Shown here: positions 1 through 64,000 of the stretch, one piece after another
Position numbering within the stretch: the first letter of the stretch is position 1
Layout of the letters: every line of letters starts with the position of its first letter
Origin: an uncultured Desulfuromonadales bacterium
Lineage (GTDB): Bacteria > Desulfobacterota > Desulfuromonadia > Geobacterales > CAIOGM01
Assembly (NCBI GenBank): GCA_903929485.1
Contig: CAIYUY010000097.1
Coordinates: 3,088-67,087, forward strand
Direction of reading: 5' to 3'
Length of the DNA: 64,000 nt
Notes under the pieces: model-generated
Told to the model about the DNA's origin: nothing
Database searches by the model: none
The model's input: only the letters and a program-made list of their open reading frames with translations
Translations under genes and position numbers: made by a program

Positions 1-3000
1 TCAGAAGGAGAAAGGCATCTTCCAAAAACAGTTCGTCAGCGCCTGCGTGGGGGGTGATGATGACGAGACCGGAGATGTTTGCGGCCGCGGCGGACTCTTC
101 GGCTATGGCTGGATCCACCAGGCGGACAGCCTGACCACGAGCCCTGATAAGCTTCACCAGTTCCGTGGCAAAGGGGGAACCGTCGTCGGTCACCCAGAAT
201 TCACCGCTCCCCGCCGTTGCCAGCGCCAGGAGCGAAGGATCAAGGGGTAGGGGGATGACGGCGCTCCTGTCGACGGTTCCGGTGGGATCGGGTTGAATCT
301 CCACCGGAGGTATTTCCGGAATATTTTGTCGGGGCGACGAATGCGTTGCTCCGATGCATGCGACGCCGTTACCGAGAAAAGCAACAATGTCACCCAGGGT
401 TCGCAGGTTTCCCATCTGCTCAGGTCCGATGACCGGTGCGCCGGGAAGCCGCTCCTGAAGGGCCGAAAGGATCTCCACTCGCTTGATGGAATCGATCCCC
501 AGGTCCGAATCCAGCCCCATCTCCAGTTCCAGCATCTCCACCGGGTAACCGGTCTTTTCGCTCACCACCGTCAGGAGGGTGTTGGTAATCCTGACAGGCG
601 AATCGGACGGATCGGACGAATTCGACCGATGTTCCCTTGAGGTTGCTTCACTACCGAGAAAAACGACAATATCCCCCAGGGTCCGGAGATTCCCCATCTG
701 CCCGGGTCCGATGACCGGCGCGCCGGGAAGCCGTTCCTGAAGGGCTGACAGGATCTCCACCCTCTTGATGGAATCGATCCCCAGGTCCGAATCCAGCCCC
801 ATCTCCAGCTCCAGCATCTCCACCGGGTAACCGGTCTTCTCACTCACCACCGTCAGGAGGGTGTTGGTAATCCCGACAGGCGAATCGGACGGATCGGACG
901 AATTCGACCGATGTTCCCTTGAGGTTGCTTCACTACCGAGAAAAACGACAATATCCCCCAGGGTCCGGAGATTCCCCATCTGCTCAGGTCCGATGATCGG
1001 AGCGCCGGGAAGCCGCTCCTGAAGGGCCGAAAGGATCTCCACCCGCTTGATGGAATCGATCCCCAGATCCGAATCCAGCCCCATCTCCAGCTCCAGCATC
1101 TCCACAGGGTAACCGGTCTTCTCGCTCACTACCGTCAGGAGGGTGTTGGTAATCCTGACAGGCGAATCGGACCGATCTGACCGATGTTTAGACGCTGCTT
1201 CTCCCGCGCCGAGAAACGCGACAATATCCTCCAGTGTCCGAAGGTTCCCCATCTGCTCAGGGCCGATGATCGGAGCGCCGGGAAGCCGCTCCTGAAGTGC
1301 CGAGAGGATCTCCACCCGCTTGATTGAGTCGATCCCCAGATCCGAATCCAGCCCCATCTCCAGCTCCAGCATCTCCGCCGGATAGCCGGTTTTCTCGCTC
1401 ACCAGGGCCAGGAGAACGCCTGCTACGTCGGAGATGGCAACAGGGGTAGAGACGGATGATGATTCGCCCATGCCGGGAGCCGCCATAGTTGGAGTGATCG
1501 TCTCCGCGGAACTTTTTGCCGACCTTACTGACGCAGCCGGTGAAACCGGGACAAAAGGAAGGGGGACGGGTGCGGCGTCTCCACCCTGGAGAAGCCGGCT
1601 CTGCTGGTCGAGAAAGCTCTGAATGGTACGGCCGGCGGCTTCCTGTCCTTCAAGGAACTGACGGTGGAGCTGGGCGGTATCTTCCTGCATCTTCTGCAGC
1701 AGCGCCATGCTCTCGCGGGTGACCCGCAGGGATTCCATGAGCAAGGCAGGTTCAAGGTTCAAGGTTCCAGGGTTCGAAGTTCCCAGTCCCCGGTCCCCGG
1801 TTCCCATTCCCTGTTTTCCCAGTCCCCGGTCCCCGGTCCCCAGTCCCTGTTTTACCAGTCCCCGGTCCTCGGTCCCGGATCCCTGTTTTACCGGTCTCCG
1901 CTTTTTCGGTTTTACATAGTTGGCGCCACAGATGGGGACCGTCATGGCCGGCTTTTTCCCGGTTAGGGGGGGCGCCGGCTGGTAGCCGGCATCCCAGAGA
2001 TCAAAACGGACAGGATGACCAAGAACCGCCAGCTGGGCAAGGAGGCGGGCCAGGTCGGTGATCCCCGAACGTTTCCCCCCCGAGGAGTCCAGGGCAAGCG
2101 CCAGGTGACTTCGCTCTCCCAGAATAGCCTTGACCAGACCGGTCAGACGGGCGCCGGGGCCAACCTCCACAAAGGTATGGATTCCGGCGGCATGGAGCGC
2201 CTCGATCTCAGCCATGAACTCCACCGGCTGGGCCAGTTGTCCGGCGAGAAGTGACTTGGCCTCTTCATCATCATCCGGATAGGGTGCGGCGGTGGAGTTG
2301 GCATAAACCGGTAGTCGCGCCGCCCCGAAAACGATATCGGCCAGAGCCGCGCGAAACGGCTCGGCGGCATCGGCCACCAGCGGACTGTGAAAAGCCGCGG
2401 CCACGGGTAAACGTTTACAAGCGAGCCTGCGGGCGGCGAAGAGAAGGACGGCGCGCTCAATTTCGGCGCTGCTCCCCGAAAGAACCGCCTGAGACGGGGC
2501 GTTCCTGTTGGCGACCACCAGATCGAGCCCCTCTTCCGCAAGCGCTTGCTCCACCAGGGTCAGCGGGGCGGGCACCGCCACCATCCCCCCCCGATCGCCG
2601 CTCCCTGCCGCCATGAGAGCGCCACGGAGGCGGGAGAGGTGATGGAATGCTCCCTCCTCAACCCTCCCGGCGGCACAGAGTGCGGTCAGTTCGCCATAAC
2701 TGTGCCCGGCCGCCACGTCCGGGGCAAGACCGAAGGCGTTGAGCAACCGGAGAGCACCCAGACTTACCGCGCCGATGGCGGGCTGGGCCACATGAGTGGC
2801 GCGGAGCTCTTCCTCCAGCCGCTCTTTCCCCTGGGGAGAAAACGCCGTGGGAGGGTAAATCCGGTCAGAGAGGCTTAGACCATCGGGCGAGCCGTAACCG
2901 GCATCGGCCGCGGCCAGAACGGTAAAGAGCTCGGGGAAGGAGCAGGCAAGGTCGCGAAGCATCCCCGTGTATTGAGCTCCTTGCCCGGGGAAGAGGAAGG

Positions 3001-4741
3001 CAAGCTTTCCCGGTCTCTCACCCACGGAGTAGTAAGCGCCGTCCGGGGTCTGCCATGCTCCTTCACCGTTGGTCCGAAGCATTTTCAGGGTATTCCCCAC
3101 CAGGGTTCCCAGGTTCGTCCGGAGTCGCTCCACCACCAGGGAAAGGCGGTAAGGGAGGAGGGGGGCAAACCCTTGCCGGGCGGTTACAGCCCGATCACGA
3201 ATCTCGTCCCAGGGGAGATCACCGGAAAGCTCCGTCAGGGCACGCTCCAGTTCTCCGGCAGTGGCTCCGGAGAAGGGGATGATCTGCACATTCCCGTCCC
3301 AGTCGGCGGCCGCCTTGGTGGGGCGATACTCTTCCAGAACCGTGTGGAAGTTTGATCCGCCAAAACCGAAGGCGCTGACGCCGGCGCGGCGCGGCAATCC
3401 CCCGTAAGGGAGCCAGGGGCGTTTTTCCGTTGTCAGGTAGAAAGGAGTAGAGCCGGAGATAATATCTCCCTGGGGGGTGGAGAGTTTGATAGTGGGGGGG
3501 ATGACCTTATGGTGCAGGGCAAGGGCCGCTTTGATGAGCCCCGCCGCACCGGCGGCCGCCTTGGTGTGGCCGATCTGGGCCTTCACCGAACCCAGGGCGC
3601 ACCAGGGGCTATCCGCCTCGCCGTATACCTCGCGCAGGGCTTTTACTTCTACTGCGTCACCCACCTTGGTGCCGGTGCCGTGGGCCTCAATGAGACCGAT
3701 GCTCTCGGGGGTCACGCCGGCCCGCTGGTAAGCGTCGTGGAGCGCCTTTTTCTGTCCGCCGGCGCTGGGAGCATAAATGGCGTCCCCCCTGCCGTCACTG
3801 GAGGAGCCTACCCCACGGATTACGGCATAAATCCGGTCTCCATCCCGCTCCGCGTCGGCCAACCGCTTGACCACCACGATTCCCAGCCCCTCGCCCAGAA
3901 TTGTCCCATCGGCGGCGGCGTCGAATGGTTTCGCGTCGCCGGTGGGGGATAGGGCCGGGGTCTTGCTGAAACACATATACATGAAAATGTCGTTAAAGGT
4001 GTCGATACCTCCGGTGACCACCATGTCGGCCTTCCCCGTGGCCAGTTCCATCCCTGCCAGGTGAAGAGCGCTGAAGGAGCTGGCGCAGGCGGCGTCCACG
4101 ACGCAGTTGGTTCCTCCTAAATCGTACTGTTTGCTGATTCTGCCGGCGACTACATTACCCAGGAGTCCCGGAAAAGAGTTTTCCTGCCAGTCAACATACG
4201 AATCGGCGATCCGCTGCACCACATCATCAGCCACGGAATCGGCCACGCCGGCCTCCTTCAGGGCCGTGCGCCAGCGGGGGTGACCAAGACGAGCGCCCAG
4301 GGGTATCACCAGTTCCATGGCGCCGGTGACACCCAGGATGACGCTGGCCCGACTCCGGTCGTAGTCACGCTCCGGGCCGTACCCTGCATCCCGCAACGCC
4401 TGCCCGGCAGCCACCAAGCCCAGAAGCTGGGAACTGTCGATTGCCTCCAGGATGTTGGGAGGTATGTTGAACTCCAGCGGATTGAAGGGGACCGGTGAGA
4501 TAAACCCGCCGCGCCGACCGTAAGTCCGGTCGGGGGCTTTCCGGTTCTGATCAAAATAATCCTCGACCTTCCAGTGAGTCGCGGGGATATCGGTGATGGC
4601 GTCAATCCCCTCCCGGATGTTGGCCCAGTAGGTTGTGGCGTCAGCTGCTCCCGGAAAGAGGCAGCCGATCCCGATAATTGCAAGAGGTACGCCGGCGGCA
4701 GCCGGTTGGACGGCGTCAGGTTGTGCAGCTTGTCTGGTCAC
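1..4741 (-). CDS. pfaA: PfaA/Pfa2-like PUFA/polyketide-type synthase, N-terminal part (KS-AT-4xACP-start of KR). It runs off the window at position 1.
   Basis: Absent from the ORF track because there is no stop in the window. Manual reverse translation from GTG at 4741 stays open to position 1. KS motifs: PLAIIGIGCLFPGA, DAACASS, GSVKAQIGHTKAAAG, SAFGFGGSNFH (about 4690-3340). AT motifs: FLFPGQGAQYTGM, GHSYGE, AFHSPL (about 3010-2030). Four ACPs each carry LGIDSIKRVEIL. The sequence then continues EFWVTDDGSPF..GLVIITP, a KR-like start. Confidence 0.9.
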   Translation of the reverse strand, partial: MTRQAAQPDAVQPAAAGVPLAIIGIGCLFPGAADATTYWANIREGIDAITDIPATHWKVEDYFDQNRKAPDRTYGRRGGFISPVPFNPLEFNIPPNILEAIDSSQLLGLVAAGQALRDAGYGPERDYDRSRASVILGVTGAMELVIPLGARLGHPRWRTALKEAGVADSVADDVVQRIADSYVDWQENSFPGLLGNVVAGRISKQYDLGGTNCVVDAACASSFSALHLAGMELATGKADMVVTGGIDTFNDIFMYMCFSKTPALSPTGDAKPFDAAADGTILGEGLGIVVVKRLADAERDGDRIYAVIRGVGSSSDGRGDAIYAPSAGGQKKALHDAYQRAGVTPESIGLIEAHGTGTKVGDAVEVKALREVYGEADSPWCALGSVKAQIGHTKAAAGAAGLIKAALALHHKVIPPTIKLSTPQGDIISGSTPFYLTTEKRPWLPYGGLPRRAGVSAFGFGGSNFHTVLEEYRPTKAAADWDGNVQIIPFSGATAGELERALTELSGDLPWDEIRDRAVTARQGFAPLLPYRLSLVVERLRTNLGTLVGNTLKMLRTNGEGAWQTPDGAYYSVGERPGKLAFLFPGQGAQYTGMLRDLACSFPELFTVLAAADAGYGSPDGLSLSDRIYPPTAFSPQGKERLEEELRATHVAQPAIGAVSLGALRLLNAFGLAPDVAAGHSYGELTALCAAGRVEEGAFHHLSRLRGALMAAGSGDRGGMVAVPAPLTLVEQALAEEGLDLVVANRNAPSQAVLSGSSAEIERAVLLFAARRLACKRLPVAAAFHSPLVADAAEPFRAALADIVFGAARLPVYANSTAAPYPDDDEEAKSLLAGQLAQPVEFMAEIEALHAAGIHTFVEVGPGARLTGLVKAILGERSHLALALDSSGGKRSGITDLARLLAQLAVLGHPVRFDLWDAGYQPAPPLTGKKPAMTVPICGANYVKPKKRRPVKQGSGTEDRGLVKQGLGTGDRGLGKQGMGTGDRGLGTSNPGTLNLEPALLMESLRVTRESMALLQKMQEDTAQLHRQFLEGQEAAGRTIQSFLDQQSRLLQGGDAAPVPLPFVPVSPAASVRSAKSSAETITPTMAAPGMGESSSVSTPVAISDVAGVLLALVSEKTGYPAEMLELEMGLDSDLGIDSIKRVEILSALQERLPGAPIIGPEQMGNLRTLEDIVAFLGAGEAASKHRSDRSDSPVRITNTLLTVVSEKTGYPVEMLELEMGLDSDLGIDSIKRVEILSALQERLPGAPIIGPEQMGNLRTLGDIVVFLGSEATSREHRSNSSDPSDSPVGITNTLLTVVSEKTGYPVEMLELEMGLDSDLGIDSIKRVEILSALQERLPGAPVIGPGQMGNLRTLGDIVVFLGSEATSREHRSNSSDPSDSPVRITNTLLTVVSEKTGYPVEMLELEMGLDSDLGIDSIKRVEILSALQERLPGAPVIGPEQMGNLRTLGDIVAFLGNGVACIGATHSSPRQNIPEIPPVEIQPDPTGTVDRSAVIPLPLDPSLLALATAGSGEFWVTDDGSPFATELVKLIRARGQAVRLVDPAIAEESAAAANISGLVIITPHAGADELFLEDAFLLL
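330..1430 (-). repeat. Four tandem ACP-domain coding repeats (periods 282, 282 and 273 bp)
   Basis: The string cttgatggaatcgatcccc recurs at 483, 765 and 1046, with variant cttgattgagtcgatcccc at 1319. The two middle copies are near-identical at DNA level. Confidence 0.9.
1783..1890 (-). repeat. 3 x 36-bp tandem repeat encoding a 12-aa unit (KQGxGTxDRGLx) in the AT-ACP linker
   Basis: The unit cccagtccccggtccccggtNcccNNtccctgtttt is seen three times head to tail. Confidence 0.8.
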
Positions 4742-6375
4742 CCAAGATACTCCTTGATCTGTTCAATGGGGAGGGGTTCGGCTCGGAGGAGTTCCGGCGG
4801 AAGGGCAATCCCCTGTCGCCGCAGGGAGGCTGCGCGTGCCAGCAGCGCGGCGCCGAAGAGGAGGTTAAGCGCCACCGTCGTCACCTTACGCTGCTCCGGT
4901 CCCTCCAGGAACGAACCGGCGCTCCACTCGTTAAAGGCGCCCATGGCCGGACCGCACCAGATCTGGTAATCCATCCGTCGGGAAGGTACTCCATCCTTGG
5001 CCCAGTGGGCTCCCTGCCCCAGATACCAGCGAAAGACGAGAGCCATCCGGTGACGGGGATCACGTTCTGCTCGTTCTACCTGACGCGGGTCCCGGCGGAG
5101 GAAATAGGCGCGGCTCTCCTGCCAGATCTGCTCCAAGGGAGCGAGAAAGAGGCTTTTTTCAAGTTTTTCCCGTTCCAGGGGGGGGAGTTCGTCCAAGCCG
5201 GAGCATGTGCGGTAAAGGTCATAAAGCTTGGCGGCGCGCATGGGAAACATGGTTCCCCTTTTCAGTACCTGCACCGTCACCCCCATCTCGAACATGTCGG
5301 CGGCCGGGGCCATGGTCACATCCGCCTGACGAGTAACGGCAAGCATCTCCCGAACCGCGGCGGAGGTTCCCGATTCCACGCAGGCCTGATGCACCGATCC
5401 CGCCATGATGTAGTCTGCTCCCATGGCAAAGGCGGCGGAAGCGGATGCCGGTGTCCCGATGCCGCCGGCCAGACCCACCCGGAGCTTGACCTCGTAGCCA
5501 TGGGCCGCCTGCATTCTGCCGGCAAGGGAGAGAATGGTGGGGAAAAGGGCCAGGGCAGGGCGGTTATCAGTGTGACCGCCGGAATCGGCCTCGGCGGTGA
5601 TCTCCTGGGCCATGGGAATCCGGGCTGCCATTCCTGCCTGCTGGACGGTTATGCTCCCCTCGGCCACCAGCGCCTTGAGAAATTTTTCCGGTGGGGGGGA
5701 GAAGAAGCGTTCGGCCAACTCCTCTCGGGAAACCTTGGCGATGATCCGGTTTGGGGTGACAATGACCCCATCTCCGTTTTCATGGATGCCGTGGAGCCGG
5801 TAGCGAACAAGAGACAGGGTCAGGGCGAGAAAGGCCGACGCCTCCACCAGACGGACCCCTTTCCGGATATAGAGCTCCACCAACGCCGTCTCCAACTCCG
5901 GCTCATGGGGGGAGTGGATAAGATTGACGCCGTAGGGGACTCCCGAGGTTGCGAGTATATCCAGCGCCGTCTCCACGCTTTCCAGGGGGAGACCTGCCGC
6001 GCCGAAGAAGCCGAGCATCCCCGCTGCTCCCAACTCCACCGCCATGGCGACGGAACTGATCCCCTTGGCCATGGAACCACCGAGGTAGGGATAACGAATC
6101 CCCAGTTCGGCGCAGAAACCGGGATCCCCCAGCTGTTCCGGGGTACAGGAGGAGGCATAACCCAGAAGAGGGTGAGAGTCACTGGGGGCGGCATCTCCGC
6201 ACAGGGACGCGTAGCCACCTGACACGGTGGTAGCTGTCCCGTTCTTTTCCACCACAAAAAGCGGCTCGCGGAGTCGGCGCAAAGAATCCACCATCCCCCG
6301 GTTCCGAAATGAATCTTCTGGAGAGGCGGGCCGCCACCAGCCATGGGCGCCCCCCTGCGGTTCAAACGGTGTCAA
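4738..6375 (-). CDS. pfaD: PfaD-family enoyl reductase (2-nitropropane dioxygenase-like) of a PUFA/polyketide synthase
   Basis: ORF 4738..6552. Typical PfaD features: GWW..SF N-terminus, LGIRYPYLGGSMAKGISS, GGIGTP, ADSGGHTD. I prefer TTG at 6375, preceded by GGAGGA 5 nt upstream, giving 545 aa; the frame stays open to 6552. Its stop overlaps the pfaA start (GTGA). Confidence 0.85.
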   Translation of the reverse strand: MTPFEPQGGAHGWWRPASPEDSFRNRGMVDSLRRLREPLFVVEKNGTATTVSGGYASLCGDAAPSDSHPLLGYASSCTPEQLGDPGFCAELGIRYPYLGGSMAKGISSVAMAVELGAAGMLGFFGAAGLPLESVETALDILATSGVPYGVNLIHSPHEPELETALVELYIRKGVRLVEASAFLALTLSLVRYRLHGIHENGDGVIVTPNRIIAKVSREELAERFFSPPPEKFLKALVAEGSITVQQAGMAARIPMAQEITAEADSGGHTDNRPALALFPTILSLAGRMQAAHGYEVKLRVGLAGGIGTPASASAAFAMGADYIMAGSVHQACVESGTSAAVREMLAVTRQADVTMAPAADMFEMGVTVQVLKRGTMFPMRAAKLYDLYRTCSGLDELPPLEREKLEKSLFLAPLEQIWQESRAYFLRRDPRQVERAERDPRHRMALVFRWYLGQGAHWAKDGVPSRRMDYQIWCGPAMGAFNEWSAGSFLEGPEQRKVTTVALNLLFGAALLARAASLRRQGIALPPELLRAEPLPIEQIKEYLG

Positions 6376-6593
6376 GCGGTCCTCCGGATAATCGTAAATA
6401 AAGTTGGAACAACCCCCTGGCTTGGTCGACGAAGGAGGAGCGGGCGGGATCAAGCGTGGCCACGGCAACCTGTTCCGATGAAATCGTAACTTCGAAAACT
6501 GTCCGGATAAAGGGTAGCCTGTATCTTTAACCGAAATCGAAGAATAACGCAACCGGCTTATGCCATGCCGCCATACTGATAGCTTGACACCGG

Positions 6594-7733
6594 ATGATTT
6601 TCAGCATACATGATCGGAAAGATCAAAATATCCGGCATCACCAGGGCATCAGGCGTTCGACGCCGTCACTTTTAGTCTCACTGCCGGAAGAAGCATTCGG
6701 CACGGAGAGAACGCTGATTCTTCCTTGCCGGCCGATAACGGCGCACTACGCAGGAAATGGTTGCAACTACACGATTTTTTTGCCAGGAGCTCTTCCCGTG
6801 ACCTTTAAACGTATCCTGCTGATCATTCTCACCCTCCTGGCTGTCGCCGGAGGCATCGTCGGCTTCGCCTTCGTTTCCCTCCCCCCGGTGGAGCCTTTGA
6901 AAAAACGCTCCTGCAACATGACCATCCCGGTGAAAGACTGGCAGGGGAATTATCACCCCTTTGTCGTGGGGCCCAAAAATCCTTACTGGACCGGGTCAAG
7001 GAGCATCCCGGCGGAGATGAAGTGGTCGGTGATCCTGGCGGAGGATGCAAGTTTCTACAAACATGACGGGATCGACGTCAAGGCGATCAAAAAAGCGATC
7101 CAGTATGATCTGGAGAAGCAGTCCCTGGCCCGTGGGGCCTCCACCATCACTCAGCAGACCGCAAAAAATCTTTTCCTTTCCCGGGAAAAGAGCATCAGCC
7201 GGAAAATCCGGGAGGTCATCCTGGCCAAGCGGATGGAGCAGGAACTGACCAAGGGGAGGATCCTGGAGCTCTACCTGAACGTGGTGGAGCTGGGACCCAT
7301 GGTCTACGGCATCGGTCACGGCGCCCGCTTCTACTTCGGCAAGTCCGCCGCGCTCCTTACCCCCCGGGAGAGCACCTTTCTGGCCGCCATGCTCCCCGGC
7401 CCGCGGGTGGCCTTCAACCCGTACCGGGATGTGGACAAGGTCATGAAGCGATCGGACCTGATCCTGAAGCTCCTGCGAAAACGGGGAGTTTTAACGGAGG
7501 AGGAGTACCAGCGGGCGTTGGCGGAAACACCGAACATCGCCGGGCTCCAGCGGAAAGTAGATGCAAGTATCAAGAAGGAAGAGGCGTTCCCCAACCGGAG
7601 CAGCGTCATGGGGCCGGCGCTCCCGGCCGTGGGGAGCGGCGAAGAACTTCCGGCCCGAGAGGAATCCGGCGAGGCGGTGAGAGAAGCGGAACCGAAGGAG
7701 GGAGAGGCGCGACCGGAAGCGGAGCGGAAATAA
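6594..7733 (+). CDS. mtgA: Monofunctional peptidoglycan glycosyltransferase (GT51) with a Glu/Pro/Ala-rich C-terminal tail
   Basis: Motifs EDASFYKHDGID, RGASTITQQTAKN, RKIREVILA..E and a TM helix ILLIILTLLAVAGGIVGFAF. The true start may be GTG at 6798 (ggagc lies upstream). Confidence 0.85.
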   Translation: MIFSIHDRKDQNIRHHQGIRRSTPSLLVSLPEEAFGTERTLILPCRPITAHYAGNGCNYTIFLPGALPVTFKRILLIILTLLAVAGGIVGFAFVSLPPVEPLKKRSCNMTIPVKDWQGNYHPFVVGPKNPYWTGSRSIPAEMKWSVILAEDASFYKHDGIDVKAIKKAIQYDLEKQSLARGASTITQQTAKNLFLSREKSISRKIREVILAKRMEQELTKGRILELYLNVVELGPMVYGIGHGARFYFGKSAALLTPRESTFLAAMLPGPRVAFNPYRDVDKVMKRSDLILKLLRKRGVLTEEEYQRALAETPNIAGLQRKVDASIKKEEAFPNRSSVMGPALPAVGSGEELPAREESGEAVREAEPKEGEARPEAERK

Positions 7734-7763
7734 CCGGACGTCTCCGGTAACAACCTCTGTTTG

Positions 7764-7803
7764 CTCAGTAAAACGGAGCATCGGACTACTCCGTTTTACT
7801 GAG
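7764..7803 (+). terminator. Perfect 15-bp stem-loop 30 nt after the mtgA stop
   Basis: ctcagtaaaacggag / ctccgttttactgag with a 10-nt loop. The downstream tract is only weakly U-rich. Confidence 0.5.
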
Positions 7804-7885
7804 TCTGCGTTATTCAGCCATGCTACCTGATGTAACATTGGCGGGAGAGAGTAGCACCTCATGCGCGAAGAGTGAGCCCCGGTAG

Positions 7886-8256
7886 TTACACAGCTTCAAT
7901 CTCGAACCCCACGATGTTCCGACTACCGCGGCTGAACTTGACGCCGATGAGAGTGATCGGTTCGCCGTACCGCCGGTATTTCTCGGCATACCCCTTGCTC
8001 TTCAACTGCTCCAGAGCCTTGCCCAGGGGAACCATCTCCACCACCTTGAATTCAAACAGGTAGATCCGGCGGTTAAACCGCACCGCCATGTCGATCCGCC
8101 CTCTGTTGGTGGCGTCTGCCACGGTTATCTCCAGCCCCAGGGCGGCGAAGTAACTGTAGAAGATACTGGCGTAGTACCCCTCGTAGCCGGCAAGCTGGTT
8201 CTTTCGGTACCAGTCGTGGGGGATGGAAGCAAAGAAGGTTGGAATAGCAGTTATCT
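7886..8256 (-). pseudogene. C-terminal fragment of a PD-(D/E)XK nuclease (PDDEXK_9 domain of AAA-ATPase-like proteins)
   Basis: The frame reads ..IPTFFASIPHDWYRKNQLAGYEGYYASIFYSYFAALGLEITVADATNRGRIDMAVRFNRRIYLFEFKVV..KGYAEKYR..ITLIGVKFS. Only about 120 aa remain, with no plausible start, and the fragment abuts the stop of the upstream gene. Confidence 0.6.
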
Positions 8257-9306
8257 CTACATAATGAGCATCGCCGCCACCTGTTCCTCGCCGTAATCAT
8301 TGCCCACGACGATCTCCCCCTCCACACCGTCGCTGACCACCAGAATCCGGCACTGAATCCCCGCTTCCGCCCGGGTGTAGCGAAGGAGAATCCTGGCGGC
8401 GCTCCCCAACTGCTCGTCATCCGCTCCCCCCACCACGACCCCCATGGGGCTCCCCCCGTCCAGCCAGCGAAGATACGCCATTCCCGGCCGGGCGGCCTCC
8501 TCAAGAAGTCGGTTGTTCTCCTCGTTGCGCCCCACGATGAGCTTGACGTCGGGACTCAGCCGGAAGTGCCGCCCCAGCCGGAGAAGCCGGAAATCCAAGG
8601 GGTCCATGATCTGATTGTGGGTGAAGAGGTCGCGAATCTTCCCCTGAAAGGAGAGTTCAGTGAGGAGACATCCCCCAGCCGGGGAGGGATAATCTTCCAT
8701 TCCCAGCTCATGCGCCAGACGCATCTGCACTTTGCGGGAACGGCCGGTGATGCCGAAGAGTTTTTCCCGGTCCACCCATCCTTCCTGTTCCGGAATCGTG
8801 GGGGGAAGAAAGCGGGCCGACAGGGGGCGGAGGAGAAGTCCCATGAGGCCGCTCTCCCGCTCCACCACCCGGAGGGTATCCTTGCGCTGGCTCATGGGGC
8901 GCTGCCCCAGAACCTCGCCGCTGACCACGAAATCGGCGCCGTATTCCGGCATCAGCCCCCTGGCTACCCGAAACATCCAGGCATGACAATCCACGCAGGG
9001 GTTCACCGCCTTGCCGTAGCCGTGATTGGGGTTGCGCAGCATCTCCAGATAGTCGCCACCCAGATCATGAACGACCAGCGGGACCCCCAGGATGTCGGCG
9101 GAACGTCGGGCATTGTACTTCCCCGTGGCTTCATCCCCGGCGCCAAAGAAAGGAGAGGTGAAATGAAGGGCGGTAACGCCGATCCCCTGGTTCTGCATCA
9201 GCCGTACCGACAGTTGTGAATCGAGTCCCCCGGAAAAGAGGGCGATAGCTGCGTGTGCGTGTGCGATGGGTTCCTCCCGCGCCGGAGCGCTTTTTTTCTT
9301 CGGCAT
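8257..9306 (-). CDS. PP-loop ATPase, ThiI/tRNA-sulfurtransferase-like, without a THUMP domain
   Basis: SGGLDS PP-loop, NPCVDCH, and VVSGEVLGQRPMSQ, which resembles the ThiI C-terminal domain. Confidence 0.7.
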   Translation of the reverse strand: MPKKKSAPAREEPIAHAHAAIALFSGGLDSQLSVRLMQNQGIGVTALHFTSPFFGAGDEATGKYNARRSADILGVPLVVHDLGGDYLEMLRNPNHGYGKAVNPCVDCHAWMFRVARGLMPEYGADFVVSGEVLGQRPMSQRKDTLRVVERESGLMGLLLRPLSARFLPPTIPEQEGWVDREKLFGITGRSRKVQMRLAHELGMEDYPSPAGGCLLTELSFQGKIRDLFTHNQIMDPLDFRLLRLGRHFRLSPDVKLIVGRNEENNRLLEEAARPGMAYLRWLDGGSPMGVVVGGADDEQLGSAARILLRYTRAEAGIQCRILVVSDGVEGEIVVGNDYGEEQVAAMLIM

Positions 9307-9446
9307 GCTATCACAAAAGGTCGGCAGCTGTAAAGGAGGGGGGGGCGGGTTTCACTGGGGGTAAGTTTCATTTGACGGATCACACCACACGTGATTTACT
9401 GTTTCCCAGGGGGATTTGAAAAAACCCGGAGCAGGAGGAGAGAAGA

Positions 9447-11075
9447 ATGAGCCAATGGGTCACCGAGGGATCGCTGGGAGCCATACTCTACAACTCCCGG
9501 ATTGTTACCGATGAGGATATCCGAAAAGCAGTGACCGAACAGGAGCGGCTGAGCTGCCGGTTCGGAGAGGCGCTGGTTCATCTGGGTATCGTCACGGCGG
9601 AGGATATCAACTGGGCGCTGTCTCATCATCTGAACATTCCCTATATCCGGCTGAACCGGGAGGTGATGGGAGCCGATGCCGCGACCCTTCTCCCTGAGCG
9701 GATCGCCCGTCGCTACCATGCCGTTCCGGTGATCCGAACCGGCGATGAACTGCGGGTCGCCCTCGTGGACCCGCTGGACAAGGAGGCTCTCAAGGAGATC
9801 GCCGCCGTCAGCGCCGGCGCGCTGACGATCTGTATCGCCGATGAGAAAGAAGTCCGGGAGATGCTGGATTATCTGTATGGACCGGAACCGCAGGGAACCT
9901 TTGGTATCCTTTCCTCCGCGGCGTCTCCCCAGGAGACGGCGGCCATGGTTGCGGATACTTCGGGTGGGCGTTTTCTCAAATGGCTCCTCTTCCTCCTCAC
10001 CCGAAAGGGGTATGTCTCGGTGACCGTGGCCCCCTTGGCGGAAGGGGGAGTGGTTACCGGGTGTCAGGGGATCATTACTGAAGAGCTGGGACGACTCACG
10101 CTGGGGGGGTGCGCCCGGATCACAGCCCGACTCCGCGCCAGGGCGGTTCTGCGCAAGAGCTCGCCGGCCACGGAGAGCGGCAGTATGGAATATGTCAATG
10201 ACGGTGAGACGCTGACGATTCAGGTGGAGCTGCTCAAGGGAAGCGCCGGCAAGGTGATTACGCTCAAACAGGCCAAATCGCCCCGTGATGTCCCGTTCCC
10301 GCCGGAACTGTTCCCTTTGGTTCATGAAATGACGGAGCGCCCGGGGCTGGTGGTGGTGTCGCTCCCCATGAAAGAGACTCTCAACATGATGGAGCTGCTG
10401 GTGAACCGGCACTCTTTCGGCCAGGAGCGGCTTCTTCTCCTGGGTGAAGGAAACGAGACGATCCGAAAGCAGGCTCCCTGCATTCCCCTGGAGAATATCT
10501 CACCGGAAGAGCATGCAGCCATTATCACTGCGGTGCTGGAGCATGCCCCGGACCTCCTGCTGTTGGAAGGGATGGATGACAGCCGCTCCCTCCACGCCGC
10601 GGCCCAGGCGGCTCTGCGCGGGGTCCGGGTCGTGGCCGGAACCGGGGTGGGATGCGCCGAAACCTATGCCCTCCTCTTCTCGGCATGGCGGCAGGATCAT
10701 CTCATCCCTTCGGCCCTCCGGGGGATCGTCATGGGTGAGATCTTCTTCACCCTCTGCCACGCCTGCCGGAAACCGCTTCCCATGGAGCCCCGGGAGGGAG
10801 CCCGGCTGCGGCTCCCCCCGGCGGCAACGGGGTATCATCATGCAACGGGGTGCGCAGCCTGCGGGTTTACCGGCCGGGGGGAGGCGCGGCTCCTGGCGGA
10901 GGTGATCGTCTGCGACCGGCTGCTGGTCACTCTGCTTGAGAGTTGCGGTACCGGCGGTGAGTTTGCCCAGCGAGTGGCGCAACGAGAGGGGGAGACGGTA
11001 AGGGCTCAGGCAATCCGGCTTCTCCTGGGGGGGGAGATCTCCCCGGAAACCTATCTGAGAGTGGTCACGGCGTAG
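9447..11075 (+). CDS. GspE/PilB/MshE-family protein with an intact N-terminal T2SSE_N (MshEN-like) domain and a degenerate ATPase core
   Basis: The N-terminus has two 24-aa MshEN-like motifs (SLGAILYNSRIVTDEDIRKAVTEQ and RFGEALVHLGIVTAEDINWALSHH) 5 aa apart. The Walker A position reads SLPMKETL rather than GPTGSGKT, and the His box is lost. The C-terminal CxxC...CxxC (CHAC..CAACGFTGRGE) is retained. Confidence 0.75.
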   Translation: MSQWVTEGSLGAILYNSRIVTDEDIRKAVTEQERLSCRFGEALVHLGIVTAEDINWALSHHLNIPYIRLNREVMGADAATLLPERIARRYHAVPVIRTGDELRVALVDPLDKEALKEIAAVSAGALTICIADEKEVREMLDYLYGPEPQGTFGILSSAASPQETAAMVADTSGGRFLKWLLFLLTRKGYVSVTVAPLAEGGVVTGCQGIITEELGRLTLGGCARITARLRARAVLRKSSPATESGSMEYVNDGETLTIQVELLKGSAGKVITLKQAKSPRDVPFPPELFPLVHEMTERPGLVVVSLPMKETLNMMELLVNRHSFGQERLLLLGEGNETIRKQAPCIPLENISPEEHAAIITAVLEHAPDLLLLEGMDDSRSLHAAAQAALRGVRVVAGTGVGCAETYALLFSAWRQDHLIPSALRGIVMGEIFFTLCHACRKPLPMEPREGARLRLPPAATGYHHATGCAACGFTGRGEARLLAEVIVCDRLLVTLLESCGTGGEFAQRVAQREGETVRAQAIRLLLGGEISPETYLRVVTA

Positions 11076-11132
11076 CAGAAAAAGCATCAGCACCCGGTGA
11101 ATCGAAAAACCCGCGGTTTCAGGAGTTGTCAT

Positions 11133-12212
11133 ATGGCAAGCATCGACGCACTGTTCAAGATGATGAAAGAACAAGGGGCTTCCGACCTTCACCTCTCCAC
11201 CAGCGCTCCCCCCATCTTCCGTCTCCACGGTGACCTGGAGCCGCTGGATTTTAAGGCGCTCTCTCATGAAGAGCTCAAGGGAATCATCTATGAAATCCTG
11301 AGCGAAAAGCAGATCAAAGAGTTCGAGGAGCGCCACGACCTGGACTTCGCCTATTCGGTGCCCGGTCTTGCCAGATTCCGGGGAAACATCCTTTTGCAGC
11401 ATAAGGGGATCGCCGCGGTCTTTCGGATCATCCCCAGCAAGATTCTCTCCGTGGAAGAGCTGGGGCTGCCGGAAGGGGTGACGAAATTCACTCAGCTCAA
11501 GAAGGGTCTGGTTCTCGTAACCGGACCCACCGGGTCGGGCAAATCCACCACCCTGGCCGCCATGATCGATCACATCAACAACACCCGGAAGGATCATATC
11601 CTTACCCTGGAAGATCCTCTGGAGTTCATTCATGAGAACAAGCAATCCCTTTTTAATCAGCGGCAGATCGGCGAACATACGGACAGCTTCACCGCAGCCC
11701 TCCGCGCCGCCCTTCGCGAGGATCCTGATGTTATTCTCGTGGGGGAGATGCGTGACCTGGAGACCATCAGTTTGGCCATGACCGCCGCCGAAACCGGCCA
11801 TCTGGTCTTCGGCACCCTCCATACCAACTCCGCCGCCAAGACCATCGATCGAATTATTGACGCCTTCCCCCGGGACGGCCAGGCGCAGATACGAACCATG
11901 CTGGCCGAATCCCTGAAGGGGGTCATCTGTCAGCAGCTCCTCAAGACCACCGACGGCAAAGGGCGGGTGGCGGCCCTGGAAATCCTGGTGGGAACACCAG
12001 CCATCTCCAACCTGATCCGGGAAGGAAAAACCTTCCAGATTCCATCCATCATCCAGACCGCCCGCAGGGACGGGATGCAGCTCATGGACCAGCACCTACT
12101 GGATCTCCTCAAGACCAAACAGGTCACCGCCGAGGAAGCCCATCGCTGCGCCGGCGACAAAAAACAGTTTGAGCAGTTTCTCCCCCCGGCTGCTCGCCCG
12201 ACCGCGCCATGA
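11133..12212 (+). CDS. pilT: Type IV pilus retraction ATPase PilT
   Basis: GPTGSGKSTTLAAMID, DPDVILVGEMRD, TGHLVFGTLHTNSA and AALEILV; aggag RBS 8 nt before the ATG at 11133. Confidence 0.92.
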   Translation: MASIDALFKMMKEQGASDLHLSTSAPPIFRLHGDLEPLDFKALSHEELKGIIYEILSEKQIKEFEERHDLDFAYSVPGLARFRGNILLQHKGIAAVFRIIPSKILSVEELGLPEGVTKFTQLKKGLVLVTGPTGSGKSTTLAAMIDHINNTRKDHILTLEDPLEFIHENKQSLFNQRQIGEHTDSFTAALRAALREDPDVILVGEMRDLETISLAMTAAETGHLVFGTLHTNSAAKTIDRIIDAFPRDGQAQIRTMLAESLKGVICQQLLKTTDGKGRVAALEILVGTPAISNLIREGKTFQIPSIIQTARRDGMQLMDQHLLDLLKTKQVTAEEAHRCAGDKKQFEQFLPPAARPTAP

Positions 12213-12241
12213 TAAAATCCACGTTTTTCACCCGGCGCTGA

Positions 12242-14071
12242 ATGCATCACGGCGGACTTCACGAAGATGACATTGCCGGCAAGGCTTATGACCGGCGGCT
12301 CATGGGCCGGTTCGCAGGCTACCTGCGCCCGCACCTGAGAATCATCCTCTTCGTCCTCCTTCTCCTCCCTCCCATCGCCGGAGCCAAGCTCGTCCAGCCG
12401 TATCTCGTCAAGATCGCCATCGATAACCATATCGTCACCGGGAACCTCACCGGGCTCCCCGGTCTGGCGTTCCTCTTTCTTACCCTCATCCTGAGCGAAT
12501 CCCTCCTCACCTACGGAGAGACCTATCTCCTCCAGCAGGTCGGCCAGCAACTGATGTTCCGTATCCGGGAGGAGCTGTTCAACCATCTCCAGAGACTCTC
12601 TCTCTCTTTCTTCGACCGGACCCCCACGGGGGGGATCGTGACCCGTCTTACCAGCGACGTGGAGGTTCTGGGGGAGATGTTCGCCGCCGGGATCGTCACG
12701 GTCGTGGGGGATCTCCTCCTCCTGGCCGGTATTGTCGGCATCATGCTTTGGATGAACCCAACACTCTCCCTGGTGACCTTCTCGGTTCTCCCCCTCCTCT
12801 TTTTCATTGTCTTCCGTTTCCGCCGACTCATGCGGGATGCTTTTCGACAGGTCCGCTCGCGGCTGGCGCTTCTTAACTCGTTTTTGGCCGAGAGCATCGG
12901 CGGCATGGCCATCATCCAGCTCTTCAACCGCCAGGCTGGTGAACAAAAACGGTTCACCCAGCTCAATGCCGCGTATCGGGACGCCAACCGGCCGGTTATC
13001 ATCTGGGACGCCTCCCTTTACGCCCTGGTGGAGACCCTCTCCTCGGTGGCCGTGGGGCTCATCATCTGGTACGGAGGGGGCGAGATCGTCCGGGGGCATC
13101 TCTCCTTCGGCGCCTTGGTGGCTTTCATCCAGTACAGCGAAAAGTTCTTCGGCCCCATCCGCGATCTCTCTTCCAAGTATTCCACCATGCAGGGGGCCAT
13201 GGCCGCCCTGGAACGGATCTTCACCCTGCTGGATTCCAAGGAGTATCCGGCGGATGGTTCGGCTTCGCTCACCAACCGATCACCGGCTTCGCTCACCAAC
13301 CGGTCCCTGAGCGTGGTCCCTGAGCGAAGCCGAAAGGGAGTCCAAGGGGCTCTGGTGGAGTTCAAGGATGTCTGGTTTGCCTATCGGGACGAAGAGTATG
13401 TGCTGAAGGGGGTGTCGTTGACACTGCGTCGCGGGGAGAAGCTGGCCATTGTGGGGGAGACCGGTGGTGGCAAGAGCACCATAACCCGGCTCCTCTCCCG
13501 GCTCTACGACATCCAACGGGGGAGCATCACCATCGACGGCGTGGATGTCCGGGATCTGCCGCTGGGGCTCCTTCGCTCCCGCATCGGTGTCGTCCTTCAG
13601 GAACCGTTTCTCTTCACCGGAACCATCGCCTTCAACATCACCCTTGGCGACCGCCGTGCCGCAGCCAGGATGGAGGAGGCCACCCGGATCGTGGGAGCTG
13701 ACCGGTTCATCAATCGCCTCCCCAAGGGTTTTGATGAAGAGGTCCGGGAGCGGGGAAACAACTTCTCCGCCGGGGAGCGGCAGCTCATCTCCTTTGCCCG
13801 CGCCGTGGCCTTTAATCCGGAGATCCTCGTCCTGGATGAGGCAACCTCCAGCGTGGATTCGGCCAGCGAGCGACTCATTCAGGAAGGACTCCGGGGACTT
13901 CTGGCGGGACGAACCTCCATCGTGGTCGCTCATCGTCTCTCCACGGTTCGCGACGCCGATCGAATCATCGTCATCCGCCGAGGTGAGAAACGGGAAGAGG
14001 GGAGTCATGAGGAGCTCATGGCGGCGCAAGGGCTTTATTACCGGCTCCACCAGTTGCAGTTCAAGGGGTAA
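12242..14071 (+). CDS. ABC exporter, fused TMD-NBD (MsbA/ABCB-like)
   Basis: Six-TM exporter-type N-terminal half. NBD motifs: GETGGGKST, LSAGERQLISFARA, ILVLDEATSSVD. Confidence 0.9.
   Translation: MHHGGLHEDDIAGKAYDRRLMGRFAGYLRPHLRIILFVLLLLPPIAGAKLVQPYLVKIAIDNHIVTGNLTGLPGLAFLFLTLILSESLLTYGETYLLQQVGQQLMFRIREELFNHLQRLSLSFFDRTPTGGIVTRLTSDVEVLGEMFAAGIVTVVGDLLLLAGIVGIMLWMNPTLSLVTFSVLPLLFFIVFRFRRLMRDAFRQVRSRLALLNSFLAESIGGMAIIQLFNRQAGEQKRFTQLNAAYRDANRPVIIWDASLYALVETLSSVAVGLIIWYGGGEIVRGHLSFGALVAFIQYSEKFFGPIRDLSSKYSTMQGAMAALERIFTLLDSKEYPADGSASLTNRSPASLTNRSLSVVPERSRKGVQGALVEFKDVWFAYRDEEYVLKGVSLTLRRGEKLAIVGETGGGKSTITRLLSRLYDIQRGSITIDGVDVRDLPLGLLRSRIGVVLQEPFLFTGTIAFNITLGDRRAAARMEEATRIVGADRFINRLPKGFDEEVRERGNNFSAGERQLISFARAVAFNPEILVLDEATSSVDSASERLIQEGLRGLLAGRTSIVVAHRLSTVRDADRIIVIRRGEKREEGSHEELMAAQGLYYRLHQLQFKG
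13259..13345 (+). repeat. In-frame insertion in the TMD-NBD linker: a 24-bp tandem duplication plus a copy of a dispersed repeat
   Basis: gcttcgctcaccaaccg occurs at 13262 and 13286. gtggtccctgagcgaagccgaaaggg (13313-13338) matches intergenic copies at 48153, 52921 and, inverted, 53068. Confidence 0.7.
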
Positions 14072-14105
14072 GGCGAATGGCTAAAACAGTGGGGAGGAGA
14101 ATAAA

Positions 14106-14231
14106 ATGAACAGTAGCATATTCCCGTCGGCGCTGATAACAGTTATTACTCTCATATTGGCGGCAATGCCAAGGATCAATAAGCTGCTGGGTGATAACGC
14201 CCGGCAGACCAACCAAGGAGGCGACAGATGA
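14106..14231 (+). CDS. Putative 41-aa single-TM peptide, translationally coupled to the nitroreductase gene
   Basis: ggggaggag RBS 7-8 nt upstream of the ATG. The product is [41 protein letters not shown], and its TGA overlaps the next ATG (ATGA). It is too short for the ORF track. Confidence 0.35.
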
Positions 14232-14788
14232 ATACCCTGGAAGCAATCAAAACCAGAAGAAGTGTGCGAAAATTTTCCGGCAAGCCGGTGGAGCCGGAAA
14301 AACTCCAGGCAGTGCTGGAGGCGGCGGCCCAAGCCCCCTCATGGGCAAACATGCAGTGTTGGCGGTTCATTGTGGTGACGGACCAGGCGGTGAAGGAGCG
14401 GATCAGCGACCTCTCCTACGTGGAGGCTTTTTTCGCCACCCGCGGCTACAGTAGCAATCCCGCCCAGAAGGCCCTGGCCGAGGCGCCGGTGGTGGTTGTC
14501 GCTTGCGCCGACCCCACCGAGTCGGGGACCTTGCGGGGGCAGCAGTACTATCTGACTGACATGGGAATCGCCGCGGAAAACCTGATGCTGGCGGCCCACG
14601 CCCAGGGCTTGGGGAGTGTCTTCGTGGGGGTCTTCCAGGAAGAGGAGCTGGGAGAGTTGCTGGAAATACCGCCGGATATCCGGATCGTGGGACTCTTCCC
14701 CCTGGGTTACCCCCTGGGAGAGGTGAAAGGTGGAGGGGCACGCAAGCCGCTGAAGCAGATCGTGCATTACGAGAAATGGAAGGGGTGA
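14228..14788 (+). CDS. Nitroreductase family protein
   Basis: The opening [11 protein letters not shown], then [11 protein letters not shown] and a typical fold length of 186 aa. Confidence 0.85.
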
Positions 14789-16731
14789 CAATAATTGGTG
14801 ATTCACAATTCGTAATTCGTAAGCGCTTTATAATTGCCGGGACGGCCGGGCATATTGATCATGGCAAGACCAGCTTGGTGAAAGCCCTCACCGGCATGGA
14901 TACGGATCGGCTCAAGGAAGAGAAGGAGCGGGGAATCACCATCGAACTGGGTTTTGCTCACCTGGAGCTCACCGACGGCGTCAGGGTGGGGATCGTGGAT
15001 GTGCCGGGTCACGAGCGGTTCGTCCGGACCATGGTGGCAGGGGTCGCGGGGATCGATCTGGTCATGTTCGTCATCGCCGCCGATGAAGGAATCATGCCTC
15101 AGACCCGGGAACATCTGGAAATCTGCCGGCTCCTGGGGGTCAAGCAAGGGATCGTGCTTCTGACCAAGCAGGACCTGGTGGATCGGGAGTGGCTGAAGCT
15201 GGTGACCGAAGAGGTTCGGGAATACCTTTCGGGGAGTTTTCTCCATGGGGCGCCCATCATCCCCTTCTCCAGTCGCACCGGAGAAGGGCTCCCGGCGCTG
15301 CGCCGGGAACTGGGGCGCCTCGCGGGGGAAACGCCTCCCCGGGAGCCGAGCGGTCCTTTCCGTCTCCCGGTGGATCGCAGCTTCACCCTGCCGGGGTTCG
15401 GCGCCGTTGTCACCGGCACCCTCCGGTCAGGAGTCATCCGGGTGGGAGATTCGGTGGAACTCCTCCCCTCGGGAAAAACCGGACGAGTTCGCGGCATCCA
15501 GCTCCATGGCAAACGAAAAGAGGAAGGAGTCGCCGGCCAGCGCGTGGCGGTGAACCTGCAGGGGATCGATCACCACGAGATTCGGAGAGGAGAGACCGTG
15601 ACCTCCCCCGGGACTTTCAGGACTACCCGCACTGTCGACATCCGTCTGGAGCTTCTCCCCTCTGCCCGGAGCCTCAGACATCGCGGCATGGTGCAGTTTC
15701 TCAGCGGCACGGCCGAGAGTTCGGCCCAGGTGATCTTTCCCCACCGGGATTCGCTCCGTCCGGGCGAGTCAGCCCCTGCTCAACTCAGGTTGCGAACTCC
15801 TCTCTGTCTTCTCCCCGGTGATCCCTTTGTGCTCCGCAGCCACTCCCCTGCCGCAACCATGGGGGGGGGGCGACTTCTGGACCCCGCGCCGGCCAGGGGA
15901 CGCCGCGTAAGCGAGGAGGCGCTGGAACTCCTGGCGGCCCTGGACGGCGGTGACGCCGATACGAAAATCAGGTTATTGGTTCGGGAAAGCCGATTAAGCG
16001 GCATCTCCGCTGAAAAAATAACCCTGCGAAGCGGCTGCGGCAACACGGTGATGGAGGCGGCTCTCGGCCGTCTTCTCTCACGGGGGGAGGTGGTGCGGGG
16101 GGTGAAAGATCCCGGCATATTCTTGACCCGGGAGGCATTCCGCAGCCTGGAGGATGAATTGATGGCGGCTCTCACCTCTTTCCTGACGGATAATCCGCTT
16201 CGGGACGGGATGGGGAAAGAAGAGCTGAAGGGAAAAATTCCCAAGCGGAGTGATCCCCGGTTTTTCGGAGCGCTCTTGGCCTCGCTGGTGAGGGAGGGGA
16301 GACTCCTTCTCCAGCGGGAGCTGGTGAAACCGGGAACAGCCGTCCCTCCCCATCTATCGGGGGTGGGGAGCGGGGGGGGGGACGCAGTGGAAGCTGAGCT
16401 GCGCCAGGGTGGGGTGGAACCTCCCACGCTCAAAGAGTTGAGCCAACGGCTAATGACTCCGGAAAAACAGCTGCGGGAGCAGCTTGCCCGCCTTACCCGG
16501 GAGGGGCAGGCCATCAGAGTCACCGGCGACCTCTACTACGCCCCGGAACCGCTGCTCAGACTCCGGGGGCAGCTCCAACTCTACCTGGAAGAGCGGGGAG
16601 AGATCACCCCGGCTGAGTTCCGTGATCTGAGCGGTCTTTCCCGCAAGTTCATGATTCCGCTGCTGGAATACTTCGACAGCATCAAACTCACCATCAGAAT
16701 CGGAGATATTCGGAGATTAAGAAAAGGATAA
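14776..16731 (+). CDS. selB: Selenocysteine-specific translation elongation factor SelB
   Basis: [19 protein letters not shown] and TKQD G-motifs, followed by a long winged-helix C-terminal extension. The gene overlaps the nitroreductase end by 13 nt. Confidence 0.9.
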
Positions 16732-16740
16732 TGGTGAATC

Positions 16741-17889
16741 ATGTCAACCCTTCACTCCATACTCATCATCGATAATGACGTTACCACCCGATCGGCAATG
16801 GATCATCTCATCGCGCGATGCCGCCGTCCCATAGAGTTAAGCGCCGCCGCCGTTACCCGTCGCGAAGGACTGAAACAGCTGGAGTCGGACACGCCGCCTC
16901 AGGTGGTTATCCTGGAGGTACAGTCAATAGCCCAAGGGGTCAGGGATGTTTCCGCCATTCTCACCGCCAATTCCCAGACGATGATCATGGCTACGTCAGG
17001 GGAAAAGCGTCCCGACTGGATACGTACCCTCATTCGGGCCGGTGCAAGCGAATATCTCACCACGCCGATCTCCGCCGATGGACTGGAAGAGACCTTGGAG
17101 CGGGCGGCTCTGATGCTCGAACAAAAAAATGGGGCGGAGGATGCAGGGGGGAAGGTGATTACCGTCTACAACCCGGCGGGTGGGATGGGAACTACAACCA
17201 TCGCCGTGAACCTGGCCGCGGCCCTGGCCATGGAGGGGAGGATGACGGCGCTGGTCGACCTCAACCCGTTCAGCAGCGATGTCTCTGCATTTCTGAACCT
17301 CAATCCGGCGGAAACTCTGAACGCTCTCCGGGAGACGGGACGAAGATTGAGCGCCGGTCGTCTCCTGGACCTCATGACCCGTCACGGTTCCGGAGTGCAG
17401 GTACTCTGCGGGCCGGAAGAACCAGGTGTCATCGTGGAGTTCGCCCCGGATCAGATCCTGAGCCTTATCACCCTCATGCGAGGTCAGTTCGGCGTAACGG
17501 TCATCGACGCCGGCGGTGAGCTGTCGGAGCGTAACCTGGAGATCTTCGACGGATCAGACGTCATTTTGTACCCGCTACTCCTCACCCTGCCGGCCCTCAA
17601 CAACGCCAAGCGATACATGAAAGCTCTGAATCAACAAGGCTTCGATCCTGGCCGGATCAAGGTGGTGGTCAACAGGTATTTATCCCTGGATAGTATTAAT
17701 GTCTCCCATGCGGAGGAGTTCCTGGATAAAGAGATCTTCCATTTAATTCCCAATTCCTATCTGGAACTTAAAAAATCCATCTATAAAGGCGCACCCTTGG
17801 TGACCGACTACCCCCGCTCGCCCGTTACCAAGGCGCTGATCGAGTTGGCTGAGCGGCTCTTGAAGGAGATGTCCGTAGGATCACACTAA
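16741..17889 (+). CDS. TadZ/CpaE-like protein: pseudo-receiver domain plus a deviant MinD/ParA ATPase domain
   Basis: REC-like N-terminus whose acceptor position reads VVILEV (Glu rather than Asp). The P-loop reads NPAGGMGTTTIAVNLA, so the KGGxGK[ST] lysines are absent. Confidence 0.7.
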   Translation: MSTLHSILIIDNDVTTRSAMDHLIARCRRPIELSAAAVTRREGLKQLESDTPPQVVILEVQSIAQGVRDVSAILTANSQTMIMATSGEKRPDWIRTLIRAGASEYLTTPISADGLEETLERAALMLEQKNGAEDAGGKVITVYNPAGGMGTTTIAVNLAAALAMEGRMTALVDLNPFSSDVSAFLNLNPAETLNALRETGRRLSAGRLLDLMTRHGSGVQVLCGPEEPGVIVEFAPDQILSLITLMRGQFGVTVIDAGGELSERNLEIFDGSDVILYPLLLTLPALNNAKRYMKALNQQGFDPGRIKVVVNRYLSLDSINVSHAEEFLDKEIFHLIPNSYLELKKSIYKGAPLVTDYPRSPVTKALIELAERLLKEMSVGSH

Positions 17890-17901
17890 GGGGAACTCAG
17901 G

Positions 17902-18942
17902 CTATGGGTAGAGCGCCAAACCATCCAGCCCCATCTTCTCGGGGAAACCGTTCATGATATTCATATTCTGCACTGCCTGCCCCGCCGCCCCTTTCACCAG
18001 ATTGTCAATGGCGGAGACGACCACGACCCGGCCGGCGCGCCTGTCCACGGCGAGACCGATATCGCAGCAGTTGGAGCCCTTGACAAAGGCCGTGGAGGGG
18101 AATGCCCCTTCGGGAAGTATCCGGACGAACTCTTCTCCGGCGTAGAACTCCCGGTAGAGCGACAGGAGTTCCCCTGTGGAGTAACTCCCCTTGAGATCGG
18201 CGTAGGCCGTGACGAGAATACCCCGGTCCATGGGAACCAGGTGCGGTGTGAAGGAGATGGTGAGTGGGCGCCCTGCCAGAAGTGACAGCTCCTGCTCGAT
18301 CTCCGGGAGGTGCCGGTGAACGCCCCCCACCGCATAGGCCTTGAAACCGTCATTCACCTCGCAGTACAGATTGTCCACCTTGGCGCCCCGCCCAGCCCCG
18401 CTAGCCCCCGACTTGGCGTCGATGATAAGCCGTTCCGGGTCGATGATCCCCTGTCTCAGCAGCGGCGCGAGTCCCAAAATCGTACAAGTAGGATAACAGC
18501 CGGGGTTCCCCACCAGATCCGCCGGGACGATCTTCTCTCGCCGGATCTCCGGCAGGCCGTAAACGGATTTCGCCAGCAACTCAGGGTTCAGGTGCGGCTC
18601 GTACCATGTCTCGTAGAGGGCGGGATCATGAAACCGGTAATCGGCGGAGAGGTCAACTACCTTTTTTCCCAGCCGGATAAAGGTTGGCACCACCTCCATG
18701 GCTGCCTTGTGAGGGAGGGCCGTGAAGATGAAATCCGCTCGGTCGGCAATCCCCACCGGTTCCAGGTTTTCCAGGATCTGATGGTAACGATGGCGCAGTG
18801 ACGGGAAAACCTCGGCAATCGGCTTTCCGGCGCTCTGTTCCGACGTGACGCAGGTGACCTCCACCTGGGGATGAGCATAAAGCAACCGGAGGAGTTCCAC
18901 CCCGGTGTAACCACTGGCTCCGACTACGGCAACTTTCAGCAT
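17902..18942 (-). CDS. argC: N-acetyl-gamma-glutamyl-phosphate reductase
   Basis: [29 protein letters not shown], and 346 aa when started from the ATG at 18942. Confidence 0.92.
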
Positions 18943-19035
18943 GACGTCTCCCGCAGAATCAGGTAAAGGTTGAGACGACGAAAAGAGGGAAAATCCCTTC
19001 GGATTTTCCCTCTTTTCACTTTTATGGGACAACGG

Positions 19036-19428
19036 CTAGCGCTTGGAGAACTGGAAGCTTCTCCGGGCCGCTGCCTTGCCGTATTTCTTCCGTTCCTTCA
19101 CGCGGGAATCACGGGTGATGAATCCGGCTTTCTTGAGGGTGCCGCGCAAAGACTCTTCGCAATCAAGGAGCGCCTTGGTGATGCCGTGCTTGATTGCGCC
19201 GGCCTGACCCATGTCGCCGCCACCCGCAACGGTTACCATGACATCGAACTTGTCAAGATTCTCGGTGAGTTCCAGCGGCTGCTTGACAACCATCTTGGAG
19301 GTTTCCCTGCCGAAATACTCGTCCAGGCTCTTCTTGTTGACGGTGATGGTGCCGGTGCCGGGAGTGATCCAGACGCGGGCGATGGAGGACTTTCGTTTGC
19401 CGGTTCCATAGTACTGAACTGCTGCCAT
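19036..19428 (-). CDS. rpsI: 30S ribosomal protein S9
   Basis: [14 protein letters not shown]...[17 protein letters not shown]. Confidence 0.97.
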
Positions 19429-19458
19429 AATTTCTATCTCCTAAAACGGATATGTGTA

Positions 19459-19887
19459 TTAGACGTTAAGCGGTTTCGGCTGTTGAGCCTGATGGGGATG
19501 AGTCGGTCCCGCGTAGACCTTGAGTTTGTTGATCATGTGGCGGGAAAGCTTATTCTTGGGGAGCATCCCCTTGACGGCTTTCCGAATCACCTGCTCCACA
19601 TCTTTTTCGATGAGTTTGCCGGCGCTGATGGACTTGAGTCCCCCCGGGAATTCGGAGTGCCGATAGTACATTTTGTCGGTGAGCTTCTTGCCGGTGAGGG
19701 CAATCTTATCCGCGTTAAGCACGATCACAAAATCCCCGGTATCAACGCTTGGGGTAAAGATCGGTTTGTTTTTGCCGCGCAGGACGTTGGCAATCTGGGT
19801 GGCAATACGACCGAGAACCCTGTTTTCGGCATCCACCACGTACCAGTCACGGGAAACTTCATTCTTTTTGGCAACTTGCGTTTTCAT
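19459..19887 (-). CDS. rplM: 50S ribosomal protein L13
   Basis: [35 protein letters not shown]. Confidence 0.97.
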
Positions 19888-19996
19888 TACACCCTCACAA
19901 CCGTCTTTATATTTTTAGCAACGTGCGTTTTCACTCCGCCTTCATAACCGTCTTTATATTTTTAGCAACGTGCGTTTTCACTCTACCTTCGTAACC
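19863..19996 (-). repeat. 3 x 47-bp tandem repeat of the rplM RBS and first codons, creating two uORFs (19981..19931 and 19934..19887)
   Basis: On the minus strand: ggttacgaaggtagaGTGaaaacgcacgttgctaaaaatataaagac / ggttatgaaggcggaGTGaaaacgcacgttgctaaaaatataaagac / ggttgtgagggtgtaATGaaaacgcaagttgccaaaaag. Confidence 0.85.
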
Positions 19997-20022
19997 ATGG
20001 TTATAAATGGATACCGGTTTCC

Positions 20023-20051
20023 GAAAGTGCTAAAAGTAGGAGAAAACTGCA
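20023..20051 (-). promoter_or_regulatory. Candidate sigma70-type promoter for the rplM-rpsI leader
   Basis: On the minus strand: TTGACT, 17 nt, TACTTT. Confidence 0.4.
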
Positions 20052-20092
20052 CGGAAGTCAAGTTAAAAAATCCGGCGCCCTCCGCAAGAGAT

Positions 20093-20121
20093 TTGACACG
20101 AGGGGAAATTATGGTTACTAT
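20093..20121 (+). promoter_or_regulatory. Candidate sigma70-type promoter for nadA
   Basis: TTGACA (20093-20098), 17 nt, TACTAT (20116-20121), about 45 nt upstream of the ATG. Confidence 0.5.
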
Positions 20122-20166
20122 TGCCTGCCGCGCACATCAAAGACATATTCCATTCAAGGACAGGCC

Positions 20167-21081
20167 ATGTACCAGGAAGAGCTCAAACGGGAAGTTCGGG
20201 AACTGCTCCGCTCGCGCAATGCGGTGCTGCTGGCCCACAACTACATGCGGGACGAAGTTCAGGAGATCGCCGACATTACCGGAGATTCCCTGGCCCTCTC
20301 CCAGGAGGCAGCCGCCACCGATGCGGAAGTAATCGTCTTCTGCGGGGTCCATTTCATGGCGGAATCCGCCTCTATCCTCGCCCCGGAGAAGATCGTGCTC
20401 CTCCCCCGCCTGGACGCCGGCTGTCCCATGGCGGACATGGTCACCGTGGAAGGGTTGCGCGAACTGAAGAGGCGCCATCCGGGAGTTCCGGTGGTCACCT
20501 ACGTCAACTCCTCGGCCGCAGTGAAGGCGGAGAGCGACATCTGCTGCACCTCGGCCAATGCCGTCAGGGTGGTGGAATCTCTCCCCGACGATGAGATCAT
20601 CTTCGTTCCCGACCGGAACCTGGGAAGATATGTGGCCGGTTTCTCCTCCAAGACCTTCCACTTCTGGGAGGGGTTCTGCCCCACTCATGAGCGGATGACG
20701 GCGGCGGGAGTCCTGCATCTGAAGGAGGAACACCCCGATGCCCTCTTCGTCTGTCACCCCGAATGCGCCCCCCAGCTGTTGGCCCTGGCGGATCATATCT
20801 GTTCCACCTCCGGCATGTACGACTGGTGCCGCACGAGCTCCTCCCGCCGGTTCATCATCGGCACCGAGGCGGGGATTCTCTACCGCCTCCGCCTGGAGAA
20901 CCCGGAAAAAGAGTTCATCCTCGCATCACCGGCCCTGGTCTGCCCCAACATGAAACTGACCTCCCTGGAGGATATCGTTCTTGCCCTGCGGAGCATGTCA
21001 CCGGTGGTTAAGGTTCCCGAGGAGATCCGGATTCCCGCCCGCCGGGCGCTGGAGCGGATGCTGGCGGTTCCCAGAGACTAA
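20167..21081 (+). CDS. nadA: Quinolinate synthase
   Basis: [32 protein letters not shown], 304 aa. Confidence 0.93.
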
Positions 21082-21083
21082 CG

Positions 21084-21166
21084 GCGTGAATGGTGAAGAG
21101 TGAATGGTGAATAGATCAAAGTCCTTTCGCTTTTCACCATTCACCATTCACCATTCACGTTTTTTT
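21084..21166 (+). terminator. Rho-independent terminator built from gtgaatggtgaa repeat units
   Basis: The arms cgtgaatggtgaagagtgaatggtgaa and ttcaccattcaccattcaccattcacg pair with 2 mismatches. A T7 run follows. Confidence 0.75.
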
Positions 21167-21201
21167 GCACTTTTCACCATTCACTTTTCACAGAGGTTGA
21201 C

Positions 21202-21735
21202 ATGATTCGTTCTTTTCACGGAGTTCACCCGAATATCGACCCCACGGCCTTCGTGGCGGAGACCGCCGTGGTGGTCGGCGATGTCTCCATGGGGCCCCAG
21301 AGCAGTATCTGGTATAACTGCGTGGCTCGGGGTGACGTGAACTTCATCACCATCGGCGCCCGGAGCAATATCCAGGACCTCACCATGCTCCACGTCACTC
21401 ACAAAAAAGGTGCCGACGACCCCGGCGCGCCGCTGATCATCGGCGACGACGTCACGGTGGGACACAGCGTCACCCTTCACGGTTGCACCATCGGGAACGG
21501 GGTCTTTGTGGGGATGCAGGCGATGATCATGGACAAGGCTGTCATCGGTGAAGGAGCGCTCATCGGGGCTCGGGCCTTGGTCACCGAAGGGACGATTGTT
21601 CCTCCCCACACCCTCTGGATCGGCGCCCCGGCCAAGTACAAGCGGGATCTCACCCCGGACGAGCGTGCCTGGCTCCAACGCTCCGCCGGCAATTACGTCC
21701 GGTACGCGGAAGAGTACCGCAACGACCGCTCGTAA
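21202..21735 (+). CDS. Gamma-carbonic-anhydrase-like LbH protein (YrdA/PaaY family)
   Basis: Hexapeptide repeats, SIWYN.V.RGD, H-containing IGD.VTVGH motifs, 177 aa. Confidence 0.88.
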   Translation: MIRSFHGVHPNIDPTAFVAETAVVVGDVSMGPQSSIWYNCVARGDVNFITIGARSNIQDLTMLHVTHKKGADDPGAPLIIGDDVTVGHSVTLHGCTIGNGVFVGMQAMIMDKAVIGEGALIGARALVTEGTIVPPHTLWIGAPAKYKRDLTPDERAWLQRSAGNYVRYAEEYRNDRS

Positions 21736-21791
21736 TTCGCCAACGTTGCATCCCCTACGGAACGAGGATATAATCGTCCGGCCCAAAAGAG

Positions 21792-22709
21792 TCAGCGGTT
21801 ATTCCGCAGCAGTTCGACGCTGATTCCGGCGACCTCCGCCGCCTCCTCCGGACTCATTCCCTTCTCAATCAGGCAGCGGGCAACCTCCACCTTCCCCTCC
21901 TGTTTGCCGGCCTGCATGCCGGCCTCCATCCCCGCCTGCATCCCTTCTTCCCTACCCTCCAAACGGCCAAGCCCATAGTTGGATTCGATAAGGCTGGCTT
22001 GATAGCTCAGCTCATACTGATAGCGTTCATATGCCAAGCGCTCTTTCTCCGGCAGGCTTAACAGGGAAAAGGCTTTTTTCGCCTGTTGTATCCCCTTGGC
22101 TTTGAATTCAACCTTGATCTCTTCGTTTTTCAGAAAATAGATCCACTCGTCCAGGGACGTTGTCGCCACGTCGTTAAAGTTATTGATCCGGAGCAGATAA
22201 TACTCGGGGAAGAGGTGGTGAATCTGCTCCTTGCCGTACAGTTTTTGCTGCCTGCTGCTGAGTTCCAACTGGTCGTGATCGTGAATACCGGTAAAACTAG
22301 TGACGCCGCGATAGATATAGTCGCTACCATGCCCCAGATCGAAATAGAGAATGTTGACGGAGATGACTTTCACCAAGTGGGAAAACGGTTCTCCTTCCCG
22401 TTGATGCTCGGTTATGGCGCGGGATGTCCCGTACAGCATCCGTTGCAGGTAGTCATGCTCCCGTTCGTACTGGAGTTCGATGAGGATGATCTCGCCGGCG
22501 CTGTTTTTCACCTTCAGATCGACCCGGTTGAACTTGTCGCCAACACTCTCCTTGTTGCTTTCGCTCTCCAGAATTTCCAGGATCACGATATCTTCACAAA
22601 GCAGTTCACTCAAGAATCCTTCCAGGATCTCGAAGTTGGCCTTGCTTCGCAGTAGTCGTTTCATGGCCCAATCAAAGGTGATCAGCTTGCGTTTGAGTTC
22701 CGTTTTCAT
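21792..22709 (-). CDS. Rpn/YhgA-like recombination-promoting nuclease (PDDEXK_2, transposase_31 family)
   Basis: The core reads DKFNRVDLKV...GEIILIELQYE (PD-(D/E)XK). The C-terminus has a repeated EGxxxGxxxG region and a helix-turn-helix-like tail. Confidence 0.75.
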   Translation of the reverse strand: MKTELKRKLITFDWAMKRLLRSKANFEILEGFLSELLCEDIVILEILESESNKESVGDKFNRVDLKVKNSAGEIILIELQYEREHDYLQRMLYGTSRAITEHQREGEPFSHLVKVISVNILYFDLGHGSDYIYRGVTSFTGIHDHDQLELSSRQQKLYGKEQIHHLFPEYYLLRINNFNDVATTSLDEWIYFLKNEEIKVEFKAKGIQQAKKAFSLLSLPEKERLAYERYQYELSYQASLIESNYGLGRLEGREEGMQAGMEAGMQAGKQEGKVEVARCLIEKGMSPEEAAEVAGISVELLRNNR

Positions 22710-22820
22710 GGCGTCTCCTCCAATCGGGGCATGGCCGTCCGGAGAGTTTGATTAACTGTTCATAAGCTACTTCGATTCACCGTATCGTGTCAAGAGATTC
22801 GTCCCCATCCCTATCCTATA

Positions 22821-22925
22821 CCCTCCGGATCGGCGCCCCGGCCAAGTACAAGCGGGACCTCACCCGGGATGAACGTGCCTGGCTTCAGCGCTACGCCGCG
22901 AAGTACTGCAACGACCGCTCGTAAT
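22821..22925 (+). pseudogene. Orphan second copy of the last about 33 codons of the gamma-CA-like gene
   Basis: 22821-22925 aligns to 21611-21735 at roughly 85-90% identity with a 15-nt deletion, including the stop and the trailing cgctcgtaat.cgcc. Confidence 0.8.
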
Positions 22926-23348
22926 CCGCCGATTTAGCTTGTCATCACCGGAGGCCGTGAGATTTCTTCCGACCTTTGGTGCGTGCAAAAATGTTCCTGA
23001 AACATTTCTTCCGGCACTCTAACCGTAAAAACATCATACCATCACGTCAGGAATTCAGGACACGTATCGGTGTGCAGGCGACACAAACCAATATTGACCG
23101 CAAGGAAGCAACCACGACGATTGCCGAACGACTGGCAGGCCAGATTGCGGCATACTTCAGGTAAGAGGCATCCCATTCAGATTCTTCCGCCATGGGGCCG
23201 GGGAAACTTTCTCCGGCCCGATCCGCGACCGGAGGTCACCGTCCCAAAACAGTGATAAATTTTGCCTTTATTTACTAAGGAGTTTGCGCTATCGTCAGCC
23301 ACCTTCTCGCATTCCGATCACAACTCTCTTCATTTTTGGGGCCGCTCC

Positions 23349-23918
23349 ATGCTCGATTCACCGAATGGCGACCTGCTGGAAAACTACCGGCGCCTCATCT
23401 CCCGCGTGGATGAGCTCTGCCGGAGGATTGAGGCGCAGTTTCGCTCCGTCATTGCCTGCACCGACGGCTGCGACGGCTGCTGCCGCCATCTGTCGCTCTT
23501 CCCCGTGGAGGCGGTCGCCCTGGCTCTCTCCCTTCAGGAACTGCCGCTACCCGACCGCCTCCGTATTGCGCAACGCGCCGCTGACTCCCTCCCCACCGAC
23601 CCCTGTCCCCTGCTGGATCAGCACCGCTGCACCCTCTACCAGGCCCGCCCCTTGATCTGCCGGACCCACGGCCTGCCGCTCCTGATACGGCGTGACGACA
23701 AACGACAGGTCGATTACTGTCCCCTCAACTTCCGCGGACTCTCCTCCCTGCCGGGGGGGGCGATCATTGATCTGGACAAGCTGAACCAAACCCTCGTCGC
23801 GGTGAATTTACGCTTCACGACGATGGCGGCGCTCACGTCACCCTGGGCGGAACGTCTCACCATTGGCCAAGCGCTCCTCCTGGAGTTTCCTCATTCCTGC
23901 TTTTTATCGGGAAAATAA
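23349..23918 (+). CDS. YkgJ-family cysteine-cluster protein (UPF0153)
   Basis: CTDGCDGCC...CPLL....C.LY..RP..CR..G; ATG at 23349. Confidence 0.75.
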   Translation: MLDSPNGDLLENYRRLISRVDELCRRIEAQFRSVIACTDGCDGCCRHLSLFPVEAVALALSLQELPLPDRLRIAQRAADSLPTDPCPLLDQHRCTLYQARPLICRTHGLPLLIRRDDKRQVDYCPLNFRGLSSLPGGAIIDLDKLNQTLVAVNLRFTTMAALTSPWAERLTIGQALLLEFPHSCFLSGK

Positions 23919-23938
23919 TATCCCCCGCGCCGAATCCA

Positions 23939-23968
23939 TTGACTCAACGGCCCGACTCCGGCTATAAT
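23939..23968 (+). promoter_or_regulatory. Candidate sigma70-type promoter for the cytochrome gene
   Basis: TTGACT (23939-23944), 18 nt, TATAAT (23963-23968). Confidence 0.5.
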
Positions 23969-24019
23969 CTTGCCTGCCCGTTTTTTACCGACGGCGCCAT
24001 CCATCGCGAAGGAGGATTC

Positions 24020-24925
24020 ATGAAAAAAATGCCACATCCAAGAGGGCTGCTGCTCCTCGTCTCCGGGTTGCTGCTTGCCGCAACCACGGCTTTCGCCGCG
24101 ACCCCTACCTCGTCCGTGACGAAAGTCACACTGGGGAGCGGTGACTGCGCCAAGTGCCACACTGCCCAACCGGCGGACATAGCCGCCGCTGGGGGGAAAC
24201 ACAAGAGCGAAATCGAGTGCATCGATTGCCACACCGGCCATCGTCCGTCGTCACCGAAGAACATCCCTGAGTGTAGTAATTGCCACTCGGGCAAACCCCA
24301 TTTTCAGACACCGGGTTGCCTGAACTGTCACAAGAATCCCCATACCCCTTTGAATATAACCTTTACCGGCAACCTCACCGAACCGTGCATGGCCTGCCAC
24401 ACTCCGCAGATCACCCAACTTAGAGAGAACAAAAGTAAACATACGCTTCTGGCCTGCACCATCTGTCACCGCGTTCATCGGCAGATTCCCCAGTGCGTTC
24501 AGTGCCACAAACCGCATTCGGCCGAGATGACCGCCGCCGACTGCAAACAGTGTCACAAGCCTCACATGCCCAAAGTCGTCACCTACGCCGCCACCATTCC
24601 CAACAAGACCTGCGGCGCCTGTCACCCGAAGGCGTTCACCCTGCTCACCGCCAGCAAGGCCAAGCATGGCAAACTTGCCTGCGCCTTCTGTCACAAGGAA
24701 AAACACAAGACCGTGCCCAAGTGTCAGGATTGTCACGGGACGCCTCACCCCGCCGGCATGATGGCCAAATTCGCCAAGTGCGGCGATTGCCACGGCATTG
24801 CCCACGACATCAACAACTGGGTTGATAAAGGCCCGGCGGCCGCCAAAGAGGAGCCCGTGAAGAAGGACGCTCCCAAGAAGGAAACTCCGAGGAAAGAGTC
24901 CACCAAGAAGAGCAAGAAACAGTAA
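24020..24925 (+). CDS. Periplasmic dodecahaem c-type cytochrome (three tandem four-haem modules) with a Lys-rich tail
   Basis: Signal peptide MKKMPHPRGLLLLVSGLLLAATTAFA. Twelve CxxCH motifs in a pattern that repeats three times. gaaggagg RBS. The tail reads KEEPVKKDAPKKETPRKESTKKSKKQ. Confidence 0.9.
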   Translation: MKKMPHPRGLLLLVSGLLLAATTAFAATPTSSVTKVTLGSGDCAKCHTAQPADIAAAGGKHKSEIECIDCHTGHRPSSPKNIPECSNCHSGKPHFQTPGCLNCHKNPHTPLNITFTGNLTEPCMACHTPQITQLRENKSKHTLLACTICHRVHRQIPQCVQCHKPHSAEMTAADCKQCHKPHMPKVVTYAATIPNKTCGACHPKAFTLLTASKAKHGKLACAFCHKEKHKTVPKCQDCHGTPHPAGMMAKFAKCGDCHGIAHDINNWVDKGPAAAKEEPVKKDAPKKETPRKESTKKSKKQ

Positions 24926-24961
24926 CCCACCGTATGCAACGGCGGTAATGATCAGAAAAAT

Positions 24962-24992
24962 AAGGGGGGCTGTCCAGTGGACAGCCCCCCTT
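24962..24992 (+). terminator. GC-rich hairpin after the cytochrome gene
   Basis: aaggggggctgtcc / ggacagcccccctt, followed by ttatcatat. Confidence 0.6.
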
Positions 24993-25244
24993 ATCATATC
25001 TAAACCACTGGAAAGGATATGGGGATTCCCATCGTTTTGCGTGACGCCAGTCACATACATCTTTTTCCGCCTGCGATAGAGTGAGCCTGTCGCATTGGAG
25101 CAGTTCCCAGCAAAGCCACCCCCAGCCCCTTGATTCTTCCACCATTTTCATTTATCTGTCGTCAAATTTCCAGCCGAAATTTCCTTGAGGCTCCGTGATC
25201 TCCACGGAGAGTAACAGCCGTTTTTGAGATTAAAGGAGAAAAAA

Positions 25245-26951
25245 ATGTTTCACCCCCCCGCAGGCGCCCCGCTTCATCCTCTGGGAACAAAAGCCCGGGT
25301 TCTTCTTTCCAGTGTCTTCGGCCCGTATGGGCAGGACGACCAGTACGGCAGCCGCAAAGCCAACCCCATGGAGCTGTACCAAAATCAGGTAACCCGCCTT
25401 CAGGGTGGTTTCTCCCTCCGTATGTTCCACCGATCCTTCGGGCTGATGATGATACAGGAAAATCTCGACGCACCCTGCACACTTCTGGATTTCCCTACCC
25501 TGGAGAGTTTCACAAACCGGATCGTTCAACAAAGCTACGACGTTATCGGCATCAGCGGCATTATCGCCAATGTGGGCAAGGTGGCAAAGATGTGCCGGGT
25601 GATCCGCGGCTATCAACCGGGGGCGATAATTGTCATTGGCGGACATATCGCCAACAAGGAGGGACTTGACCATATGATCGATGCCGACCTCATCGTTCGT
25701 GGTGAAGGTATCCGTTGGTTTCAACGTTACCTGGGTCAGGATGACCAAAAGCCCATAAAACACCCCGCGGTCTTTTCCGGGTTCGGCTCGAAAGCCATGG
25801 GGTTACCTCTTGGCGACACCCCGGATCGGACCGCGGCGATCCTGATCCCCTCTGTCGGCTGCCCCATGGGGTGTAACTTCTGCTCCACCTCCGCGCAGTT
25901 CGGCGGGAAAGGGAAATTCATCGATTTTTTTGAGACAGGTGATGAGCTGTTTACCGTCATGGGCGACATTGAGCGGAAGCTGAAGGTCCGCTCCTTCTTT
26001 GTGCTGGATGAGAATTTTCTGCTGCACCGAAAACGGGCTCTGCGGTTGTTGGAGCTGATGGAGGCTAACGGCAAAAACTGGTCACTCTCCGTATTCAGCT
26101 CGGCGCGGGTGCTTAAATCCTATTCCATGGATCAGTTATTGGGATTGGGAATCGGTTTTGTCTGGATGGGTCTGGAAGGAGAGGGGAGCGCCTATGACAA
26201 GCTCAAGGGTGTTGATACCCTCGCCCTGGTGCAACATCTGCAAGGCAACGGCATCCGGGTTCTCGGTTCATCAATTCTCGGCCTGGAGGAACACCGCCCG
26301 GAAGAGCTGGGGGCAATCATAGAGTACGCCGTCCGTCATGACACGGTTTTTCATCAGTTCATGCTCTATACGCCGATTCCAGGGACTCCCCTTCATGAAA
26401 AGCACCGGCAGGAGGGGACTCTCCTTCCTGAATCGGAATTTCCCTTTGCCGATGCCCATGGTCAGTATCGTTTCAACTATCGCCACCCGCATTTTGAAAA
26501 CGGTGAGGAAGAGAAGCATCTGCTGGACGCCTTCCGGATGGATTTTGATGCCAACGGCCCCAGTCTCCTCCGGATTTTCCGGGTACTCCTGAACGGTTGG
26601 CAGAAGCACAAAAGGCATTCCCCCGGCGTTGGGAAACGCCTTGCCTGGGAAGCTGCGCCGCTTCGCTCCACCTACGCCGGGGCTGTCTGGGCGATGAAAC
26701 GGTATTATCATCTGAATGTGCGGATTCGGGAAAAGGCGGAAACTCTTCTTGAGGATATCTATGCTGAATTCGGCTGGAAGACACGCCTGACAGCCCCGCT
26801 TATGGGCCGGTATGTTTTCAGGCGGCTGAAGAAAGAGGAGGAACAACTTGCCGCCGGCCGGAGCTATGAACCCCGGTTCTTTTGCGAGAATAATGCCGCG
26901 GCGACGGCTCTTGAGAAGGGGGGATCAGTTACCCGTACTCATGGCTTTTAA
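25245..26951 (+). CDS. B12-binding-domain radical SAM protein (class B)
   Basis: An N-terminal cobalamin-binding-like region (DVIGISGI...VIGGHIA), then GCPMGCNFC (CX3CX2C); aaaggag RBS. Confidence 0.85.
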   Translation: MFHPPAGAPLHPLGTKARVLLSSVFGPYGQDDQYGSRKANPMELYQNQVTRLQGGFSLRMFHRSFGLMMIQENLDAPCTLLDFPTLESFTNRIVQQSYDVIGISGIIANVGKVAKMCRVIRGYQPGAIIVIGGHIANKEGLDHMIDADLIVRGEGIRWFQRYLGQDDQKPIKHPAVFSGFGSKAMGLPLGDTPDRTAAILIPSVGCPMGCNFCSTSAQFGGKGKFIDFFETGDELFTVMGDIERKLKVRSFFVLDENFLLHRKRALRLLELMEANGKNWSLSVFSSARVLKSYSMDQLLGLGIGFVWMGLEGEGSAYDKLKGVDTLALVQHLQGNGIRVLGSSILGLEEHRPEELGAIIEYAVRHDTVFHQFMLYTPIPGTPLHEKHRQEGTLLPESEFPFADAHGQYRFNYRHPHFENGEEEKHLLDAFRMDFDANGPSLLRIFRVLLNGWQKHKRHSPGVGKRLAWEAAPLRSTYAGAVWAMKRYYHLNVRIREKAETLLEDIYAEFGWKTRLTAPLMGRYVFRRLKKEEEQLAAGRSYEPRFFCENNAAATALEKGGSVTRTHGF

Positions 26952-28069
26952 GGAGTTGACACCGCTGCCGCATCAGGCTTGGCGGCGCCTTCATGGCATG
27001 ACAGGAACAGGGCGGCCATGAATCGGTGGGCTCTTTCCCGATCGCCGGGAGAGAGGGCCGCAAGCGGCGTCGGCCTGCGAAAACGGTTCAGAAAACGCCG
27101 CCCGGACCAGCCGAGGAGCTGATTTTCTCCGCCAAATCGTGTGGTTATCCGTACCCTGCCTGGAAGGAGAGCGCCGGCGACTCCCGTCAGACAGGGGTTC
27201 AGCACCACCATGGCGTCAGGAGTACTGTCTCTTCTTTGGCTGTTCTCCCGCACCGCATAGAGGACGAAATTGTCAGCGGAGCACTGTTCCCGTTCAAGAA
27301 CTCGCAGTCGTTCCTCTTCCTTTTCGATTTCCTGCATGGCTCCGTCGTGGGCATAGCGAAGCACCTTCAGCCCCGCCTCCTTGAGAAGCAGGAGTACCTC
27401 GTCTATTCGGTATGTCCGGGCGCAAGGGTGCAGCAGTGCATCGGCAAGCCCCACGTCATCGTCCATTTCACGGGATGCCTCGAAAAAAGCCCGCAGGCGT
27501 GATCCGGGGGGAGCACGCCGGACCATCTCCCGCGCGGTTTTGACGGAGGTGACTCCCAGCAGACGAAAGGCGAGGCGGAGCGCCTCCTTGTCCCGTCGGG
27601 CGGTTCGGCTGTAAAGCATGAGACGAATAATGCCGCCAGGCGCCGCTCTTTGTACCAACGCCCGCAACCCCTTGAGAGGGTCTTGAAGGTGGTGGAGAAC
27701 CCCATAGGCGTCAATCAGGCCGAACGGTCCCGGCGCCACGGTTTTCTCTTCAAGATCGCCCACCACGAAGCGGACGTTGCGGCGGCCGTGGAGCAGGCAG
27801 TGAAGGCGGGCTCTCTTGAGGCTCTTTTGGGAAAGATCAAGCGCCGTGACAGTGCAGTCCGGGTTGGCCAGTGAGAACGGGTATGGCGCGAAGGTGCCGC
27901 ATCCGGCGATCAGGATGGCCCGCGCCTGGGGAGGGGGCGGTTCGCCGTTGGCGTGCCTCCAGAGGGATTGAAGATTGAGGGCGTAGGTATCCCGGGACCG
28001 GATGGAGGCCAAGAGAGGATAGCGGGGATAGGGGTACTGCTCGTAATGTTGTTGCACAAGTTCAGACAT
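26948..28069 (-). CDS. Class I SAM-dependent methyltransferase
   Basis: ILIAGCGTF...ALDLS...VGDL...LHHL motif series, 373 aa. Confidence 0.8.
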   Translation of the reverse strand: MSELVQQHYEQYPYPRYPLLASIRSRDTYALNLQSLWRHANGEPPPPQARAILIAGCGTFAPYPFSLANPDCTVTALDLSQKSLKRARLHCLLHGRRNVRFVVGDLEEKTVAPGPFGLIDAYGVLHHLQDPLKGLRALVQRAAPGGIIRLMLYSRTARRDKEALRLAFRLLGVTSVKTAREMVRRAPPGSRLRAFFEASREMDDDVGLADALLHPCARTYRIDEVLLLLKEAGLKVLRYAHDGAMQEIEKEEERLRVLEREQCSADNFVLYAVRENSQRRDSTPDAMVVLNPCLTGVAGALLPGRVRITTRFGGENQLLGWSGRRFLNRFRRPTPLAALSPGDRERAHRFMAALFLSCHEGAAKPDAAAVSTP

Positions 28070-28303
28070 GACCCTCCTGGGTGACGGATCCGCATGCCGG
28101 TTTCAGGCTGTTTTCGGGCTGAACGACTCTTGACTTTATCTCGTCAGCATGTATCCTGACCGGGCTGCCGTTACACTTAAAATCCGGCGTTTTCAACGTA
28201 ACCGAGGAAATCCGGCCGGAACCACGAAAATGGGACGCTTGCTCCGATTATCATCGGACTAAACGTCCCTGTCAGGCACAAAAAGAGGAGCGAAAGGCCC
28301 GCC

Positions 28304-28507
28304 ATGAAACTTACCTGCCATAAGGGAACTCCCGAATTGTATCCGGAAAACTGCGCTACCGATTGTCCCGAACCTGATGACTGCACCCTCAACGACATGG
28401 CCAAGGAGGGGGTGGTGTTCAGCTGGCTGCCCGGTGGGAAAAGCTGTGACTGTTCGACCTGTGTCGATGTTGATCCTGTCTGTGGGAAGGAGAAGCCCGG
28501 TCAGTAG
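28304..28507 (+). CDS. Small cysteine-rich acidic protein (67 aa, 8 Cys), function unknown
   Basis: ORF with a purine-rich stretch (aagaggagcgaaagg) upstream. It diverges from the methyltransferase. I recognise no homologue. Confidence 0.4.
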   Translation: MKLTCHKGTPELYPENCATDCPEPDDCTLNDMAKEGVVFSWLPGGKSCDCSTCVDVDPVCGKEKPGQ

Positions 28508-28688
28508 AACTCCTGATTAATGCCGTGACAACGACTGTCTCGACGTTGAAGTTGTTATCATCATCGTCAAACTCCTCTTCCTCTGCCGCCATATCCCCAA
28601 CCGGCTCCTCCGTATATGGTAGGGAACAGGTGAGAAGTTACGTAGCAGATTCCCCTTCAAAAAACAACCCGAGAGTAGGAGCGCATGG

Positions 28689-30467
28689 TCATACGCCCGT
28701 GGTGACGGCTTCGGCGCCGGCTATTTCCAACCGGTTCCGGCCGCTCTTCTTGGCCCGATAGAGCGCCTCGTCGGCGCTCTTTATCAGCTCCATGGCCGTG
28801 GCGCCATGCAGGGGGAAGAGTGAGACCCCCATGGAAACGGTGATTTGCGGCAAGCCCTGGCAACCGACGGTGAGGTTCAGCTTGCTGATGGCTTCCCTCA
28901 GGCTCTCCAGCCGGGTCGTGGCCTGCTCCAGCGTAATGTCCGTCAAAATGAGAACGAACTCCTCCCCGCCGAATCGGCATACCACATCTATTCCCGTGCG
29001 AAATCCCTTCATGATGGCGCCCACCTGTTTAAGCACCAGATCCCCTGCATTGTGACCGTAGGTGTCATTGAAATTTTTGAAATGGTCGATGTCCAGCATG
29101 GCGATGATCAGCGATTGATCCAGGCGCGTGGCCCGAACGATTTCCCTGTCCATGGTCTCCTCCATGAAGCGCCGATTGAACAGCCCGGTGAGAGGGTCGT
29201 GCAGGGAGAGTGTCTTCAGGGATTCGCGCAGTTTCAAGTTGGTAAGGGCCAGACTGATGTTGTCCGCGGCGGAAACCGCCAGTTGTCGCCGATGATCCAG
29301 GGTGCTCTTACACTCCAGGGGTGTCTTGGGGGCCAGATGAATTGTTCCCAACGTTCGGCAATGGCCATGGGCCAGCAGCGGCACACAAATATATGACGTA
29401 TTTTGATTCAGTACATGTTTGCAGCGAACATTGATGGACTGTTGGGCGTCAAAGGAGTGGAGGTGCCCACGTCGCAGAGCCCAGCAATCTTCCATGAGGA
29501 AAAGAGGTTCGCTGGGGGAGGAGTCACCCCACCTGGCCACCTCTTCCAGGAAGTTGCTGGCGTCATTGAGAATGAAGCAACTGCCGGAACTGTCCGGAAA
29601 CAGTTGGGCCATTGTGGCTTGGATAATGGGGTAGGTCTCCTCCGCCGACTGGCAGCTTTGCAGGAATTCCGTCATCTGTCCCATGATCAGGATCTCACGA
29701 TTGCTTTTTTCCAGCTCCTGCTGGGAGCGTCTCAGCTTGCTGATATCCCGGGCAGCCGCAAAGATCCCCGCCACCTTGTCGTTTTCGTCCAGATAGACGC
29801 TGGCGTTGTAGAGAACTTCCGTGACTGTTCCCGAGACATGGCGGATGGCCAGGGGGTAGTTGGTCACATACCCCTGTGAAAAGACCAGTTCGTAACCGGC
29901 GCGGGCCTTCTCCGGTTCGGTGAAGTAGTCGCAAAAGTCGCTGCCGATAATCGAGTCGCGGGAGACGCCGGTTACCTTTTCCGCCGCCTTGTTGGTGTCC
30001 ATGATCTTCCCGGCGGCGCTGATGGTTACCAGCGGATCCTGGCTTGCTTCAATGAGGCTCCGGGCATAGTGGGAAGCCGTTCGAAGCTGTTCTTCCGTCC
30101 GCTTGATGGAGGTTATGTCGTGGGCCGAGGCGAATACTCCGGCGATTTCTCCCGATTCATTGCAGTAGACCGAAGCGTTGCAGAGCACTTCGGTTATGGC
30201 GCCGGATGTATGACGGATGGCGAGAGTGCAGTTGGAGATATGTCCCTCGGCAAAGGTTCGCTGGTAGCCGCAACGGGTCTTTGCCGGATCGGTGAAGTAG
30301 GAGGAAAAATCGCTGCCGATCAGTTGGGCGCGCGGCACTCCCGTCATGGTTTCCGTCGCGGAATTCACATCGCTGAATTTGCCGTCGCTATCGATGGTCA
30401 CCAGCGGGTCAACGCTGGCTTCGATGAGGCTGCGGGTGTAATTCAAAAAAGATAAATGAGTAGACAT
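28689..30467 (-). CDS. PAS-PAS-GAF-GGDEF diguanylate cyclase
   Basis: Two PAS repeats (SLIEAS.DPLVTI...), a GAF-like middle, then DIDHFKNFNDTYGHNAGD and RFGGEEF. Start taken at the ATG at 30467 (ggag RBS); the ORF is open to 30479. Confidence 0.9.
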   Translation of the reverse strand: MSTHLSFLNYTRSLIEASVDPLVTIDSDGKFSDVNSATETMTGVPRAQLIGSDFSSYFTDPAKTRCGYQRTFAEGHISNCTLAIRHTSGAITEVLCNASVYCNESGEIAGVFASAHDITSIKRTEEQLRTASHYARSLIEASQDPLVTISAAGKIMDTNKAAEKVTGVSRDSIIGSDFCDYFTEPEKARAGYELVFSQGYVTNYPLAIRHVSGTVTEVLYNASVYLDENDKVAGIFAAARDISKLRRSQQELEKSNREILIMGQMTEFLQSCQSAEETYPIIQATMAQLFPDSSGSCFILNDASNFLEEVARWGDSSPSEPLFLMEDCWALRRGHLHSFDAQQSINVRCKHVLNQNTSYICVPLLAHGHCRTLGTIHLAPKTPLECKSTLDHRRQLAVSAADNISLALTNLKLRESLKTLSLHDPLTGLFNRRFMEETMDREIVRATRLDQSLIIAMLDIDHFKNFNDTYGHNAGDLVLKQVGAIMKGFRTGIDVVCRFGGEEFVLILTDITLEQATTRLESLREAISKLNLTVGCQGLPQITVSMGVSLFPLHGATAMELIKSADEALYRAKKSGRNRLEIAGAEAVTTGV

Positions 30468-30617
30468 GATGTACTCCATCCTGCTTTTTCGATCTAAACT
30501 TCGGGGAGTGGGGAGTGGGGAGGCGCCAGACAGCGGACAGGAATTCTATTCCTTGAGAGTAAGGCTATAAATTAATAATACATAAGTTAGTATTTGTCAA
30601 CAGTAGTTGTATAATAG

Positions 30618-30827
30618 TCAGATATTCGCGCCAGTGGTCGGCCTGTCCGTCTGCACGGGGTTACCGGCCGGATCGAGGATGTTAATCCGCGGCTGACCCG
30701 GATGCTGGGGTATTCCCATGGGGAATTTCTTGGCATGAAGCCGTGGGGGCTGGGAGCCTTTGCCGATGTGGCGGAAAGCAAGCGGATGTTTGCCGAACTG
30801 CCGGATAAGGGGCTTGACCACCCCTGA
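30618..30827 (+). pseudogene. Isolated PAS-domain fragment without a credible start
   Basis: The frame reads ..GRIEDVNPRLTRMLGYSHGEFLGMKPWGLGAFADVAESKRMFAELPDKG between a TAG at 30615 and a TGA at 30825. Confidence 0.4.
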
Positions 30828-30887
30828 ACGGGGCGAAATTCCGGCGTCATCATGGGGCGAAGACCGGGTAGATTTGGAGAGACGATC

Positions 30888-32648
<1,761 letters not shown>

Positions 32649-32710
32649 GCCGGCCGCCTCCGCGGCTGGAGAGGGCAATGGTTGAATCCGGGAAGAACGT
32701 TTAAGACGCA

Positions 32711-32737
32711 CGAAAGCCCGCTCATGGCGGGCTTTCG
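32711..32737. terminator. Bidirectional hairpin between convergent genes
   Basis: cgaaagcccgc tcatg gcgggctttcg. Confidence 0.6.
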
Positions 32738-32813
32738 AAATTGCTTGAATCTTTTAGTCCGCTCCCCTGCAACCCCCTTTCTTTTTGCCATGGCCGGGGA
32801 AAGGAGGCGGCTG

Positions 32814-33260
32814 CTATTTGTAGTAACCTACCGCGCAGACCTGATCGCCGACCTTTGTTACATAGGAAATTTTCTGCACCGGTTCGCTGCCGGCGGTACG
32901 GGGCCACATGTACGAGACTTCCGAAATTGCGTCGGCTGTCGCCGTGGCGTAAATCTCCTGTCCCAGGGCTTTGCCGGCTTTGTCCTTGAGTTCTTTCAGG
33001 CTTTTTCCTACCAGTTTCGGATGGGCGGTGAAGTTGCCGTCCGGTCCGCCGCAAAACGGATAGAGATCACGATCCTTGAACCCTCCCTCTCCCTTGGTGA
33101 AATTGGCCAGGGCTTCGGCCTGGTTGGCCTTGAGCGCCGCCACGGCGCGCTCCAGCATGGCCTTGGCCTCGGCGGCAGTGCCGAAATCAGCCGCCAGCGC
33201 CGGGATCGCCAGCGCCAAGAGCAGGGACAGAACCATGGTTAACATTGTTATACGCTTCAT
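32814..33260 (-). CDS. Periplasmic single-Cache-like (sCache_2-type) domain protein
   Basis: Signal peptide MKRITMLTMVLSLLLALAIPALA. The body reads A..ML..AV..LK....AL..F......F.DRDLYPFC......AHP. ATG at 33260 with an aaggagag RBS. Confidence 0.6.
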   Translation of the reverse strand: MKRITMLTMVLSLLLALAIPALAADFGTAAEAKAMLERAVAALKANQAEALANFTKGEGGFKDRDLYPFCGGPDGNFTAHPKLVGKSLKELKDKAGKALGQEIYATATADAISEVSYMWPRTAGSEPVQKISYVTKVGDQVCAVGYYK

Positions 33261-33427
33261 AAACTCTCCTTTTCTGGTGGGGGTTATTCGCCGCCGGTGC
33301 GGCGCCATGAGTAACTATTCTGAACTATTGTGCCGACATTACTGTTACGCCCGAAACATAACATAGTTATTTTAGTTGCGCAATCCAAAATAGTATCGGT
33401 CCGATTTTTAGGAAGCCAGGCCTGCGA

Positions 33428-33477
33428 CGTCAAAAGCCGCCCCGGCAGCGTGTTGCTGAGTGGGGCGGCTTTTGACG
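33428..33477 (-). terminator. 16-bp stem hairpin downstream of the 33504..33983 gene
   Basis: cgtcaaaagccgcccc / ggggcggcttttgacg with an 18-nt loop. Confidence 0.4.
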
Positions 33478-33503
33478 CGGGTAAAACGTGCAGCTCTCTT
33501 TTG

Positions 33504-33983
33504 TTATTCCGACATCTCCTCGGGTTTTTCTAAACCCTTGCCCCTGTGATGGTCGCCGTTTTTCGCCGTGGTTCCCGTTTTGGCGCCGGGGTGCGTGGGG
33601 CTCTCCTGGGGAGAACCGCTGCTCAAAAGAGATTCCAACGACTCCTCCTCTTCAAGGTCGTCGTCATCATCAAGATCGAGGAACTCATCGTCATCATCGT
33701 CGGGGAGGTACTGTTCAACGATGCGGGGCGGAACCGGACGAATGTAGGAAAGGTCACTCTCCTGCGCCACCAGGACAAAGTTGTCCAAGGGGAAGAGGAA
33801 ATAACCGGATTCCTTCAGCTCAAGGTCGATTTCCCAGAGGAGTTCGTCGGTGAGTTTGGGCACGCCTGCAAGGGAGCGGAGCTCGGGCCAACCCATGCGA
33901 AAGGGTTTGAAGCTGTCGCCGGCGAAGCTTTCGTCGTACAGGCTGATGAGGATGCTTGCGGTTTCTTCAACGGTGCGCTCCAT
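33504..33983 (-). CDS. Hypothetical protein with a strongly acidic C-terminal half
   Basis: ATG at 33983 with an aaggagg RBS. Contains the run DDDDDEFLDLDDDDDLEEEE. I recognise no family. Confidence 0.5.
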   Translation of the reverse strand: MERTVEETASILISLYDESFAGDSFKPFRMGWPELRSLAGVPKLTDELLWEIDLELKESGYFLFPLDNFVLVAQESDLSYIRPVPPRIVEQYLPDDDDDEFLDLDDDDDLEEEESLESLLSSGSPQESPTHPGAKTGTTAKNGDHHRGKGLEKPEEMSE

Positions 33984-34147
33984 GATAGACCTCCTTGAAT
34001 TGTTATGGGCTAATTGTACCACAAGGTCACGGAGATGGCGTAGGAAAAAGCTGAAAATCGTATGCTTTTTGCGGCTGACAATATTCTGCGGCGCGTGTAT
34101 AGTCCGGACGTCTAAAAGTAATTTTAAAAAAGCCGGGAGCAAGGATC

Positions 34148-35467
34148 ATGAAACAGGTATTCTTCACCCTCCTGATGTTGGCGGCGCTCTTTTTTGTACC
34201 TACCTCCGGTTGGTCTGACGAGAGCGCCGTCTCCGACCCCCCTTACCTTCTCAAGGCCGGAGTCAGCGGGTTCCTCCGTGGTGAAGGGAGCGGCGACTTC
34301 GGCTATTCACTTGCCGGTTCGAGCTACACCCCCGGTTCCGGTGTCGGTCGGCTGACCTACCGGATCCTCCCTTACCTGGAATGGAACCCCACCGATTATC
34401 TGGAGATGGAGGTTCAGGGCCAGGGGTATGGCTTTACCCTGGGGAGCCCCCGGGACAGTCACTATTCCCTGTATCAAGGTTATCTGGAAATCTCCACCCC
34501 TGAAACGAAGCGGATCAAACTTAAACTGGGACGACAGGAGTTCATTTACGGAAGCGCCTTCATCTTCGGTGGGAACAGCTTTTACAACGGCCTGACCTTC
34601 GATGGCGCCAAACTGAGGATGAAGCCCTTGGAGGAGCTTACCCTGGATCTCCTGGGGGGGTATTATGCCGCTCCGCAAAATCATTATGCGAAGGATTCCC
34701 TGGAGGGGGGGTACCTGACCTATGCCCTGGGAGAGGGGTCCGGTCTGGAGGCATACTACGTTCGCGATGAGGGTCCGGAGTTCATCCATGCGGGTGAATA
34801 TCGGGAGAGCTTGGGAGCAAGGGGGACTGTCCGCCTTGGTTCGGTCGCCCTGGAGTTGGAGCCGGTGTATCAGACCGGCCGGCTTGCCGATACTACCGGC
34901 CGGCTGGAGAGAATGGACGCCTGGGGGGGGCATGTTGACCTGACCTGGGAGACGGAAATCCGAGGAGTCAAGAACAACTTTGTCGGCGGCTACGCCTGCG
35001 GTTCCGGGAGCCAGGACGCCGCCGATGGTCGGTCAACGCGCCGGGAGTTCAGTAATCCCACCAATAACACCTCCCTCATCGGAGACATTGGGCTCTTTCA
35101 TGATCTTTCCGGCGTCACCACCAGCGACGCTGCGTATCACGCCAGCGGCCTGCGGATCGTAACGGCGGGATGGGGGATCTACCTCGGGAAAGAGCTGAAT
35201 TTTACCGCCACCGGCCGCTACTACCGGGCCGCCAGCGCTCCTTCGGGGATGAGCCGTGATCTTGGGGTTGAGAGCGACTTCATCCTGACCTGGAATATTG
35301 ATGACAATACGGCGCTGCTCTTCGCGTATGACCGCTTTTTTACCGGCAGGTTTTTCCGGGATGCCACCGGATCCACCGGAGATATCGATTACGGTTATGT
35401 CATGCTCCAGTTCAATCTTTTTTCCGGGATGAAGAAGCCGGCGCGGAGCGCAAAGAGCACCCTCTAG
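34148..35467 (+). CDS. Outer-membrane beta-barrel, alginate-export (AlgE-like) family candidate
   Basis: Signal peptide, alternating beta-strand pattern, a KLGRQEF.YGS.F..G motif, and an aromatic-rich C-terminal strand. Confidence 0.55.
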   Translation: MKQVFFTLLMLAALFFVPTSGWSDESAVSDPPYLLKAGVSGFLRGEGSGDFGYSLAGSSYTPGSGVGRLTYRILPYLEWNPTDYLEMEVQGQGYGFTLGSPRDSHYSLYQGYLEISTPETKRIKLKLGRQEFIYGSAFIFGGNSFYNGLTFDGAKLRMKPLEELTLDLLGGYYAAPQNHYAKDSLEGGYLTYALGEGSGLEAYYVRDEGPEFIHAGEYRESLGARGTVRLGSVALELEPVYQTGRLADTTGRLERMDAWGGHVDLTWETEIRGVKNNFVGGYACGSGSQDAADGRSTRREFSNPTNNTSLIGDIGLFHDLSGVTTSDAAYHASGLRIVTAGWGIYLGKELNFTATGRYYRAASAPSGMSRDLGVESDFILTWNIDDNTALLFAYDRFFTGRFFRDATGSTGDIDYGYVMLQFNLFSGMKKPARSAKSTL

Positions 35468-35676
35468 ACAGTACCCCCGTCCTGCTTAACGTTGCGCAGT
35501 TCGTTGTTTTTCTCTATTATCTTCGCGTACTCTACCGTCTTTGCGGTTCAAAGTATCACGAAACTTCAAGCCGGACAGGGTGTTCGTGCTCCCGGGAAGG
35601 CTCAATGGCTTTGACCGTTGACGGTATGCTCTTTAGCGTGAATTACCTGAAGAAAAGTAACCGGATACTCTTCACT

Positions 35677-35758
35677 ACTGAACTGTCCACTTACTTGCTT
35701 GTTTGTCTGTTTGGGCGGTATGGCCCTGCTCCGGCGGCGCAGGAGCGGTGAAAAGTGA
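35677..35758 (+). pseudogene. Frameshifted remnant of a PEP-CTERM sorting tail
   Basis: About 75% nt identity to 56651-56728. It reads TELSTYLLVCL, then after a frameshift LGGMALLRRRRSGEK*. No upstream mature domain is present. Confidence 0.5.
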
Positions 35759-35810
35759 AAAGTGCTACCCTGTCCGGCTTAAAACTTCGGCGTCAACAGA
35801 GCGACTTACC

Positions 35811-35878
35811 GTAGGGGCGAACCTTGTGTTCGCCCGGGTTCCAACGGCGAAATGGGCGAATACAAGATTCGCCCCTAC
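35811..35878. repeat. REP-like compound palindrome (gtaggggc...gcccctac family)
   Basis: The outer arms gtaggggcgaa / ttcgcccctac enclose two inner hairpins. The same architecture occurs at 48491-48568, and simpler copies at 51211 and 56022. Confidence 0.7.
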
Positions 35879-36027
35879 AAAATAATGCCATACGGGTGGC
35901 TGGGGTCAGGTGGCTCCAAGATGCCAAGATAATAAGCAAACCGGTTGGGGGGAGTCCCGTGCTTGATTGCGCGGATGGAGGTTGGATAAAGATAGTTGCA
36001 ATAAGCGAAAAATAGGAATATAGCTCC

Positions 36028-37503
36028 ATGTCCACCATCACTTCCGCCGGCGGCGACGAATCCGACACAATCTCTTCCCCTCCGGCGCCGGTAACTCCAT
36101 CCCCTCTCTTAAACCGCTCTTCAGCCTGGATTGTCCTGGCGGCGGGACTGGTTCTCACCGCCCTGGCGACTATTTTCATGAGTTCGGGCGTGGAGACCAA
36201 CGCCGGGCCGGGATTCACCCATCATTACAATTCACTCCATCATGAAAAATGGGAGCGGCTCATCATGGCGGGTGGCGCGGCGGTCACCCTCCTGCTGGTC
36301 TCCTTTATTTTGAAAGCCCGTGGGGCGTACCGGAATGCGGCGGAGTTGACTTGTGACTTAAGGAAAAGAGAACAGTTCTTCACCGATGTCATCGATTCTC
36401 TCCCCTCAACCATCGCCGTGCTGGATGCCCAAGGGGTCATCGTCGCGGTGAATGAATCGTGGCGCAATTTCGCGGTTGATAACAGCGATGGCGGCTCCGG
36501 CGGGAGCCATGTGGGGACTCGGTACCTGGATGCCATCAGCGGCGGTACTGCAGGGGAGTACGATGATGGGGCACAGGCGGCTCTGCAAGGTTTTCGTGAA
36601 GTGATAACGGGGGACCGGGAGAAATTCATTCTGGAGTATCCCTGTCACTCCCCTAAGAAACAACGCTGGTTCAGTATGAACGTCGTGAGATTAAAGGGAT
36701 CCCGAGCCGGTGTTGTTGTTTCCCACACGGAGATCACTCAGCGCAAGCAGTTGGATGACGAACTGCATCATGCCATGGATATCGCCAAAGTCGCCAATAT
36801 CACCATGAGCCGGTTGCTGCGCACCATCGCCCACGAGTTTCGTACCCCGCTGGGGCTCCTTACCGGTAGCACCGACATCGTTGATCGCTACTGGGAGCGT
36901 TTGACCCCGGAAAAACGGCTGGAGCAGACAGGGAGGATCAGGAACGCCGCGCATCAATTGACCAATCTGGTGAATTCCGTAATTTCCCACAATCACCTGG
37001 CAATGGTCAATTCCGAAATCAGTCCCACATGGCTGGATGTGACGGTTATCTGTCGTGGCATTGTCGCGGATGTGGAGAGTGTCTGGGGCGGGGGACGCCA
37101 TTGCGGGATCAGTATCGCCGCGGAGTGCGGCAGATTTTTGCTGGACGAGCTTCTTTTTCGGCGGGTACTGGAGAACCTGCTGACCAACGCCTTTCGTTAT
37201 ACCCCTGTGGCGGGAACGGTGGCGCTGCGGGTCCGGCGTGAAAAGGAGCGGCTGCTGTTGGATGTAATCGACACCGGCATCGGCATCCCGGAAAAGGAGC
37301 AGGCGTTGGTATTTGAAGCCTTCTACCGTGGCCGGAACGTGGAGGAGCGGCGGGGATTGGGGCTGGGTCTCTCCATTGTCAGCGAATCATTGTCCCTGAT
37401 GGGGGGAACCATAACTGTTTCCAGCGGAAGCGGCGCCGGGACAACCATGAGTGTAACACTACCCGTGGCTGATCCTGCAATAGTAACGGGTGACATGGTT
37501 TGA
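36028..37503 (+). CDS. Membrane-anchored PAS sensor histidine kinase
   Basis: TM segments, a PAS domain (FTDVIDSLPSTIAVLD...), HisKA TIAHEFRTPL, and HATPase DTGIGIP...GLGLGLSIV. Confidence 0.88.
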   Translation: MSTITSAGGDESDTISSPPAPVTPSPLLNRSSAWIVLAAGLVLTALATIFMSSGVETNAGPGFTHHYNSLHHEKWERLIMAGGAAVTLLLVSFILKARGAYRNAAELTCDLRKREQFFTDVIDSLPSTIAVLDAQGVIVAVNESWRNFAVDNSDGGSGGSHVGTRYLDAISGGTAGEYDDGAQAALQGFREVITGDREKFILEYPCHSPKKQRWFSMNVVRLKGSRAGVVVSHTEITQRKQLDDELHHAMDIAKVANITMSRLLRTIAHEFRTPLGLLTGSTDIVDRYWERLTPEKRLEQTGRIRNAAHQLTNLVNSVISHNHLAMVNSEISPTWLDVTVICRGIVADVESVWGGGRHCGISIAAECGRFLLDELLFRRVLENLLTNAFRYTPVAGTVALRVRREKERLLLDVIDTGIGIPEKEQALVFEAFYRGRNVEERRGLGLGLSIVSESLSLMGGTITVSSGSGAGTTMSVTLPVADPAIVTGDMV

Positions 37504-38141
37504 GCGAGAAGATCAAACACTCAATTCTTATCATCGAGGACGACCCTTCCTACCGGAGCATGATGGAGCTGATCCTCCGGATGGAAGGATTTGCGGTCCG
37601 CGCCGCAGACGATGGAGAATCCGGCCTGGAGTTGCTTCGTGAACAGCGGTCCGACCTAATCCTGTGCGACATCATGATGCCTGATATGGATGGGTACTCG
37701 GTATTGGAAACGTTGAGGGGTGAGAGTCGCCTGGCGGATATCCCCTTTATATTTGTCACCGCCATGGGGGAGCGCTTGGATGTCCGTCGGGGGATGTCCG
37801 CGGGGGCTGATGACTATCTCTCCAAGCCGTTTGTGGCCGATGAACTTCTTGCCGCCGTGACCGGTCGGCTCCGCCGTCACGGGATGATTGCCGTCAGTCA
37901 GGCAACATCGGTTTTCAGGAAGGAGCGTGACATCCTGAACTCGAAGACCACCAGGCGGGAGCGGGAGGTTCTGTTGCTGGTGGGACAGGGAATCACCTCC
38001 CGGGAGATCGCCCGGCGCCTGGGGGTCGGCGAAAAAACCATAGAGGTGCATCGGGCGAATCTGATGCATAAGCTTGACGCCCCCAATGCCGCCTCCCTGG
38101 CCCGCTGGGCGGTCATAGCGGAGCAGATGGAACGTGATTAA
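37500..38141 (+). CDS. Response regulator, REC plus LuxR/FixJ-type HTH
   Basis: ILIIEDD...LILCDIMMPDMDG...SKPF, then TRREREVL.LV..G.TS.EIA..L....KT.EVHR.N.M.KL. The TTG start overlaps the kinase stop. Confidence 0.88.
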   Translation: MSEKIKHSILIIEDDPSYRSMMELILRMEGFAVRAADDGESGLELLREQRSDLILCDIMMPDMDGYSVLETLRGESRLADIPFIFVTAMGERLDVRRGMSAGADDYLSKPFVADELLAAVTGRLRRHGMIAVSQATSVFRKERDILNSKTTRREREVLLLVGQGITSREIARRLGVGEKTIEVHRANLMHKLDAPNAASLARWAVIAEQMERD

Positions 38142-38514
38142 TACCATGCGACCGGCTTCTCTTCAAGAAAATGAAAATAGAATAGGCTGGTTAACTTATT
38201 CTTACTGTTTTTTCAGTATTTGAATGTAGCTTAACTGAGCTCTATTGTAATATTAAATAGTATCTTCCCATCCTGATTTCCTGCTTTATTTCATTCATCA
38301 TCCAATCATGTAAGGTTTAATTTTTATTTCTAGTGGTTTCCCCCAATATACGGCAGTTAAAAAATATACTATAGTAATTATAGATGATAGTTCGTAGCCA
38401 ATGCACGAGTTGTGATTATTAGCGATACTATTTTTCAGGTTGTTATTCATGGTTTTTCATGTCTGATTTGTCAGACAGTAATTTATTTCATGCAAATAAA
38501 AAAAGGATATTGAA

Positions 38515-38898
38515 ATGCCTCTGGTCCAGTGGAACGAATCGTATTCCTTGAAAAATGCCGTGCTTGATACTCAACATAAGAAATTGTTCGGGATATTAAA
38601 CAGGTTGTATGACGATGCCATGGACAATGTTAACGAATCGGCTTATGAAACCGCCGTTGGCAGGCTTTTGTTTTATACTAATTATCATTTTGACACTGAA
38701 GAACAGATAATGGGTAAATGCAATCACCCGTTTTTGTATGATCATGCCCAAGAACATCAAAGCTTCACGGAAAAAATAGGTGAACTTAAAAATAATATCG
38801 GACATGATAGTAAGGAAAAAACAAAAGTGTTAATAGAATTTCTGGTGAACTGGATAGTTCATCATGTTGTTGTTGAAGACCATAAAATCGCTTATTGA
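38515..38898 (+). CDS. Bacteriohaemerythrin-like protein in an AT-rich islet
   Basis: W...YS......D.QHK.LF, H....E, H.Q.H and HH....D iron-ligand pattern, 127 aa. The gene is visibly AT-rich. Confidence 0.85.
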   Translation: MPLVQWNESYSLKNAVLDTQHKKLFGILNRLYDDAMDNVNESAYETAVGRLLFYTNYHFDTEEQIMGKCNHPFLYDHAQEHQSFTEKIGELKNNIGHDSKEKTKVLIEFLVNWIVHHVVVEDHKIAY

Positions 38899-38931
38899 TA
38901 TGAAAACTGAATGACGCCCGTATCCCGCAGT

Positions 38932-39024
38932 TATTTGGGCGACACCGGCAGCGGGATTCCGGAGGAAATCAGGATGCGGATTTTCGATCCATGGAAACGT
39001 TCGCCGCCGGTGATCCGCCGGTGA
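38932..39024 (+). pseudogene. About 30-codon fragment of a histidine-kinase ATP-binding domain (G1 box)
   Basis: Reads YLGDTGSGIPEEIRMRIFDPWKRSPPVIRR*. No upstream HisKA or start is present. Confidence 0.4.
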
Positions 39025-39052
39025 AGTCACCCTTTGAGATTAAGGAGCCGGC

Positions 39053-40489
39053 ATGAAAATTTTACTAACAGGTGCAACAGGTTACATCGGTAAACGACTT
39101 CTGCCGCGGTTAATCGCCCAGGGACACGAACTGTTCTGCTGCGTCAGGGACCGCAGCCGGTTTACCGCCCCGCCGGGGATGCAGGGAGCCGTACAGGTCC
39201 TGGAAGTGGATTTTCTCCACCGCCCGTCCCTGGACGCCATTCCCCAGGGGATCGAGTGCGCCTATTATCTGGTCCATTCCATGTCGTCTTCCGGGGAATT
39301 TGACGAGATGGAGTCAACCTCCGCGATCAACTTTCGCGACCGGATGGATGCCCTGAACGTGAAGCAGGTTGTTTATCTCAGCGGCATCGTTAATAAGGAG
39401 ACTCTGTCCCGGCATCTGGCCTCAAGGAAGCACGTTGAAGATCTCCTGGCCTCCGGTCGCTTTTCCCTGACAACCCTGCGGGCCGGAATTATCGTCGGAT
39501 CGGGGAGCGCCTCCTTTGAAATCATCAGGGATCTGGTGGAAAAGCTCCCTTTCATGATCGCCCCCGCTTGGCTTTCCACCCGTTGCCAGCCCATCGGGAT
39601 CAGCGACGTTATTGAACTCCTCCTCCGTTGTCTCAAGAATGAGGCGACCTACGACCGGAGTTTTGACATCGGCGGGCCGGATATCATGACCTACAAGGAG
39701 ATGCTCCTTGGCTATGCGGATGCTCGCGGGTTGAAAAGAGCGATAGTGACGGTTCCGGTCATGACGCCGCGACTCTCTTCCTACTGGCTCTATTTTGTGA
39801 CGTCGACCTCCTTTACCCTGGCTCGGAATCTGGTGAACAGCATGAAGGTCGAGGTCGTCTGCCGGAATAATGAAATCATGCAGCTTCTTAAGTTGCAACC
39901 GCGAAATTTTAACGCCACCATCCTGGCGGCCTTTGAGGCTCTGGAGCAGAACAGCCTCCTTTCCAGCTGGAAGGACAGCATGGTCAGCGGCCGGTTGAAC
40001 ATTCACCTCGCCGATTATGTTCAGGTTCCCGAATTCGGCTGTCTGTGCGACCAACGATCGTTGACGGTTGCCGATCCCGAAGCCGTTCTGGAACGGATAT
40101 GGCGCATAGGAGGCGACAGGGGGTGGTACTACCTGAACTGGCTCTGGCGTCTCCGGGGGGTTTTCGACAAGGCTTTCGGCGGCGTCGGCCTCAGGCGGGG
40201 GAGAACCAGCGCCGTCTCCCTGCATACCGGGGAGTGCCTCGATTTCTGGCGCGTGCTTCTGGCGGACAGGGGAGGGCGAAGGCTGTTGCTGTTTGCCGAG
40301 ATGAAATTGCCAGGCGAGGCCTGGCTGGAGTTCAGGATCGATGACAAAAATATCCTGCATCAGACCGCAACCTTTCGCCCCCGGGGGCTCTGGGGGAGAA
40401 TCTACTGGTATACCCTGGTGCCCCTGCACCAGATCATTTTTGGCGGGATGATTCGGCGTATCGCCGGTAACCCTACGCAAGAGGTCTGA
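39053..40489 (+). CDS. NAD(P)-binding SDR/NmrA-like protein with a DUF2867-like C-terminal domain
   Basis: MKILLTGATGYIGKRL Rossmann start, 478 aa. Confidence 0.75.
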   Translation: MKILLTGATGYIGKRLLPRLIAQGHELFCCVRDRSRFTAPPGMQGAVQVLEVDFLHRPSLDAIPQGIECAYYLVHSMSSSGEFDEMESTSAINFRDRMDALNVKQVVYLSGIVNKETLSRHLASRKHVEDLLASGRFSLTTLRAGIIVGSGSASFEIIRDLVEKLPFMIAPAWLSTRCQPIGISDVIELLLRCLKNEATYDRSFDIGGPDIMTYKEMLLGYADARGLKRAIVTVPVMTPRLSSYWLYFVTSTSFTLARNLVNSMKVEVVCRNNEIMQLLKLQPRNFNATILAAFEALEQNSLLSSWKDSMVSGRLNIHLADYVQVPEFGCLCDQRSLTVADPEAVLERIWRIGGDRGWYYLNWLWRLRGVFDKAFGGVGLRRGRTSAVSLHTGECLDFWRVLLADRGGRRLLLFAEMKLPGEAWLEFRIDDKNILHQTATFRPRGLWGRIYWYTLVPLHQIIFGGMIRRIAGNPTQEV

Positions 40490-40573
40490 ATCAATGCTTT
40501 GAACCCTTTTTCACCACCAGGGATGTGGGGAAGGGGATAGGGAGCACCTTTACGGTAAAGGTGCCTTACGACA

Positions 40574-43273
40574 ATGAACAGTGAATCGGGAGTTTTTATG
40601 AGCCGGCGGAATACCATGACGTTTGATCAGGCCGATCTCCCGACCTGCCTGGAGAGCATGCGTGAATCCGAGATCGACGGCTTGAATTTCGCGGTCAGCG
40701 GCTTGATCTGCGATGCATGGCATATTCCCGTGAGTGGCGGCAACCAGATCCTTTCGGAGCAAATCGTCAAGACAAACATCAACAGGTTCATGGTGCTGCC
40801 GGATGATGCCACCGAGGAAGTTCAACGGGCGACGCTGGCGCAACAGCAGATAGATCGACTGCTGGCGGAAATGTCATCGGAGCGGGATAACGCCCTCACC
40901 GTCATGGAGGTATCGGTCCTCTGCGAGAATCTTGTTACCGGTCGGATTACCATCACGTCGAAACAGAGAAAATGGCAACTCCTACAGGGTTCCTCTCCCT
41001 TTATCTTGAGCTCCCTCCTTCTTACCTTTGTTCACGAAGAGGATCGCGCCTTCTTCAGTGAAGATTACCGTCAGGCCTGTGTGGGCGCAGCCACGAGTTT
41101 TCGCGATTTTCGCCTCCGTCTTGCCAACGGGCGTTTCGCCTGGATAACCGGTCGTCGCTATCTCGTCTATGCCCCGGACGGGGCGCCGGCCAAACTGACG
41201 ACGCTCTGCATTGACGTCACCGAACAGCGCGAGGGAGAACAGGAACGGATCACCCTGGCCAAGCGACTCAATCTCGCCACAAACGCCGCCGGTGTGGGGA
41301 TCTTCGAGGTTCCCGGCGATGGCGGACCCTTGTGGTGGAGTTCCCAAACCTATGCGCTGCATGGCTGCCCCATGGCTGTGGGGCAATCTCCCCAAGCAAT
41401 CTTTGAAAGGGTCGTGACGCCCCATGACCGTTACCGGGTGGAGGATTGGTTGTGGAACGGATTAACGGACGCGGATCTGGACAATATTGAATATTCGGTG
41501 GAATTTCCCTCCGGTGAGCTGCATTGGCTGGCATGCAAGGGGCACGTGCAGTACAGCGCCGAGGGGAAGGTTCTCTCACTCATGGGTGTGGTCTGGGATA
41601 TCACCGACCACCGGAAGATACAGGCCGCCCTGGAGGCGCGGCGGAACGCCGAGGCGGCCAACAAGGGCAAAAGCAACTTTCTGGCTACCATGAGCCACGA
41701 AATACGGACTCCCATGAATGCCGTCATCGGTTTGGGGCATCTGGTGCTCAAGACGGAGCTCTCCCCGAAACAGCATGACTACCTGACGAAGATGATGACC
41801 GCAGCAGACGGCCTGTTGCAGTTACTTAACGATATTCTCGATCTGTCCAAAATAGAGGCCGGGAAACTTTCTCTTGCCGCAACGACGTTTGCTCTGAGAA
41901 AATCCTTGCATGATTCCCTCAGTCTGATGAAGTGCCAGGCGGGAGCAAAGGGGGTGAAGCTTGTTACCGCCATCGATCCGCTGACCCCGGAGCATCTGAC
42001 GGGTGATTTTATGAGGCTCCGGCAGATACTCTTCAATCTGCTGGGGAACGCCATCAAGTTCACCCAAAAGGGAGAGATTTACCTGGCGGTTCGTCCGCTG
42101 CTTTCCGGGGACGAGGGGGTATTGCTGGAATTCACCATCCGGGACACCGGTATCGGGATGACCGGGGAGCAGTTGGGATTTATCTTCGAACCGTTCACCC
42201 AGGCGGAGAGCTCCACGGCCCGCAGTTATGGCGGCACCGGTCTGGGGCTCAGTATCTGCCGACAGCTGGTCAACCTCATGGGGGGGACCATCAGGGGGGC
42301 AAGTATTCCGGGAGAGGGAAGCACCTTTACCTTCACCGTCCGCCTGCCCCAGGGAAAGTGTGCGGAACTCCCGCAACAACGGGAACCGGGTGGGAATCCC
42401 CTGCTATCACTCCAGGGGCGCCGTATCCTGGTGGCGGAGGATCAGGAGCTCAATCAGCTGCTGATACGGGAAGTTCTGGAGCAGTTGGGGATGATCGTCA
42501 CGCTGGCCGGCAACGGAGAGGAGGCGGTTCTAGCCGCCACGGGTAGTGGCGTCCGCTATGACGCCGTTCTCATGGATCTCCGGATGCCGGTCATGGACGG
42601 TTACGAGGCTACCCGTAGAATAAAGGACCTCCCCGGATATGAAGAGTTGCCGATCATAGCCCTCACCGCCGATGTCATGTCCGAGGAACGTTCTCGCTGT
42701 CTCGAAGCGGGGATGGTGGATCATCTTGCCAAGCCCATCGATCTTAATAAGTTGGGGCAGACTCTGGTCCGCTGGCTTCTTCCTCCCTCTGAAGGAGAAA
42801 TAGCGCCGCATGTCCTGGAAAAGATACCGGAGGCGGCAGCTACCATCCCCCATCTGCCCGGTTTTAACCTGCTCACCGCGCTGCATCGTCTCGGGGGGAA
42901 CGGTTCGCTGTTACTATCGCTGCTTCGGAGTTTTGTTGAGAGTCAACGGGGGGTGGTTGCCGAGATCAGAGCGGCCCTCGCCGCGGGGGATTCGGCGGCA
43001 GCCCTGCATCTGGCGCACCGCCTTCGTGGAATTTCAGGGAACCTGGCCGCCGGTGACGTGGCGGCGGCAGCCGGCGCCCTGGAAGAACGGTTAAAAAACG
43101 GCGGAACCGCGGGGCTGGAGGAGCTGTTGGCGGAGTTGGAACGGCGGCTGACGGAGGCGTGCCTGGTGGTAGCGTCGCTCCTCGGATTTTCCGATACCGT
43201 TGTCCGGGAAGTGAGCGTTGGCAGCTGCCCCGGCAAAGTTCAATTACCGTACGGCCAGGAGCATCGTGGCTGA
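40574..43273 (+). CDS. Hybrid sensor kinase: PAS x2-HisKA-HATPase-REC-Hpt
   Basis: [31 protein letters not shown]...AVLMDLRMPVMDG...ALTA, and Hpt LAHRLRGISGNL. An alternative start is the ATG at 40598. Confidence 0.9.
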   Translation: MNSESGVFMSRRNTMTFDQADLPTCLESMRESEIDGLNFAVSGLICDAWHIPVSGGNQILSEQIVKTNINRFMVLPDDATEEVQRATLAQQQIDRLLAEMSSERDNALTVMEVSVLCENLVTGRITITSKQRKWQLLQGSSPFILSSLLLTFVHEEDRAFFSEDYRQACVGAATSFRDFRLRLANGRFAWITGRRYLVYAPDGAPAKLTTLCIDVTEQREGEQERITLAKRLNLATNAAGVGIFEVPGDGGPLWWSSQTYALHGCPMAVGQSPQAIFERVVTPHDRYRVEDWLWNGLTDADLDNIEYSVEFPSGELHWLACKGHVQYSAEGKVLSLMGVVWDITDHRKIQAALEARRNAEAANKGKSNFLATMSHEIRTPMNAVIGLGHLVLKTELSPKQHDYLTKMMTAADGLLQLLNDILDLSKIEAGKLSLAATTFALRKSLHDSLSLMKCQAGAKGVKLVTAIDPLTPEHLTGDFMRLRQILFNLLGNAIKFTQKGEIYLAVRPLLSGDEGVLLEFTIRDTGIGMTGEQLGFIFEPFTQAESSTARSYGGTGLGLSICRQLVNLMGGTIRGASIPGEGSTFTFTVRLPQGKCAELPQQREPGGNPLLSLQGRRILVAEDQELNQLLIREVLEQLGMIVTLAGNGEEAVLAATGSGVRYDAVLMDLRMPVMDGYEATRRIKDLPGYEELPIIALTADVMSEERSRCLEAGMVDHLAKPIDLNKLGQTLVRWLLPPSEGEIAPHVLEKIPEAAATIPHLPGFNLLTALHRLGGNGSLLLSLLRSFVESQRGVVAEIRAALAAGDSAAALHLAHRLRGISGNLAAGDVAAAAGALEERLKNGGTAGLEELLAELERRLTEACLVVASLLGFSDTVVREVSVGSCPGKVQLPYGQEHRG

Positions 43274-43912
43274 ACTTGCCGTTTCGTTGGAGATTGTTTT
43301 GCCGTAACACCCATAAAGAGTAACGGAGCAGACGGATGACTACGAAGGATTACCGGCAACGACCGGAATTTTGCAGTTTTCATGAAATGCGTAAGGAGCA
43401 GGAAAATCGCCACCGGAGTCATCCGGCTTCCGTCGCGGTGGAGTCGGATGAAGGGCTTTCCGACCGGGTTACCGTTTTTACGGCCGTTTCCGGGGGTGTC
43501 TCATCGGCGGAGAGCATCATGGAGACGCCGGGGGACCGGTTGCGGGTCCGCCCCCGGGTGGTCATCGCTGACGCCGCCGAGCTCAGGAGTAATCTCTCCA
43601 TGGGGAATAGTCGCAAGGTGAATCGCTTTCTTGATTTGCGGGAAAAGAGCTTAATTTGACCCGGAAAACGGCATTTTCACCACAGAGTCACAGAGAACAG
43701 AGAGAAATCGCTGGGGGAAAGTTTCTGGTCAAACCGGGCCTCGGAACTATCGGCGGCGTCCCAGGGGAAAAAATCCTGGGGGTTGTTGCGCAACCGCGAT
43801 GGGTATGAAGCGACCCGGCTCATTCGTACCCGTTTTCCACCCCTCGCTTCGTCTGCATCCGCTCTCAGGCCGTCTTTCCGGCATGCATTCGGTTTCCATT
43901 GATTTGTCTTAG

Positions 43913-44068
43913 GTGACGACGCTGCTTTTCGACGAAATCCAGAATGTCCCGTCCTGGGAACTGATTGTCAACCGACTGCAGCGGCAAGGTTACCGTCCGG
44001 TTATAACCGGCTCCAACGCCCTCAAGGGAGCGCTCGGTTTCCGCAGCGTCCACACGGTGGAAAATTAG
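43913..44068 (+). pseudogene. 51-codon fragment of an AAA_14/DUF4143-type ATPase
   Basis: Reads TTLLFDEIQNVPSWELIVNRLQRQGYRPVITGSNALKGAL. It is flanked by stops. Confidence 0.45.
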
Positions 44069-44274
44069 AGGCTCCGGGACGTTGTTTATTTGTCCATTGA
44101 CTGTCGCCTTTTGCAGAGTCAGTGGACAATTGCTCAACCCTGAAAGAGGGGGGAGATGGTGTGCGCCTTTGAGCGGACATCGCTCGTAGTAAACATCGGA
44201 TTGCTCATGCAAGGTTTTTTCTGCGAGCATCCTCTTGACGCATCTGAATTCCGCCGCCATCCGCGTAAGCCCAA

Positions 44275-44997
44275 TTACCTCCTCAGACTCCCCGGCGCAC
44301 AGCCGAACTTTCTTCGAAATGCATGGATGAAATGATTGACGTGGGAATAGCCCAGCTGCTGGGCCAGGAGTTTCAAGGGGATGGTCGTCTGCGAAATTGT
44401 GTCATGGGCCAGCTTGAAGCGATATTCCGTGATAAAATTCACCACCGTTTGGCCATATTCGGCGCAGAATTCAGCATTGAGGGTACGGACGGAGCAGCCG
44501 TACTGCGCCGCCAGTTCCTCCATGGTCGGCAATTTTCCCCTGGTATTGACCAGTAGTTCATAGATGGCGCGGGCGCGCTCCGTTGCCTTCAGCTGCCCCG
44601 GATCAAGGGGAAGCTGGGGGGAGTCCCCCGCCCAGGTGATGATCCGTCGGGATAGAGCGCTCACGGCCGCGGCCAGCTCTTCCAGAGAGGTGGGCTTGGT
44701 CAGATAGATATCCGCCCCGTTGTCATATCCTGATATTTTGTCCGTCAGCCCGTTGCGTGCGGTGACCATGATGATGCCGATTGCGGGGTGCATGCGGCGT
44801 AAGCGTCGGGCAAGGCTGATACCGTCTTCACCGGGGAGATTGAGATCGAGAATCAGCATATGGGGGATGGAGAGTTCAAGCTCGGCATTGAGAGCTTCCG
44901 CGCTGCCTATACCTCGAACCTTATGCCCCATCTCCGTCAGGGCGGACAGGGTTACTTCGCGTAGCGCCTCGTGGTCTTCAATTACCAGGATATTCAT
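44275..44997 (-). CDS. Response regulator, REC plus AraC-type HTH
   Basis: MNILVIEDH...LILDLNLPGEDG...TKP, then an AraC signature (GYS.VNHF..AFRRKFG..PG). ATGA overlap with the kinase stop. Confidence 0.88.
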   Translation of the reverse strand: MNILVIEDHEALREVTLSALTEMGHKVRGIGSAEALNAELELSIPHMLILDLNLPGEDGISLARRLRRMHPAIGIIMVTARNGLTDKISGYDNGADIYLTKPTSLEELAAAVSALSRRIITWAGDSPQLPLDPGQLKATERARAIYELLVNTRGKLPTMEELAAQYGCSVRTLNAEFCAEYGQTVVNFITEYRFKLAHDTISQTTIPLKLLAQQLGYSHVNHFIHAFRRKFGCAPGSLRR

Positions 44998-47243
44998 GAT
45001 GGCGTCCATAGTTCGAAAGTTATAGTTGTCTCGGTGGGTAGATAGCGTAGCTCCGCCTCCATGAGACGGGCGAGGTTGGCTGCAAGGTAAAGGCCAAGGC
45101 CCGAACCGGTGCTGCTGTGCGCTCCGGCGGACCGGTAGAATTTTTTGAAAATTCTTTTATCATCAGGTGATCCAGCCGAACCTATGCCATTGGTTACACC
45201 CACGGCAATGCCGGGCCGGCCGTGCCGCTGGCCAACCGAACTCTCGATGAGGATGTTTTCTTCAACAGAGCCGTATTTCAGGGCATTGTCGATCAGATTC
45301 GCCAGTATGATGCGCAGTATCTGCGGGTCGCCGTTGAGGACGGGAAGTTCGGCGCACCGGATGGTCAATCGTTGGGGCGCCGCACAGGCCGAGTGGAGAT
45401 CGGTAAGTAGTTCCTCCAACCGGACAGGTTCGTTGCTGCACGAAAAACGACCATGTTTGAGGAGGTCGACTTGAAGACAGCGGAGGATGATGGCATGCAT
45501 ATCCTCCACCGCGCGCCGGGCATGTTTCCTGACAGCGGGTTGCATTGCTTCCGAACCGAGGGCAAGGCGGAGGACGGAAAGCGGGGTCTTCAGTTCATGG
45601 CTGAGCATTGCCATAAAGCGGTCCTGCTCATCACGCCGGTAAGCTTCCCGGGTGAAAAGCATTGCCAGGAGAAGTGTCGAAACGATGATGGCGGAAGTGG
45701 TAAGCAACAGCCATCTCATCCGCTCCCCCACATCACGTTGCAGATCGTTATTGGAGAAGCCGACCACCATGACCAGGGGGAATGAACCCACCTTTTTGTA
45801 GACGAAGAGGCGACGGATGTTGTCGAATTGGCTGGTGTTTTCATAATGGCCGGATGAAGTCCTCTTCAACACCTCCCAGAGTGGCGAATCCACCGTTTCC
45901 GACCATTTACCTGCGGGAACCTGTGGCGCACGCGCCCTCAGTTTTCTATCCGTTATTCCCAAAAGCGAAGCAGAACTCTGTGCTCCCCCTGAAAGGTCTC
46001 GATAATAGCGGGCGAACGCTTCCGGGTTCACTGTCGCCAGCGCCAAGCCGCCGAAACTTCCGTCGGGGTTATTCATCCGGCGCGTGATCCGGAAGTGCAG
46101 CTTGCCGGTGACCCGGTCCGGTTCCACCGGAGAGATGAAGATCGTATCGGTGGTCGTGGCGCGATGGAACGTGAAATATTCACGGTCTGCGACGCTTTTG
46201 CCCAGGGTCGCCGGGTCGTGTGAGAGGACGATGTCGCCACCGGGCCCTATGAGATAGATAGTGTCGATAATCCCCCGTTCAATGCCCAGCGAGCGGATGA
46301 AGGATTCAGTCTCGGAAAGCGATCGCGTTCGCAGATAATAGCCACGCACCGAGCGCAAAAAAGCATCGACCTGATTGGTAACCAGGACCGTATGATCCAC
46401 AAACGCGTCATTGACCAGTTCGGCGGAGCGGATCAGCCGGGTTTTCTCCATCTCTCTGATATTCACGTAACCTACCCCCAGCATGCTGACGACGCAGACA
46501 ATGAGCACGGAAACGGCGCTCCAGAGCAGGAGCAGCTTGTTGCGAAACTGCTCGACGAATTCCGTAAGGTTGCGCGTTTTGCCGACGTCCTTGCCGTGAT
46601 CATCCTTGAGGCGGTCCACCTCCATCCACATGACGCAGATCGAGATGAGCGACATCATGACGATATATCCGAACACCGTCATCCAGGTCGTCGGGTTGGC
46701 GCCGCGCAGGGGGGGGGGAGGCGGAGCGCTGACGAGAAGCGCCACAAAGCGGAGCGCCATCCAGATGGTCAGTGTGCCGAACAGGAGCGCCATGGCTCTG
46801 GTAGGGATTCCGCACGTTCGCTTCAGGGCAGCGCGACAAAGTTGTAACGCCGTGCGACCGTGGAGAGCCACCGCGGCCAGAGAGAACAGCATGCTTCGAT
46901 AGATGCCGTTGGGTTCGATGAGGCCCCAGTAGCCGAAGGCAGGCAGGAGCAGCGCCAGTATACCCCATCCCAGCCAATCCGTGGTTGCCGTCCGTTCTTC
47001 GCAGTAGGCTGAAAAGCAGGAATAGAGGATTGGACCGGCCATGAGCAGCAGGTTGTTGGCAACGATGACTGTTTTCCAGGTGGGGAGTGGCGATGCGATT
47101 CCGGAGAGCGAGAAGCCGAGAGAGAGAACGAACACGGCCAGGGATGTGCTACGGACAAGGAGCGTGCCGGGGAGGAACCGAGCAAAGATGAGCAACACCA
47201 GGCAGAGACTCAGGCTCAGGCCGCCGGCGACAGTGTAAAACAT
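44994..47243 (-). CDS. Sensor histidine kinase with a multi-TM N-terminal region and a periplasmic Cache-like domain
   Basis: About 6 N-terminal TM helices, a Cache-like segment (IYLIGPGGDIV...REYF...), HisKA FMAMLSHELKTPL, and HATPase GSGLGLYL. Confidence 0.85.
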   Translation of the reverse strand: MFYTVAGGLSLSLCLVLLIFARFLPGTLLVRSTSLAVFVLSLGFSLSGIASPLPTWKTVIVANNLLLMAGPILYSCFSAYCEERTATTDWLGWGILALLLPAFGYWGLIEPNGIYRSMLFSLAAVALHGRTALQLCRAALKRTCGIPTRAMALLFGTLTIWMALRFVALLVSAPPPPPLRGANPTTWMTVFGYIVMMSLISICVMWMEVDRLKDDHGKDVGKTRNLTEFVEQFRNKLLLLWSAVSVLIVCVVSMLGVGYVNIREMEKTRLIRSAELVNDAFVDHTVLVTNQVDAFLRSVRGYYLRTRSLSETESFIRSLGIERGIIDTIYLIGPGGDIVLSHDPATLGKSVADREYFTFHRATTTDTIFISPVEPDRVTGKLHFRITRRMNNPDGSFGGLALATVNPEAFARYYRDLSGGAQSSASLLGITDRKLRARAPQVPAGKWSETVDSPLWEVLKRTSSGHYENTSQFDNIRRLFVYKKVGSFPLVMVVGFSNNDLQRDVGERMRWLLLTTSAIIVSTLLLAMLFTREAYRRDEQDRFMAMLSHELKTPLSVLRLALGSEAMQPAVRKHARRAVEDMHAIILRCLQVDLLKHGRFSCSNEPVRLEELLTDLHSACAAPQRLTIRCAELPVLNGDPQILRIILANLIDNALKYGSVEENILIESSVGQRHGRPGIAVGVTNGIGSAGSPDDKRIFKKFYRSAGAHSSTGSGLGLYLAANLARLMEAELRYLPTETTITFELWTPS

Positions 47244-47314
47244 CAGAGTGGCAGGGAAATCAAAAATGGCGGGATCTCCAAAAAGTTCTCTTCAGAGCCT
47301 TTGCGAGGAACGAA

Positions 47315-47698
47315 CTATCTCCGATACGGCTGAATAGTTTGTAGTTTGGGATGGGGTAGATAATGTTTCTGATTGAATGTATGAAGAGAAGAATTCGCTT
47401 CCACAGCTGTTTCTGCAATCAGCGCATCGATAATACCGATGCCTTGACTCAGATGGTGGGAAGAAAAAAATTTTAAAGCGTGATCGCATGCCTCATGTGA
47501 CGGCCATAACAGTCTCTATCCCTTGAGGGTCTTATTCAGAAGGTTTTGTTCGGTCTTGTTGCGGCATCCCTGCAACAGCTCCATAACAACCAGTCCCGGA
47601 ATGGCTATAGTTTTAGAAAAATTGGCGTCAAGCCAAGATAGAGCGCCAAGGTGGCCTCGCAGAATATCAACCATTATATCCGTATCGCAGACGATCAT
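47315..47698 (-). pseudogene. vapC: PIN-domain VapC toxin interrupted by one in-frame TAG (codon 61)
   Basis: The N-terminal part MIVCDTDIMVDIL..MELLQG ends at the TAG at 47518-47516. The same frame continues ..GIGIIDALIAETAVEANSSLHTFNQKHY..PYRR* to 47315. Total length is 127 codons. Confidence 0.75.
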
Positions 47699-47964
47699 GA
47701 GAGGTTTCGATTCTGGGCCTTATCACGCAGGGATCGGGCAAAGAGCGAACTATCACCCAAGTTGCGATCTTTCCAGATCCCAACGACAGATGATGCAGCC
47801 AGATCCGCAGCAGACGCCAGGAATGGCTGCACGGGAGTTCCTCGCCGAGAAGTGCGACGCGTCACATACTTGCCGACGAGAAAACGGTAAAAGTCATGGA
47901 GTTCCTGACGTGCAGACTCCGGAAGGATTGATGGATCAATAGTTGTTAGCCGAGCAGTTTTCAT
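47695..47964 (-). CDS. Putative antitoxin partner of vapC (family not confidently recognised)
   Basis: 89 aa, with an ATGA overlap onto the PIN gene start. The assignment rests on position. Confidence 0.55.
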   Translation of the reverse strand: MKTARLTTIDPSILPESARQELHDFYRFLVGKYVTRRTSRRGTPVQPFLASAADLAASSVVGIWKDRNLGDSSLFARSLRDKAQNRNLS

Positions 47965-48138
47965 GGCATGTATCCTATCTTGCTGAAATATCTAAACTAT
48001 GATTAAGCTATCATGATCTAAAAACGGAGTCAAAGAGAATCGTTTTTTAGGTCAGAAAAAAACGGGGCGGTATGTTGTGATGCCTATAAGCTCCTCCACC
48101 CAGCGGGCCTGCGCGCCGCAGGGCGCTTCTGCGCACAG

Positions 48139-48358
48139 GCGGGGGGAGGCCTGTCCTGAGCGAAGTCGAAGGGTTAGGAGGGGGAGGTAGAGGAGGCGCA
48201 AAAAGTCCTCTTCAGCGTCTTTGCGAGTGAAATAAAAATTGAGGACTTCCGTGAGCAGGAATAGTAGCGGAGTCTACCTTACTCCAGGAGACGGCGATTT
48301 AGCAACGGGGCTGCACAAACTCGTAGAAAAAAGGCGTAATTCCGTAGAAAAAACGAGG
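48139..48358 (+). repeat. Upstream block shared with 52910-53264 (cassette A copy)
   Basis: gcggggggaggcctgtc.tgagcgaagtcgaagggtt.ggagg... and ...gaggacttccg.gagca.gaatagtag.ggagtctac.ttactcc.gg.gacggcgattt.gcaacg.ggctgc.caa.ctcgtagaaaaaag.cgtaatt.cgtaga.aaaacg align between the two loci. Confidence 0.85.
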
Positions 48359-48397
48359 CCACAATTTATGCTACCTCTGTAGAATACCGTAAAGACT

Positions 48398-48470
48398 GTG
48401 AATGGTGAATAGTGAATGGTGAAAAGAACCTTGAACATAGAACAGGTTTGGACGTGAATGGTGAAAAGTG
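48398..48470. repeat. gtgaatggtgaa repeat cluster
   Basis: gtgaatggtgaatagtgaatggtgaaaag ... gtgaatggtgaaaagtg. The same word family occurs at 21084-21195 and 35747-35763. Confidence 0.75.
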
Positions 48471-48490
48471 CACGGCAACCGTAGGGGCGC

Positions 48491-48568
48491 GGCTTGCTGC
48501 GCCCGATGCTCTGGTCGTTGCTAATAACAAAACCGGGCGGACCAAGGCCCGCCCCTACGATGAGGGCG
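48491..48568. repeat. REP-like compound palindrome (gtaggggc family)
   Basis: gtaggggcgcggcttgctgcgccc ... gggcggaccaaggcccgcccctac. Confidence 0.7.
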
Positions 48569-48704
48569 CATAAACCGGTAGGTTGGCAGATGTACGAGGG
48601 AACATCGCCGATTCCGCTTCGCTTGAACCGGTCTGCTATGCAGAAAATTGTTCCCAATGAATGACACAACCACATTTACTAACGAGGAAAAGAAGGAGTC
48701 ACCT

Positions 48705-51206
48705 ATGAACAAATTAGTGTCATTGGTAGTTGTCGGACTGTTATTGTGTTGTTCAATGGGGAGCGCAAACGCGAAATCGATTCTCTATACTGATTGGGGC
48801 TCATATTTTAATATAGGTCACGGCGGAACAACAAATTTTGTCAAGGCTTTAAATGCTGCTTCTGAAAACAATCTGGTAAGCACTACAAACTTATCAAACT
48901 ACACTCTGATGAATCAGTACGACGCATTAATGGTTGATGCGAGGAGTCCGGGATTATTATCTTCGACTGAAATAGCAAATATTAAAACGTATAAAGCAAC
49001 AGGAAGAAAAGTCCTCTTAATCGGTGATGCGTTCGGATTTATTGCAAATTTTAATAATCAACTGATGGGTATTGTCGGTGGCACACATGACGGAGATGAT
49101 TATACAGGTGGTGCAACAAAGGTCATCGACAATGTGTTAACCAAAGGTGTGGATACCATTTGGTTGCAGTTTGTTGGTCGTGTGACCGGGGGAACGCCGC
49201 TGTTCAGTGTAAAATTCGCGTCCTTGTGGGGCGCGAATGTCTTGACGTCGTTTGACGTTAACGTATTTGACGATCAATACGGGAATAAACAGTTCCAGAC
49301 AAATGTGGCCCAATGGCTTGCCGACTCCAGGCTTCCGGTATATATGGATACCACGGGGAATAGCCGCCAAACATCTCCCGGCCTCGTAACTCAACAGGTT
49401 GCATTGGTATTCAAAACAGGAGCCAACGGGCCGTTCACCATCGGCGCTCTCAAAGTGGGCTTGTATCTCTCAAATTCAATCGGCAGCGGCTCCTTTACGG
49501 TTAGCCTGCGTGCGGTGGACGGCTCGAACAATCCCAGCGGCGCCGATCTGGCTTCGGTGGTCGTGAATACCGGCGCCTTATCTCAAGGAAGCACCGTGAA
49601 GGAGGTCACGTCTCTTGGGGATTTGGAGAGCTATAGTCTGGAAGCTAACACCAACTACGCCTTGGTCGTAAGTAACGGGACTCCCGGCATAGCTGTTTCT
49701 ATCGGTAGCGGCACACCGTACCTTGATCCAACCTACGGGTTTTCCTTGGTGATTCCCTCCCTGCTGACAACCGACAACGGTGGCTCCTGGGTTCCCGCGT
49801 TTGGACCAAACGCCTTGATGATGTCCATCGGCCCCTCCACTAAACCCACGTCCGCCACAGCGCTCTCCGCCGCCCCCAATCCGGTCACGGTGGGAAGCTC
49901 CGTAACCTTCACCGCCAGGGTCACCCCTGTCGCGGCCACGGGTACGGTCACATTCAAGGAGGGGAGCACGACGCTTGGCGCCGGTGCCCTTTCCGGTGGG
50001 ATCGCCACACACGATACCACCTCGCTGACCGCAGGAGTGCACAGTATTACCGCCGTTTACGGAGGTGACGGCAGCTATCAGGGCTCTACCTCCAGCGTCT
50101 ATACCCAGACTATCAACAAGGCGAACAGTTCCATTACCCTGGTTTCCGGTCTTAATCCGTCTAACTCCGGCCAGAGTGTCACCTTCACCGCGACAGTTTC
50201 CCCGGCTGGGATCACCGGCGGTACGGTTACCTTCTACGACGGCACCACCGCCTTGGGAGTCGGGGCTCTGGTAAGCGGTACGGCCAGCTACAGTATCAGC
50301 TCCCTGAGCGGGGGGAGTCATGGCATCACTGCCGTCTATAGCGGCAACAGCAGTTACAATGGTTCCACCTCGGCGGCCCTTACTCAGACGGTAAACACGG
50401 TTGTCACCGTCGGAACCTCATCCGAGGGGCGGAGCTTCTCCGTTGACGGTACCACGTACACCTCCACCCAGACCTTTGTCATGTCGGCGGGGAGTAGCCA
50501 TACCCTGGCCGTAACTTCACCCCAGACAGGGGCGGCAGGAAGTAGATACTCATTTACCTCCTGGTCCGACAGCGGCGCACAGAGTCATAGTATCACTGTT
50601 CCAAGCTCGAACACCACCTACACCGCCGCCTTCGGCGCTCAGTATCAACTGACCACGGTGGTGAATCCATCGGTGAGCGGTTTTGTCCTGCCTATTACCG
50701 GAAGCTGGTACGGTGCGGGGAGCAGGGTGAACGTCTCCGTCACCCCCAATACGGGGAGCGCCTTTAGTTCATGGACCGGTCCGGTGGCCAATCCTAACAG
50801 CGCCGCCACTACTGTCACGATGACTGGCCCGCTTAGTGTCACCGCCAACCTGTCCGGCATTCCGGCGCTTACCTCCAAAGTAACCGGCAAGAGCGGGACT
50901 ATCGACAACCGTCTCTGGACCGTCACCCTGACCAACAGCGGCGCCGGAGCGGCCACCAACGTCAACATCACCGGCCTGATCATTACTCCGGGAACCGGCG
51001 TTACCTGCACACCCACGGTGAAGAGCAGCTTCCCGGTACCGGTGTCCGATGTGGCGCTTGGTGCGCCCCAAAGCGGAGTCGTCACCCTTGACTTCACCGG
51101 TTGCGCCGCCACCAACAAGTTCAATGTCCGTGTTGACTACGGCTATGGCGATTCCGGCGGCGGCTCTTACAGCAGGAGTGACAGTTTTTATAACATGATG
51201 AGGTAA
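48705..51206 (+). CDS. Large secreted multi-domain protein A: unknown head, 2 Ig-like repeats, and a conserved C-terminal module
   Basis: Signal peptide MNKLVSLVVVGLLLCCSMGSANA with an aagaaggag RBS. Ig-like repeats of the form VTFTA.V.P....G.VTF.DG...LG...L..G.A......L..G.H.ITAVY.G...Y.GS. InlB-B-repeat-like F.SW.GPVAN.NS..TTVTMTGP.SVTANL. The last about 270 aa are paralogous to 55227-56014. Confidence 0.85.
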   Translation: MNKLVSLVVVGLLLCCSMGSANAKSILYTDWGSYFNIGHGGTTNFVKALNAASENNLVSTTNLSNYTLMNQYDALMVDARSPGLLSSTEIANIKTYKATGRKVLLIGDAFGFIANFNNQLMGIVGGTHDGDDYTGGATKVIDNVLTKGVDTIWLQFVGRVTGGTPLFSVKFASLWGANVLTSFDVNVFDDQYGNKQFQTNVAQWLADSRLPVYMDTTGNSRQTSPGLVTQQVALVFKTGANGPFTIGALKVGLYLSNSIGSGSFTVSLRAVDGSNNPSGADLASVVVNTGALSQGSTVKEVTSLGDLESYSLEANTNYALVVSNGTPGIAVSIGSGTPYLDPTYGFSLVIPSLLTTDNGGSWVPAFGPNALMMSIGPSTKPTSATALSAAPNPVTVGSSVTFTARVTPVAATGTVTFKEGSTTLGAGALSGGIATHDTTSLTAGVHSITAVYGGDGSYQGSTSSVYTQTINKANSSITLVSGLNPSNSGQSVTFTATVSPAGITGGTVTFYDGTTALGVGALVSGTASYSISSLSGGSHGITAVYSGNSSYNGSTSAALTQTVNTVVTVGTSSEGRSFSVDGTTYTSTQTFVMSAGSSHTLAVTSPQTGAAGSRYSFTSWSDSGAQSHSITVPSSNTTYTAAFGAQYQLTTVVNPSVSGFVLPITGSWYGAGSRVNVSVTPNTGSAFSSWTGPVANPNSAATTVTMTGPLSVTANLSGIPALTSKVTGKSGTIDNRLWTVTLTNSGAGAATNVNITGLIITPGTGVTCTPTVKSSFPVPVSDVALGAPQSGVVTLDFTGCAATNKFNVRVDYGYGDSGGGSYSRSDSFYNMMR

Positions 51207-51210
51207 TTCC

Positions 51211-51238
51211 GTAGGGGCATGGCGCGCCGTGCCCCTAC
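51211..51238 (+). promoter_or_regulatory. Intercistronic GC-rich palindrome 5 nt after the stop of protein A
   Basis: gtaggggcatggcg / cgccgtgcccctac. Confidence 0.6.
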
Positions 51239-51271
51239 AACATAACCAATATCACACAAGGAGATAGAATC

Positions 51272-51835
51272 ATGTTCAAACGAATCATCACGACCCTGGC
51301 CCTCACCACCCTTCTGGGGGCGACCGGAGTTCAGGCGTCAATTCTGGACGTCACCTCCAAGGATCTGGCCGGGACGCCGGGGAGCCGCGTGGGGTGGAGC
51401 TTTTCTCTCAATAATGACACACCCTTTGACCTTTATGTCCTGCGGGTCTACGCCGACGGCACGCTTTTTGGCGCCGACGGGGACAGCGCCCTGGGAACTT
51501 TCCGGGATGAGATCGCCTACACCACCGGTAATGATGGCATCGTGGTGGCTGCCGGTGATACTTATACCGGCAGCTTCCCCGCCAACGGCCTGGCCAGCTT
51601 CGCCATCAACAGCGGGGCGCCCTATCTGGCGTCGGTGAGCGGGAAGATTTACCTGGATTACGAACTGTATGACGTTAATGTGGACTTTCAGGGGGCGGGG
51701 GTGTTGACGGCCCAGTATCGGGGAGGGGATGCACTGGCCTCGGTGACCGCCGTTCCCGAACCATCCACGTACCTTCTTGTTTGTCTTGGAGTGGGGGGGC
51801 TGGCTCTGCTTCGGCGGCGGCAACGAAACCAATAG
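51272..51835 (+). CDS. Small PEP-CTERM-anchored protein A (187 aa)
   Basis: Signal peptide MFKRIITTLALTTLLGATGVQA. The C-terminus VPEPSTYLLVCLGVGGLALLRRRQRNQ has the PEP, TM helix and Arg cluster of an exosortase sorting signal. aaggag RBS. Confidence 0.88.
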   Translation: MFKRIITTLALTTLLGATGVQASILDVTSKDLAGTPGSRVGWSFSLNNDTPFDLYVLRVYADGTLFGADGDSALGTFRDEIAYTTGNDGIVVAAGDTYTGSFPANGLASFAINSGAPYLASVSGKIYLDYELYDVNVDFQGAGVLTAQYRGGDALASVTAVPEPSTYLLVCLGVGGLALLRRRQRNQ

Positions 51836-51941
51836 TTCGGGAAAAGCAGGGTGATTCTCGATAATAAACATACTACGATTCTGAATCCGGTTTTGTGGGG
51901 GCACCCCCGGCGCCTTCCCGCCGGGAAGGGTATTTTTTATG

Positions 51942-52243
51942 TCACCGTGCCAACCGGAGCGAGATATCCATCTTCTCGTGGAGAACCCGGATTATTTCCG
52001 GGCGCCCATCTTCAAGCCAACGAAAAACAATCAAGTGGCGGCTGATTTTATACGTCAGGCAACCCAGCTCAATACAGGATAAGTCACGGTTGCGGGTTTC
52101 GCGCCGGGTTATTTTTTCAAAGCAGGCAAAGAGACGTTCAGGTAAATAGCTTCCTGCTCTTTACTCCAACTCTTTTTGGTGTAGTGAGCCATCTCACGCA
52201 GGTCATGCAGCGCCGATTTCTTTATCTTGAACGGCAAACTCAC
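51942..52243 (-). pseudogene. parE: ParE-family toxin with a 1-nt frameshift near 52136
   Basis: Frame 1 reads VSLPFKIKKSALHDLREMAHYTKKSWSKEQEAIYLN and stops at 52111-52109. Frame 2 reads RLFACFEKITRRETRNRDLSCIELGCLTYKISRHLIVFRWLEDGRPEIIRVLHEKMD..*. Total length is 302 nt. Confidence 0.75.
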
Positions 52244-52485
52244 GGCAGGGGAGGTTCGTCTTCAATCCCCGCTATGAAATCTTCATAGGAACATTCCACC
52301 GACTCACTCTCCATTCCCAGGGCAATGGCCCGCTTGAGAGCCATTGCTTTCGCCTGATGCTCTTCCAGCAGCGTCAGTCCGGCGCGAATAACTTCGCTGC
52401 GAGAACAGAACCCAAAGTCACTGACTTGTGAGTCGACAAACGCCTCAAAATGAGGTCCCAACGTGACGCTGGCATTTCTGGACAT
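52240..52485 (-). CDS. parD: ParD-type (RHH) antitoxin
   Basis: MSRNASVTLGPHFEAFVDSQV.......SEVIRAGL.LLEE. GTGA overlap with the parE start. Confidence 0.8.
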   Translation of the reverse strand: MSRNASVTLGPHFEAFVDSQVSDFGFCSRSEVIRAGLTLLEEHQAKAMALKRAIALGMESESVECSYEDFIAGIEDEPPLP

Positions 52486-52687
52486 ACCTGCCTCCCCCCC
52501 GATGAGTAATACTTTGTAGTATAGATTGCCCCGATCGGATAGGCAAGCGGGGGTTTTTATCCCCGCCACAATAATTCAGATTGAATCTCAGCATTGTCCG
52601 GTTTGGTTTTTGCAGGTGGATTATAAGTCCCCCCGCCCCTCGCGGGTGACCATCGCACACACTTAACTCCGTGGGTGATATCGGCTA

Positions 52688-52888
52688 CACGGGATTGTCC
52701 TGGCCCCCCAAGACACAACGACTCTCACTTATGGCGCTCATCCGGCGACTCTGGGGCTGGGGCCGATCAACAACATCGCCAACCGCTCCATGGGGCTGAT
52801 GCTCCACGATACCCTGGCGTTTACTCCTGACGGGACCCCTTTGGGGATTCTGGATGCGCAGTGTTGGGCGCGAGACCCACGGCGTTAA
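52688..52888 (+). mobile_element. Internal 66-codon fragment of an IS4-family (Tn5-like DDE) transposase
   Basis: Reads HGIVLAPQDTTTLTYGAHPATLGLGPINNIANRSMGLMLHDTLAFTPDGTPLGILDAQCWARDP. This matches the region around the first catalytic Asp. No ends and no remainder of the gene are present. Confidence 0.65.
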
Positions 52889-52909
52889 GCGTGGGTAAAG
52901 ATCACCCCA

Positions 52910-53264
52910 GCGGGGGGAGGCCTGTCTTGAGCGAAGTCGAAGGGTTGGGAGGGGGGAGGCAGAGGAGGCGCAAATAAGTTCTCTTCAGAGTCTTTGCGAG
53001 GAACGAAGTGACGAAGATCTGCCTTTATTTTGCCAGCTGTCAGTTTTGAGATTGCTTCGCTTGCTTCGGCTACCCTTCGACTTTGCTCAGGGACCACGCG
53101 CAGCACAAGTCGCTCGCAATGACAGCATTTGCGAGTGTCTTTAGAATGGAGGACTTCCGGGAGCAAGAATAGTAGAGGAGTCTACTTTACTCCGGGTGAC
53201 GGCGATTTGGCAACGAGGCTGCGCAACCTCGTAGAAAAAAGTCGTAATTTCGTAGAGAAAACGG
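52910..53264 (+). repeat. Upstream block shared with 48139-48358 (cassette B copy), carrying a 135-bp nested insertion at 53001-53135
   Basis: Collinear with the A copy apart from the segment between two tttgcgag octamers (52993-53000 and 53128-53135). Confidence 0.8.
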
Positions 53265-53404
53265 TTCCAAATGCTGTGGTAACTATGTAAAATATGTTTC
53301 CATTGTTACCATGGAGTCATATTCATCAAAAGTCGTCGGCCATGCACCGGGTTTATGGTGCGTACCAACAACCTCATGCAGATCAACACTCCACGGAGGG
53401 CATC

Positions 53405-56014
53405 ATGAAGGGACTATCAAGGATCATCCCGGTTGGTTTACTGCTGATGGCGTTGTTTTCCGGTTCGGCGGGAGCCGCATCGTATTCGGGAGGCTCCGGA
53501 ACATCCGGCGATCCTTACCTGATCGCCGATCTGGTCGACCTGCAAGCGTTGCAGAGCGATAGCCAAACAACTACCTTCACCGGGAAATATTTCAAGCAGA
53601 CCGCCACTATCAACCTGAGCGCGATAGCGAATTGGGGAGGAATCGGTAATAATACCGGTTCCGAGCCGATGTTTGCGGGAAAGTACGATGGTGGCGGGTT
53701 TTCGGTCTCGAATATGACAATCAGTGAAGCAGGAGCCAGTGACAACCGTAAATGTGCAGGGCTTTTCAACTCCTTGGGGGCAGGCGCCGTGGTGAAGAAT
53801 TTGGCTGTGACGAGCGCTTCGGTAACCGCAAAAGGTGATGCGGCCAATCATGGCGTGCTGGCAGGTTATGCGACTTCGAGCACCATTACCAACAGCTACA
53901 CCACCGGCACCGTAACAACGACAACCGATACGGGCGGTGGCGATGGCGTGGGAGGTTTGGTCGGCTATGCAAATCGTTCAACGATAAGCTTTAGTTATTC
54001 GCTGGTCAGCGTAACCGGCACCCGCGTCGTTGGCGGACTGGTTGGAGTCAATTTTGGGGTGATCACTAACAGTTTCATGGCAGGCGCCGTAAGCGGTGGT
54101 TCGTTCAGGGGGATACTGGTCGGTGATCTGAGCACATATTCGGCAGTCAGTTATGTGCCTTATTCCGGGACAGGCGCAGCAAGGGCCAACGGTGCGGGCT
54201 CAGTCACCCCCGCGAAATTGAACAACAGCCCTTTAGTGGCTGCGGGTCTGTTCAAGGATTCAGCCAATTTTCTGACCACGGCAAGCCCCGCCTATTTTTC
54301 CCTGGATTGGGATTTTGTCAGAGTCTGGCAAATAAATCCGGCGGTCAATAACGGCTATCCGATCCTTCGGGCGCCAATCGGAGCGCCTGTCGCCCCCACC
54401 GCGATCACCACTGCCGCCACCACTATCACGGCTACCGGAGCGACCCTGAACGGCCAGGTCAACGACAACGGCGCCGCCACCACGGTTACCTTTGACTACG
54501 GTCTGACCACCGCCTATGGCGCCACTGTCGCGGCCACCACCAACGGCACGGTCAATGCGGAGTCAGGTTACAGCGCCGTCGCCAGGACCCTTACCGGCTT
54601 GACCTGCAATACCTCCTACCATTTCCGGGTTAACGGGGTTAACAGCGCCGGGACAACCAACGGCAGAGACGCTACCTTCTCCACCTCAGTCTGCCCCGCC
54701 CAGACCATCACCCTGGATCGGGCCGCCCCGGCCGGCGCCGTTTTCAATAGCAACTTCGATGTCAAGGCCCACGCCGGTTCCGGGCTTGACGTGACCGTCA
54801 CCACCGGCGGCGCCTGCTCGGGGAGCGGCCGCAGCAGCGGCAATCCGGGGAGTCCGGTCACCATCACCATGATCAGCGGCGCCGGCGACTGCACGGTCCA
54901 CTTTGATCAGGCCGGTAACAGCAGTTACAGCCCAGCCCCGCAGGTTAACAACACGACTACGGCGAGCAAGGGCTCCCAGAGCATCGTGGTCACCACCTCG
55001 GCTCCGGCTTTCGCGGCCTACGGCGCCACCTTCACCGTGGCGGCCTACGCCACCTCGGCCCTCCCCGTGACCTACAGCAGCGGCAGCCCCACGGTCTGTA
55101 CCAATGCGGGCGCCGACTTCACCATGATCGGCAGTATCGGCCCCTGCAAGGTCCAGTATGACGTTGCCGGCACCGCCAACTTCAACCCGGCCCCGCGGGT
55201 GGTGGAGAACAGTGCGGTCAGCGCCGTCAGTGTCACGATCCGGACAAGTCCGGACGGCCGTGCCTTCACGGTGGACGGCACGTATTACACCACGGCGCAG
55301 ACCTTTACCTGGACGCCGGTGAGCAGCCACACCATTGCGACCACGACGCCCCAGGTCGGGACTGCCGGCGTCCGCAACCCCTTCAGTTCCTGGTCCGACA
55401 GCAGGGCCATGAGCCATCTCATCACCGCCCCGGCCACGGGGAGCGCCACCTACACCGCAACTTTCGGCACTGAATACCAACTGACCACGACGGTAACCCC
55501 GGCGGCCAACGGCTATGTCCTGCCTCTCTCCGGGAACTGGTATGCTGCGGGGAGCATAGTCGTCGTCTCCGTCACCCCCAACACCGGGAACGCCTTCAGT
55601 TCCTGGAGCGGACCGGTGGCCAACGCGAACAGTTCCGCCACTACCGTCACCATGACCGGCCCGATCAGTGTCACCGCTAACCTCTCCGGCATCCCGGCAT
55701 TATCCACCAAGGTCACCGGCAAGAGCGGTGTCATCGACAACCGCCTCTGGACCATTACCCTGACCAACAGCGGCACCGGCACGGCCGGCAACGTGCGGGT
55801 TACCGGTTTCACCGTCACCTCCACAAGTTGCACCCCTGTCGTAAAGGGGAGCTTTCCCGTGCCGGTAGCCGATGTGGCGCCGGGCGCGCCCCAAACCGCG
55901 AACATGACCATTGACTTCACCGGTTGCGCCGCCACTGCCAAGTTCAACGTCCGGTTCGATTACAGTTACGGACCGTACACCGGCAGCGACAGCTTTTACA
56001 ACGTGATGCGGTAA
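53405..56014 (+). CDS. Large secreted multi-domain protein B: GLUG-motif head, FN3-like domain, 2 Cys-pair repeats, and a conserved C-terminal module
   Basis: Signal peptide MKGLSRIIPVGLLLMALFSGSAGA with a ggaggg RBS. GLUG-type repeats (GLF, GVLAGY, GGLVGY, GGLVGV). FN3-like segment ATLNGQVNDNGAATTVTFDYG.T.AYG. The C-terminal about 270 aa are paralogous to protein A. Confidence 0.85.
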   Translation: MKGLSRIIPVGLLLMALFSGSAGAASYSGGSGTSGDPYLIADLVDLQALQSDSQTTTFTGKYFKQTATINLSAIANWGGIGNNTGSEPMFAGKYDGGGFSVSNMTISEAGASDNRKCAGLFNSLGAGAVVKNLAVTSASVTAKGDAANHGVLAGYATSSTITNSYTTGTVTTTTDTGGGDGVGGLVGYANRSTISFSYSLVSVTGTRVVGGLVGVNFGVITNSFMAGAVSGGSFRGILVGDLSTYSAVSYVPYSGTGAARANGAGSVTPAKLNNSPLVAAGLFKDSANFLTTASPAYFSLDWDFVRVWQINPAVNNGYPILRAPIGAPVAPTAITTAATTITATGATLNGQVNDNGAATTVTFDYGLTTAYGATVAATTNGTVNAESGYSAVARTLTGLTCNTSYHFRVNGVNSAGTTNGRDATFSTSVCPAQTITLDRAAPAGAVFNSNFDVKAHAGSGLDVTVTTGGACSGSGRSSGNPGSPVTITMISGAGDCTVHFDQAGNSSYSPAPQVNNTTTASKGSQSIVVTTSAPAFAAYGATFTVAAYATSALPVTYSSGSPTVCTNAGADFTMIGSIGPCKVQYDVAGTANFNPAPRVVENSAVSAVSVTIRTSPDGRAFTVDGTYYTTAQTFTWTPVSSHTIATTTPQVGTAGVRNPFSSWSDSRAMSHLITAPATGSATYTATFGTEYQLTTTVTPAANGYVLPLSGNWYAAGSIVVVSVTPNTGNAFSSWSGPVANANSSATTVTMTGPISVTANLSGIPALSTKVTGKSGVIDNRLWTITLTNSGTGTAGNVRVTGFTVTSTSCTPVVKGSFPVPVADVAPGAPQTANMTIDFTGCAATAKFNVRFDYSYGPYTGSDSFYNVMR

Positions 56015-56021
56015 TACCGCT

Positions 56022-56043
56022 GGGGCACGGCGCGCCGTGCCCC
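56022..56043 (+). promoter_or_regulatory. Intercistronic GC-rich palindrome 8 nt after the stop of protein B
   Basis: ggggcacggcg / cgccgtgcccc, perfect. Confidence 0.6.
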
Positions 56044-56164
56044 TTACTCAATTGGTCGAACCATGGTTATTGCCGGCCGGACAAGCCCGAACCAAACAGG
56101 ACGCGGATAAACGCCGATGAACGCGGATCTGAAACATATAAACCTGACCGAAGGAGTCAAATCT

Positions 56165-56728
56165 ATGTTCAAACGAATCATCACCACCCTGGCCCTCACC
56201 CTCCTCCTGGGTGTAACAGCAGCCCAGGCGATGTCACTGAATGTCATCACCAAGGATCTGGCGGGGACGCCGGGGAGCCGCGTGGGGTGGAGCTTTTCTC
56301 TCAATAATGACACCCCCTTTGACCTTTATGTCCTGCGGGTCTACGCCGACGGCACGCTTTTTGGCGCCGACGGGAAGAGCGCCCTGGGAAACTTCCGGGA
56401 TGAGATCGCCTACACCTCCGGCAATAACGGCATCGTTGTGGAGTCGGGGGAGACCTACAACGGCAGTTTCCCCGTGGACGGCCTGGCCAGCTTCGCCATC
56501 AACAGCGGCGCTCCCTACCTGGCGTCGGTGACCGGGAAGATGTATCTGGATTACGAACTGTATGACGTTAATGTGGACTTTCAGGGGGCGGGGGTGTTGA
56601 CGGCCCAGTATCGGGGAGAGGAAGCTTTGGCTTCGGTGACCGCCGTTCCCGAACCCTCCACCTACGCTCTTGTCGGTCTCGGTCTGGGCGGCATGGCCCT
56701 GCTCCGCCGGCGGCAGCGGGACCAATGA
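56165..56728 (+). CDS. Small PEP-CTERM-anchored protein B (187 aa)
   Basis: Near-identical to 51272..51835. C-terminus VPEPSTYALVGLGLGGMALLRRRQRDQ. gaaggag RBS. Confidence 0.88.
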   Translation: MFKRIITTLALTLLLGVTAAQAMSLNVITKDLAGTPGSRVGWSFSLNNDTPFDLYVLRVYADGTLFGADGKSALGNFRDEIAYTSGNNGIVVESGETYNGSFPVDGLASFAINSGAPYLASVTGKMYLDYELYDVNVDFQGAGVLTAQYRGEEALASVTAVPEPSTYALVGLGLGGMALLRRRQRDQ

Positions 56729-56903
56729 TCCGGAGTTGAGTGTTACGATACAGAAGTGAGGGAAATCGGGTGGGATGAGGTAAAGGGGGGCTCTTAAAAG
56801 AGGCCCCCTTTTTTTGCCTGTTTGTCTCCATGACGAACAGAGCTCTTGCGTTTTAAAAATTAACATGTAAAATTGTATGTAAAATTTAGCATGAGGTGAT
56901 GAT

Positions 56904-57236
56904 ATGTCCAGATACGGAAGAGAAGAAATAATGTCCTCCAGTGAGGTCGTCAGGAACTTCGGGTCTGTCCTGAACAGTGTTTCTCAACATACTCGTGAAA
57001 AAGTCGCCATTGTTCGTAATAACAAACTGGAAGCTGTACTGCTTCCCGTGGATGTTTATGAGCAGATGGAACGTGTTTGCGAAATGGTAAAGAATGGTCA
57101 TGGTCTGTCGGGTGGTGTGGGAAACAGTGGCGCATTGCTGGAATTTCTTCGCACAAATCGACTGTCTGCCGCGGCCCGCATGTCGCCGAAAGAGATTGAG
57201 CAGCAAATTCTTGAAGAGCGGGAGGCATGGGAATGA
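56904..57236 (+). CDS. Phd/YefM-type antitoxin
   Basis: SSSEVVRNFGSVLNSV....EKVAIVRNNKLEAVLLPVDVYEQM. Confidence 0.75.
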   Translation: MSRYGREEIMSSSEVVRNFGSVLNSVSQHTREKVAIVRNNKLEAVLLPVDVYEQMERVCEMVKNGHGLSGGVGNSGALLEFLRTNRLSAAARMSPKEIEQQILEEREAWE

Positions 57237-57634
57237 TTCGCAAGGTTTATCTTGATTCCTGTATCGCGATCTATCTCGTCGAGGAGCATCCTCTGTATTG
57301 TGCGGGCATTGAAGAATCCTTGGCAAAATTGCAAGGTATTGTCTGCTATAGCCCTCTCACCGAACTGGAATGCCTTGTTCTGCCGCTTCGTGATAAGCGT
57401 GATGACCTTCTGGAGAAATTCAGACAGTTCTTCGGGATCAATGTCCCGCTGACCATGCCCGACGTGGTGTATCGGGAAGCGGCGAAATTAAGAGCGGAAT
57501 TCGGATTGAAAACACCGGACGCACTGCATCTGGCTACAGCGCGATTTCATGATTGTTCAGAGTTGTGGACCAACGATGATCGTTTGGCGGGTGTTGCGGA
57601 GGGTAGGGACTTAAACTTGGTTCGGCGGGGGTGA
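57233..57634 (+). CDS. vapC: PIN-domain VapC toxin (apparently intact)
   Basis: YLDSCIAIYL, E.L......, TPDALHLATA and NDDRL acidic or conserved positions. ATGA overlap with the antitoxin stop; an alternative ATG is at 57227. Confidence 0.8.
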   Translation: MIRKVYLDSCIAIYLVEEHPLYCAGIEESLAKLQGIVCYSPLTELECLVLPLRDKRDDLLEKFRQFFGINVPLTMPDVVYREAAKLRAEFGLKTPDALHLATARFHDCSELWTNDDRLAGVAEGRDLNLVRRG

Positions 57635-57698
57635 CGGTCTGGAATTTCACTCATTAATCTGCTTCTGCTTTTAAAAGCAGATCCTCACTCCTTAACCT

Positions 57699-58481
57699 CT
57701 ACCTGCTTCTGAACTCCGCCTTCCGTTTCTCCAGGAAGGCCTCCATCCCCTCTTTCTGATCCTGGGTGGCGAAGAGAACTCCGAAGAGGGCCGCCTCGTA
57801 ACGGAAGCCCTCTTCCCGGCTCATCTCCAGGCCGTTGACGATGGCGTCCTTGGCATAGGCGACCCCCAGGGTCCCCACCCGGGTCATGGCGGCGGCGCTC
57901 TCCAGCGCCTTGGGAAGGAGCTCTTCCGGCGGGAAAACTTCGTTGACGATCCCCCAGGCCAGGGCCTTGGTTGCGTCGATGATCTTGCCGGAGAAGATCA
58001 GCTCGTTGGCCCTGTTCTTGCCGATGAGTCGGGCCAGATTCTGGGTTCCGCCGAAACCGGGCATGATTCCCAGGGTCACCTCGGGGAAGCCTACCTTCGC
58101 TTTTTCCGAGGCGTAGATGAAGTCGCAGGCCAGGGCCAGCTCCAGTCCCCCCCCCAGGGCGAAGCCGTTCACCGCGGCGATGACCGGCTTGGTCATCTTC
58201 TTGATGAGGAGCATGACCCGTTGCCCCTTGAGGCCGAACTGGTGCCCTTCGTGGGCGGTCATGGCGGACATCTCCTTGATATCCGCCCCGGCCACGAAGG
58301 CCTTTTCTCCGGCGCCGGTGAGGACCACCGCTTTCACGGAGTCATCCAGGTTCAATTCATACAGGGCGCACTCCAGTTCACCCAGCAGGGAGCTGTTCAG
58401 GGCGTTGAGTGTCCGGGGGGAGTTGATGGTCAGGGTTGCAACCCCGTCCAAGGCCGCAACAAGCAGGTTCTTGAATTCCAT
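57699..58481 (-). CDS. Enoyl-CoA hydratase/isomerase (crotonase) family
   Basis: LNAL...VVLTGAGEKAFVAGADI and AAVNGFALGGGLELALACD. Confidence 0.9.
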   Translation of the reverse strand: MEFKNLLVAALDGVATLTINSPRTLNALNSSLLGELECALYELNLDDSVKAVVLTGAGEKAFVAGADIKEMSAMTAHEGHQFGLKGQRVMLLIKKMTKPVIAAVNGFALGGGLELALACDFIYASEKAKVGFPEVTLGIMPGFGGTQNLARLIGKNRANELIFSGKIIDATKALAWGIVNEVFPPEELLPKALESAAAMTRVGTLGVAYAKDAIVNGLEMSREEGFRYEAALFGVLFATQDQKEGMEAFLEKRKAEFRSR

Positions 58482-58584
58482 GGGAAACTCCTGAAAACTA
58501 AGATGTACAGGATCAAAAAAACGGCGCATGGAGGGGCTCCGTAACGCCGATCATGATGATTGTGCCTATGTTTGATATGGAAAT

Positions 58585-58803
58585 CTATCTTTTGTTTTTC
58601 ATGGACACTTTACTTTCTTCATCCCATTTATTATCCATCCATTTCTCGGTTTTTGCTTTTTTTATGACTATATTTTTAGTCGCCGACTCCATAACTTTTT
58701 TATGTATGATTTTGCCGCTATGGTTTTTGCTTGTAGTTTGTTTGCTAAAAAAAACAACTAGAAATATTAACGCAATAACCGCGAATAACAGTAACATTAC
58801 CAT
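58585..58803 (-). CDS. Putative small membrane protein in an AT-rich segment (72 aa)
   Basis: An N-terminal TM helix MVMLLLFAVIALIFLVVFF followed by a Lys-rich tail. It has the same orientation as both neighbours, and aagggg lies upstream. The opposite-strand ORF 58553..58816 is the alternative. Confidence 0.35.
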   Translation of the reverse strand: MVMLLLFAVIALIFLVVFFSKQTTSKNHSGKIIHKKVMESATKNIVIKKAKTEKWMDNKWDEESKVSMKNKR

Positions 58804-58899
58804 GCGCGCCCCTTAAGCCCTTCAATGTTGAACAGATACCGCTGATATATTCATGAACCTGATTCTTAGCACGTATCTCGCCGATTACCTACAAAAATT

Positions 58900-60069
58900 C
58901 TACAGATAGATGATGTCGTCGGGGATGTCGGTGAGCTTGATCCCTCCTTCCCGGCTGACGGCGAAGGTGTTCTCGATGCCGATGACGCCGTGACCGGGGA
59001 TGACGAACTTGGGTTCGATGGCGATGGTCTGCCCCGCCCGCAGAGGCGCCTTGAACCCTTGGGCCAGCACCGGATACTCATCCAGTTCCAGGCCGACGCC
59101 GTGCCCCACGAATTTGGCGTTCTCCCCGGGCGCACCCATGTAATTCTTCTCCAGGCCGGCGGCTTTGGCCATCTCCAGGGATTTGAAGAAAAGTTCCTCG
59201 CAGATCGTTCCCGGTTTCAGGTTCTCCACCAGCTGCTGCTGGATGGCAAGGGCGGTATGGAAGGCGTGGAGAAGTTCGTCGCTCAGGCTCCCCATGCAGA
59301 AAATCCTGGTGATATCCACGATGTAGCCGTTGCTGATTCCGGTGTAATCCAAGATGATGGGAGCGTCGGGAGGAATCAGGCAACGGGAGGCGCCGTGGGG
59401 GGAGGCGCTGGAGAGTCCCAGGCCGGTGACCGCGCCGTCGAAGAAGCCGGGCTCGCCGGCGGATGCCGAGGAGACGGCCAACCCCATGAACAGTTCCTGA
59501 TTGAAGGCCCGCATCCGGACCAGCCCTTCATTCCCCGCCTTGCGCAGGCGGCACTCGAATTCGGCGGCAAGATCCAGTTCCCGCATTCCCGGCTTGAGAA
59601 ATTCCGGAACCTGTCGGAAGATGTTCCCGATCATCTCCCCGCTGGCTTTCATCCGGGCCAGTTCCCACGTCGACTTGACCGAACGGATTTCCCGGTTGAT
59701 CCCGGAGATATCGACGAATTCCCGACCGGGAAGCGCCCTGGCGTAGAAGTTGTACTGCGCCACCGGGACCACGTCGAAGGTGACCCCGATCTTTTTGATC
59801 CCGTTGCCGAACAGGAGAGGGAGCTCCTTGCCGGAGGGGAAGGGGCGGGTATCTTGTATCATGCTCTCTTTCAGGGCGCGGCTGAGGCTCTTGCGCACCA
59901 GGAGAAACGGGTCGCCGGTGGCCGGGATCCAGAGGGTGGAATTCTGTCGGGTCCCGGTAAAGTAGTAGATATCAATGGGGAAGATGAGGAGCGCTCCGTC
60001 AATCCCTCCGCTTTGCAGCTGCTGTTGCAGCCTGATGATCCGTTGTTCGCATTCCGTTTTCGTGAGCAT
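58900..60069 (-). CDS. M24-family metallopeptidase (Xaa-Pro aminopeptidase/creatinase fold)
   Basis: D.T, HGVGLE.DE and IEP metal-ligand series, with a creatinase-like N-domain. Confidence 0.85.
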   Translation of the reverse strand: MLTKTECEQRIIRLQQQLQSGGIDGALLIFPIDIYYFTGTRQNSTLWIPATGDPFLLVRKSLSRALKESMIQDTRPFPSGKELPLLFGNGIKKIGVTFDVVPVAQYNFYARALPGREFVDISGINREIRSVKSTWELARMKASGEMIGNIFRQVPEFLKPGMRELDLAAEFECRLRKAGNEGLVRMRAFNQELFMGLAVSSASAGEPGFFDGAVTGLGLSSASPHGASRCLIPPDAPIILDYTGISNGYIVDITRIFCMGSLSDELLHAFHTALAIQQQLVENLKPGTICEELFFKSLEMAKAAGLEKNYMGAPGENAKFVGHGVGLELDEYPVLAQGFKAPLRAGQTIAIEPKFVIPGHGVIGIENTFAVSREGGIKLTDIPDDIIYL

Positions 60070-60090
60070 GATGTACCCCCCGTAAGAGCA

Positions 60091-60203
60091 TTATCCACTG
60101 ATTTCACCGATTAACACTGAAAAACAATAAAATCGATGTCCAAATGAGTTCAAAAATGTAGTTGATTTTAAAATCCGTGTCAATCAGTGAAATCTGTGGA
60201 TAA
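60091..60203. repeat. 27-bp imperfect inverted repeat (24/27) flanking a 59-bp AT-rich spacer
   Basis: ttatccactgatttcaccgattaacac ... gtgtcaatcagtgaaatctgtggataa. Confidence 0.7.
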
Positions 60204-60443
60204 AGCTTTTGGTTACATGTTTCGCCGGTATTTCCCCCTCGCATCGTGGAAGGGATGGGATATCCGCCCCAGGGAGGCAAACTTAACCGTCTCCATCAGA
60301 GCTCCAAAGATGTCCCCACCCGCCACCTCCCGGAGCGCCCTGGAACCCTTTGACAAACAGAACCGGGAAGGATAGTCTGCTGTCACTGAATTTACGTAAA
60401 GGAATTGCGCCTTAAAGAGACGATGGGAGAAGAGGTGATTTCC

Positions 60444-61244
60444 ATGGGCGAGTTGTCCGCGTCACCGGGGTTGACCATGAATATTCACACCTACCATAAG
60501 GGCAAACTCTCCAGGGATGAAGCGGTAGTGGTCAGCGAGTTCCCGCTTCGACTCATCGTGAACGACCGGGAGCTGGCCACCCTCATCGCCTCCCCCCATG
60601 ACCTCCGCTTTCTTGTGGCCGGGTTCCTTTTGGTAAACGGCTTTGTGACAAGCGTCACCGACTTTCTGATGCTCAGCGTTTGTCCGGACATGAGCAGCGC
60701 CAACGTACGGGTGAAGGGGGAGATTCCCGAGAAGCTGAGACCGGTTCTGACCAGCGGTTGCGGCACGGGAATAACCTTTACCCTTCCCGGTAGCCGGATC
60801 CGCCGGGGAGCCGGTTCCGCGGATGCCCCGACCGTCTCCCCGGCGGATCTTTTCGCCATCATGGAAGAGTTGGCCCAACGGGCGGAACAGTACCGGACTC
60901 ATGGCGGGATTCATTCGGCGGCGGTGGGAGAGGGAGGAAAGATCATCCTCTATGCCGAGGATCTGGGGCGGCACAACACGGTGGATCGATTGGCCGGAGA
61001 GGCGCTGCTCAGGGGGGTTGACCTGACGGGGAAGGTTCTGGTGACGTCGGGGCGGATTTCCAGTGAGATGGTGGCCAAGGCGGCGGGGTTGGGGATCGGG
61101 GTGGTCGTTTCCCGGACCTCCCCCACCGACATGGCGGTGCGGTTAGCCCGGGAGCAGGGGATCCTGATGATCGGCTATCTCCGTGGCGGCAGGTTCATCG
61201 TCTACAGCCGTCCGGAGCGCCTGGAGTGCGTCTTTGACGACTGA
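60444..61244 (+). CDS. fdhD: Formate dehydrogenase accessory sulfurtransferase FdhD
   Basis: GCGTG, EDLGRHNTVDRL.G and SGR.SSEMV.KAA..GI..VVSRTSPT. The start is uncertain (60405, 60423 or 60444). Confidence 0.88.
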   Translation: MGELSASPGLTMNIHTYHKGKLSRDEAVVVSEFPLRLIVNDRELATLIASPHDLRFLVAGFLLVNGFVTSVTDFLMLSVCPDMSSANVRVKGEIPEKLRPVLTSGCGTGITFTLPGSRIRRGAGSADAPTVSPADLFAIMEELAQRAEQYRTHGGIHSAAVGEGGKIILYAEDLGRHNTVDRLAGEALLRGVDLTGKVLVTSGRISSEMVAKAAGLGIGVVVSRTSPTDMAVRLAREQGILMIGYLRGGRFIVYSRPERLECVFDD

Positions 61245-61368
61245 ATAAAAAGCTCCGGAAGGGGAAATGTCAAAAAGAGCTTGGCAATAAAACGGCGTTG
61301 TGGTACGTCAATGCACGGTAGCGGGACGTAAAGAGATTATTGGACAAAGATCTCACAGGAGGAAGCTG

Positions 61369-62535
61369 ATGAATATTCACGAGTACCAGGCAAAGGCGAT
61401 TTTGAGAAAATTCGGCGTGCCGGTTCCCAACGGTCATGTCTGTTATAACGGGGCCAGCGCCCGGGAATGGGCCAAGCGTCTGGGGGACGGCCCCTGGGTG
61501 GTCAAGGCTCAGATTCATGCCGGCGGACGAGGCAAGGGGGGTGGGGTCAAGCTGGCCCGCACCGCGGACGAGGTGCGCAATATCGCCCGCGACATGCTGG
61601 GGATGACCTTGCGGACTCATCAGACCGGACCGGAAGGGAAGCTTGTCACACGAGTTCTGGTGGAAAACGGCTGCAACATTGAGCGGGAACTGTATGTCAG
61701 CCTGCTGGTGGACCGGACGACCTCCAAGGTCACCGTCATGGCCTCCACCGAAGGGGGGATGGACATCGAGGAGGTCGCCGCCGCGACCCCGGAGAAGATA
61801 TTTCGGGAAGCAGTGGACCCGGTGGTGGGACTCACCGCCTTTCAATGCCGCAATCTTGCCTTCAGCCTGGGGTTGACCGGCAAACTGACGGTGAGGGCCG
61901 GGGCTCTTTTGCAAGGGCTCTACAACACGTTTATCGCCTGTGACTGTTCCCTGCTGGAGATCAACCCCCTGGTGGTCACCAAGGAGGGGGATCTTCTGGC
62001 CCTGGATGCCAAGTTCGGTTTTGACGACAATGCCATGTTTCGCCACCTTCAGATCGGTGACATGCGCGATTTTGATGAAGAAGATCCCAACGAAGTGGAG
62101 GCGTCCCAGAATGACCTCTCCTATGTCTCCCTGGCCGGCAACATCGGCTGTCTGGTCAACGGCGCCGGGCTGGCCATGGCGACCATGGATATTATCAAGT
62201 TCTCCGGGGGTGAGCCGGCAAACTTTCTGGATGTTGGGGGCGGGGCGACTATTGAGCGGGTTACCGAGGCCTTCAAGATCATTCTCTCCGACAAGAAGGT
62301 CAAGGGTATTTTGGTTAACATCTTCGGCGGCATTATGAAGTGTGATGTCATCGCCACCGGGGTCATCGAGGCTGCCCGGCAGGTTTCCCTCAAGGTGCCG
62401 CTGGTGGTCCGTCTGGAGGGGACCAACGTGGAGGCGGGGAAGGAGTTGCTCGCCGCAAGCGGTCTGAATATCATTGCCGCCGAAGGGATGGCCGACGCGG
62501 CGCAAAAAATCGTCCAGGCCGTGGCAGCCGCCTGA
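61369..62535 (+). CDS. sucC: Succinate--CoA ligase (ADP-forming) beta subunit
   Basis: [33 protein letters not shown]; aggagg RBS. Confidence 0.95.
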
Positions 62536-62548
62536 AGGAGATAAAATA

Positions 62549-63436
62549 ATGAGCATTCTTGTCAGTAAGGAGACGAAGGTGATCACCCAGGGGCTGGGCG
62601 TCACCGGCCTTTTTCACGCCAACGGCGCCCGGGAGTACGGCACCCAAATGGTCGGCGGGGTGACCCCCGGCAAGGGAGGGTGCATCATGGACGGCTTTCC
62701 CGTCTATGATACGGTGCGGGAGGCGGTGAGGATGACCGGCGCATCCGCATCGGTCATTTATGTCCCCCCCCCCTTCGCCGCCGACGCCATCATGGAGGCG
62801 GTGGACGCCGGTATCGGAGTGGTGGTCTGCATCACCGAGGGGATTCCGGTTTTGGATATGGTCAAGGTCAAGCAGTTCATGCGGGGGAAATCAAGCCGCC
62901 TCATCGGGCCCAACTGCCCCGGGATCATAACCCCCGGGGAGTGCAAGATCGGCATCATGCCCGGATACATTCACCGTCCCGGCAAGGTGGGGGTCGTTTC
63001 TCGCAGCGGCACCCTGACCTATGAGGCGGTCTGGCAGCTCACCGGCTATGGTCTGGGGCAGTCCACCTGCGTCGGTATCGGCGGTGACCCGGTGAACGGC
63101 ACCAATCATCTGGATGTTCTCCGGATGTTCGAGGAAGATCCCGATACGGAAGCGGTGATCATGATCGGTGAGATCGGCGGCACCTCGGAAGAGGAGGGGG
63201 CCTATTTTGTCAGGGATCATATGACCAAGCCGGTGGCGGCGTATATCGCCGGCGTTACCGCCCCTCCGGGAAAGAGGATGGGGCACGCCGGGGCGATCAT
63301 CTCCGGGGGGAAGGGGACAGCTGCTGAAAAGGTGGCGGTGCTGGAAGAGTGCGGGATCAGCGTGGCGGCAAGCCCCGCGGAAATGGCCCTGGCTCTGCTG
63401 AAGATCTATCGTCCCTGCCGGAGTCGCGCCCTTTAA
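62549..63436 (+). CDS. sucD: Succinate--CoA ligase alpha subunit
   Basis: [19 protein letters not shown] and MGHAGAI; gaaggag RBS. Confidence 0.95.
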
Positions 63437-63451
63437 AACATGTCTGACTAT

Positions 63452-63475
63452 AAAAGCCTGAATAGTCAGGCTTTT
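63452..63475. terminator. Hairpin plus T-run after sucD, shared with the convergent gene
   Basis: aaaagcctga atag tcaggctttt. Confidence 0.65.
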
Positions 63476-63491
63476 TAGTTCATAGCCGGCG

Positions 63492-64000
63492 TCACTGTTC
63501 CTCCGTTATCAGCCCGATCATGGTTTCGATCTGCCGGCATGCCGCGGCAAAATTAAGCAACTCCACGGTCTCGGTGAGGTGGGAGACAAAAGGGATGTAT
63601 TTTGTCCCGGCGACCAGTTCGGTCAGCCATGGGAGTCGATTGATTATCTTGAGATTGTTTTGGGAAGCGAGTATCCCCAGCTCCCTTAACATGGTCTCCA
63701 GTTCCCGGGGGGCAACGGTTCTTCCCTCCAGGGGGACGTCGGGGGCGGGGAGTGATGATTTAAGTGTCTCCGCTGACGCCACGAGCTCCGCCATTGCTTC
63801 CTCCAGTTCCGGTTGGAGGGTTGTGGCTGTTTCGGCATCTCCTTTCCGGCAGGCCGTTTCCAGGGAAGAAAGGAGTAGATGCAGACGACCGGCGGAGATA
63901 TTCCCCGCCCCCCCCCTGACGGCATGGACCAGGTCCCCGGCCTTTTCCAGGTCGGAGTTTGCCAGGGCGGCGCGGATCTCGCCGCCGGCGTGCCGGTTAT
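63492..64000 (-). CDS. Hpt-domain-containing protein, C-terminal part; the gene continues beyond the window
   Basis: The frame is open upstream of the listed ORF 63492..63794. It reads ..EIRAALANSDLEKAGDLVHAVRGGAGNISAGRLHLLLSSLE, an Hpt HxxKG-like motif. Confidence 0.6.
   Translation of the reverse strand, partial: NRHAGGEIRAALANSDLEKAGDLVHAVRGGAGNISAGRLHLLLSSLETACRKGDAETATTLQPELEEAMAELVASAETLKSSLPAPDVPLEGRTVAPRELETMLRELGILASQNNLKIINRLPWLTELVAGTKYIPFVSHLTETVELLNFAAACRQIETMIGLITEEQ

What the first reader, a model, noticed from the sequence alone, without database searches (positions are those of the whole stretch)
9447..12212. Degenerate GspE/MshE-like pseudo-ATPase with an intact MshEN-type c-di-GMP motif pair, immediately upstream of pilT
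The 542-aa protein keeps the T2SSE_N domain. That domain has two 24-residue motifs matching the published MshEN c-di-GMP-binding pattern (RLGxx[LVI][LVI]xxG[LVI][LVI]xxxx[LVI]xxx[LVI]xxQ), separated by exactly 5 residues.

It also keeps the C-terminal tetracysteine cluster. However, it has lost Walker A (SLPMKETL) and the His box. It sits 58 nt upstream of a canonical PilT.

My inference is a non-catalytic c-di-GMP sensor that partners with, or regulates, the retraction ATPase.
Basis: partly seen in the sequence, partly recalled or inferred. Interest (0 to 1): 0.55.

Follow-up and report, generated by a model that had tools for sequence, protein, structure and literature searches.

The report
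Dead PilB-like c-di-GMP sensor beside PilT
This gene encodes a copy of the pilus-extension motor PilB that has lost every ATP-burning motif but kept a strongly conserved c-di-GMP-binding head; it sits directly upstream of a working retraction motor gene (pilT) in all 80 Geobacter relatives checked and in 7 of 8 distant bacteria, so it is probably a signal-sensing regulator rather than the "PilB/GspE ATPase" it is annotated as.

Summary
ORF 9447-11075 (542 aa) has the full PilB/MshE layout: an MshEN head, an N2 domain, and a C-terminal domain with a tetracysteine cluster. Its Walker A, Asp box, Walker B glutamate, His box and Arg fingers are all gone. A canonical pilT starts 57 nt downstream.

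"Intact" motif pair is an overstatement. Only 17 of the 22 specified motif positions match (R9S, L15Y, G18R, L39F, Q61H). However, the residues shown experimentally to matter most (G11, G40, the hydrophobic clusters, Q32, R38) are kept.

It is not a pseudogene. At least 168 Geobacterales genomes carry it. None of 81 orthologs has a P-loop. The c-di-GMP helix bundle is about 62% identical across the family, against 23-29% for the rest of the protein. pilT follows in 80 of 80 loci, with a median gap of 21 nt.

It belongs to the family of G. sulfurreducens GSU0435 ("mshE", upstream of pilT3). The papers I found treat GSU0435 as an ATPase.

A wider cross-phylum group of Walker-less PilB paralogs shows the same pilT pairing in 7 of 8 sampled loci.

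Best reading: a catalytically dead, c-di-GMP-sensing PilB paralog that regulates or partners its adjacent PilT. Ligand binding and the PilT interaction are inferred, not shown.

The parts
9447..11075 (+). PilB/MshE-like pseudo-ATPase, 542 aa (GSU0435 'mshE' family)
   Evidence: ORF and ribosome-binding site. Pfam MshEN plus a partial T2SSE match. The family profile aligns full-length to Geobacter PilB 5zfr/5tsg at E about 1e-50. AlphaFold2 model has pLDDT 81.8, and Foldseek top hits are GspE and PilB with target-normalised TM 0.47-0.68 (0.6-0.68 for the PilB entries). 33% identical over the full length to P0192, which carries the published GSU0435 primers.
9471..9629 (+). MshEN_N four-helix bundle (residues 9-61): c-di-GMP motif I (9-32), 5-residue spacer (33-37), motif II (38-61)
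   Evidence: NF053729 matches 10-60. Predicted helices at 10-16, 22-35, 39-45 and 51-62. In 81 orthologs: G11 80/81; Q32, R38, G40, I54 and L58 81/81; G47 79/81; Q61 77/81; position 9 is S/T/A; position 18 is Q/R/N. Median 62% identity to the window across the family, against 23-29% for N2 and CTD.
9630..9890 (+). MshEN_C alpha/beta subdomain (about residues 62-148)
   Evidence: Pfam PF05157 matches 62-148 at E 3.5e-17. 19 of 86 positions are at least 95% conserved.
9963..10295 (+). N2 domain (about residues 173-283), Arg-finger motif lost
   Evidence: Aligns to the N2 domain of PilF and PilB. 'RLPQDGR' of PilF aligns to 'PATESGS'. Predicted as a beta-rich fold.
10359..10382 (+). Degenerate Walker A position (residues 305-312, SLPMKETL)
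   Evidence: Aligned to GPTGSGKS/T of PilF and PilB. No GxxxxGK[ST] in any of 81 orthologs.
10539..10652 (+). Degenerate Walker B and His box region (residues 365-402, HAPDLLLLEGMDD...RGVRVVAGTGVG)
   Evidence: Aligned to DPDIIMVGEIRD...TGHLVIATLHTN of PilF and PilB. The catalytic Glu is displaced and both His residues are absent.
10755..10862 (+). Tetracysteine (Zn-type) cluster C437-x2-C440 ... C469-x2-C472
   Evidence: Invariant in alignment A1 and at least 95% conserved in 81 orthologs. Aligns to the CxxC...CxxC of PilB.
11076..11132 (+). 57-nt intergenic spacer with the pilT ribosome-binding site; no terminator-like site
   Evidence: Sequence read directly. The terminator scan finds nothing here. 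The median spacer in 80 related loci is 21 nt.
11133..12212 (+). Canonical PilT retraction ATPase (PilT3 type), 359 aa
   Evidence: TIGR01420 at 490 bits, cutoff 319. Walker A GPTGSGKS present. 74-94% identical to the pilT that follows the pseudo-ATPase in the related loci with a full-length match. The pilT3 primer of Speers 2016 lies in the equivalent gene of L091.

Best explanation
The 542-aa protein is a PilB/MshE paralog that has become a pseudoenzyme. It keeps the three-domain PilB body, including the zinc-type cysteine cluster, but it cannot bind or hydrolyse ATP in the canonical way.

What evolution preserves most strongly is the N-terminal MshEN four-helix bundle that binds one c-di-GMP molecule in MshE and PilF. 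I therefore read it as a c-di-GMP receptor. Its PilB-like body serves as an output or docking module.

Because it is encoded in an operon-like pair with a fully functional PilT (the PilT3 type of Geobacter), its most likely job is to couple c-di-GMP level to that PilT. It could do this by binding the PilT ring directly, or by occupying the PilB docking site on the pilus platform and so controlling PilT's access.

Shown here: domain architecture, loss of catalytic motifs, purifying selection focused on the ligand site, and near-universal linkage to pilT.

Inferred: that it binds c-di-GMP, and that it acts on PilT.
For: - Architecture and fold.
- Catalytic motifs lost, in the window and in 0 of 81 orthologs. 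None of 16 members approaches the PilB or GspE equivalog cutoffs (66 against 676 bits), while all 16 match the c-di-GMP_motif model, best E 8.4e-16.
- Not decaying: at least 168 genomic relatives and 582 protein clusters.
- Selection focused on the ligand site: the c-di-GMP bundle has 26 of 55 positions at least 95% conserved, against 7 of 111 in N2.
- Key ligand-contact positions are kept. Literature shows G11 and G40 are essential, whereas Arg9 changes affinity no more than 5-fold (PMC5013675). Literature also shows the first motif residue can be K, L or P with nM to sub-uM binding (PMC11731258).
- pilT linkage: 80 of 80 Geobacterales loci with a median 21-nt gap. Also 7 of 8 distant Walker-less relatives, including one from Ca. 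Lernaellota. One of these loci also carries a REC-GGDEF gene.
- G. sulfurreducens GSU0435 and PilT3 belong to the same pair. Both are reported as highly expressed on Fe(III) oxide (PMC5065972).
Against: - Motif I lacks the stacking Arg (S/T/A at position 9 in 79 of 81) and the turn Gly (position 18). The window's subclade also has H instead of Q at position 61. Affinity could therefore be low or absent.
- The window protein scores just under the NCBIfam domain cutoff (37.8 against 38).
- No physical evidence exists for a PilT contact.
- pilB-pilT(-pilC) is a common ancestral gene order in Geobacter and Myxococcus, so the adjacency could partly be inherited.
- Speers 2016 judged mshE and pilT3 unlikely to be co-transcribed in G. 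sulfurreducens.
- Deleting pilT3 there gave no hyperpiliation phenotype, so the biological output of the pair is unknown.
Confidence: 0.55

Rival explanations
1. The protein is a pseudo-ATPase that acts on the extension side rather than on PilT. It would work as a catalytically dead competitor or plug for the PilB docking site on PilM/PilC, or as a poison subunit in PilB or GspE rings. Under this reading the pilT neighbour is a relic of an ancestral pilB-pilT duplication.
For: The full PilB body is retained, including N2, CTD and the Zn cluster, which are the parts that contact the platform and neighbouring subunits in PilB. pilB-pilT4-pilC is the canonical Geobacter order (PMC8557921, PMC5065972). 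In one distant locus the order is pilB-pilC-pseudoB-pilT.
Against: The pilT linkage persists while the pseudo-ATPase itself diverges to about 30% identity and across phyla. That is hard to explain without functional coupling. N2 and CTD are poorly conserved (23-29% identity), which fits poorly with co-assembly into conserved PilB rings.
Confidence: 0.2
2. The MshEN head no longer binds c-di-GMP. It would be conserved because it is a protein-protein interface, as GspE N1 is with GspL, or the Xanthomonas PilB N-terminus is with PilZ. The protein would then be a ligand-independent adaptor for PilT.
For: Motif I deviates at the Arg and at the turn Gly in the whole Geobacterales family. The window scores marginally below the NF053729 cutoff. 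MshEN-like domains that have lost binding exist, namely XpsE and PilF GSPII-A (PMC5013675, PMC11731258).
Against: The known non-binders carry changes at G11, G40, R38, L54, L58 or Q61. Here G11, G40, R38, I54 and L58 are 80-81 of 81 conserved and Q61 is 77 of 81. Binders without Arg at the first motif position are documented: PilF GSPII-B at 6 nM and GSPII-C, with Pro, at about 0.5 uM (PMC11731258).
Confidence: 0.2
3. It is a real ATPase with a non-canonical or mis-aligned nucleotide site, or alternatively a decaying pseudogene.
For: Some members of the Geobacterales family carry a GxxxGK[ST]-like string at the Asp-box position, about residue 333, in 18 of 81 (24 of 81 have GK[ST] anywhere). 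Some distant relatives keep a partial P-loop, for example P0071 with GPSGSGRT and P0098 with Walker A but no Walker B or His box.
Against: No GxxxxGK[ST] occurs in any of 81 orthologs. All five catalytic motifs are lost together in consistent alignments. The GK[ST] string is absent from the window's clade. The ORF is intact in at least 168 genomes, the model is confidently folded, and conservation is domain-specific, all of which rules out decay.
Confidence: 0.04

Closest known systems
GSU0435 ('mshE') / PilT3 (GSU0436) pair of Geobacter sulfurreducens (Speers et al. 2016, PMC5065972; Ueki et al. 2021, PMC8557921)
   Same: Same protein family: 33% identity over the full length. Same gene order: a divergent ThiI-like gene upstream and pilT immediately downstream. 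The contig encoding P0192 carries the published GSU0435 and pilT3 primers.
   Different: Those papers call it a PilB-like or MSHA-type polymerisation ATPase, and a candidate back-up for PilB. In the papers I could search, neither the loss of the ATPase motifs nor the c-di-GMP site is mentioned. The window protein belongs to a separate subclade (55-63% identity among its nearest relatives) that has H instead of Q at position 61.
Vibrio cholerae MshE and its MshEN domain (PDB 5HTL; Wang et al. 2016, PMC5013675)
   Same: Same N-terminal domain, in the same register: two 24-residue motifs with a 5-residue spacer. G11, Q32, R38, G40, G47 and the hydrophobic clusters are kept. Same overall N1-N2-CTD layout with the Zn cluster.
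   Different: MshE is an active extension ATPase with Walker A and B, Asp box and His box, all of which are absent here. Motif I here has S9 and R18 instead of R9 and G18. MshE is encoded in an msh pilus operon, whereas this gene is paired only with pilT.
PilB of Geobacter metallireducens and G. sulfurreducens (PDB 5TSG/5TSH/5ZFR) and PilF of Thermus thermophilus (6F8L)
   Same: Best sequence and fold matches. The family profile aligns end to end at E 1e-50 to 2e-71, and Foldseek target-normalised TM scores for these entries range from 0.53 to 0.68.
   Different: About 17-19% identity in the structural alignments. The catalytic motifs and Arg fingers are missing. It scores 66 bits on the PilB equivalog model against a 676-bit cutoff.
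FimX/PilZ-PilB and other c-di-GMP adaptors of type IV pilus motors (PMC8389850, PMC5595344, PMC11656802)
   Same: The concept is the same: a non-motor c-di-GMP receptor that controls a pilus motor ATPase.
   Different: Those adaptors use degenerate EAL/GGDEF or PilZ folds and act on the extension motor PilB. Here the receptor is itself a degenerate motor paralog, and it is linked to the retraction motor gene.

Membership tests
PilB/GspE/MshE secretion ATPases (functional T2SSE motors) | Walker A P-loop GxxGxGK[ST] | tested here: not met
   SLPMKETL occupies the position. 0 of 81 orthologs match GxxxxGK[ST].
PilB/GspE/MshE secretion ATPases (functional T2SSE motors) | Asp box, Walker B with catalytic Glu (GEIRD), His box (TGHxxxxTxHT) and Arg fingers | tested here: not met
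   EDPVE aligns to GEGNE. GEIRD aligns to EGMDD. TGHLVIATLHTN aligns to RGVRVVAGTGVG. RLPQDGR aligns to PATESGS.
PilB/GspE/MshE secretion ATPases (functional T2SSE motors) | N2 plus CTD fold with tetracysteine Zn motif | tested here: met
   AlphaFold2 model and Foldseek hits to 5tsg, 5zfr and 4pht. C437, C440, C469 and C472 are invariant.
PilB/GspE/MshE secretion ATPases (functional T2SSE motors) | Scores above the curated equivalog cutoffs (TIGR02538 PilB, TIGR02533 GspE) | tested here: not met
   66.1 against 675.65 bits and 53.6 against 630.25 bits. The same holds for all 16 members of A1.
MshEN c-di-GMP receptor domain | Two 24-residue motifs separated by 5 residues, forming a four-helix bundle | tested here: met
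   Motifs at 9-32 and 38-61 with spacer 33-37. Predicted helices at 10-16, 22-35, 39-45 and 51-62. NF053729 matches 10-60.
MshEN c-di-GMP receptor domain | Gly at motif position 3 (G11, G40), whose backbone amides read the guanine; mutation abolishes binding | tested here: met
   G11 and G40 are present in the window. G11 is 80/81 and G40 is 81/81 in the family, and both are 40/40 in the wider Walker-less group. Requirement taken from PMC5013675.
MshEN c-di-GMP receptor domain | Hydrophobic clusters L10/L54/L58 and L39/L25/L29, and Gln at positions 32 and 61 | tested here: inconclusive
   The window has L10, I54, L58, F39, I25, V29 and Q32, which are conservative substitutions, but H61. The family has Q61 in 77 of 81. 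The effect of F39 and H61 on affinity is unknown.
MshEN c-di-GMP receptor domain | Arg (or K/L in the extended consensus) at the first position of each motif | tested here: not met
   Motif II has R38 (81/81). Motif I has S9, and the family has S/T/A, never R. PMC11731258 extends the consensus to R/K/L and reports a Pro-containing binder. Ser has not been tested.
MshEN c-di-GMP receptor domain | Measured c-di-GMP binding | not testable with these tools
   Requires ITC, DRaCALA or NMR on the purified domain.
GSU0435/PilT3-type pair of Geobacterales | Walker-less PilB-like gene immediately upstream of a PilT-family gene on the same strand | tested here: met
   Window gap of 57 nt. 80 of 80 related loci. 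The G. sulfurreducens-type contig is identified by the published primers.

The most novel reading that the evidence does not exclude
Walker-less, MshEN-headed PilB paralogs form a widespread cross-phylum class of second-messenger receptors dedicated to the retraction motor. In response to c-di-GMP, each would physically gate its adjacent PilT, through a stacked or mixed ring or through controlled access to the platform. That would give bacteria a direct c-di-GMP switch on pilus retraction.

A more speculative variant applies to Geobacterales. There the asymmetric site (motif I without Arg, motif II canonical) might be tuned to the asymmetric dinucleotide 3'3'-cGAMP, which from my own knowledge governs metal-oxide respiration in Geobacter.
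Probability: 0.3. Interest if true: 0.75.

Novelty: new variant of a known kind. Interest (0 to 1): 0.6.

Why it matters
First, it corrects an annotation that affects an active debate. GSU0435-type proteins are listed as PilB/GspE ATPases, and they have been proposed as possible substitutes for PilB in G. sulfurreducens pilB-deletion strains (PMC8557921). A protein with no P-loop, catalytic Glu, His box or Arg fingers cannot power pilus assembly.

Second, a recent review notes that Geobacter appears to lack recognisable regulators of pilus extension (PMC11656802). This conserved pair is a concrete candidate regulator.

Third, all well-studied c-di-GMP inputs to type IV pili act on the extension motor. 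A receptor genetically tied to PilT in many lineages would point to second-messenger control of retraction. It would also add a clear example of a motor ATPase recycled into a pseudoenzyme sensor.

The hypothesis can be tested directly in a genetically tractable organism.

Tried and rejected
- Mis-registered P-loop: rejected by phmmer and profile alignments to PilF, PilB and GspE, and by a regex scan of 81 orthologs.
- Pseudogene: rejected by intact ORFs in at least 168 genomes and by domain-specific conservation.
- Riboswitch or other RNA element upstream, for example GEMM: no Rfam hit in the window at gathering thresholds, nor at E up to 1 in 9200-11200.
- Terminator between the two genes: none found.
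- The word-indexed protein search with the window protein or with A1 found only about 15 relatives. The family became visible only with the genome scan, the exhaustive HMM search, and a query from a different subclade.
- The metagenome scan with the distant-clade alignment gave only 4 loci because the back-translated pattern was too degenerate. I did not analyse them, and used exact-protein look-ups instead.
- Control look-ups for canonical PilB neighbours: one contig was too short to judge, and one showed pilin-pilB-pilC with no pilT. The baseline frequency of pilT directly after a canonical pilB is therefore not quantified here.
- A fused-chain or multimer structure prediction with PilT was considered and not run. 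The tool returns no inter-chain contacts or PAE, and it accepts no paired alignment from loci.
- The most basal Walker-less relative sampled (P0130) is not followed by pilT, so the pairing does not hold for every Walker-less MshEN protein.
- Literature searches for prior descriptions of PilB-like pseudo-ATPases found none. The library lacks most subscription-journal papers, so absence is not proof.
Full report
**1. What is in the window**

ORF 9447-11075 on the + strand encodes 542 aa. It is preceded by an AGGAGG ribosome-binding site. A second ORF follows. Its likely start is the ATG at 11133, which has an AGGAG site 7-8 nt upstream. An in-frame GTG at 11097 is the mechanical ORF start. The ORF ends at 12212.

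The spacer between the two genes is 57 nt and contains no terminator-like site. The second protein is a textbook PilT. It scores 490 bits on TIGR01420 against a cutoff of 319, and it has Walker A GPTGSGKS and the AIxNLIRE motif.

The surrounding genes are housekeeping genes: a transglycosylase, a divergent ThiI-like PP-loop protein, an ABC exporter, a nitroreductase and SelB. No other pilus genes lie nearby. No Rfam family, and in particular no c-di-GMP or cGAMP riboswitch, is detected.

**2. Checking the observation**

The domain calls hold:
- Pfam MshEN matches residues 62-148 at E 3.5e-17.
- Only the C-terminal third of T2SSE matches, at 357-532.
- The NCBIfam 53-residue 'c-di-GMP_motif' model matches residues 10-60 at 37.8 bits, a hair below its 38.0 cutoff.
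- The crystal-structure sequence of V. cholerae MshEN matches residues 9-139 at E 3.4e-14.

The two motifs are at 9-32 and 38-61, with a 5-residue spacer. This is exactly the numbering of VcMshE.

Against the published pattern, motif I matches 8 of 11 specified positions. The mismatches are S9 for R, Y15 for L/V/I and R18 for G. Motif II matches 9 of 11, with F39 for L and H61 for Q. 'Intact' is therefore too strong.

In both the single-sequence and profile alignments to T. thermophilus PilF and Geobacter PilB:
- Walker A GPTGSGKS/T faces SLPMKETL.
- The Asp box EDPVE faces GEGNE.
- Walker B GEIRD faces EGMDD.
- The His box TGHLVxxTLHTN faces RGVRVVAGTGVG.
- The Arg-finger stretch RLPQDGR faces PATESGS.

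The tetracysteine cluster (C437, C440, C469, C472) is present and invariant.

**3. The fold is retained**

An AlphaFold2 model built on 16 family sequences has a mean pLDDT of 81.8. It shows four N-terminal helices (10-16, 22-35, 39-45, 51-62) followed by alpha/beta domains.

The best Foldseek PDB matches are GspE (4pht) and PilB or PilF (5tsh, 5tsg, 5zfr, 5it5). E-values are about 1e-22 to 1e-24, and target-normalised TM scores for the PilB and PilF entries range from 0.53 to 0.68. The family profile aligns end to end with Geobacter PilB at E about 1e-50.

The protein is therefore a PilB-shaped body without a PilB active site.

**4. It is a conserved family, not a decaying copy**

A scan of one genome per species found 168 relatives. 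The best 80 are all Geobacterales or Desulfuromonadales. They include cultured Geobacter sp. OR-1 and AOG1, G. argillaceus, G. hydrogenophilus, Pelotalea chapellei and Oryzomonas japonica. A protein search seeded from the G. hydrogenophilus ortholog returned 582 clusters. Their annotations vary: PilB, GspE/PulE family, T2SS protein E or TadA.

In an 81-sequence alignment, no member has a P-loop.

Conservation is strikingly uneven. The c-di-GMP helix bundle (residues 8-62) has a median 62% identity to the window protein, and 26 of its 55 positions are at least 95% conserved. N2 and the C-terminal domain sit at 23-29% identity, with 7 of 111 and about 21 of 259 such positions. Selection is therefore concentrated on the ligand-binding head.

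**5. Is the head still a c-di-GMP site?**

Family-wide counts for the key positions are as follows:

| Position | Count or residues |
|---|---|
| L/I10 | 79 of 81 |
| G11 | 80 of 81 |
| Q32, R38, G40, I54, L58 | 81 of 81 each |
| G47 | 79 of 81 |
| Q61 | 77 of 81 (H in the window's subclade) |
| Position 9 | S, T or A; never R |
| Position 18 | mostly Q, R or N |

The MshEN structure paper shows that the guanines are read by backbone amides at G11 and G40, and that substituting these residues abolishes binding. Each hydrophobic cluster residue contributes more than 10-fold to affinity. Changing Arg9 costs no more than about 5-fold. The non-binder XpsE differs at G11, I19, L29, R38, G40, L54, L58 and Q61 (PMC5013675).

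Apart from position 61, none of those non-binder changes occurs here.

The PilF study shows that the first motif residue may be Lys or Leu (KD 6 nM) or even Pro (about 0.5 uM). It calls GSPII-B the first c-di-GMP domain that does not rely on arginine (PMC11731258).

Binding is therefore plausible, and I put it at about 0.65. A small polar residue at position 9 combined with a non-Gly turn has not been tested anywhere I could find.

**6. Linkage to pilT**

In all 80 related loci, a pilT homolog follows on the same strand. Where the contig holds the full gene, it is 74-94% identical to the window's PilT, while the pseudo-ATPase itself is only 29-62% identical. The median gap is 21 nt, and 59 of 80 gaps are 60 nt or less. 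78 of 80 pilT copies show GPTGSGKS in their best match.

**7. The family is wider than Geobacterales**

An exhaustive profile search of 1.84 billion representative proteins showed that 86 of the 149 best-scoring representatives lack Walker A. In a rough neighbour-joining tree, these fall outside the clade of canonical, motif-bearing PilBs. The Geobacterales family is one branch among them.

These distant proteins keep G11 and G40 in 40 of 40. They also share a signature Trp at position 56 in 35 of 40, against 3 of 35 in canonical PilBs.

I looked up the genomic context of eight of them. Seven are followed immediately by a 347-366-aa T2SSE-family gene of PilT size. The five that I scanned are bona fide PilT, at 448-474 bits on TIGR01420.
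- One is from Candidatus Lernaellota.
- One locus reads pilB-pilC-pseudoB-pilT.
- Two have a PatA_N protein after pilT.
- One is flanked by GAF histidine kinases and a REC-GGDEF gene.
- The most basal one sampled is not paired with pilT.

A canonical PilB control showed pilin-pilB-pilC.

**8. Link to the literature**

Speers et al. 2016 describe pilT3 (GSU0436) of G. sulfurreducens as lying downstream of 'mshE' (GSU0435). They call it a pilB-like gene homologous to the MSHA polymerisation ATPase. They note the arrangement in G. metallireducens and G. uraniireducens. They report that PilT3 restores retraction in a P. aeruginosa pilT mutant, and that MshE and PilT3 are abundant in Fe(III)-oxide cultures (PMC5065972). 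Ueki et al. 2021 list GSU0435 as a PilB/PulE/GspE family ATPase that might compensate for loss of PilB (PMC8557921).

Family member P0192 is 33% identical to the window protein over its full length. It lies on a contig with the same ThiI-like upstream neighbour. That contig carries three of the published primers:
- the GSU0435 reverse primer, an exact match;
- the GSU0435 forward primer, with one mismatch;
- the pilT3 forward primer, an exact match inside the downstream gene.

The window pair therefore belongs to the GSU0435/PilT3 family.

In the papers I could search, I found no statement that this protein lacks ATPase motifs or carries a conserved c-di-GMP site. I also found no description of PilB-like pseudo-ATPases. 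A 2024 review remarks that Geobacter seems to lack recognisable extension regulators (PMC11656802).

**9. Mechanism**

Shown: a PilB-fold protein with no catalytic motifs; purifying selection focused on the MshEN ligand site; an operon-like pairing with an intact PilT, maintained across deep divergence.

Inferred: it binds c-di-GMP (about 0.65), and it acts through or on the adjacent PilT (about 0.55-0.6).

I commit to the following reading. It is a c-di-GMP-sensing pseudo-ATPase that regulates its cognate PilT, either by direct ring-ring or mixed-ring contact, or by occupying the PilB socket and so gating motor exchange. I put overall confidence in the joint statement at 0.55.

The main rivals are these:
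- It acts on the extension side, and pilT adjacency is historical.
- The head has become a ligand-independent protein interface.
- It is a real but unusual ATPase, or a pseudogene. Both versions are essentially excluded.

**10. Novelty and verdict**

The gene and its pilT neighbour are known in Geobacter, but they are described there as an ATPase. The points I could not find in the literature I searched are:
- its pseudoenzyme nature;
- the focused conservation of the c-di-GMP site;
- the cross-phylum family with near-universal pilT pairing.

I file it as a new variant of a known kind, namely a degenerate PilB/MshE-type MshEN receptor. It is not a member of the functional PilB/GspE ATPases, whose defining motifs it fails. 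Interest score: 0.6.

Noticed in passing
window 16741-17889 (+): A 382-aa protein combines a response-regulator receiver domain with a ParA/MinD-like (CbiA/AAA_31) ATPase domain, an architecture reminiscent of TadZ/CpaE-type pilus localisation factors. It lies about 4.5 kb downstream of pilT, just after selB.
   Followed up: no
L085/L086 7744-8952; L087 6777-8030: In two distant loci, the gene after the pseudo-ATPase-pilT pair encodes a PatA_N (PATAN) protein, one of them with a receiver domain. PatA_N also appears fused to long PilB-like proteins P0020 and P0021.
   Followed up: no
L094 2541-9596: A distant pseudo-ATPase-pilT pair is embedded between GAF histidine kinases, a stand-alone receiver and a REC-GGDEF diguanylate-cyclase-type gene. 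This context is consistent with c-di-GMP signalling.
   Followed up: no
proteins P0071 and P0098: These look like intermediate stages of ATPase decay. P0071 has a P-loop with Lys replaced by Arg (GPSGSGRT). P0098 keeps Walker A (GPKNSGKT) but has lost Walker B and the His box. This suggests stepwise or repeated loss.
   Followed up: partly
residue 56 of the 542-aa protein (window 9612-9614): Trp56 in motif II (EDIxWALS) is invariant in the 21 Geobacterales-family sequences of the wide alignment and at least 95% conserved in the 81-sequence alignment. It is present in 35 of 40 distant Walker-less relatives but in only 3 of 35 canonical PilBs. It is a lineage signature of unknown role, on the face of helix 4 next to the Gua2 cluster.
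   Followed up: partly
window 12242-14071 (+): An MsbA-like ABC exporter starts 29 nt after the pilT stop codon. It is conserved after pilT only in the two closest relatives (L001, L002). It is therefore not part of the conserved pair.
   Followed up: partly
window 38001-40000: GC content drops to 0.479 against about 0.55-0.62 elsewhere in the window. This may be a foreign insert. A PD-(D/E)XK transposase-family ORF lies at 21792-22709 (-).
   Followed up: no
L093 2357-4538: One distant pseudo-ATPase is followed by two consecutive T2SSE genes of 347 and 369 aa, which resembles a PilT-PilU tandem.
   Followed up: no

Follow-up and report, generated by a model that had tools for sequence, protein, structure and literature searches.

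The closest described relatives of the gene reported here are E. coli rpnA–E (Kingston 2017, PMC5350276; Zhong 2023, PMC10400941), whose products, like that of our gene, belong to TIGR01784, have a PD-(D/E)XK core with D...ExQ, and carry variable C-terminal 4-aa repeats followed by a small domain. RpnA cleaves DNA as an endonuclease of low specificity and increases recombination that is independent of RecA (PMC5350276), and the small C-terminal domain of Rpn proteins, when made separately, is the antitoxin RpnS. In both cases the genes are acquired as single genes, have a patchy distribution, and have hit the same site in different lineages (rpnC between panC and panD in E. coli; here, the ABC-gene and APS-kinase loci). 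There are also differences: our gene matches PF12784 rather than PF04754, and its clade is known from sequence, the biochemical and phage-defence data pertaining to other Rpn proteins. The mobility of rpn genes has been an open question since 2017; the genes are clearly horizontally transferred, and they were first annotated as transposases. The most recent analysis found no inverted repeats, target duplications or fixed ends, judged rpn genes not to be autonomously mobile, and knows of no autonomous PD-(D/E)XK transposase (PMC10400941). An initial reading of our locus from the sequence alone (hereafter, the sequence-only reading) had likewise stated that rpn genes are not known to have defined ends; the literature agrees, and target-site duplications are lacking there too (PMC10400941). 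In contrast, the locus described here has a target duplication of about 157 bp and unit limits that are reproducible in another genomic context.

In its layout, a single-gene unit between direct repeats of target DNA, the locus resembles an insertion sequence; however, we found no terminal inverted repeats at the ends of the rpn unit, its 3' limit varies among loci, and the flanking repeat, about 157 bp here and 50–190 bp elsewhere, is not the short target-site duplication of fixed length that DNA transposons leave, which measures 2–14 bp for insertion sequences. Integrative elements that replace the 3' end of a gene (e14 and phage 21 in icd, for example, and the islands in tRNA genes) also keep the gene intact through one 3'-end copy while an orphan copy lies beyond the insert. 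The insert studied here differs from these in being a single 1-kb gene that has neither a tyrosine or serine recombinase gene nor the same core att site at its two ends, and in that both copies are of the resident lineage, whereas in the elements one copy is element-borne and divergent. A further comparison is offered by homology-facilitated illegitimate recombination in natural transformation and by rhs/cdi loci, where orphan toxin tips become displaced: one-sided homology combined with a microhomology joint can insert foreign DNA beside a conserved gene segment, leaving a displaced orphan. Homology-facilitated illegitimate recombination fits some of the loci described below, namely L099, L104 and, at L089, the outer repeat, but alone it leaves unexplained both the joint at a reproducible cassette end and how rpn comes to a new locus in the first place. 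Finally, in the available text of one Wolbachia study (PMC13439711), PDDEXK_2 'transposase' genes, which are of the same Pfam family as ours, lie beside cif islands and Octomom, repeatedly with moving or amplifying segments whose conservation far exceeds that of the surrounding DNA; unlike our single-gene unit, these are multi-gene islands in prophages, and the searched portion of that text reports no flanking target duplication.

The duplicated gene end and the rpn unit

The stretch of DNA that we analyzed (the window; 64,000 nucleotides from an uncultured Desulfuromonadales bacterium) contains an intact hexapeptide-repeat gene, which we call gamma-carbonic-anhydrase-like (gamma-CA-like) because its score against NF050158 (190 bits) does not reach the equivalog cut-off of 250 bits, although the fold family is clear. 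The nadA-CA synteny is common to 80 Geobacteraceae loci. A repeat search of the window showed that the end of this gene is present twice, in two repeat pairs (21605–21696 with 22815–22906, 86% identity over 92 nt; 21700–21741 with 22889–22930, 83%), and MAFFT and blastn agree on the duplication (blastn E about 6e-25 within the window), while no third copy was found by tblastn in the 64 kb. As the start-to-start spacings of the two pairs are 1210 and 1189, copy 2 is short by 21 nt, an in-frame loss, rather than by the 15 nt originally proposed. Comparison with a related metagenome-assembled genome (MAG), L001, and with rpn-free relatives determined that the homology between the copies runs about 26 nt beyond the stop codon, and the right edge of copy 1 was placed where copy 1 of the window and of L001 ceases to match copy 2 and the rpn-free relatives (immediately after ACGGA). 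Thus, the sequence-only reading, according to which the last approximately 125 nt of the gene reappear at 22821–22925 with roughly 85–90% identity, was right about the duplication and its similarity (about 86% in the core), while its limits are corrected to those in Table 1. Identical stretches between the copies reach only about 30 nt, inside the 86%-identical repeat, and do not form a long identical core. The same layout was found on 17 of 17 contigs encoding identical proteins, as well as in the independent MAG L001, which rules out an assembly artefact.

Table 1. Features of the rpn insertion and its target gene, in window positions
Feature	Position	Strand	Description and basis
Gamma-CA-like hexapeptide-repeat gene	21202..21735	+	Target gene, intact, 177 aa; ORF, Pfam Hexapep, NCBIfam NF050158
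Copy 1	21605..21761	+	Last 129 nt of the CDS including the stop, plus about 26 nt of trailer; joined to the intact gene
rpn unit	21768..22803	-	About 1,036 nt: 94-nt leader, ORF and 24-nt trailer; blastn against L164
Rpn-family PD-(D/E)XK nuclease gene	21792..22709	-	305 aa; ORF, Pfam, NCBIfam
rpn unit leader	22710..22803	-	Putative promoter: TTGACA (22788–22793, minus strand) and TAGCTT 18 nt later
Copy 2 (orphan gene end)	22815..22952	+	21-nt in-frame deletion; inactivating substitutions; no 5' gene part attached
Decayed remnant of the ancestral intrinsic terminator	22945..22990	+	Aligns with GGAGGCCGGGAGATTTCCCGG-T8 after the stop codon in rpn-free L167–L171

The DNA between the copies measures 1,053 nt and holds one real gene, on the opposite strand, much as first described (a segment of about 1.08 kb with a sole opposite-strand gene); no integrase or other gene fragment was found between the copies. 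The limits of the rpn unit could be defined by homology, as the window from 22803 to 21768 aligns with L164, an rpn locus in a different genomic context, at 81.5% over 1,048 nt and the alignment ends there (blastn), 6–15 nt from the repeat edges. The 5' limit, which L175 and L178 also have, is the same in four contexts.

The nuclease scores 102 bits against TIGR01784, 'Rpn family' (residues 12–302; cut-off 52.1), and 95.7 bits against PF12784 (PDDEXK_2), with no match to the YhgA-like family PF04754 at E<=0.01; of the label Rpn/YhgA initially given to it, only the first half can be retained. Its candidate catalytic residues (D13, D64, E78-L-Q80 and R90), which were read from the translation by inspection, have the Rpn form D...E-x-Q, with an Asp near the N-terminus and an Arg further on; they were set by eye against the published positions of the residues mutated in RpnA (D11, D63, E82, Q84 and R94; PMC5350276). 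Toward the C-terminus, the protein has a run of 4-aa repeats (EEGM/QAGM/EAGM/QAGK/QEGK), the number of which varies among homologues, and a short helix-turn-helix-like tail, whose weak match to a designed helical repeat protein was the sole match in a PDB sequence search. Although the nuclease core is deleted in L001, a C-terminal ORF of 81 aa has remained open there, with a dN/dS of about 0.1. By analogy with the described Rpn proteins, the gene most likely encodes a toxic DNA endonuclease that would be checked by a small protein made from its own 3' end.

In an alignment of four unrelated contexts, the leader is conserved, but the conserved TTGACA/TAGCTT pair was not called by a consensus promoter scan, so that it can only be considered a putative promoter, and the convergent genes have no called terminator between them. 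The PADLOC 2023 models gave no match for the rpn locus, which is not evidence against a role in defence, since that library may predate or lack Rpn systems; a scan of viral contigs with the Rpn protein found no relatives. A C-terminal fragment of TraT lies nearby, outside the repeats. The composition of the rpn ORF is foreign relative to its neighbours, with a G+C content of 47–53% over most of its length versus about 61–64% in the neighbouring nadA and gamma-CA genes.

The empty site and the origin of the two copies

The rpn-free relatives (L002 and L167–L174) each have a single copy of the gene end; had they carried both copies, this would have spoken against the sequence-only reading. Furthermore, the native terminator, located behind the stop codon in L167–L171, can be aligned to the DNA that comes after copy 2 but not to that after copy 1. 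Copy 1 thus serves the intact gene, as the sequence-only reading had it, and copy 2 is an orphan that is still joined to the ancestral downstream DNA and adjoins the ancestral terminator. An rpn-free variant of this very species was not found: rpn is present on 17 of 17 contigs that encode an identical neighbouring protein. L001 is arranged in the same way as the window, with the nuclease core deleted.

In relation to three rpn-free outgroups, at least six derived bases are common to all four copies (those of the window and of L001), while none is confined to the two gene-attached copies and one (TGG to CGG) is confined to the two orphans; among the inactivating substitutions in copy 2 of the window, a change of Trp to Arg is common to the L001 orphan. 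Both copies therefore derive from the organism's own, or a conspecific, gene: what was duplicated is resident or conspecific DNA, not a divergent foreign 3' end. The initial proposal, that integration had replaced the 3' end of the gene and displaced the original, stands in so far as the insertion lies in a duplicated gene end, while the shared derived bases lend no support to the view of copy 1 as an imported replacement. The L001 orphan retains the 21 nt absent from copy 2 of the window, yet it is truncated at its other end, and the two orphans have hence decayed independently.

The rpn unit differs less between the window and L001 (dS 0.20; 95.5% identity; 2/94 differences in the leader, of which 92/94 positions are identical) than the host genes do (dS 0.41; 88–90% identity for the flanking genes), which suggests a later exchange and not one ancient event.

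Flanking repeats at other rpn loci

A small survey of other rpn genes for flanking duplications, as had been proposed from the sequence, detected direct repeats on each side of the gene, no farther away than 600 nt, at 16 of 57 testable loci, a number that includes loci with REP-like palindromes and tandem arrays (L092, L111/112/138/140 and probably L158), as opposed to 0 of 270 control ORFs (Fisher p = 1e-13). At about six of the loci, the repeats are unique host sequence; those that hug the rpn gene were found at L086 (127 nt, 100%), L089 (109 nt, 86%), L157 (61 nt), L163 (52 nt), L099 (77 nt) and L104 (180 nt). No tRNA gene was a repeat target in ten repeat-positive loci, and flanking repeats were not found at L165, L176 and L178. 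Repeats are thus present at only a minority of rpn loci; nevertheless, their occurrence suggests that the footprint is recurrent in this clade.

Several candidates were set aside. Five apparent matches among the control ORFs were artefacts of indexing where contigs begin. L092 and L094 proved to be tandem rpn arrays, and L111, L112, L138 and L140 have one palindromic element on both sides; these six loci are included in the 16 of 57 without being target duplications. L158 is probably a REP-like palindrome or a tandem rpn array. The repeat flanking L164 (63 nt, 95%), a locus outside the 57 testable ones, is a multi-copy REP-like element that is also present in L178.

L099 and L104 carry rpn genes with a dS of only 0.19 at the end of the same ABC-ATPase gene, which itself has a dS of 2.7 (pS 0.73), suggesting that one rpn can land at a given gene end in different hosts even when their divergence has reached saturation. 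The identity between the L104 orphan and the intact gene end of L099 is 86%, while the two intact ends are 71% identical (p = 5e-23), and most differences between the two L104 copies are synonymous (pS 0.83, pN 0.07; pN/pS 0.09). The gene ends of these two loci are of two tail types, and their orphans differ in length. At L089, a duplicated gene end bounds a 2.8-kb multi-gene islet, and the outer repeat (186 nt) is protein-conserving.

Possible routes of insertion

In view of the anatomy of the locus and the limits of the unit, of an empty site in relatives, of two copies that both come from resident DNA, and of a pattern that recurs at other loci, we consider the best reading to be a duplicative, integrase-free and microhomology-associated insertion followed by homology-guided spread, a mechanism that we infer with about even confidence. 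A leader-plus-rpn cassette of about 1.04 kb would have been inserted approximately 26 nt past the gamma-CA stop codon, just before the terminator of the gene, and the same event would have given rise to a second copy of about 157 bp of the resident target. The gene-side copy preserves the reading frame and stop codon, and the far copy would have become a functionless orphan, which later lost 21 nt and gained inactivating substitutions. Both joints would have formed by illegitimate, microhomology-associated joining, not by a site-specific recombinase; such joining would be expected upon the repair of two offset nicks or breaks, or upon a template switch, that captures a fragment. A nuclease that nicks or cuts with low specificity, possibly Rpn itself, could provoke such breaks, and the flanking homology may then let the cassette spread to relatives through ordinary recombination. 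The microhomology, which is short and was judged by eye, lies where the end of the unit (...GAGATTCGTC) abuts the target, which is GATTGTTCC in the window and, in L001, GATCGTCCC, a part of the palindrome GGGACGATCGTCCC. No transposase is known to leave a footprint anywhere near as long as the duplication seen here, of about 157 bp. This length counts against the reading just described, as do the minority of repeat-flanked loci, the REP and tandem cases, and the low rpn divergence between the window and L001; the mostly synonymous differences between the L104 copies fit an imported allele rather than duplication in situ.

An imported gene end is what a second explanation supposes, one that makes the model of the sequence-only reading explicit and that we regard as possible but rather improbable: the cassette would have arrived already joined to a gamma-CA 3' end, either in circular form, after looping out of a donor in which rpn lay beside the gene, or as linear DNA with a one-sided homology anchor, as in homology-facilitated illegitimate recombination, and recombined with the resident gene end, producing the gene, a hybrid 3' end, rpn, a hybrid orphan and the native downstream DNA. 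The native downstream linkage kept by copy 2 is in line with this, as is the higher identity of the rpn unit than of the flanking genes between the window and L001. So too are L099 and L104, with their little-diverged rpn genes at a strongly diverged ABC-ATPase gene, an L104 orphan nearer to the L099 intact end than the intact ends are to each other, and L104 copies with a pN/pS as in functional alleles, together with the protein-conserving outer repeat of L089. However, both copies in the window share lineage-specific bases and the same tail (DRS followed by the stop, TAATCCGCC), so that any donor must have been nearly identical, and such a donor is not in sight, since 0 of 80 other gamma-CA loci have an rpn adjoining the gene. 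Moreover, the orphan-side joint coincides with the 5' limit of the unit in three unrelated contexts, which is unexpected of a random illegitimate end or of circle closure, and a primary insertion placing rpn beside the gene would still be required.

The order of gene end, cargo and displaced gene end is also the classical signature of an island integrated by a site-specific recombinase, like e14 or phage 21, or of a cis-mobilisable element; such an island would have supplied a substitute 3' end and later lost its integrase and other genes, leaving rpn as the sole remaining cargo. Although the multi-gene islet within the duplicated gene end of L089 and the nearby TraT fragment could be taken as pointing that way, we consider such decay very unlikely: what lies between the two gene-end copies corresponds to the rpn unit of an unrelated locus, L164, to within 6–15 nt at both ends, so that remnants of an island would have no space there, neither an integrase nor a fragment of any other gene was found in it, the TraT fragment lies outside the repeats, and other loci also show the tight pattern of rpn only. 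Extremely improbable, in our judgement, is a combination of two unrelated events, in which either a local tandem duplication of the gene end happened to receive rpn at its joint or the gene end and rpn were duplicated in tandem and one rpn was lost. Tandem duplications around rpn genes have been reported (PMC10400941) and are seen here at L092 and L094, but rpn would have had to fall exactly at the duplication joint, no remnant of a second rpn was found after copy 2, the rpn-free relatives lack the duplication, and the same picture is seen at independent loci.

Duplicative, microhomology-associated insertion could be taken one step further, to the tentative and, we think, unlikely proposal that Rpn/PDDEXK_2 cassettes are self-promoting mobile genes: the nuclease would make offset nicks or breaks, the repair of which would capture the cassette and duplicate 50–190 bp of target, and the repeats would then act as portable homology arms or excision points, homing the cassette to that gene end when it enters other genomes. 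If true, this would be the first defined insertion footprint for rpn genes, made by a mechanism unlike that of any transposase or integrase.

The footprint described here is one that published work says rpn genes lack. The locus provides a clean case, having an empty site in relatives, cassette limits that recur elsewhere, and a long target duplication that spares the host gene, and it replaces the vague notion that these genes move by recombination or hitch-hiking with specific, testable models. For annotators, it is a reason to look for orphan gene ends beside defence genes.

The duplicated gene end and the rpn unit

A repeat search, blastn and the ORFs of the window confirmed that the end of a gamma-CA-like gene is duplicated around a lone, opposite-strand rpn gene, as the sequence-only reading had it. 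In the whole 64 kb, tblastn finds no second rpn-like gene and blastn no third copy of the duplicated region, the two copies matching each other at E ~6e-25. The paired segments of the direct-repeat search are spaced 1210 and 1189 nt apart; hence copy 2, the orphan, lacks 21 nt (seven codons, in frame), not the 15 nt initially reported.

Coordinates of the features discussed (window positions unless another locus is named)
Locus	Feature	Position	Strand	Remark
Window	nadA	20167-21081		upstream neighbour of gamma-CA-like gene
Window	nadA/gamma-CA spacer repeats	21085-21191		
Window	gamma-CA-like hexapeptide-repeat gene	21202-21735	+	end duplicated
Window	copy 1	21605-21761		attached to intact gene
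Window	direct-repeat pair	21605-21696, 22815-22906		86% identity
Window	direct-repeat pair	21700-21741, 22889-22930		83% identity
Window	rpn unit	21768-22803	-	leader, ORF and trailer
Window	rpn ORF, 305 aa	21792-22709	-	between gamma-CA-like gene and second copy of its end
Window	copy 2 (orphan)	22815-22952		
Window	TraT-like ORF, 62 aa	22976-23164	+	
Window	spacer 12-mer family, second site	48396-48472		
L001	rpn copy that lacks its nuclease core	6590-6963	-	
L001	TraT-like residues	7181-7297		
L002	hybrid histidine kinase/response regulator	6556-8118		520 aa
L164	rpn unit	2907-3954		
L178	rpn unit	2407-3267		
L086	duplicated 5' part of rpn-like gene	1-127, 1403-1529		
L089	islet and flanking duplication	24-4406		

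The rpn product is a new and unexceptional Rpn/PDDEXK_2 family member. In profile searches it scored 102 bits against NCBIfam TIGR01784 'Rpn family recombination-promoting nuclease/putative transposase' (cut-off 52.1) and 95.7 bits against PF12784 (PDDEXK_2); of the original Rpn/YhgA assignment only the first half stands, as there is no match to PF04754 (YhgA-like family of E. coli proteins). The G+C content of the ORF is 47-53% over most of its length, and that of the nadA and gamma-CA neighbours about 61-64%.

The closest rpn homologues (79-85% protein identity) occupy unrelated genomic settings: in L163 the gene follows one for DUF4350, in L164 and L178 it adjoins APS kinase, in L165 and L166 it comes after a SulP transporter gene, in L175 it is close to a PEP-CTERM gene and in L176 it follows an AAA ATPase gene. 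At the nucleotide level the window matches L164 from 22803 to 21768 (81.5% over 1,048 nt) and no further, which places the limits of the unit 6-15 nt from the inner edges of the two copies. The 5' limit, GACGAAT.TCTTGACAC, is common to the window, the related MAG L001, L164, L178 and L175, and is followed about ten bases downstream by a conserved TTGACA; the unit's putative promoter was not called by the consensus promoter scan. The 3' limit differs among loci, and the ends of the window unit carry no terminal inverted repeats. Where the unit joins the orphan, its end ...GAGATTCGTC abuts target GATCGTCCC in L001, within the palindrome GGGACGATCGTCCC, and target GATTGTTCC in the window; judged by eye, this is a short microhomology. 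In L164 and L178 the units (89% nucleotide identity) lie at the same APS-kinase gene (flanks 91%), but they face opposite ways and lie at slightly unequal distances from it, which points either to inversion or to independent insertion at one hotspot.

Two further features adjoin the locus. The nadA/gamma-CA spacer is made of 7-nt GGTGAAT-type repeats that fold into a long hairpin with a U run behind it (-44.5 kcal/mol, z = -6.6), and the same 12-mer family returns at 48.4 kb (10 matches vs 0.38 expected); it looks like a REP-like element that also serves as terminator. Downstream of copy 2, the last 40 residues of a short ORF match the TraT C-terminus (PF05818) at 28 bits, below the cut-off of 31. 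They are 100% conserved in L001, there fused to the orphan by deletion, and the ORF is probably what remains of an older gene that lay between the gamma-CA-like gene and a CxxCxxCC gene.

The empty site and the origin of the two copies

Scanning with the gamma-CA-like protein, at one genome per species, yielded 80 Geobacteraceae and Desulfuromonadales loci, and rpn adjoins the gene in just one, the uncultured Geobacteraceae MAG L001 (92% protein identity). L001 has the architecture of the window, with differences in two parts: a 546-nt deletion with frameshift has removed residues 42-223 of its rpn, and its orphan retains the 21 nt absent from window copy 2 while being shortened at the 3' end and joined to the TraT-like fragment. 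Since the two orphans differ in their losses, each has decayed independently. On each of the 17 contigs (17/17) with the identical rpn and gamma-CA-like proteins, the two are found together.

Comparison with insert-free relatives, which the sequence-only reading had proposed, revealed a single gene end in each: L002 (92% identity), L167-L171 (89%) and L172-L174 (87%) lack both rpn and the second gene end. Downstream of the stop codon, L167-L171 carry an intrinsic terminator, GGAGGCCGGGAGATTTCCCGG-T8; its now degenerate counterpart in the window comes after copy 2, while in copy 1 the bases ...ACGGA lead into the rpn unit. An empty site thus consists of the gene end, about 26 nt and the terminator; what the window has on top of this is the rpn unit and a further ~157-nt copy of the gene end. 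Judged by position, the ancestral upstream linkage is retained by copy 1 and the downstream one by copy 2. The slot between the gamma-CA-like and CxxCxxCC genes holds a hybrid kinase gene in L002, the closest rpn-free genome, and yet other genes in L167 and L172, so that gene content at this position varies within the group.

Using L002, L167 and L172 as outgroups, we compared both copies of the window and L001 at 117 aligned positions. A derived base is common to all four copies at six positions; none is exclusive to the two gene-attached copies, and one is exclusive to the two orphans (TGG to CGG, Trp to Arg). As copies 1 and 2 also have in common the lineage-specific ...DRS* tail and TAATCCGCC trailer, both derive from the lineage's own, or a conspecific, gene. 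Thus the proposed integration with replacement of the 3' end is borne out in its architecture and displaced orphan, but not in a foreign replacement end. The copies differ by eight synonymous and seven non-synonymous changes (pS 0.31, pN 0.085), as expected if one branch was constrained and the other free.

Between the window and L001, dS is 0.41 for nadA and likewise for the gamma-CA-like gene, compared with 0.20 for the surviving rpn codons (14/81 synonymous sites; p = 0.013). The rpn unit is 95.5% identical and the flanking genes 88-90% (p = 7e-6), the repeat copies are 85% and 87% identical, and the leader has two differences in 94 nt. Such low divergence of the unit reflects either exchange between the lineages after their split or unusual constraint, which may be real in part. 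L001 keeps the leader and an open C-terminal 81-aa ORF (dN/dS about 0.1 relative to the window); in E. coli, the corresponding region is translated separately as antitoxin (Zhong et al., PMC10400941). The L001 gene may have been reduced to its antitoxin, which would fit the intragenic-antitoxin model for Rpn.

Direct repeats around other rpn genes

The suggested survey of other rpn genes did recover flanking duplications, though heterogeneous ones. In a metagenome scan giving 80 further rpn loci (56-82% protein identity), we looked for direct repeats that flank the ORF on either side (600-nt flanks, blastn E<=1e-5), and found them at 16 of 57 testable loci. None was found around 250 similar-sized control ORFs from Geobacteraceae loci, where five apparent matches were index artefacts, or around 20 non-rpn ORFs on rpn-bearing contigs; against these 270 controls, Fisher's test gives p = 1e-13.

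The 16 positive loci are a mixed set. L092 is a tandem rpn array; L111, L112, L138 and L140 have one palindromic REP-like element in common, and L158 is probably a comparable case; four repeats measure just 27-35 nt. Among close homologues outside the 57, L164 also has REP-like flanking repeats. Elsewhere, unique sequence next to rpn is duplicated: part of an adjoining rpn-like gene in L086 (127 nt, 100%), non-coding sequence in L089 (109 nt, 86%), the 3' end of an ABC-ATPase gene in L099 and L104 (77 and 180 nt), the 3' end of a 458-aa ORF in L157 (61 nt) and, again outside the 57, a promoter-like region in L163 (52 nt). In all of these cases the neighbouring gene or its promoter stays intact. 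The L086 duplication, on a 1.65-kb contig, represents either a mis-assembly or an event of this kind that happened very recently.

In L099 and L104, rpn directly follows the same ABC-ATPase gene, which is saturated between them (pS 0.73, dS 2.7) while rpn has a dS of 0.19 (p = 5e-23). The L104 orphan is 86% identical to the intact L099 gene end, compared with 71% between the intact ends, and the two copies within L104 differ almost only synonymously (pS 0.83, pN 0.07); at least one copy there was therefore imported from another functional allele. L089 is nested: rpn, with its own 109-nt repeat, lies in a 2.8-kb islet with a toxin-antitoxin pair and a PRTase-like ORF. At the edges of the islet the 3' end of a DegT-like aminotransferase gene is duplicated over 186 nt (81% identity, protein-conserving), and the orphan of these two copies is fused in frame to the PRTase-like ORF.

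Mechanism and significance

The simplest account of the window is one event that inserted a discrete cassette and duplicated ~157 bp of the resident target; we consider both a decayed integrase-borne island and two unrelated events unlikely. The insertion would have needed no recombinase, with microhomology at a joint, and could plausibly have arisen through repair of offset nicks or breaks, or through a template switch. The nicks or breaks might have been provoked by the Rpn nuclease itself; RpnA is a low-specificity endonuclease and has been found to stimulate RecA-independent recombination (PMC5350276).

The main rival is that a cassette already carrying a gene-end arm integrated, Campbell fashion or via one-sided homology. 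This better explains L099, L104 and the outer L089 repeat, and may account for how little rpn has diverged between the window and L001. For the window it demands a nearly identical donor, and it leaves unexplained the coincidence of the joint with a cassette end that is reproducible. Both accounts are compatible, as a duplicative primary insertion could be followed by homology-guided spread.

For rpnC, two independent insertions were inferred at the same position between panC and panD (Kingston et al., PMC5350276), and in Wolbachia PDDEXK_2 genes lie beside mobile cif islands, with no mechanism given (PMC13439711). In the literature searched, coverage of which was incomplete, we found no description of rpn genes bracketed by duplicated gene ends or promoters. 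The duplication footprint is a new feature for the Rpn/PDDEXK_2 family, and recurs often enough to merit a systematic survey and direct experiment.

Follow-up and report, generated by a model that had tools for sequence, protein, structure and literature searches.

The locus described here raises the question of why two large secreted proteins of one bacterium, which resemble each other only at their C-termini, are each followed by a closely related small PEP-CTERM protein. The window, i.e. the whole stretch of 64,000 nt from an uncultured Desulfuromonadales bacterium that was analysed, contains two paralogous two-gene units in tandem, about 4.8 kb apart and both on the plus strand (Table 1). 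Direct repeats between the two copies, at offsets of 4771-4908 nt, covered the upstream block, the C-terminal module of the large protein, the intergenic region and the small gene, and the tandem architecture described in the initial annotation (upstream block, large signal-peptide protein, palindrome, 187-aa PEP-CTERM protein) was recovered in both copies. The neighbouring genes encode regulators, toxin-antitoxin modules and housekeeping functions.

Table 1. Features of the two tandem units (positions in the window; AF2, structure prediction).
Feature	Position	Strand	Basis or sequence
Shared upstream block, copy A	48139..48386	+	direct repeats, pairwise alignment, motif search
Large cargo gene A, 833 aa	48705..51206	+	ORF, Pfam; independent gene caller also 833 aa
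Copy A, two InlB-B-repeat-like (Flg_new_2) domains, first part of 268-aa module	50403..50849	+	BLASTP, Pfam, own HMM
Copy A, terminal Ig-like domain, ~113 aa, tail SDSFYNMMR	50850..51203	+	own HMM, alignment, AF2
GC-rich palindrome/hairpin between genes A and a	51214..51235	+	GGGGCAYGGCGCGCCGTGCCCC
Small partner gene a, 187 aa	51272..51835	+	ORF, Pfam, NCBIfam, AF2
Shared upstream block, copy B	52910..53294	+	direct repeats, alignment, motif search
Large cargo gene B, 869 aa	53405..56014	+	ORF, Pfam, BLASTP
Copy B, two InlB-B-repeat-like (Flg_new_2) domains	55232..55681	+	BLASTP, Pfam, own HMM
Copy B, terminal Ig-like domain, tail SDSFYNVMR	55682..56011	+	own HMM, alignment
GC-rich perfect palindrome between genes B and b	56022..56043	+	GGGGCAYGGCGCGCCGTGCCCC
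Small partner gene b, 187 aa	56165..56728	+	ORF, Pfam, NCBIfam

One explanation would be a recent local duplication without special significance, in which surface-protein genes and their neighbours were copied by recombination between repeats. The copies are flanked by repeats and toxin-antitoxin remnants, and gene conversion is suggested by 125 nt that are nearly identical between the small genes. Genes a and b were identical at 119 of 121 nt at an offset of 4893; the earlier count of 2 differences in about 120 nt was correct, and since the offset is 4893 the matching stretch is 56253-56373 rather than 56256-56376. However, the heads of A and B differ completely, which argues against a plain duplication, the reading frames are intact in both copies and the pair occurs as a single copy in dozens of unrelated genomes. 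Because the pairing is conserved across genomes (see below) this explanation is already contradicted, and we give it hardly any credence.

Protein A, whose gene has an AAGGAG motif 7 nt 5' of the ATG, consists of a Sec signal peptide (MNKLVSLVVVGLLLCCSMGSANA), a 360-aa head, two Big_3_5 repeats (132 bits, Pfam) and the shared C-terminal module, and Flg_new_2 was also matched. The N-terminal 360 aa matched nothing in Pfam, including at E = 10, in agreement with the description of this head as an unknown domain plus Ig-like repeats. In protein B the signal peptide (MKGLSRIIPVGLLLMALFSGSAGA) is followed by a GLUG-like glycine-rich head, an fn3-like region, cysteine-containing repeats and the shared module. 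The resemblances to GLUG and FN3 from which this head had been labelled were seen again, but both scores were below the Pfam cut-offs (16.1 bits versus 20.5 for GLUG and 18.3 versus 25 for fn3) and the labels are therefore leads only. The alignment of the two proteins was confined to the C-terminal 268 aa (66% identity, E = 6e-109, BLASTP), with the remainder at noise level, as expected if only the C-terminal ~270 aa are common to both and the heads are unrelated. No sorting signal was matched on A or B in Pfam or NCBIfam, consistent with the large proteins having been reported to lack a recognisable anchor, and among the 120 module homologues listed none carried PF07589.

The shared module comprises two parts. 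The first passed the Pfam threshold for PF18998 (Flg_new_2) in both copies (33.6 bits in A and 39.5 bits in B, cut-off 23.6) and scored 226 and 224 bits, respectively, with our own HMM for this part. The second, the terminal domain, scored 157 bits in A and 152 bits in B with a separate HMM, has two invariant cysteines in the alignment and was predicted for copy A (AF2, pLDDT 93.6) to be a seven-strand beta-sandwich whose last strand is formed by the tail. A PDB search with this domain gave nothing below E = 1e-3. Assignment to the DUF11/CARDB-like domains (PF01345) was rejected (15.0 bits, cut-off 24.6), the resemblance being confined to the fold and an 'LTNSGxGxA' motif. The InlB-B-repeat part occurs in only a minority of pairs, and in other phyla most pairs lack it. 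The proposal that the conserved C-terminal module tracks the partner thus holds for the last ~110 aa and fails for the InlB-B-repeat part, and what is conserved together with the partner is the terminal Ig-like domain and not the whole 270-aa module.

The small proteins a and b share 85% of their amino acids. In protein a, a signal peptide is followed by a beta-sandwich core of ~135 aa (motif VGWSFSLNND) and a PEP-CTERM tail (VPEPSTY, transmembrane helix, RRRQR). The signal peptide, MFKRIITTLALTTLLGATGVQA/S, was read directly from the sequence, and AF2 predicted an N-terminal helix and then a low-confidence linker; the beta-sandwich and the C-terminal helix were predicted confidently (pLDDT 87.8). 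Both proteins scored above the cut-offs of PF07589 (29.2 bits for a and 30.0 for b, cut-off 20.7) and TIGR02595 (29.2 and 31.5 bits, cut-off 16), which supports their earlier classification as PEP-CTERM proteins. A sequence comparison with PDB chains gave no match. In a Foldseek search the top match was the cohesin 6kg8 (E = 6.5e-5, TM-score 0.34 by query and 0.39 by target), followed by the further cohesins 5nrm and 4uyp; the rmsd was 7-12 Å, and MSP and PapD-like folds scored equally well. The fold neighbours as a whole (cohesins in dockerin complexes, MSP/VAP, PapD-like/pilin) were weak matches, with E = 6e-5 to 1e-3 and TM-scores of 0.3-0.5, and the weak resemblance is to beta-sandwiches that bind proteins or peptides. 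At E <= 1e-10 the family had 433 cluster representatives, nearly all of them stand-alone proteins of 180-210 aa, and no natural fusion of the terminal domain with the small protein was seen among the top 150 representatives. A Pfam scan of most open reading frames of at least 150 aa found no exosortase in the window; Geobacter species carry EpsH/exosortase genes (PMC1569441).

The small genes start 65-150 nt after the large gene in this window and 17-150 nt across the family, and gene b has its own GAAGGAG motif 5' of the ATG. A terminator-like hairpin with a T-run is located at 51913-51929, downstream of gene a. The short gaps, the separate Shine-Dalgarno sites and this terminator-like site would fit co-transcription of the two genes. 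The palindrome between them occurred only at 51214 and 56022, with no match in 100 shuffled sequences, and was kept only in the close relatives L001 and L044; the A-a intergenic region folded at -24.3 kcal/mol as RNA, with no T-run 3' of the palindrome and no flag from the terminator search at this site. Upstream of gene A the shared block contains a 46-nt element (48139-48184), a 35-nt repeat (48200-48234) and a 167-nt block (48220-48386), the last of which includes a weak sigma-54-like site, TTAGCAACGGGGCTGC, at 48299-48314 (motif search). Copy B has a 138-nt insertion relative to copy A in the pairwise alignment and a sigma-54-like -24/-12 site, TTGGCAACGAGGCTGC, at 53207-53222 with the correct GG-N10-GC spacing. 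The GG dinucleotide is present in copy B only, such sites were found only upstream of the large genes, and the generic sigma-54 pattern was not enriched in the window.

If the pair is a functional unit, it should recur elsewhere, and this was the case in both search directions. A genome scan seeded by the small protein alone gave 34 loci, from Geobacteraceae, Methylococcaceae, Thiodictyon, many Acidobacteriota and one member of the Baltobacteraceae. In 27/34 the gene directly upstream ended in the ~110-aa terminal domain (21 loci, at the very end of an upstream same-strand reading frame) or a variant of it (6 loci). Among the remaining loci the 14-aa tail alone was present in one and the pair was reversed or arrayed in three; no recognisable partner was found for the family members L009, L011, L020 and L025. 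The metagenome contexts L001 and L007 also had a module-bearing gene directly upstream, in L007 with a Peptidase_S8 head. From the cargo side, all seven proteins found through the module or the terminal domain had a small PEP-CTERM-type gene or a remnant of one directly downstream: a gene of the small family in four (L044/45, L049, which is frameshifted, L051 and L052), a remnant cut by a Tn3 insertion in L050, and a ~225-aa protein of PEP-CTERM or PEPxxWA type with an unrelated core in L047 and L048. The terminal domain is therefore not tied to one partner fold. It lies at the extreme C-terminus behind unrelated heads (Big_3_5, S8 protease, GH10 xylanase with two CBM4_9, LTD, PKD and NHL), so that both the conservation of the pairing in related and distant genomes and the exchangeability of the heads, as anticipated, were borne out.

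The pairwise distances of the terminal domains and the small-protein cores were correlated (r = 0.81 over 27 pairs, with 0/5000 permutations as high). Within the genome MFD00008.bin.2.153 the pairs L031 and L033 versus L038 sorted by pair type and not by genome, and the Baltobacteraceae pair L034 grouped with Bryobacterales pairs. Such co-divergence is also expected for adjacent genes that are merely inherited and transferred together. It is conceivable, though in our judgement unlikely, that the small protein is a structural component of an exopolysaccharide matrix or floc, like PepA, with the large protein a soluble secreted adhesin or enzyme and adjacency reflecting co-regulation without docking. 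PEP-CTERM proteins of the PepA type influence bound exopolysaccharide and the formation of flocs (PMC9850573), and the small proteins have weak similarity to floc_PepA (NF033554), at 31.4 bits for a and 44.7 bits for b, which is below the 80-bit cut-off for membership. The unrelated PEP-CTERM cores that follow the same terminal domain in L047 and L048 also speak for it. However, co-regulation leaves unexplained why one ~110-aa domain is present at the extreme C-terminus of unrelated cargos, as well as the co-divergence and the sorting by pair type within a single genome, and typical PEP-CTERM genes are single-gene operons (PMC1569441).

We interpret the two units as tandem, paralogous copies of one two-gene operon, which is found widely among Geobacteraceae and Acidobacteriota and in some further bacteria with two membranes, and we consider it about evenly balanced whether the small protein is a surface anchor for the cargo, acting through the terminal domain. 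The first gene encodes a Sec-exported cargo whose N-terminal head is freely exchangeable (adhesin-like Ig repeats at this locus; proteases, a xylanase and others in other genomes) and which ends in the ~110-aa Ig-like domain but has no membrane anchor. The second gene, with its own ribosome-binding site, encodes ~190 aa in which a signal peptide precedes a compact beta-sandwich and a PEP-CTERM signal. Both would pass the inner membrane via Sec; the PEP-CTERM helix would retain the small protein until cleavage by exosortase, followed by transfer to the cell surface or the exopolysaccharide layer. The beta-sandwich would bind the terminal domain of the cargo, probably through the last beta-hairpin and the tail, and the anchorless cargo would be carried along and/or tethered at the surface, each cargo thereby being supplied with its own matched anchor. 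Docking and anchoring are supported only indirectly, through the co-divergence and the weak fold resemblance to cohesin, MSP and PapD-like proteins. A separate anchor has no evident advantage over direct fusion of PEP-CTERM to the cargo. If correct, the pairing may explain how otherwise anchorless enzymes and adhesins stay at the cell surface.

The evidence from pairing and co-divergence applies equally to an export adaptor, i.e. a small protein that picks up the cargo by its terminal domain in the periplasm and ferries it through the outer-membrane step of the exosortase pathway, after which the cargo is released. Some heads are suited to insoluble or extracellular substrates (e.g. GH10 with CBM4_9, S8 protease), and the cargos have no recognisable secretion tag of their own in Pfam or NCBIfam. 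The sequence data fit the anchoring model alike, no conserved outer-membrane component adjoined the pairs in the contexts examined, and a 1:1 stoichiometry would be costly for a mere carrier, so that we regard an adaptor as rather improbable. Much less probable still is a covalent joining, analogous to sortase-built pili, in which exosortase would cleave the small protein and transfer the resulting C-terminus to a nucleophile in the terminal domain, giving a covalent heterodimer or polymer. The lysine of a 'GKSG/KTG' motif, conserved in 16/19 aligned terminal domains, and the acyl intermediate through which exosortase is thought to work (PMC1569441) are circumstantial points in its favour; the lysine is not invariant, protein-to-protein transfer by exosortases has no known precedent and none of the data require covalent chemistry.

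The pairing, seen again in several phyla of bacteria, corresponds to no family described so far. Apart from the PEP-CTERM signal, neither the terminal domain nor the small protein had a match among the curated families of Pfam and NCBIfam or among solved structures, and our literature searches found no description of a conserved cargo-partner pairing of this kind, as the initial annotation had surmised. The C-terminal domains of type IX secretion in Bacteroidota are likewise ~100-aa C-terminal beta-sandwiches that decide the surface fate of diverse secreted proteins, but they occur in other phyla and without the adjacent small partner gene present here; neither A and B (TIGR04183/PF18962, E <= 0.1) nor the isolated terminal domain matched them. 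In chaperone-usher and sortase pili, too, a large adhesin-like gene adjoins a small Ig-like subunit gene, and PapD-like/pilin folds are among the weak neighbours, whereas AF2 predicted a complete, self-contained fold for the small protein here. The neighbouring genes include no usher, no chaperone and no pilin-type sortase. PepA, likewise a small PEP-CTERM protein that is secreted, is weakly similar in sequence over the C-terminal two thirds, but its gene stands alone, is RpoN-dependent and lacks an upstream cargo (PMC9850573).

The logic of variable heads on a constant C-terminal module, with an anchored beta-sandwich partner as the proposed binder, is that of cohesin-dockerin pairs in cellulosomes; cohesins are the best, though weak, PDB neighbours of the small protein, and the cargos include one GH10 xylanase with CBMs. 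In contrast to cellulosomes, the cargos carry an Ig-like beta domain and not a calcium-binding dockerin (no dockerin was matched in Pfam on A or B, whose C-terminus is predicted to be all-beta), there is one binding domain and one cargo and hence no scaffoldin, the hosts have two membranes, and anchoring would be by exosortase instead of SLH domains or sortase. With the substrates of the PEP-CTERM/exosortase system (EpsH, XrtA; Haft et al. 2006, PMC1569441) the small protein shares the PEP motif, transmembrane helix, basic cluster and signal peptide, and the host lineages (Geobacter, Acidobacteriota, Methylococcaceae) are classic carriers of exosortase. Single-gene operons account for more than 65% of PEP-CTERM genes (PMC1569441); the small gene, 65-150 nt behind the large one, comes second in an operon and departs from the proteobacterial pattern of a single-gene operon with a sigma-54 promoter. 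Whereas in the known case the sorting signal is part of the functional protein, here it is carried by a small dedicated partner.

Two tandem units, about 4.8 kb apart according to the ORF list and a repeat search, were found in the window, each composed of an upstream block, a large gene (A or B, the cargo), a palindrome and a small gene (a or b) for a PEP-CTERM partner (see table). Both large genes are preceded by a Shine-Dalgarno site and encode a typical Sec signal peptide, and the length of A was also obtained with an independent gene caller. A and B could be aligned over their last 268 residues only (66% identity, E = 6e-109), which bears out the initial annotation that the large proteins share just their C-terminus. 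The small proteins are 85% identical. Their genes had been said to differ by 2 nt in about 120 nt, and this identity was recovered (119/121) with the second coordinate shifted by 3 nt (the offset is 4893). Only 2 differing sites fall within gene positions 85-209 (125 nt) as compared with 74 in the other 439 positions, and for this reason the distribution suggests local gene conversion between the paralogous small genes.

Pfam searches identified two Big_3_5 repeats in A, as had been proposed, together with one Flg_new_2 (InlB B-repeat-like) domain, and gave zero matches in the 360-aa head of this protein. In B a Flg_new_2 domain was detected, and the GLUG and fn3 labels previously placed on its head could not be retained at scores of 16.1 bits (cut-off 20.5) and 18.3 bits (cut-off 25), respectively. 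Neither large protein gave a hit to an NCBIfam model or to a sorting signal, in agreement with the earlier remark that they lack a recognisable anchor. The PEP-CTERM identity of a and b was upheld by both PF07589 and TIGR02595; the best named family for the two was floc_PepA, with a score so far under its cut-off that PepA membership was rejected.

Positions of the features discussed, in window coordinates unless a relative's locus (L-number) is named
Feature	Position	Strand	Remark
Frame with ketosynthase-like N-terminus and 3-4 tandem ACP domains (LGIDSIKRVEILS)	2-4762	-	1587 aa, stop-free, off window start
ACP tandem repeat	370-1488		282-nt repeat
FabD-like ORF	4738-6552	-	precedes 1587-aa frame
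Response regulator with AraC-type HTH and dCache histidine kinase	44275-47243	-	divergent, upstream of the pairs
AraC-type HTH regulator, L011	11861-12220
AraC-type HTH regulator, L012	4448-4762
AraC-type HTH regulator, L048	1705-2013
35-nt repeat	47280-47314, 48200-48234, 52973-53007		three copies
46-nt G-rich element, core GAGCGAAGTCGAAGGG	48139-48184, 52910-52955		upstream of both large genes
Partial inverted copy of 46-nt element	53073-53088	-	inside 138-nt insertion of copy B
Unit A upstream block	48139-48386
Unit A sigma-54-like -24/-12 site	48299		degenerate
Unit A large gene	48705-51206		833 aa
Unit A palindrome	51214-51235
Unit A small gene	51272-51835		187 aa
Hairpin with T-run, terminator-like	51913-51929		3' of gene a
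Unit B upstream block	52910-53294
Unit B sigma-54-like -24/-12 site	53207		good
Unit B large gene	53405-56014		869 aa
Unit B palindrome	56022-56043
Unit B small gene	56165-56728		187 aa
Near-identical segments of a and b	51356-51480, 56249-56373		gene positions 85-209
DUF2281 protein	47695-47964	-
ParD and truncated ParE-like remnant	52109-52569	-	remnant 44 aa
Phd and PIN/VapC toxin	56904-57634	+
Preceding genes and small gene, L006 (= L011)	5220-7930		Geobacter MAG
GH10 cargo and small PEP-CTERM gene, L019	7549-9960		Acidobacteriaceae genome
Partner with PEPxxWA-like tail, L047	5268-5942
Terminal-domain gene region with Tn3-family transposase, L050	4088-6806

A word-indexed search with the small protein returned 22 close clusters only; an exhaustive profile search returned 1428 representatives (clusters at 50% identity) when E <= 1e-3 was required and 433 when the limit was E <= 1e-10, and almost all are proteins of 180-210 aa that stand alone. 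Directly upstream of the relative in locus L001 (71% identity to a) lies a 725-aa Big_3_5 protein, and upstream of that in L007 (52%) a 1061-aa Peptidase_S8 and Big_5 protein, both ending in the shared module, i.e. the InlB-repeat part followed by the Ig-like terminal domain. The 219-aa protein preceding the L004 relative (60%) has only its last 14 residues in common (GTYTGSDSFYNMLR), a 412-aa protein without the module precedes the L006 relative (57%), and the L009 relative (31%) is an orphan.

A scan with the small-protein alignment, in which each species was represented by a single genome, yielded 34 loci, in Geobacteraceae, Methylococcaceae, Thiodictyon, many Acidobacteriota and one Baltobacteraceae, and their six-frame ORFs were searched with our own HMMs for the small protein, the terminal ~113 aa ('term') and the InlB-repeat part ('flg'). 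The standard terminal domain was located at the extreme end of the directly upstream ORF on the same strand in 21/34 loci, and a divergent but clearly related version ending in ...AEAVIP in another six; the gap between cargo and small gene was 17-150 nt where measured. One locus retained the tail alone, three had a reversed or arrayed order (L026, L037 and L040) and three had no partner (L011, L020 and L025, the last with a remnant on the opposite strand). L006/L011 is an exception to the pairing rule; two more PEP-CTERM genes, one scoring just under the choice-of-anchor R cut-off, also precede the small gene there. Since the 'flg' part was present in only six of the 34 loci, the element linked to the partner is the last ~110 aa and not the whole 270-aa module, so that the earlier proposal of a conserved 270-aa unit stands for its terminal domain and falls for its InlB-repeat part. 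The pair occurs in at least three phyla (Desulfobacterota, Pseudomonadota and Acidobacteriota) and in one Baltobacteraceae genome.

Among the top 150 representatives of the small family there were no natural fusions of the terminal domain to the small protein; the search turned up only P0276, a read-through array, P0177, in which the core is doubled in tandem, and cores attached to other anchors. Two relatives of the small core have tails of other types, VPEID-CTERM-like in P0018 (21.8 bits, cut-off 33) and apparently IPTL-type, by eye, in P0281, which also has a DUF11-like domain.

The pairing was also examined from the cargo side, by picking module homologues without reference to the small protein and inspecting their contexts afterwards. 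A small-family gene lies directly downstream in L049 (where it is frameshifted) and in L051 and L052 (where the gene caller missed or mis-called it), and in L050 an N-terminal remnant of it adjoins a Tn3-family transposase that sits immediately 3' of the terminal-domain gene. In L047 and L048 the downstream gene encodes a different protein of ~225 aa with a PEP-CTERM or PEPxxWA-type tail (24.6 bits against a cut-off of 35 for the PEPxxWA-like tail in L047); by profile-profile comparison the cores of these partners have no detectable relation to the small family and only the sorting signal is held in common. A metagenome scan with a narrow terminal-domain alignment found 3 loci only, and L044/45 was the only close metagenome relative, whose ORF (at least 1451 aa) runs off the locus start and is followed by the small gene. 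In all, a small exosortase-type gene or its remnant was directly downstream in 7/7 cases, and no fused PEP-CTERM was seen among the 120 module homologues listed. The pairing proposed from the window alone is thereby conserved across genomes from both directions, and these data establish a conserved cross-phylum two-gene cassette of a variable cargo with a dedicated terminal Ig-like domain and a small PEP-CTERM beta-sandwich protein.

The heads are indeed exchangeable, as first suggested: besides Big_3_5, the cargos carry Peptidase_S8 (L007 and L015), a GH10 xylanase with two CBM4_9 domains (L019), lamin-tail domains, PKD repeats, Sortilin/BNR-like repeats, NHL repeats (P0276, recognised by eye) or DUF7619. 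The L019 cargo ends with the terminal domain and is followed by the small PEP-CTERM gene. Unrelated heads on a constant C-terminus are the signature of a handling or targeting module.

The distances among terminal domains and among small cores were correlated over 27 pairs (r = 0.81) and none of 5000 permutations gave a value as high; nearest neighbours were concordant for most pairs. Within one genome, MFD00008.bin.2.153, the standard-type pair L038 clusters with L030, and the variant pairs L031 and L033 cluster with L034 (Baltobacteraceae) and L042. Given that pairs in the same genome sort by type, the terminal domain and the small protein move and diverge together, whichever genome carries them. 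Such co-divergence would be expected if the two proteins interact and supports this model without proving it, since close linkage of any two genes would produce it too. Alternatively, the two products could be independent matrix components that are merely co-regulated, and this would account poorly for the constant C-terminal position and the sorting by pair type. Locus L004 is homologous to the other loci at the DNA level from ~45 nt before the stop codon onwards; this boundary could be a recombination breakpoint or could reflect selection for retention of the tail.

In the AlphaFold2 (AF2) model of the small protein (mean pLDDT 87.8), a beta-sandwich precedes the PEP-CTERM helix. Its PDB neighbours were cohesins (in dockerin complexes), MSP/VAP domains and PapD-like or pilin folds, all weak matches (E = 6.5e-5 to 1e-3, TM-score 0.3-0.5). 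The terminal domain was predicted as a sandwich of seven beta-strands (pLDDT 93.6), the conserved tail being the last strand, and had no match below E = 1e-3 among PDB structures. Two Cys are invariant in its alignment (C53 and C85, domain numbering) and suggest a disulfide bond, as would suit a domain outside the cytoplasm. Profile searches of PDB sequences gave no homologue of either part.

The GC-rich intergenic hairpin formed by each palindrome is confined to these two sites within the window and is common to the close relatives L001 and L044; L004, L007 and the Acidobacteriota, with gaps of 17-35 nt, lack it, and it was therefore rejected as a general feature of the pair. It lacks a T-run and does not resemble a terminator; an effect on the ratio or the stability of the two cistrons is possible. 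The upstream blocks contain a sigma-54-like site, which is only a possible lead because the window shows no enrichment of the generic promoter pattern. Haft's motif-1/motif-2 spacing was not seen in an alignment of the two blocks, and no Rfam RNA family was detected within the window. Regulators with an AraC-type HTH adjoin the pair in four loci of different lineages (43-46% identity over the HTH), the HTH in the window being part of the same protein as a receiver domain, with a dCache histidine kinase as partner, and such a regulator may be dedicated to the pair. The 46-nt element and the 35-nt repeat were in none of the relatives' loci retrieved and may be a small mobile or REP-like element behind the duplication. 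Toxin-antitoxin genes border each copy. At the start of the window, the 1587-aa frame and the FabD-like ORF resemble a PfaA-type synthase for PUFA or polyketides.

The most parsimonious mechanism is a refined form of the partner-anchored display first proposed: the small protein would be sorted by an exosortase and would bind its cognate cargo at the terminal domain, so that the cargo would be tethered at, or carried to, the surface. No exosortase was found in the 64-kb window, of which most ORFs of at least 150 aa were searched with Pfam; related Geobacter genomes do encode one (PMC1569441). The small protein might instead be a transient export adaptor, and sequence data cannot separate this carrier from an anchor; covalent joining of both proteins by the exosortase would be a rarer sub-case of docking. 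It is plausible, if somewhat short of probable, that the terminal domain and the small beta-sandwich are a previously unrecognised matched docking pair through which anchorless enzymes and adhesins are both exported and displayed by exosortase systems, with one dedicated anchor per cargo and heads swapped by recombination.

Both the PEP-CTERM signal and the exosortase pathway were known before. No description of the dedicated pairing was found in the literature searched, and for the terminal domain and the small-protein core neither Pfam nor NCBIfam has a curated family and the PDB has no sequence homologue. The roles of exosortase-sorted proteins, and the retention of anchorless extracellular enzymes on two-membrane cells, are poorly understood, and a cargo-plus-anchor cassette, if true, would offer a concrete testable model, account for the role of many small PEP-CTERM proteins of unknown function, aid the prediction of cell-bound acidobacterial glycoside hydrolases and proteases, and possibly provide a compact modular pair for surface display. 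For the Geobacter relatives, exchangeable surface adhesins under local regulation would be indicated. The proposed docking pair would then be a functional counterpart, in bacteria with two membranes, of the cohesin-dockerin system.
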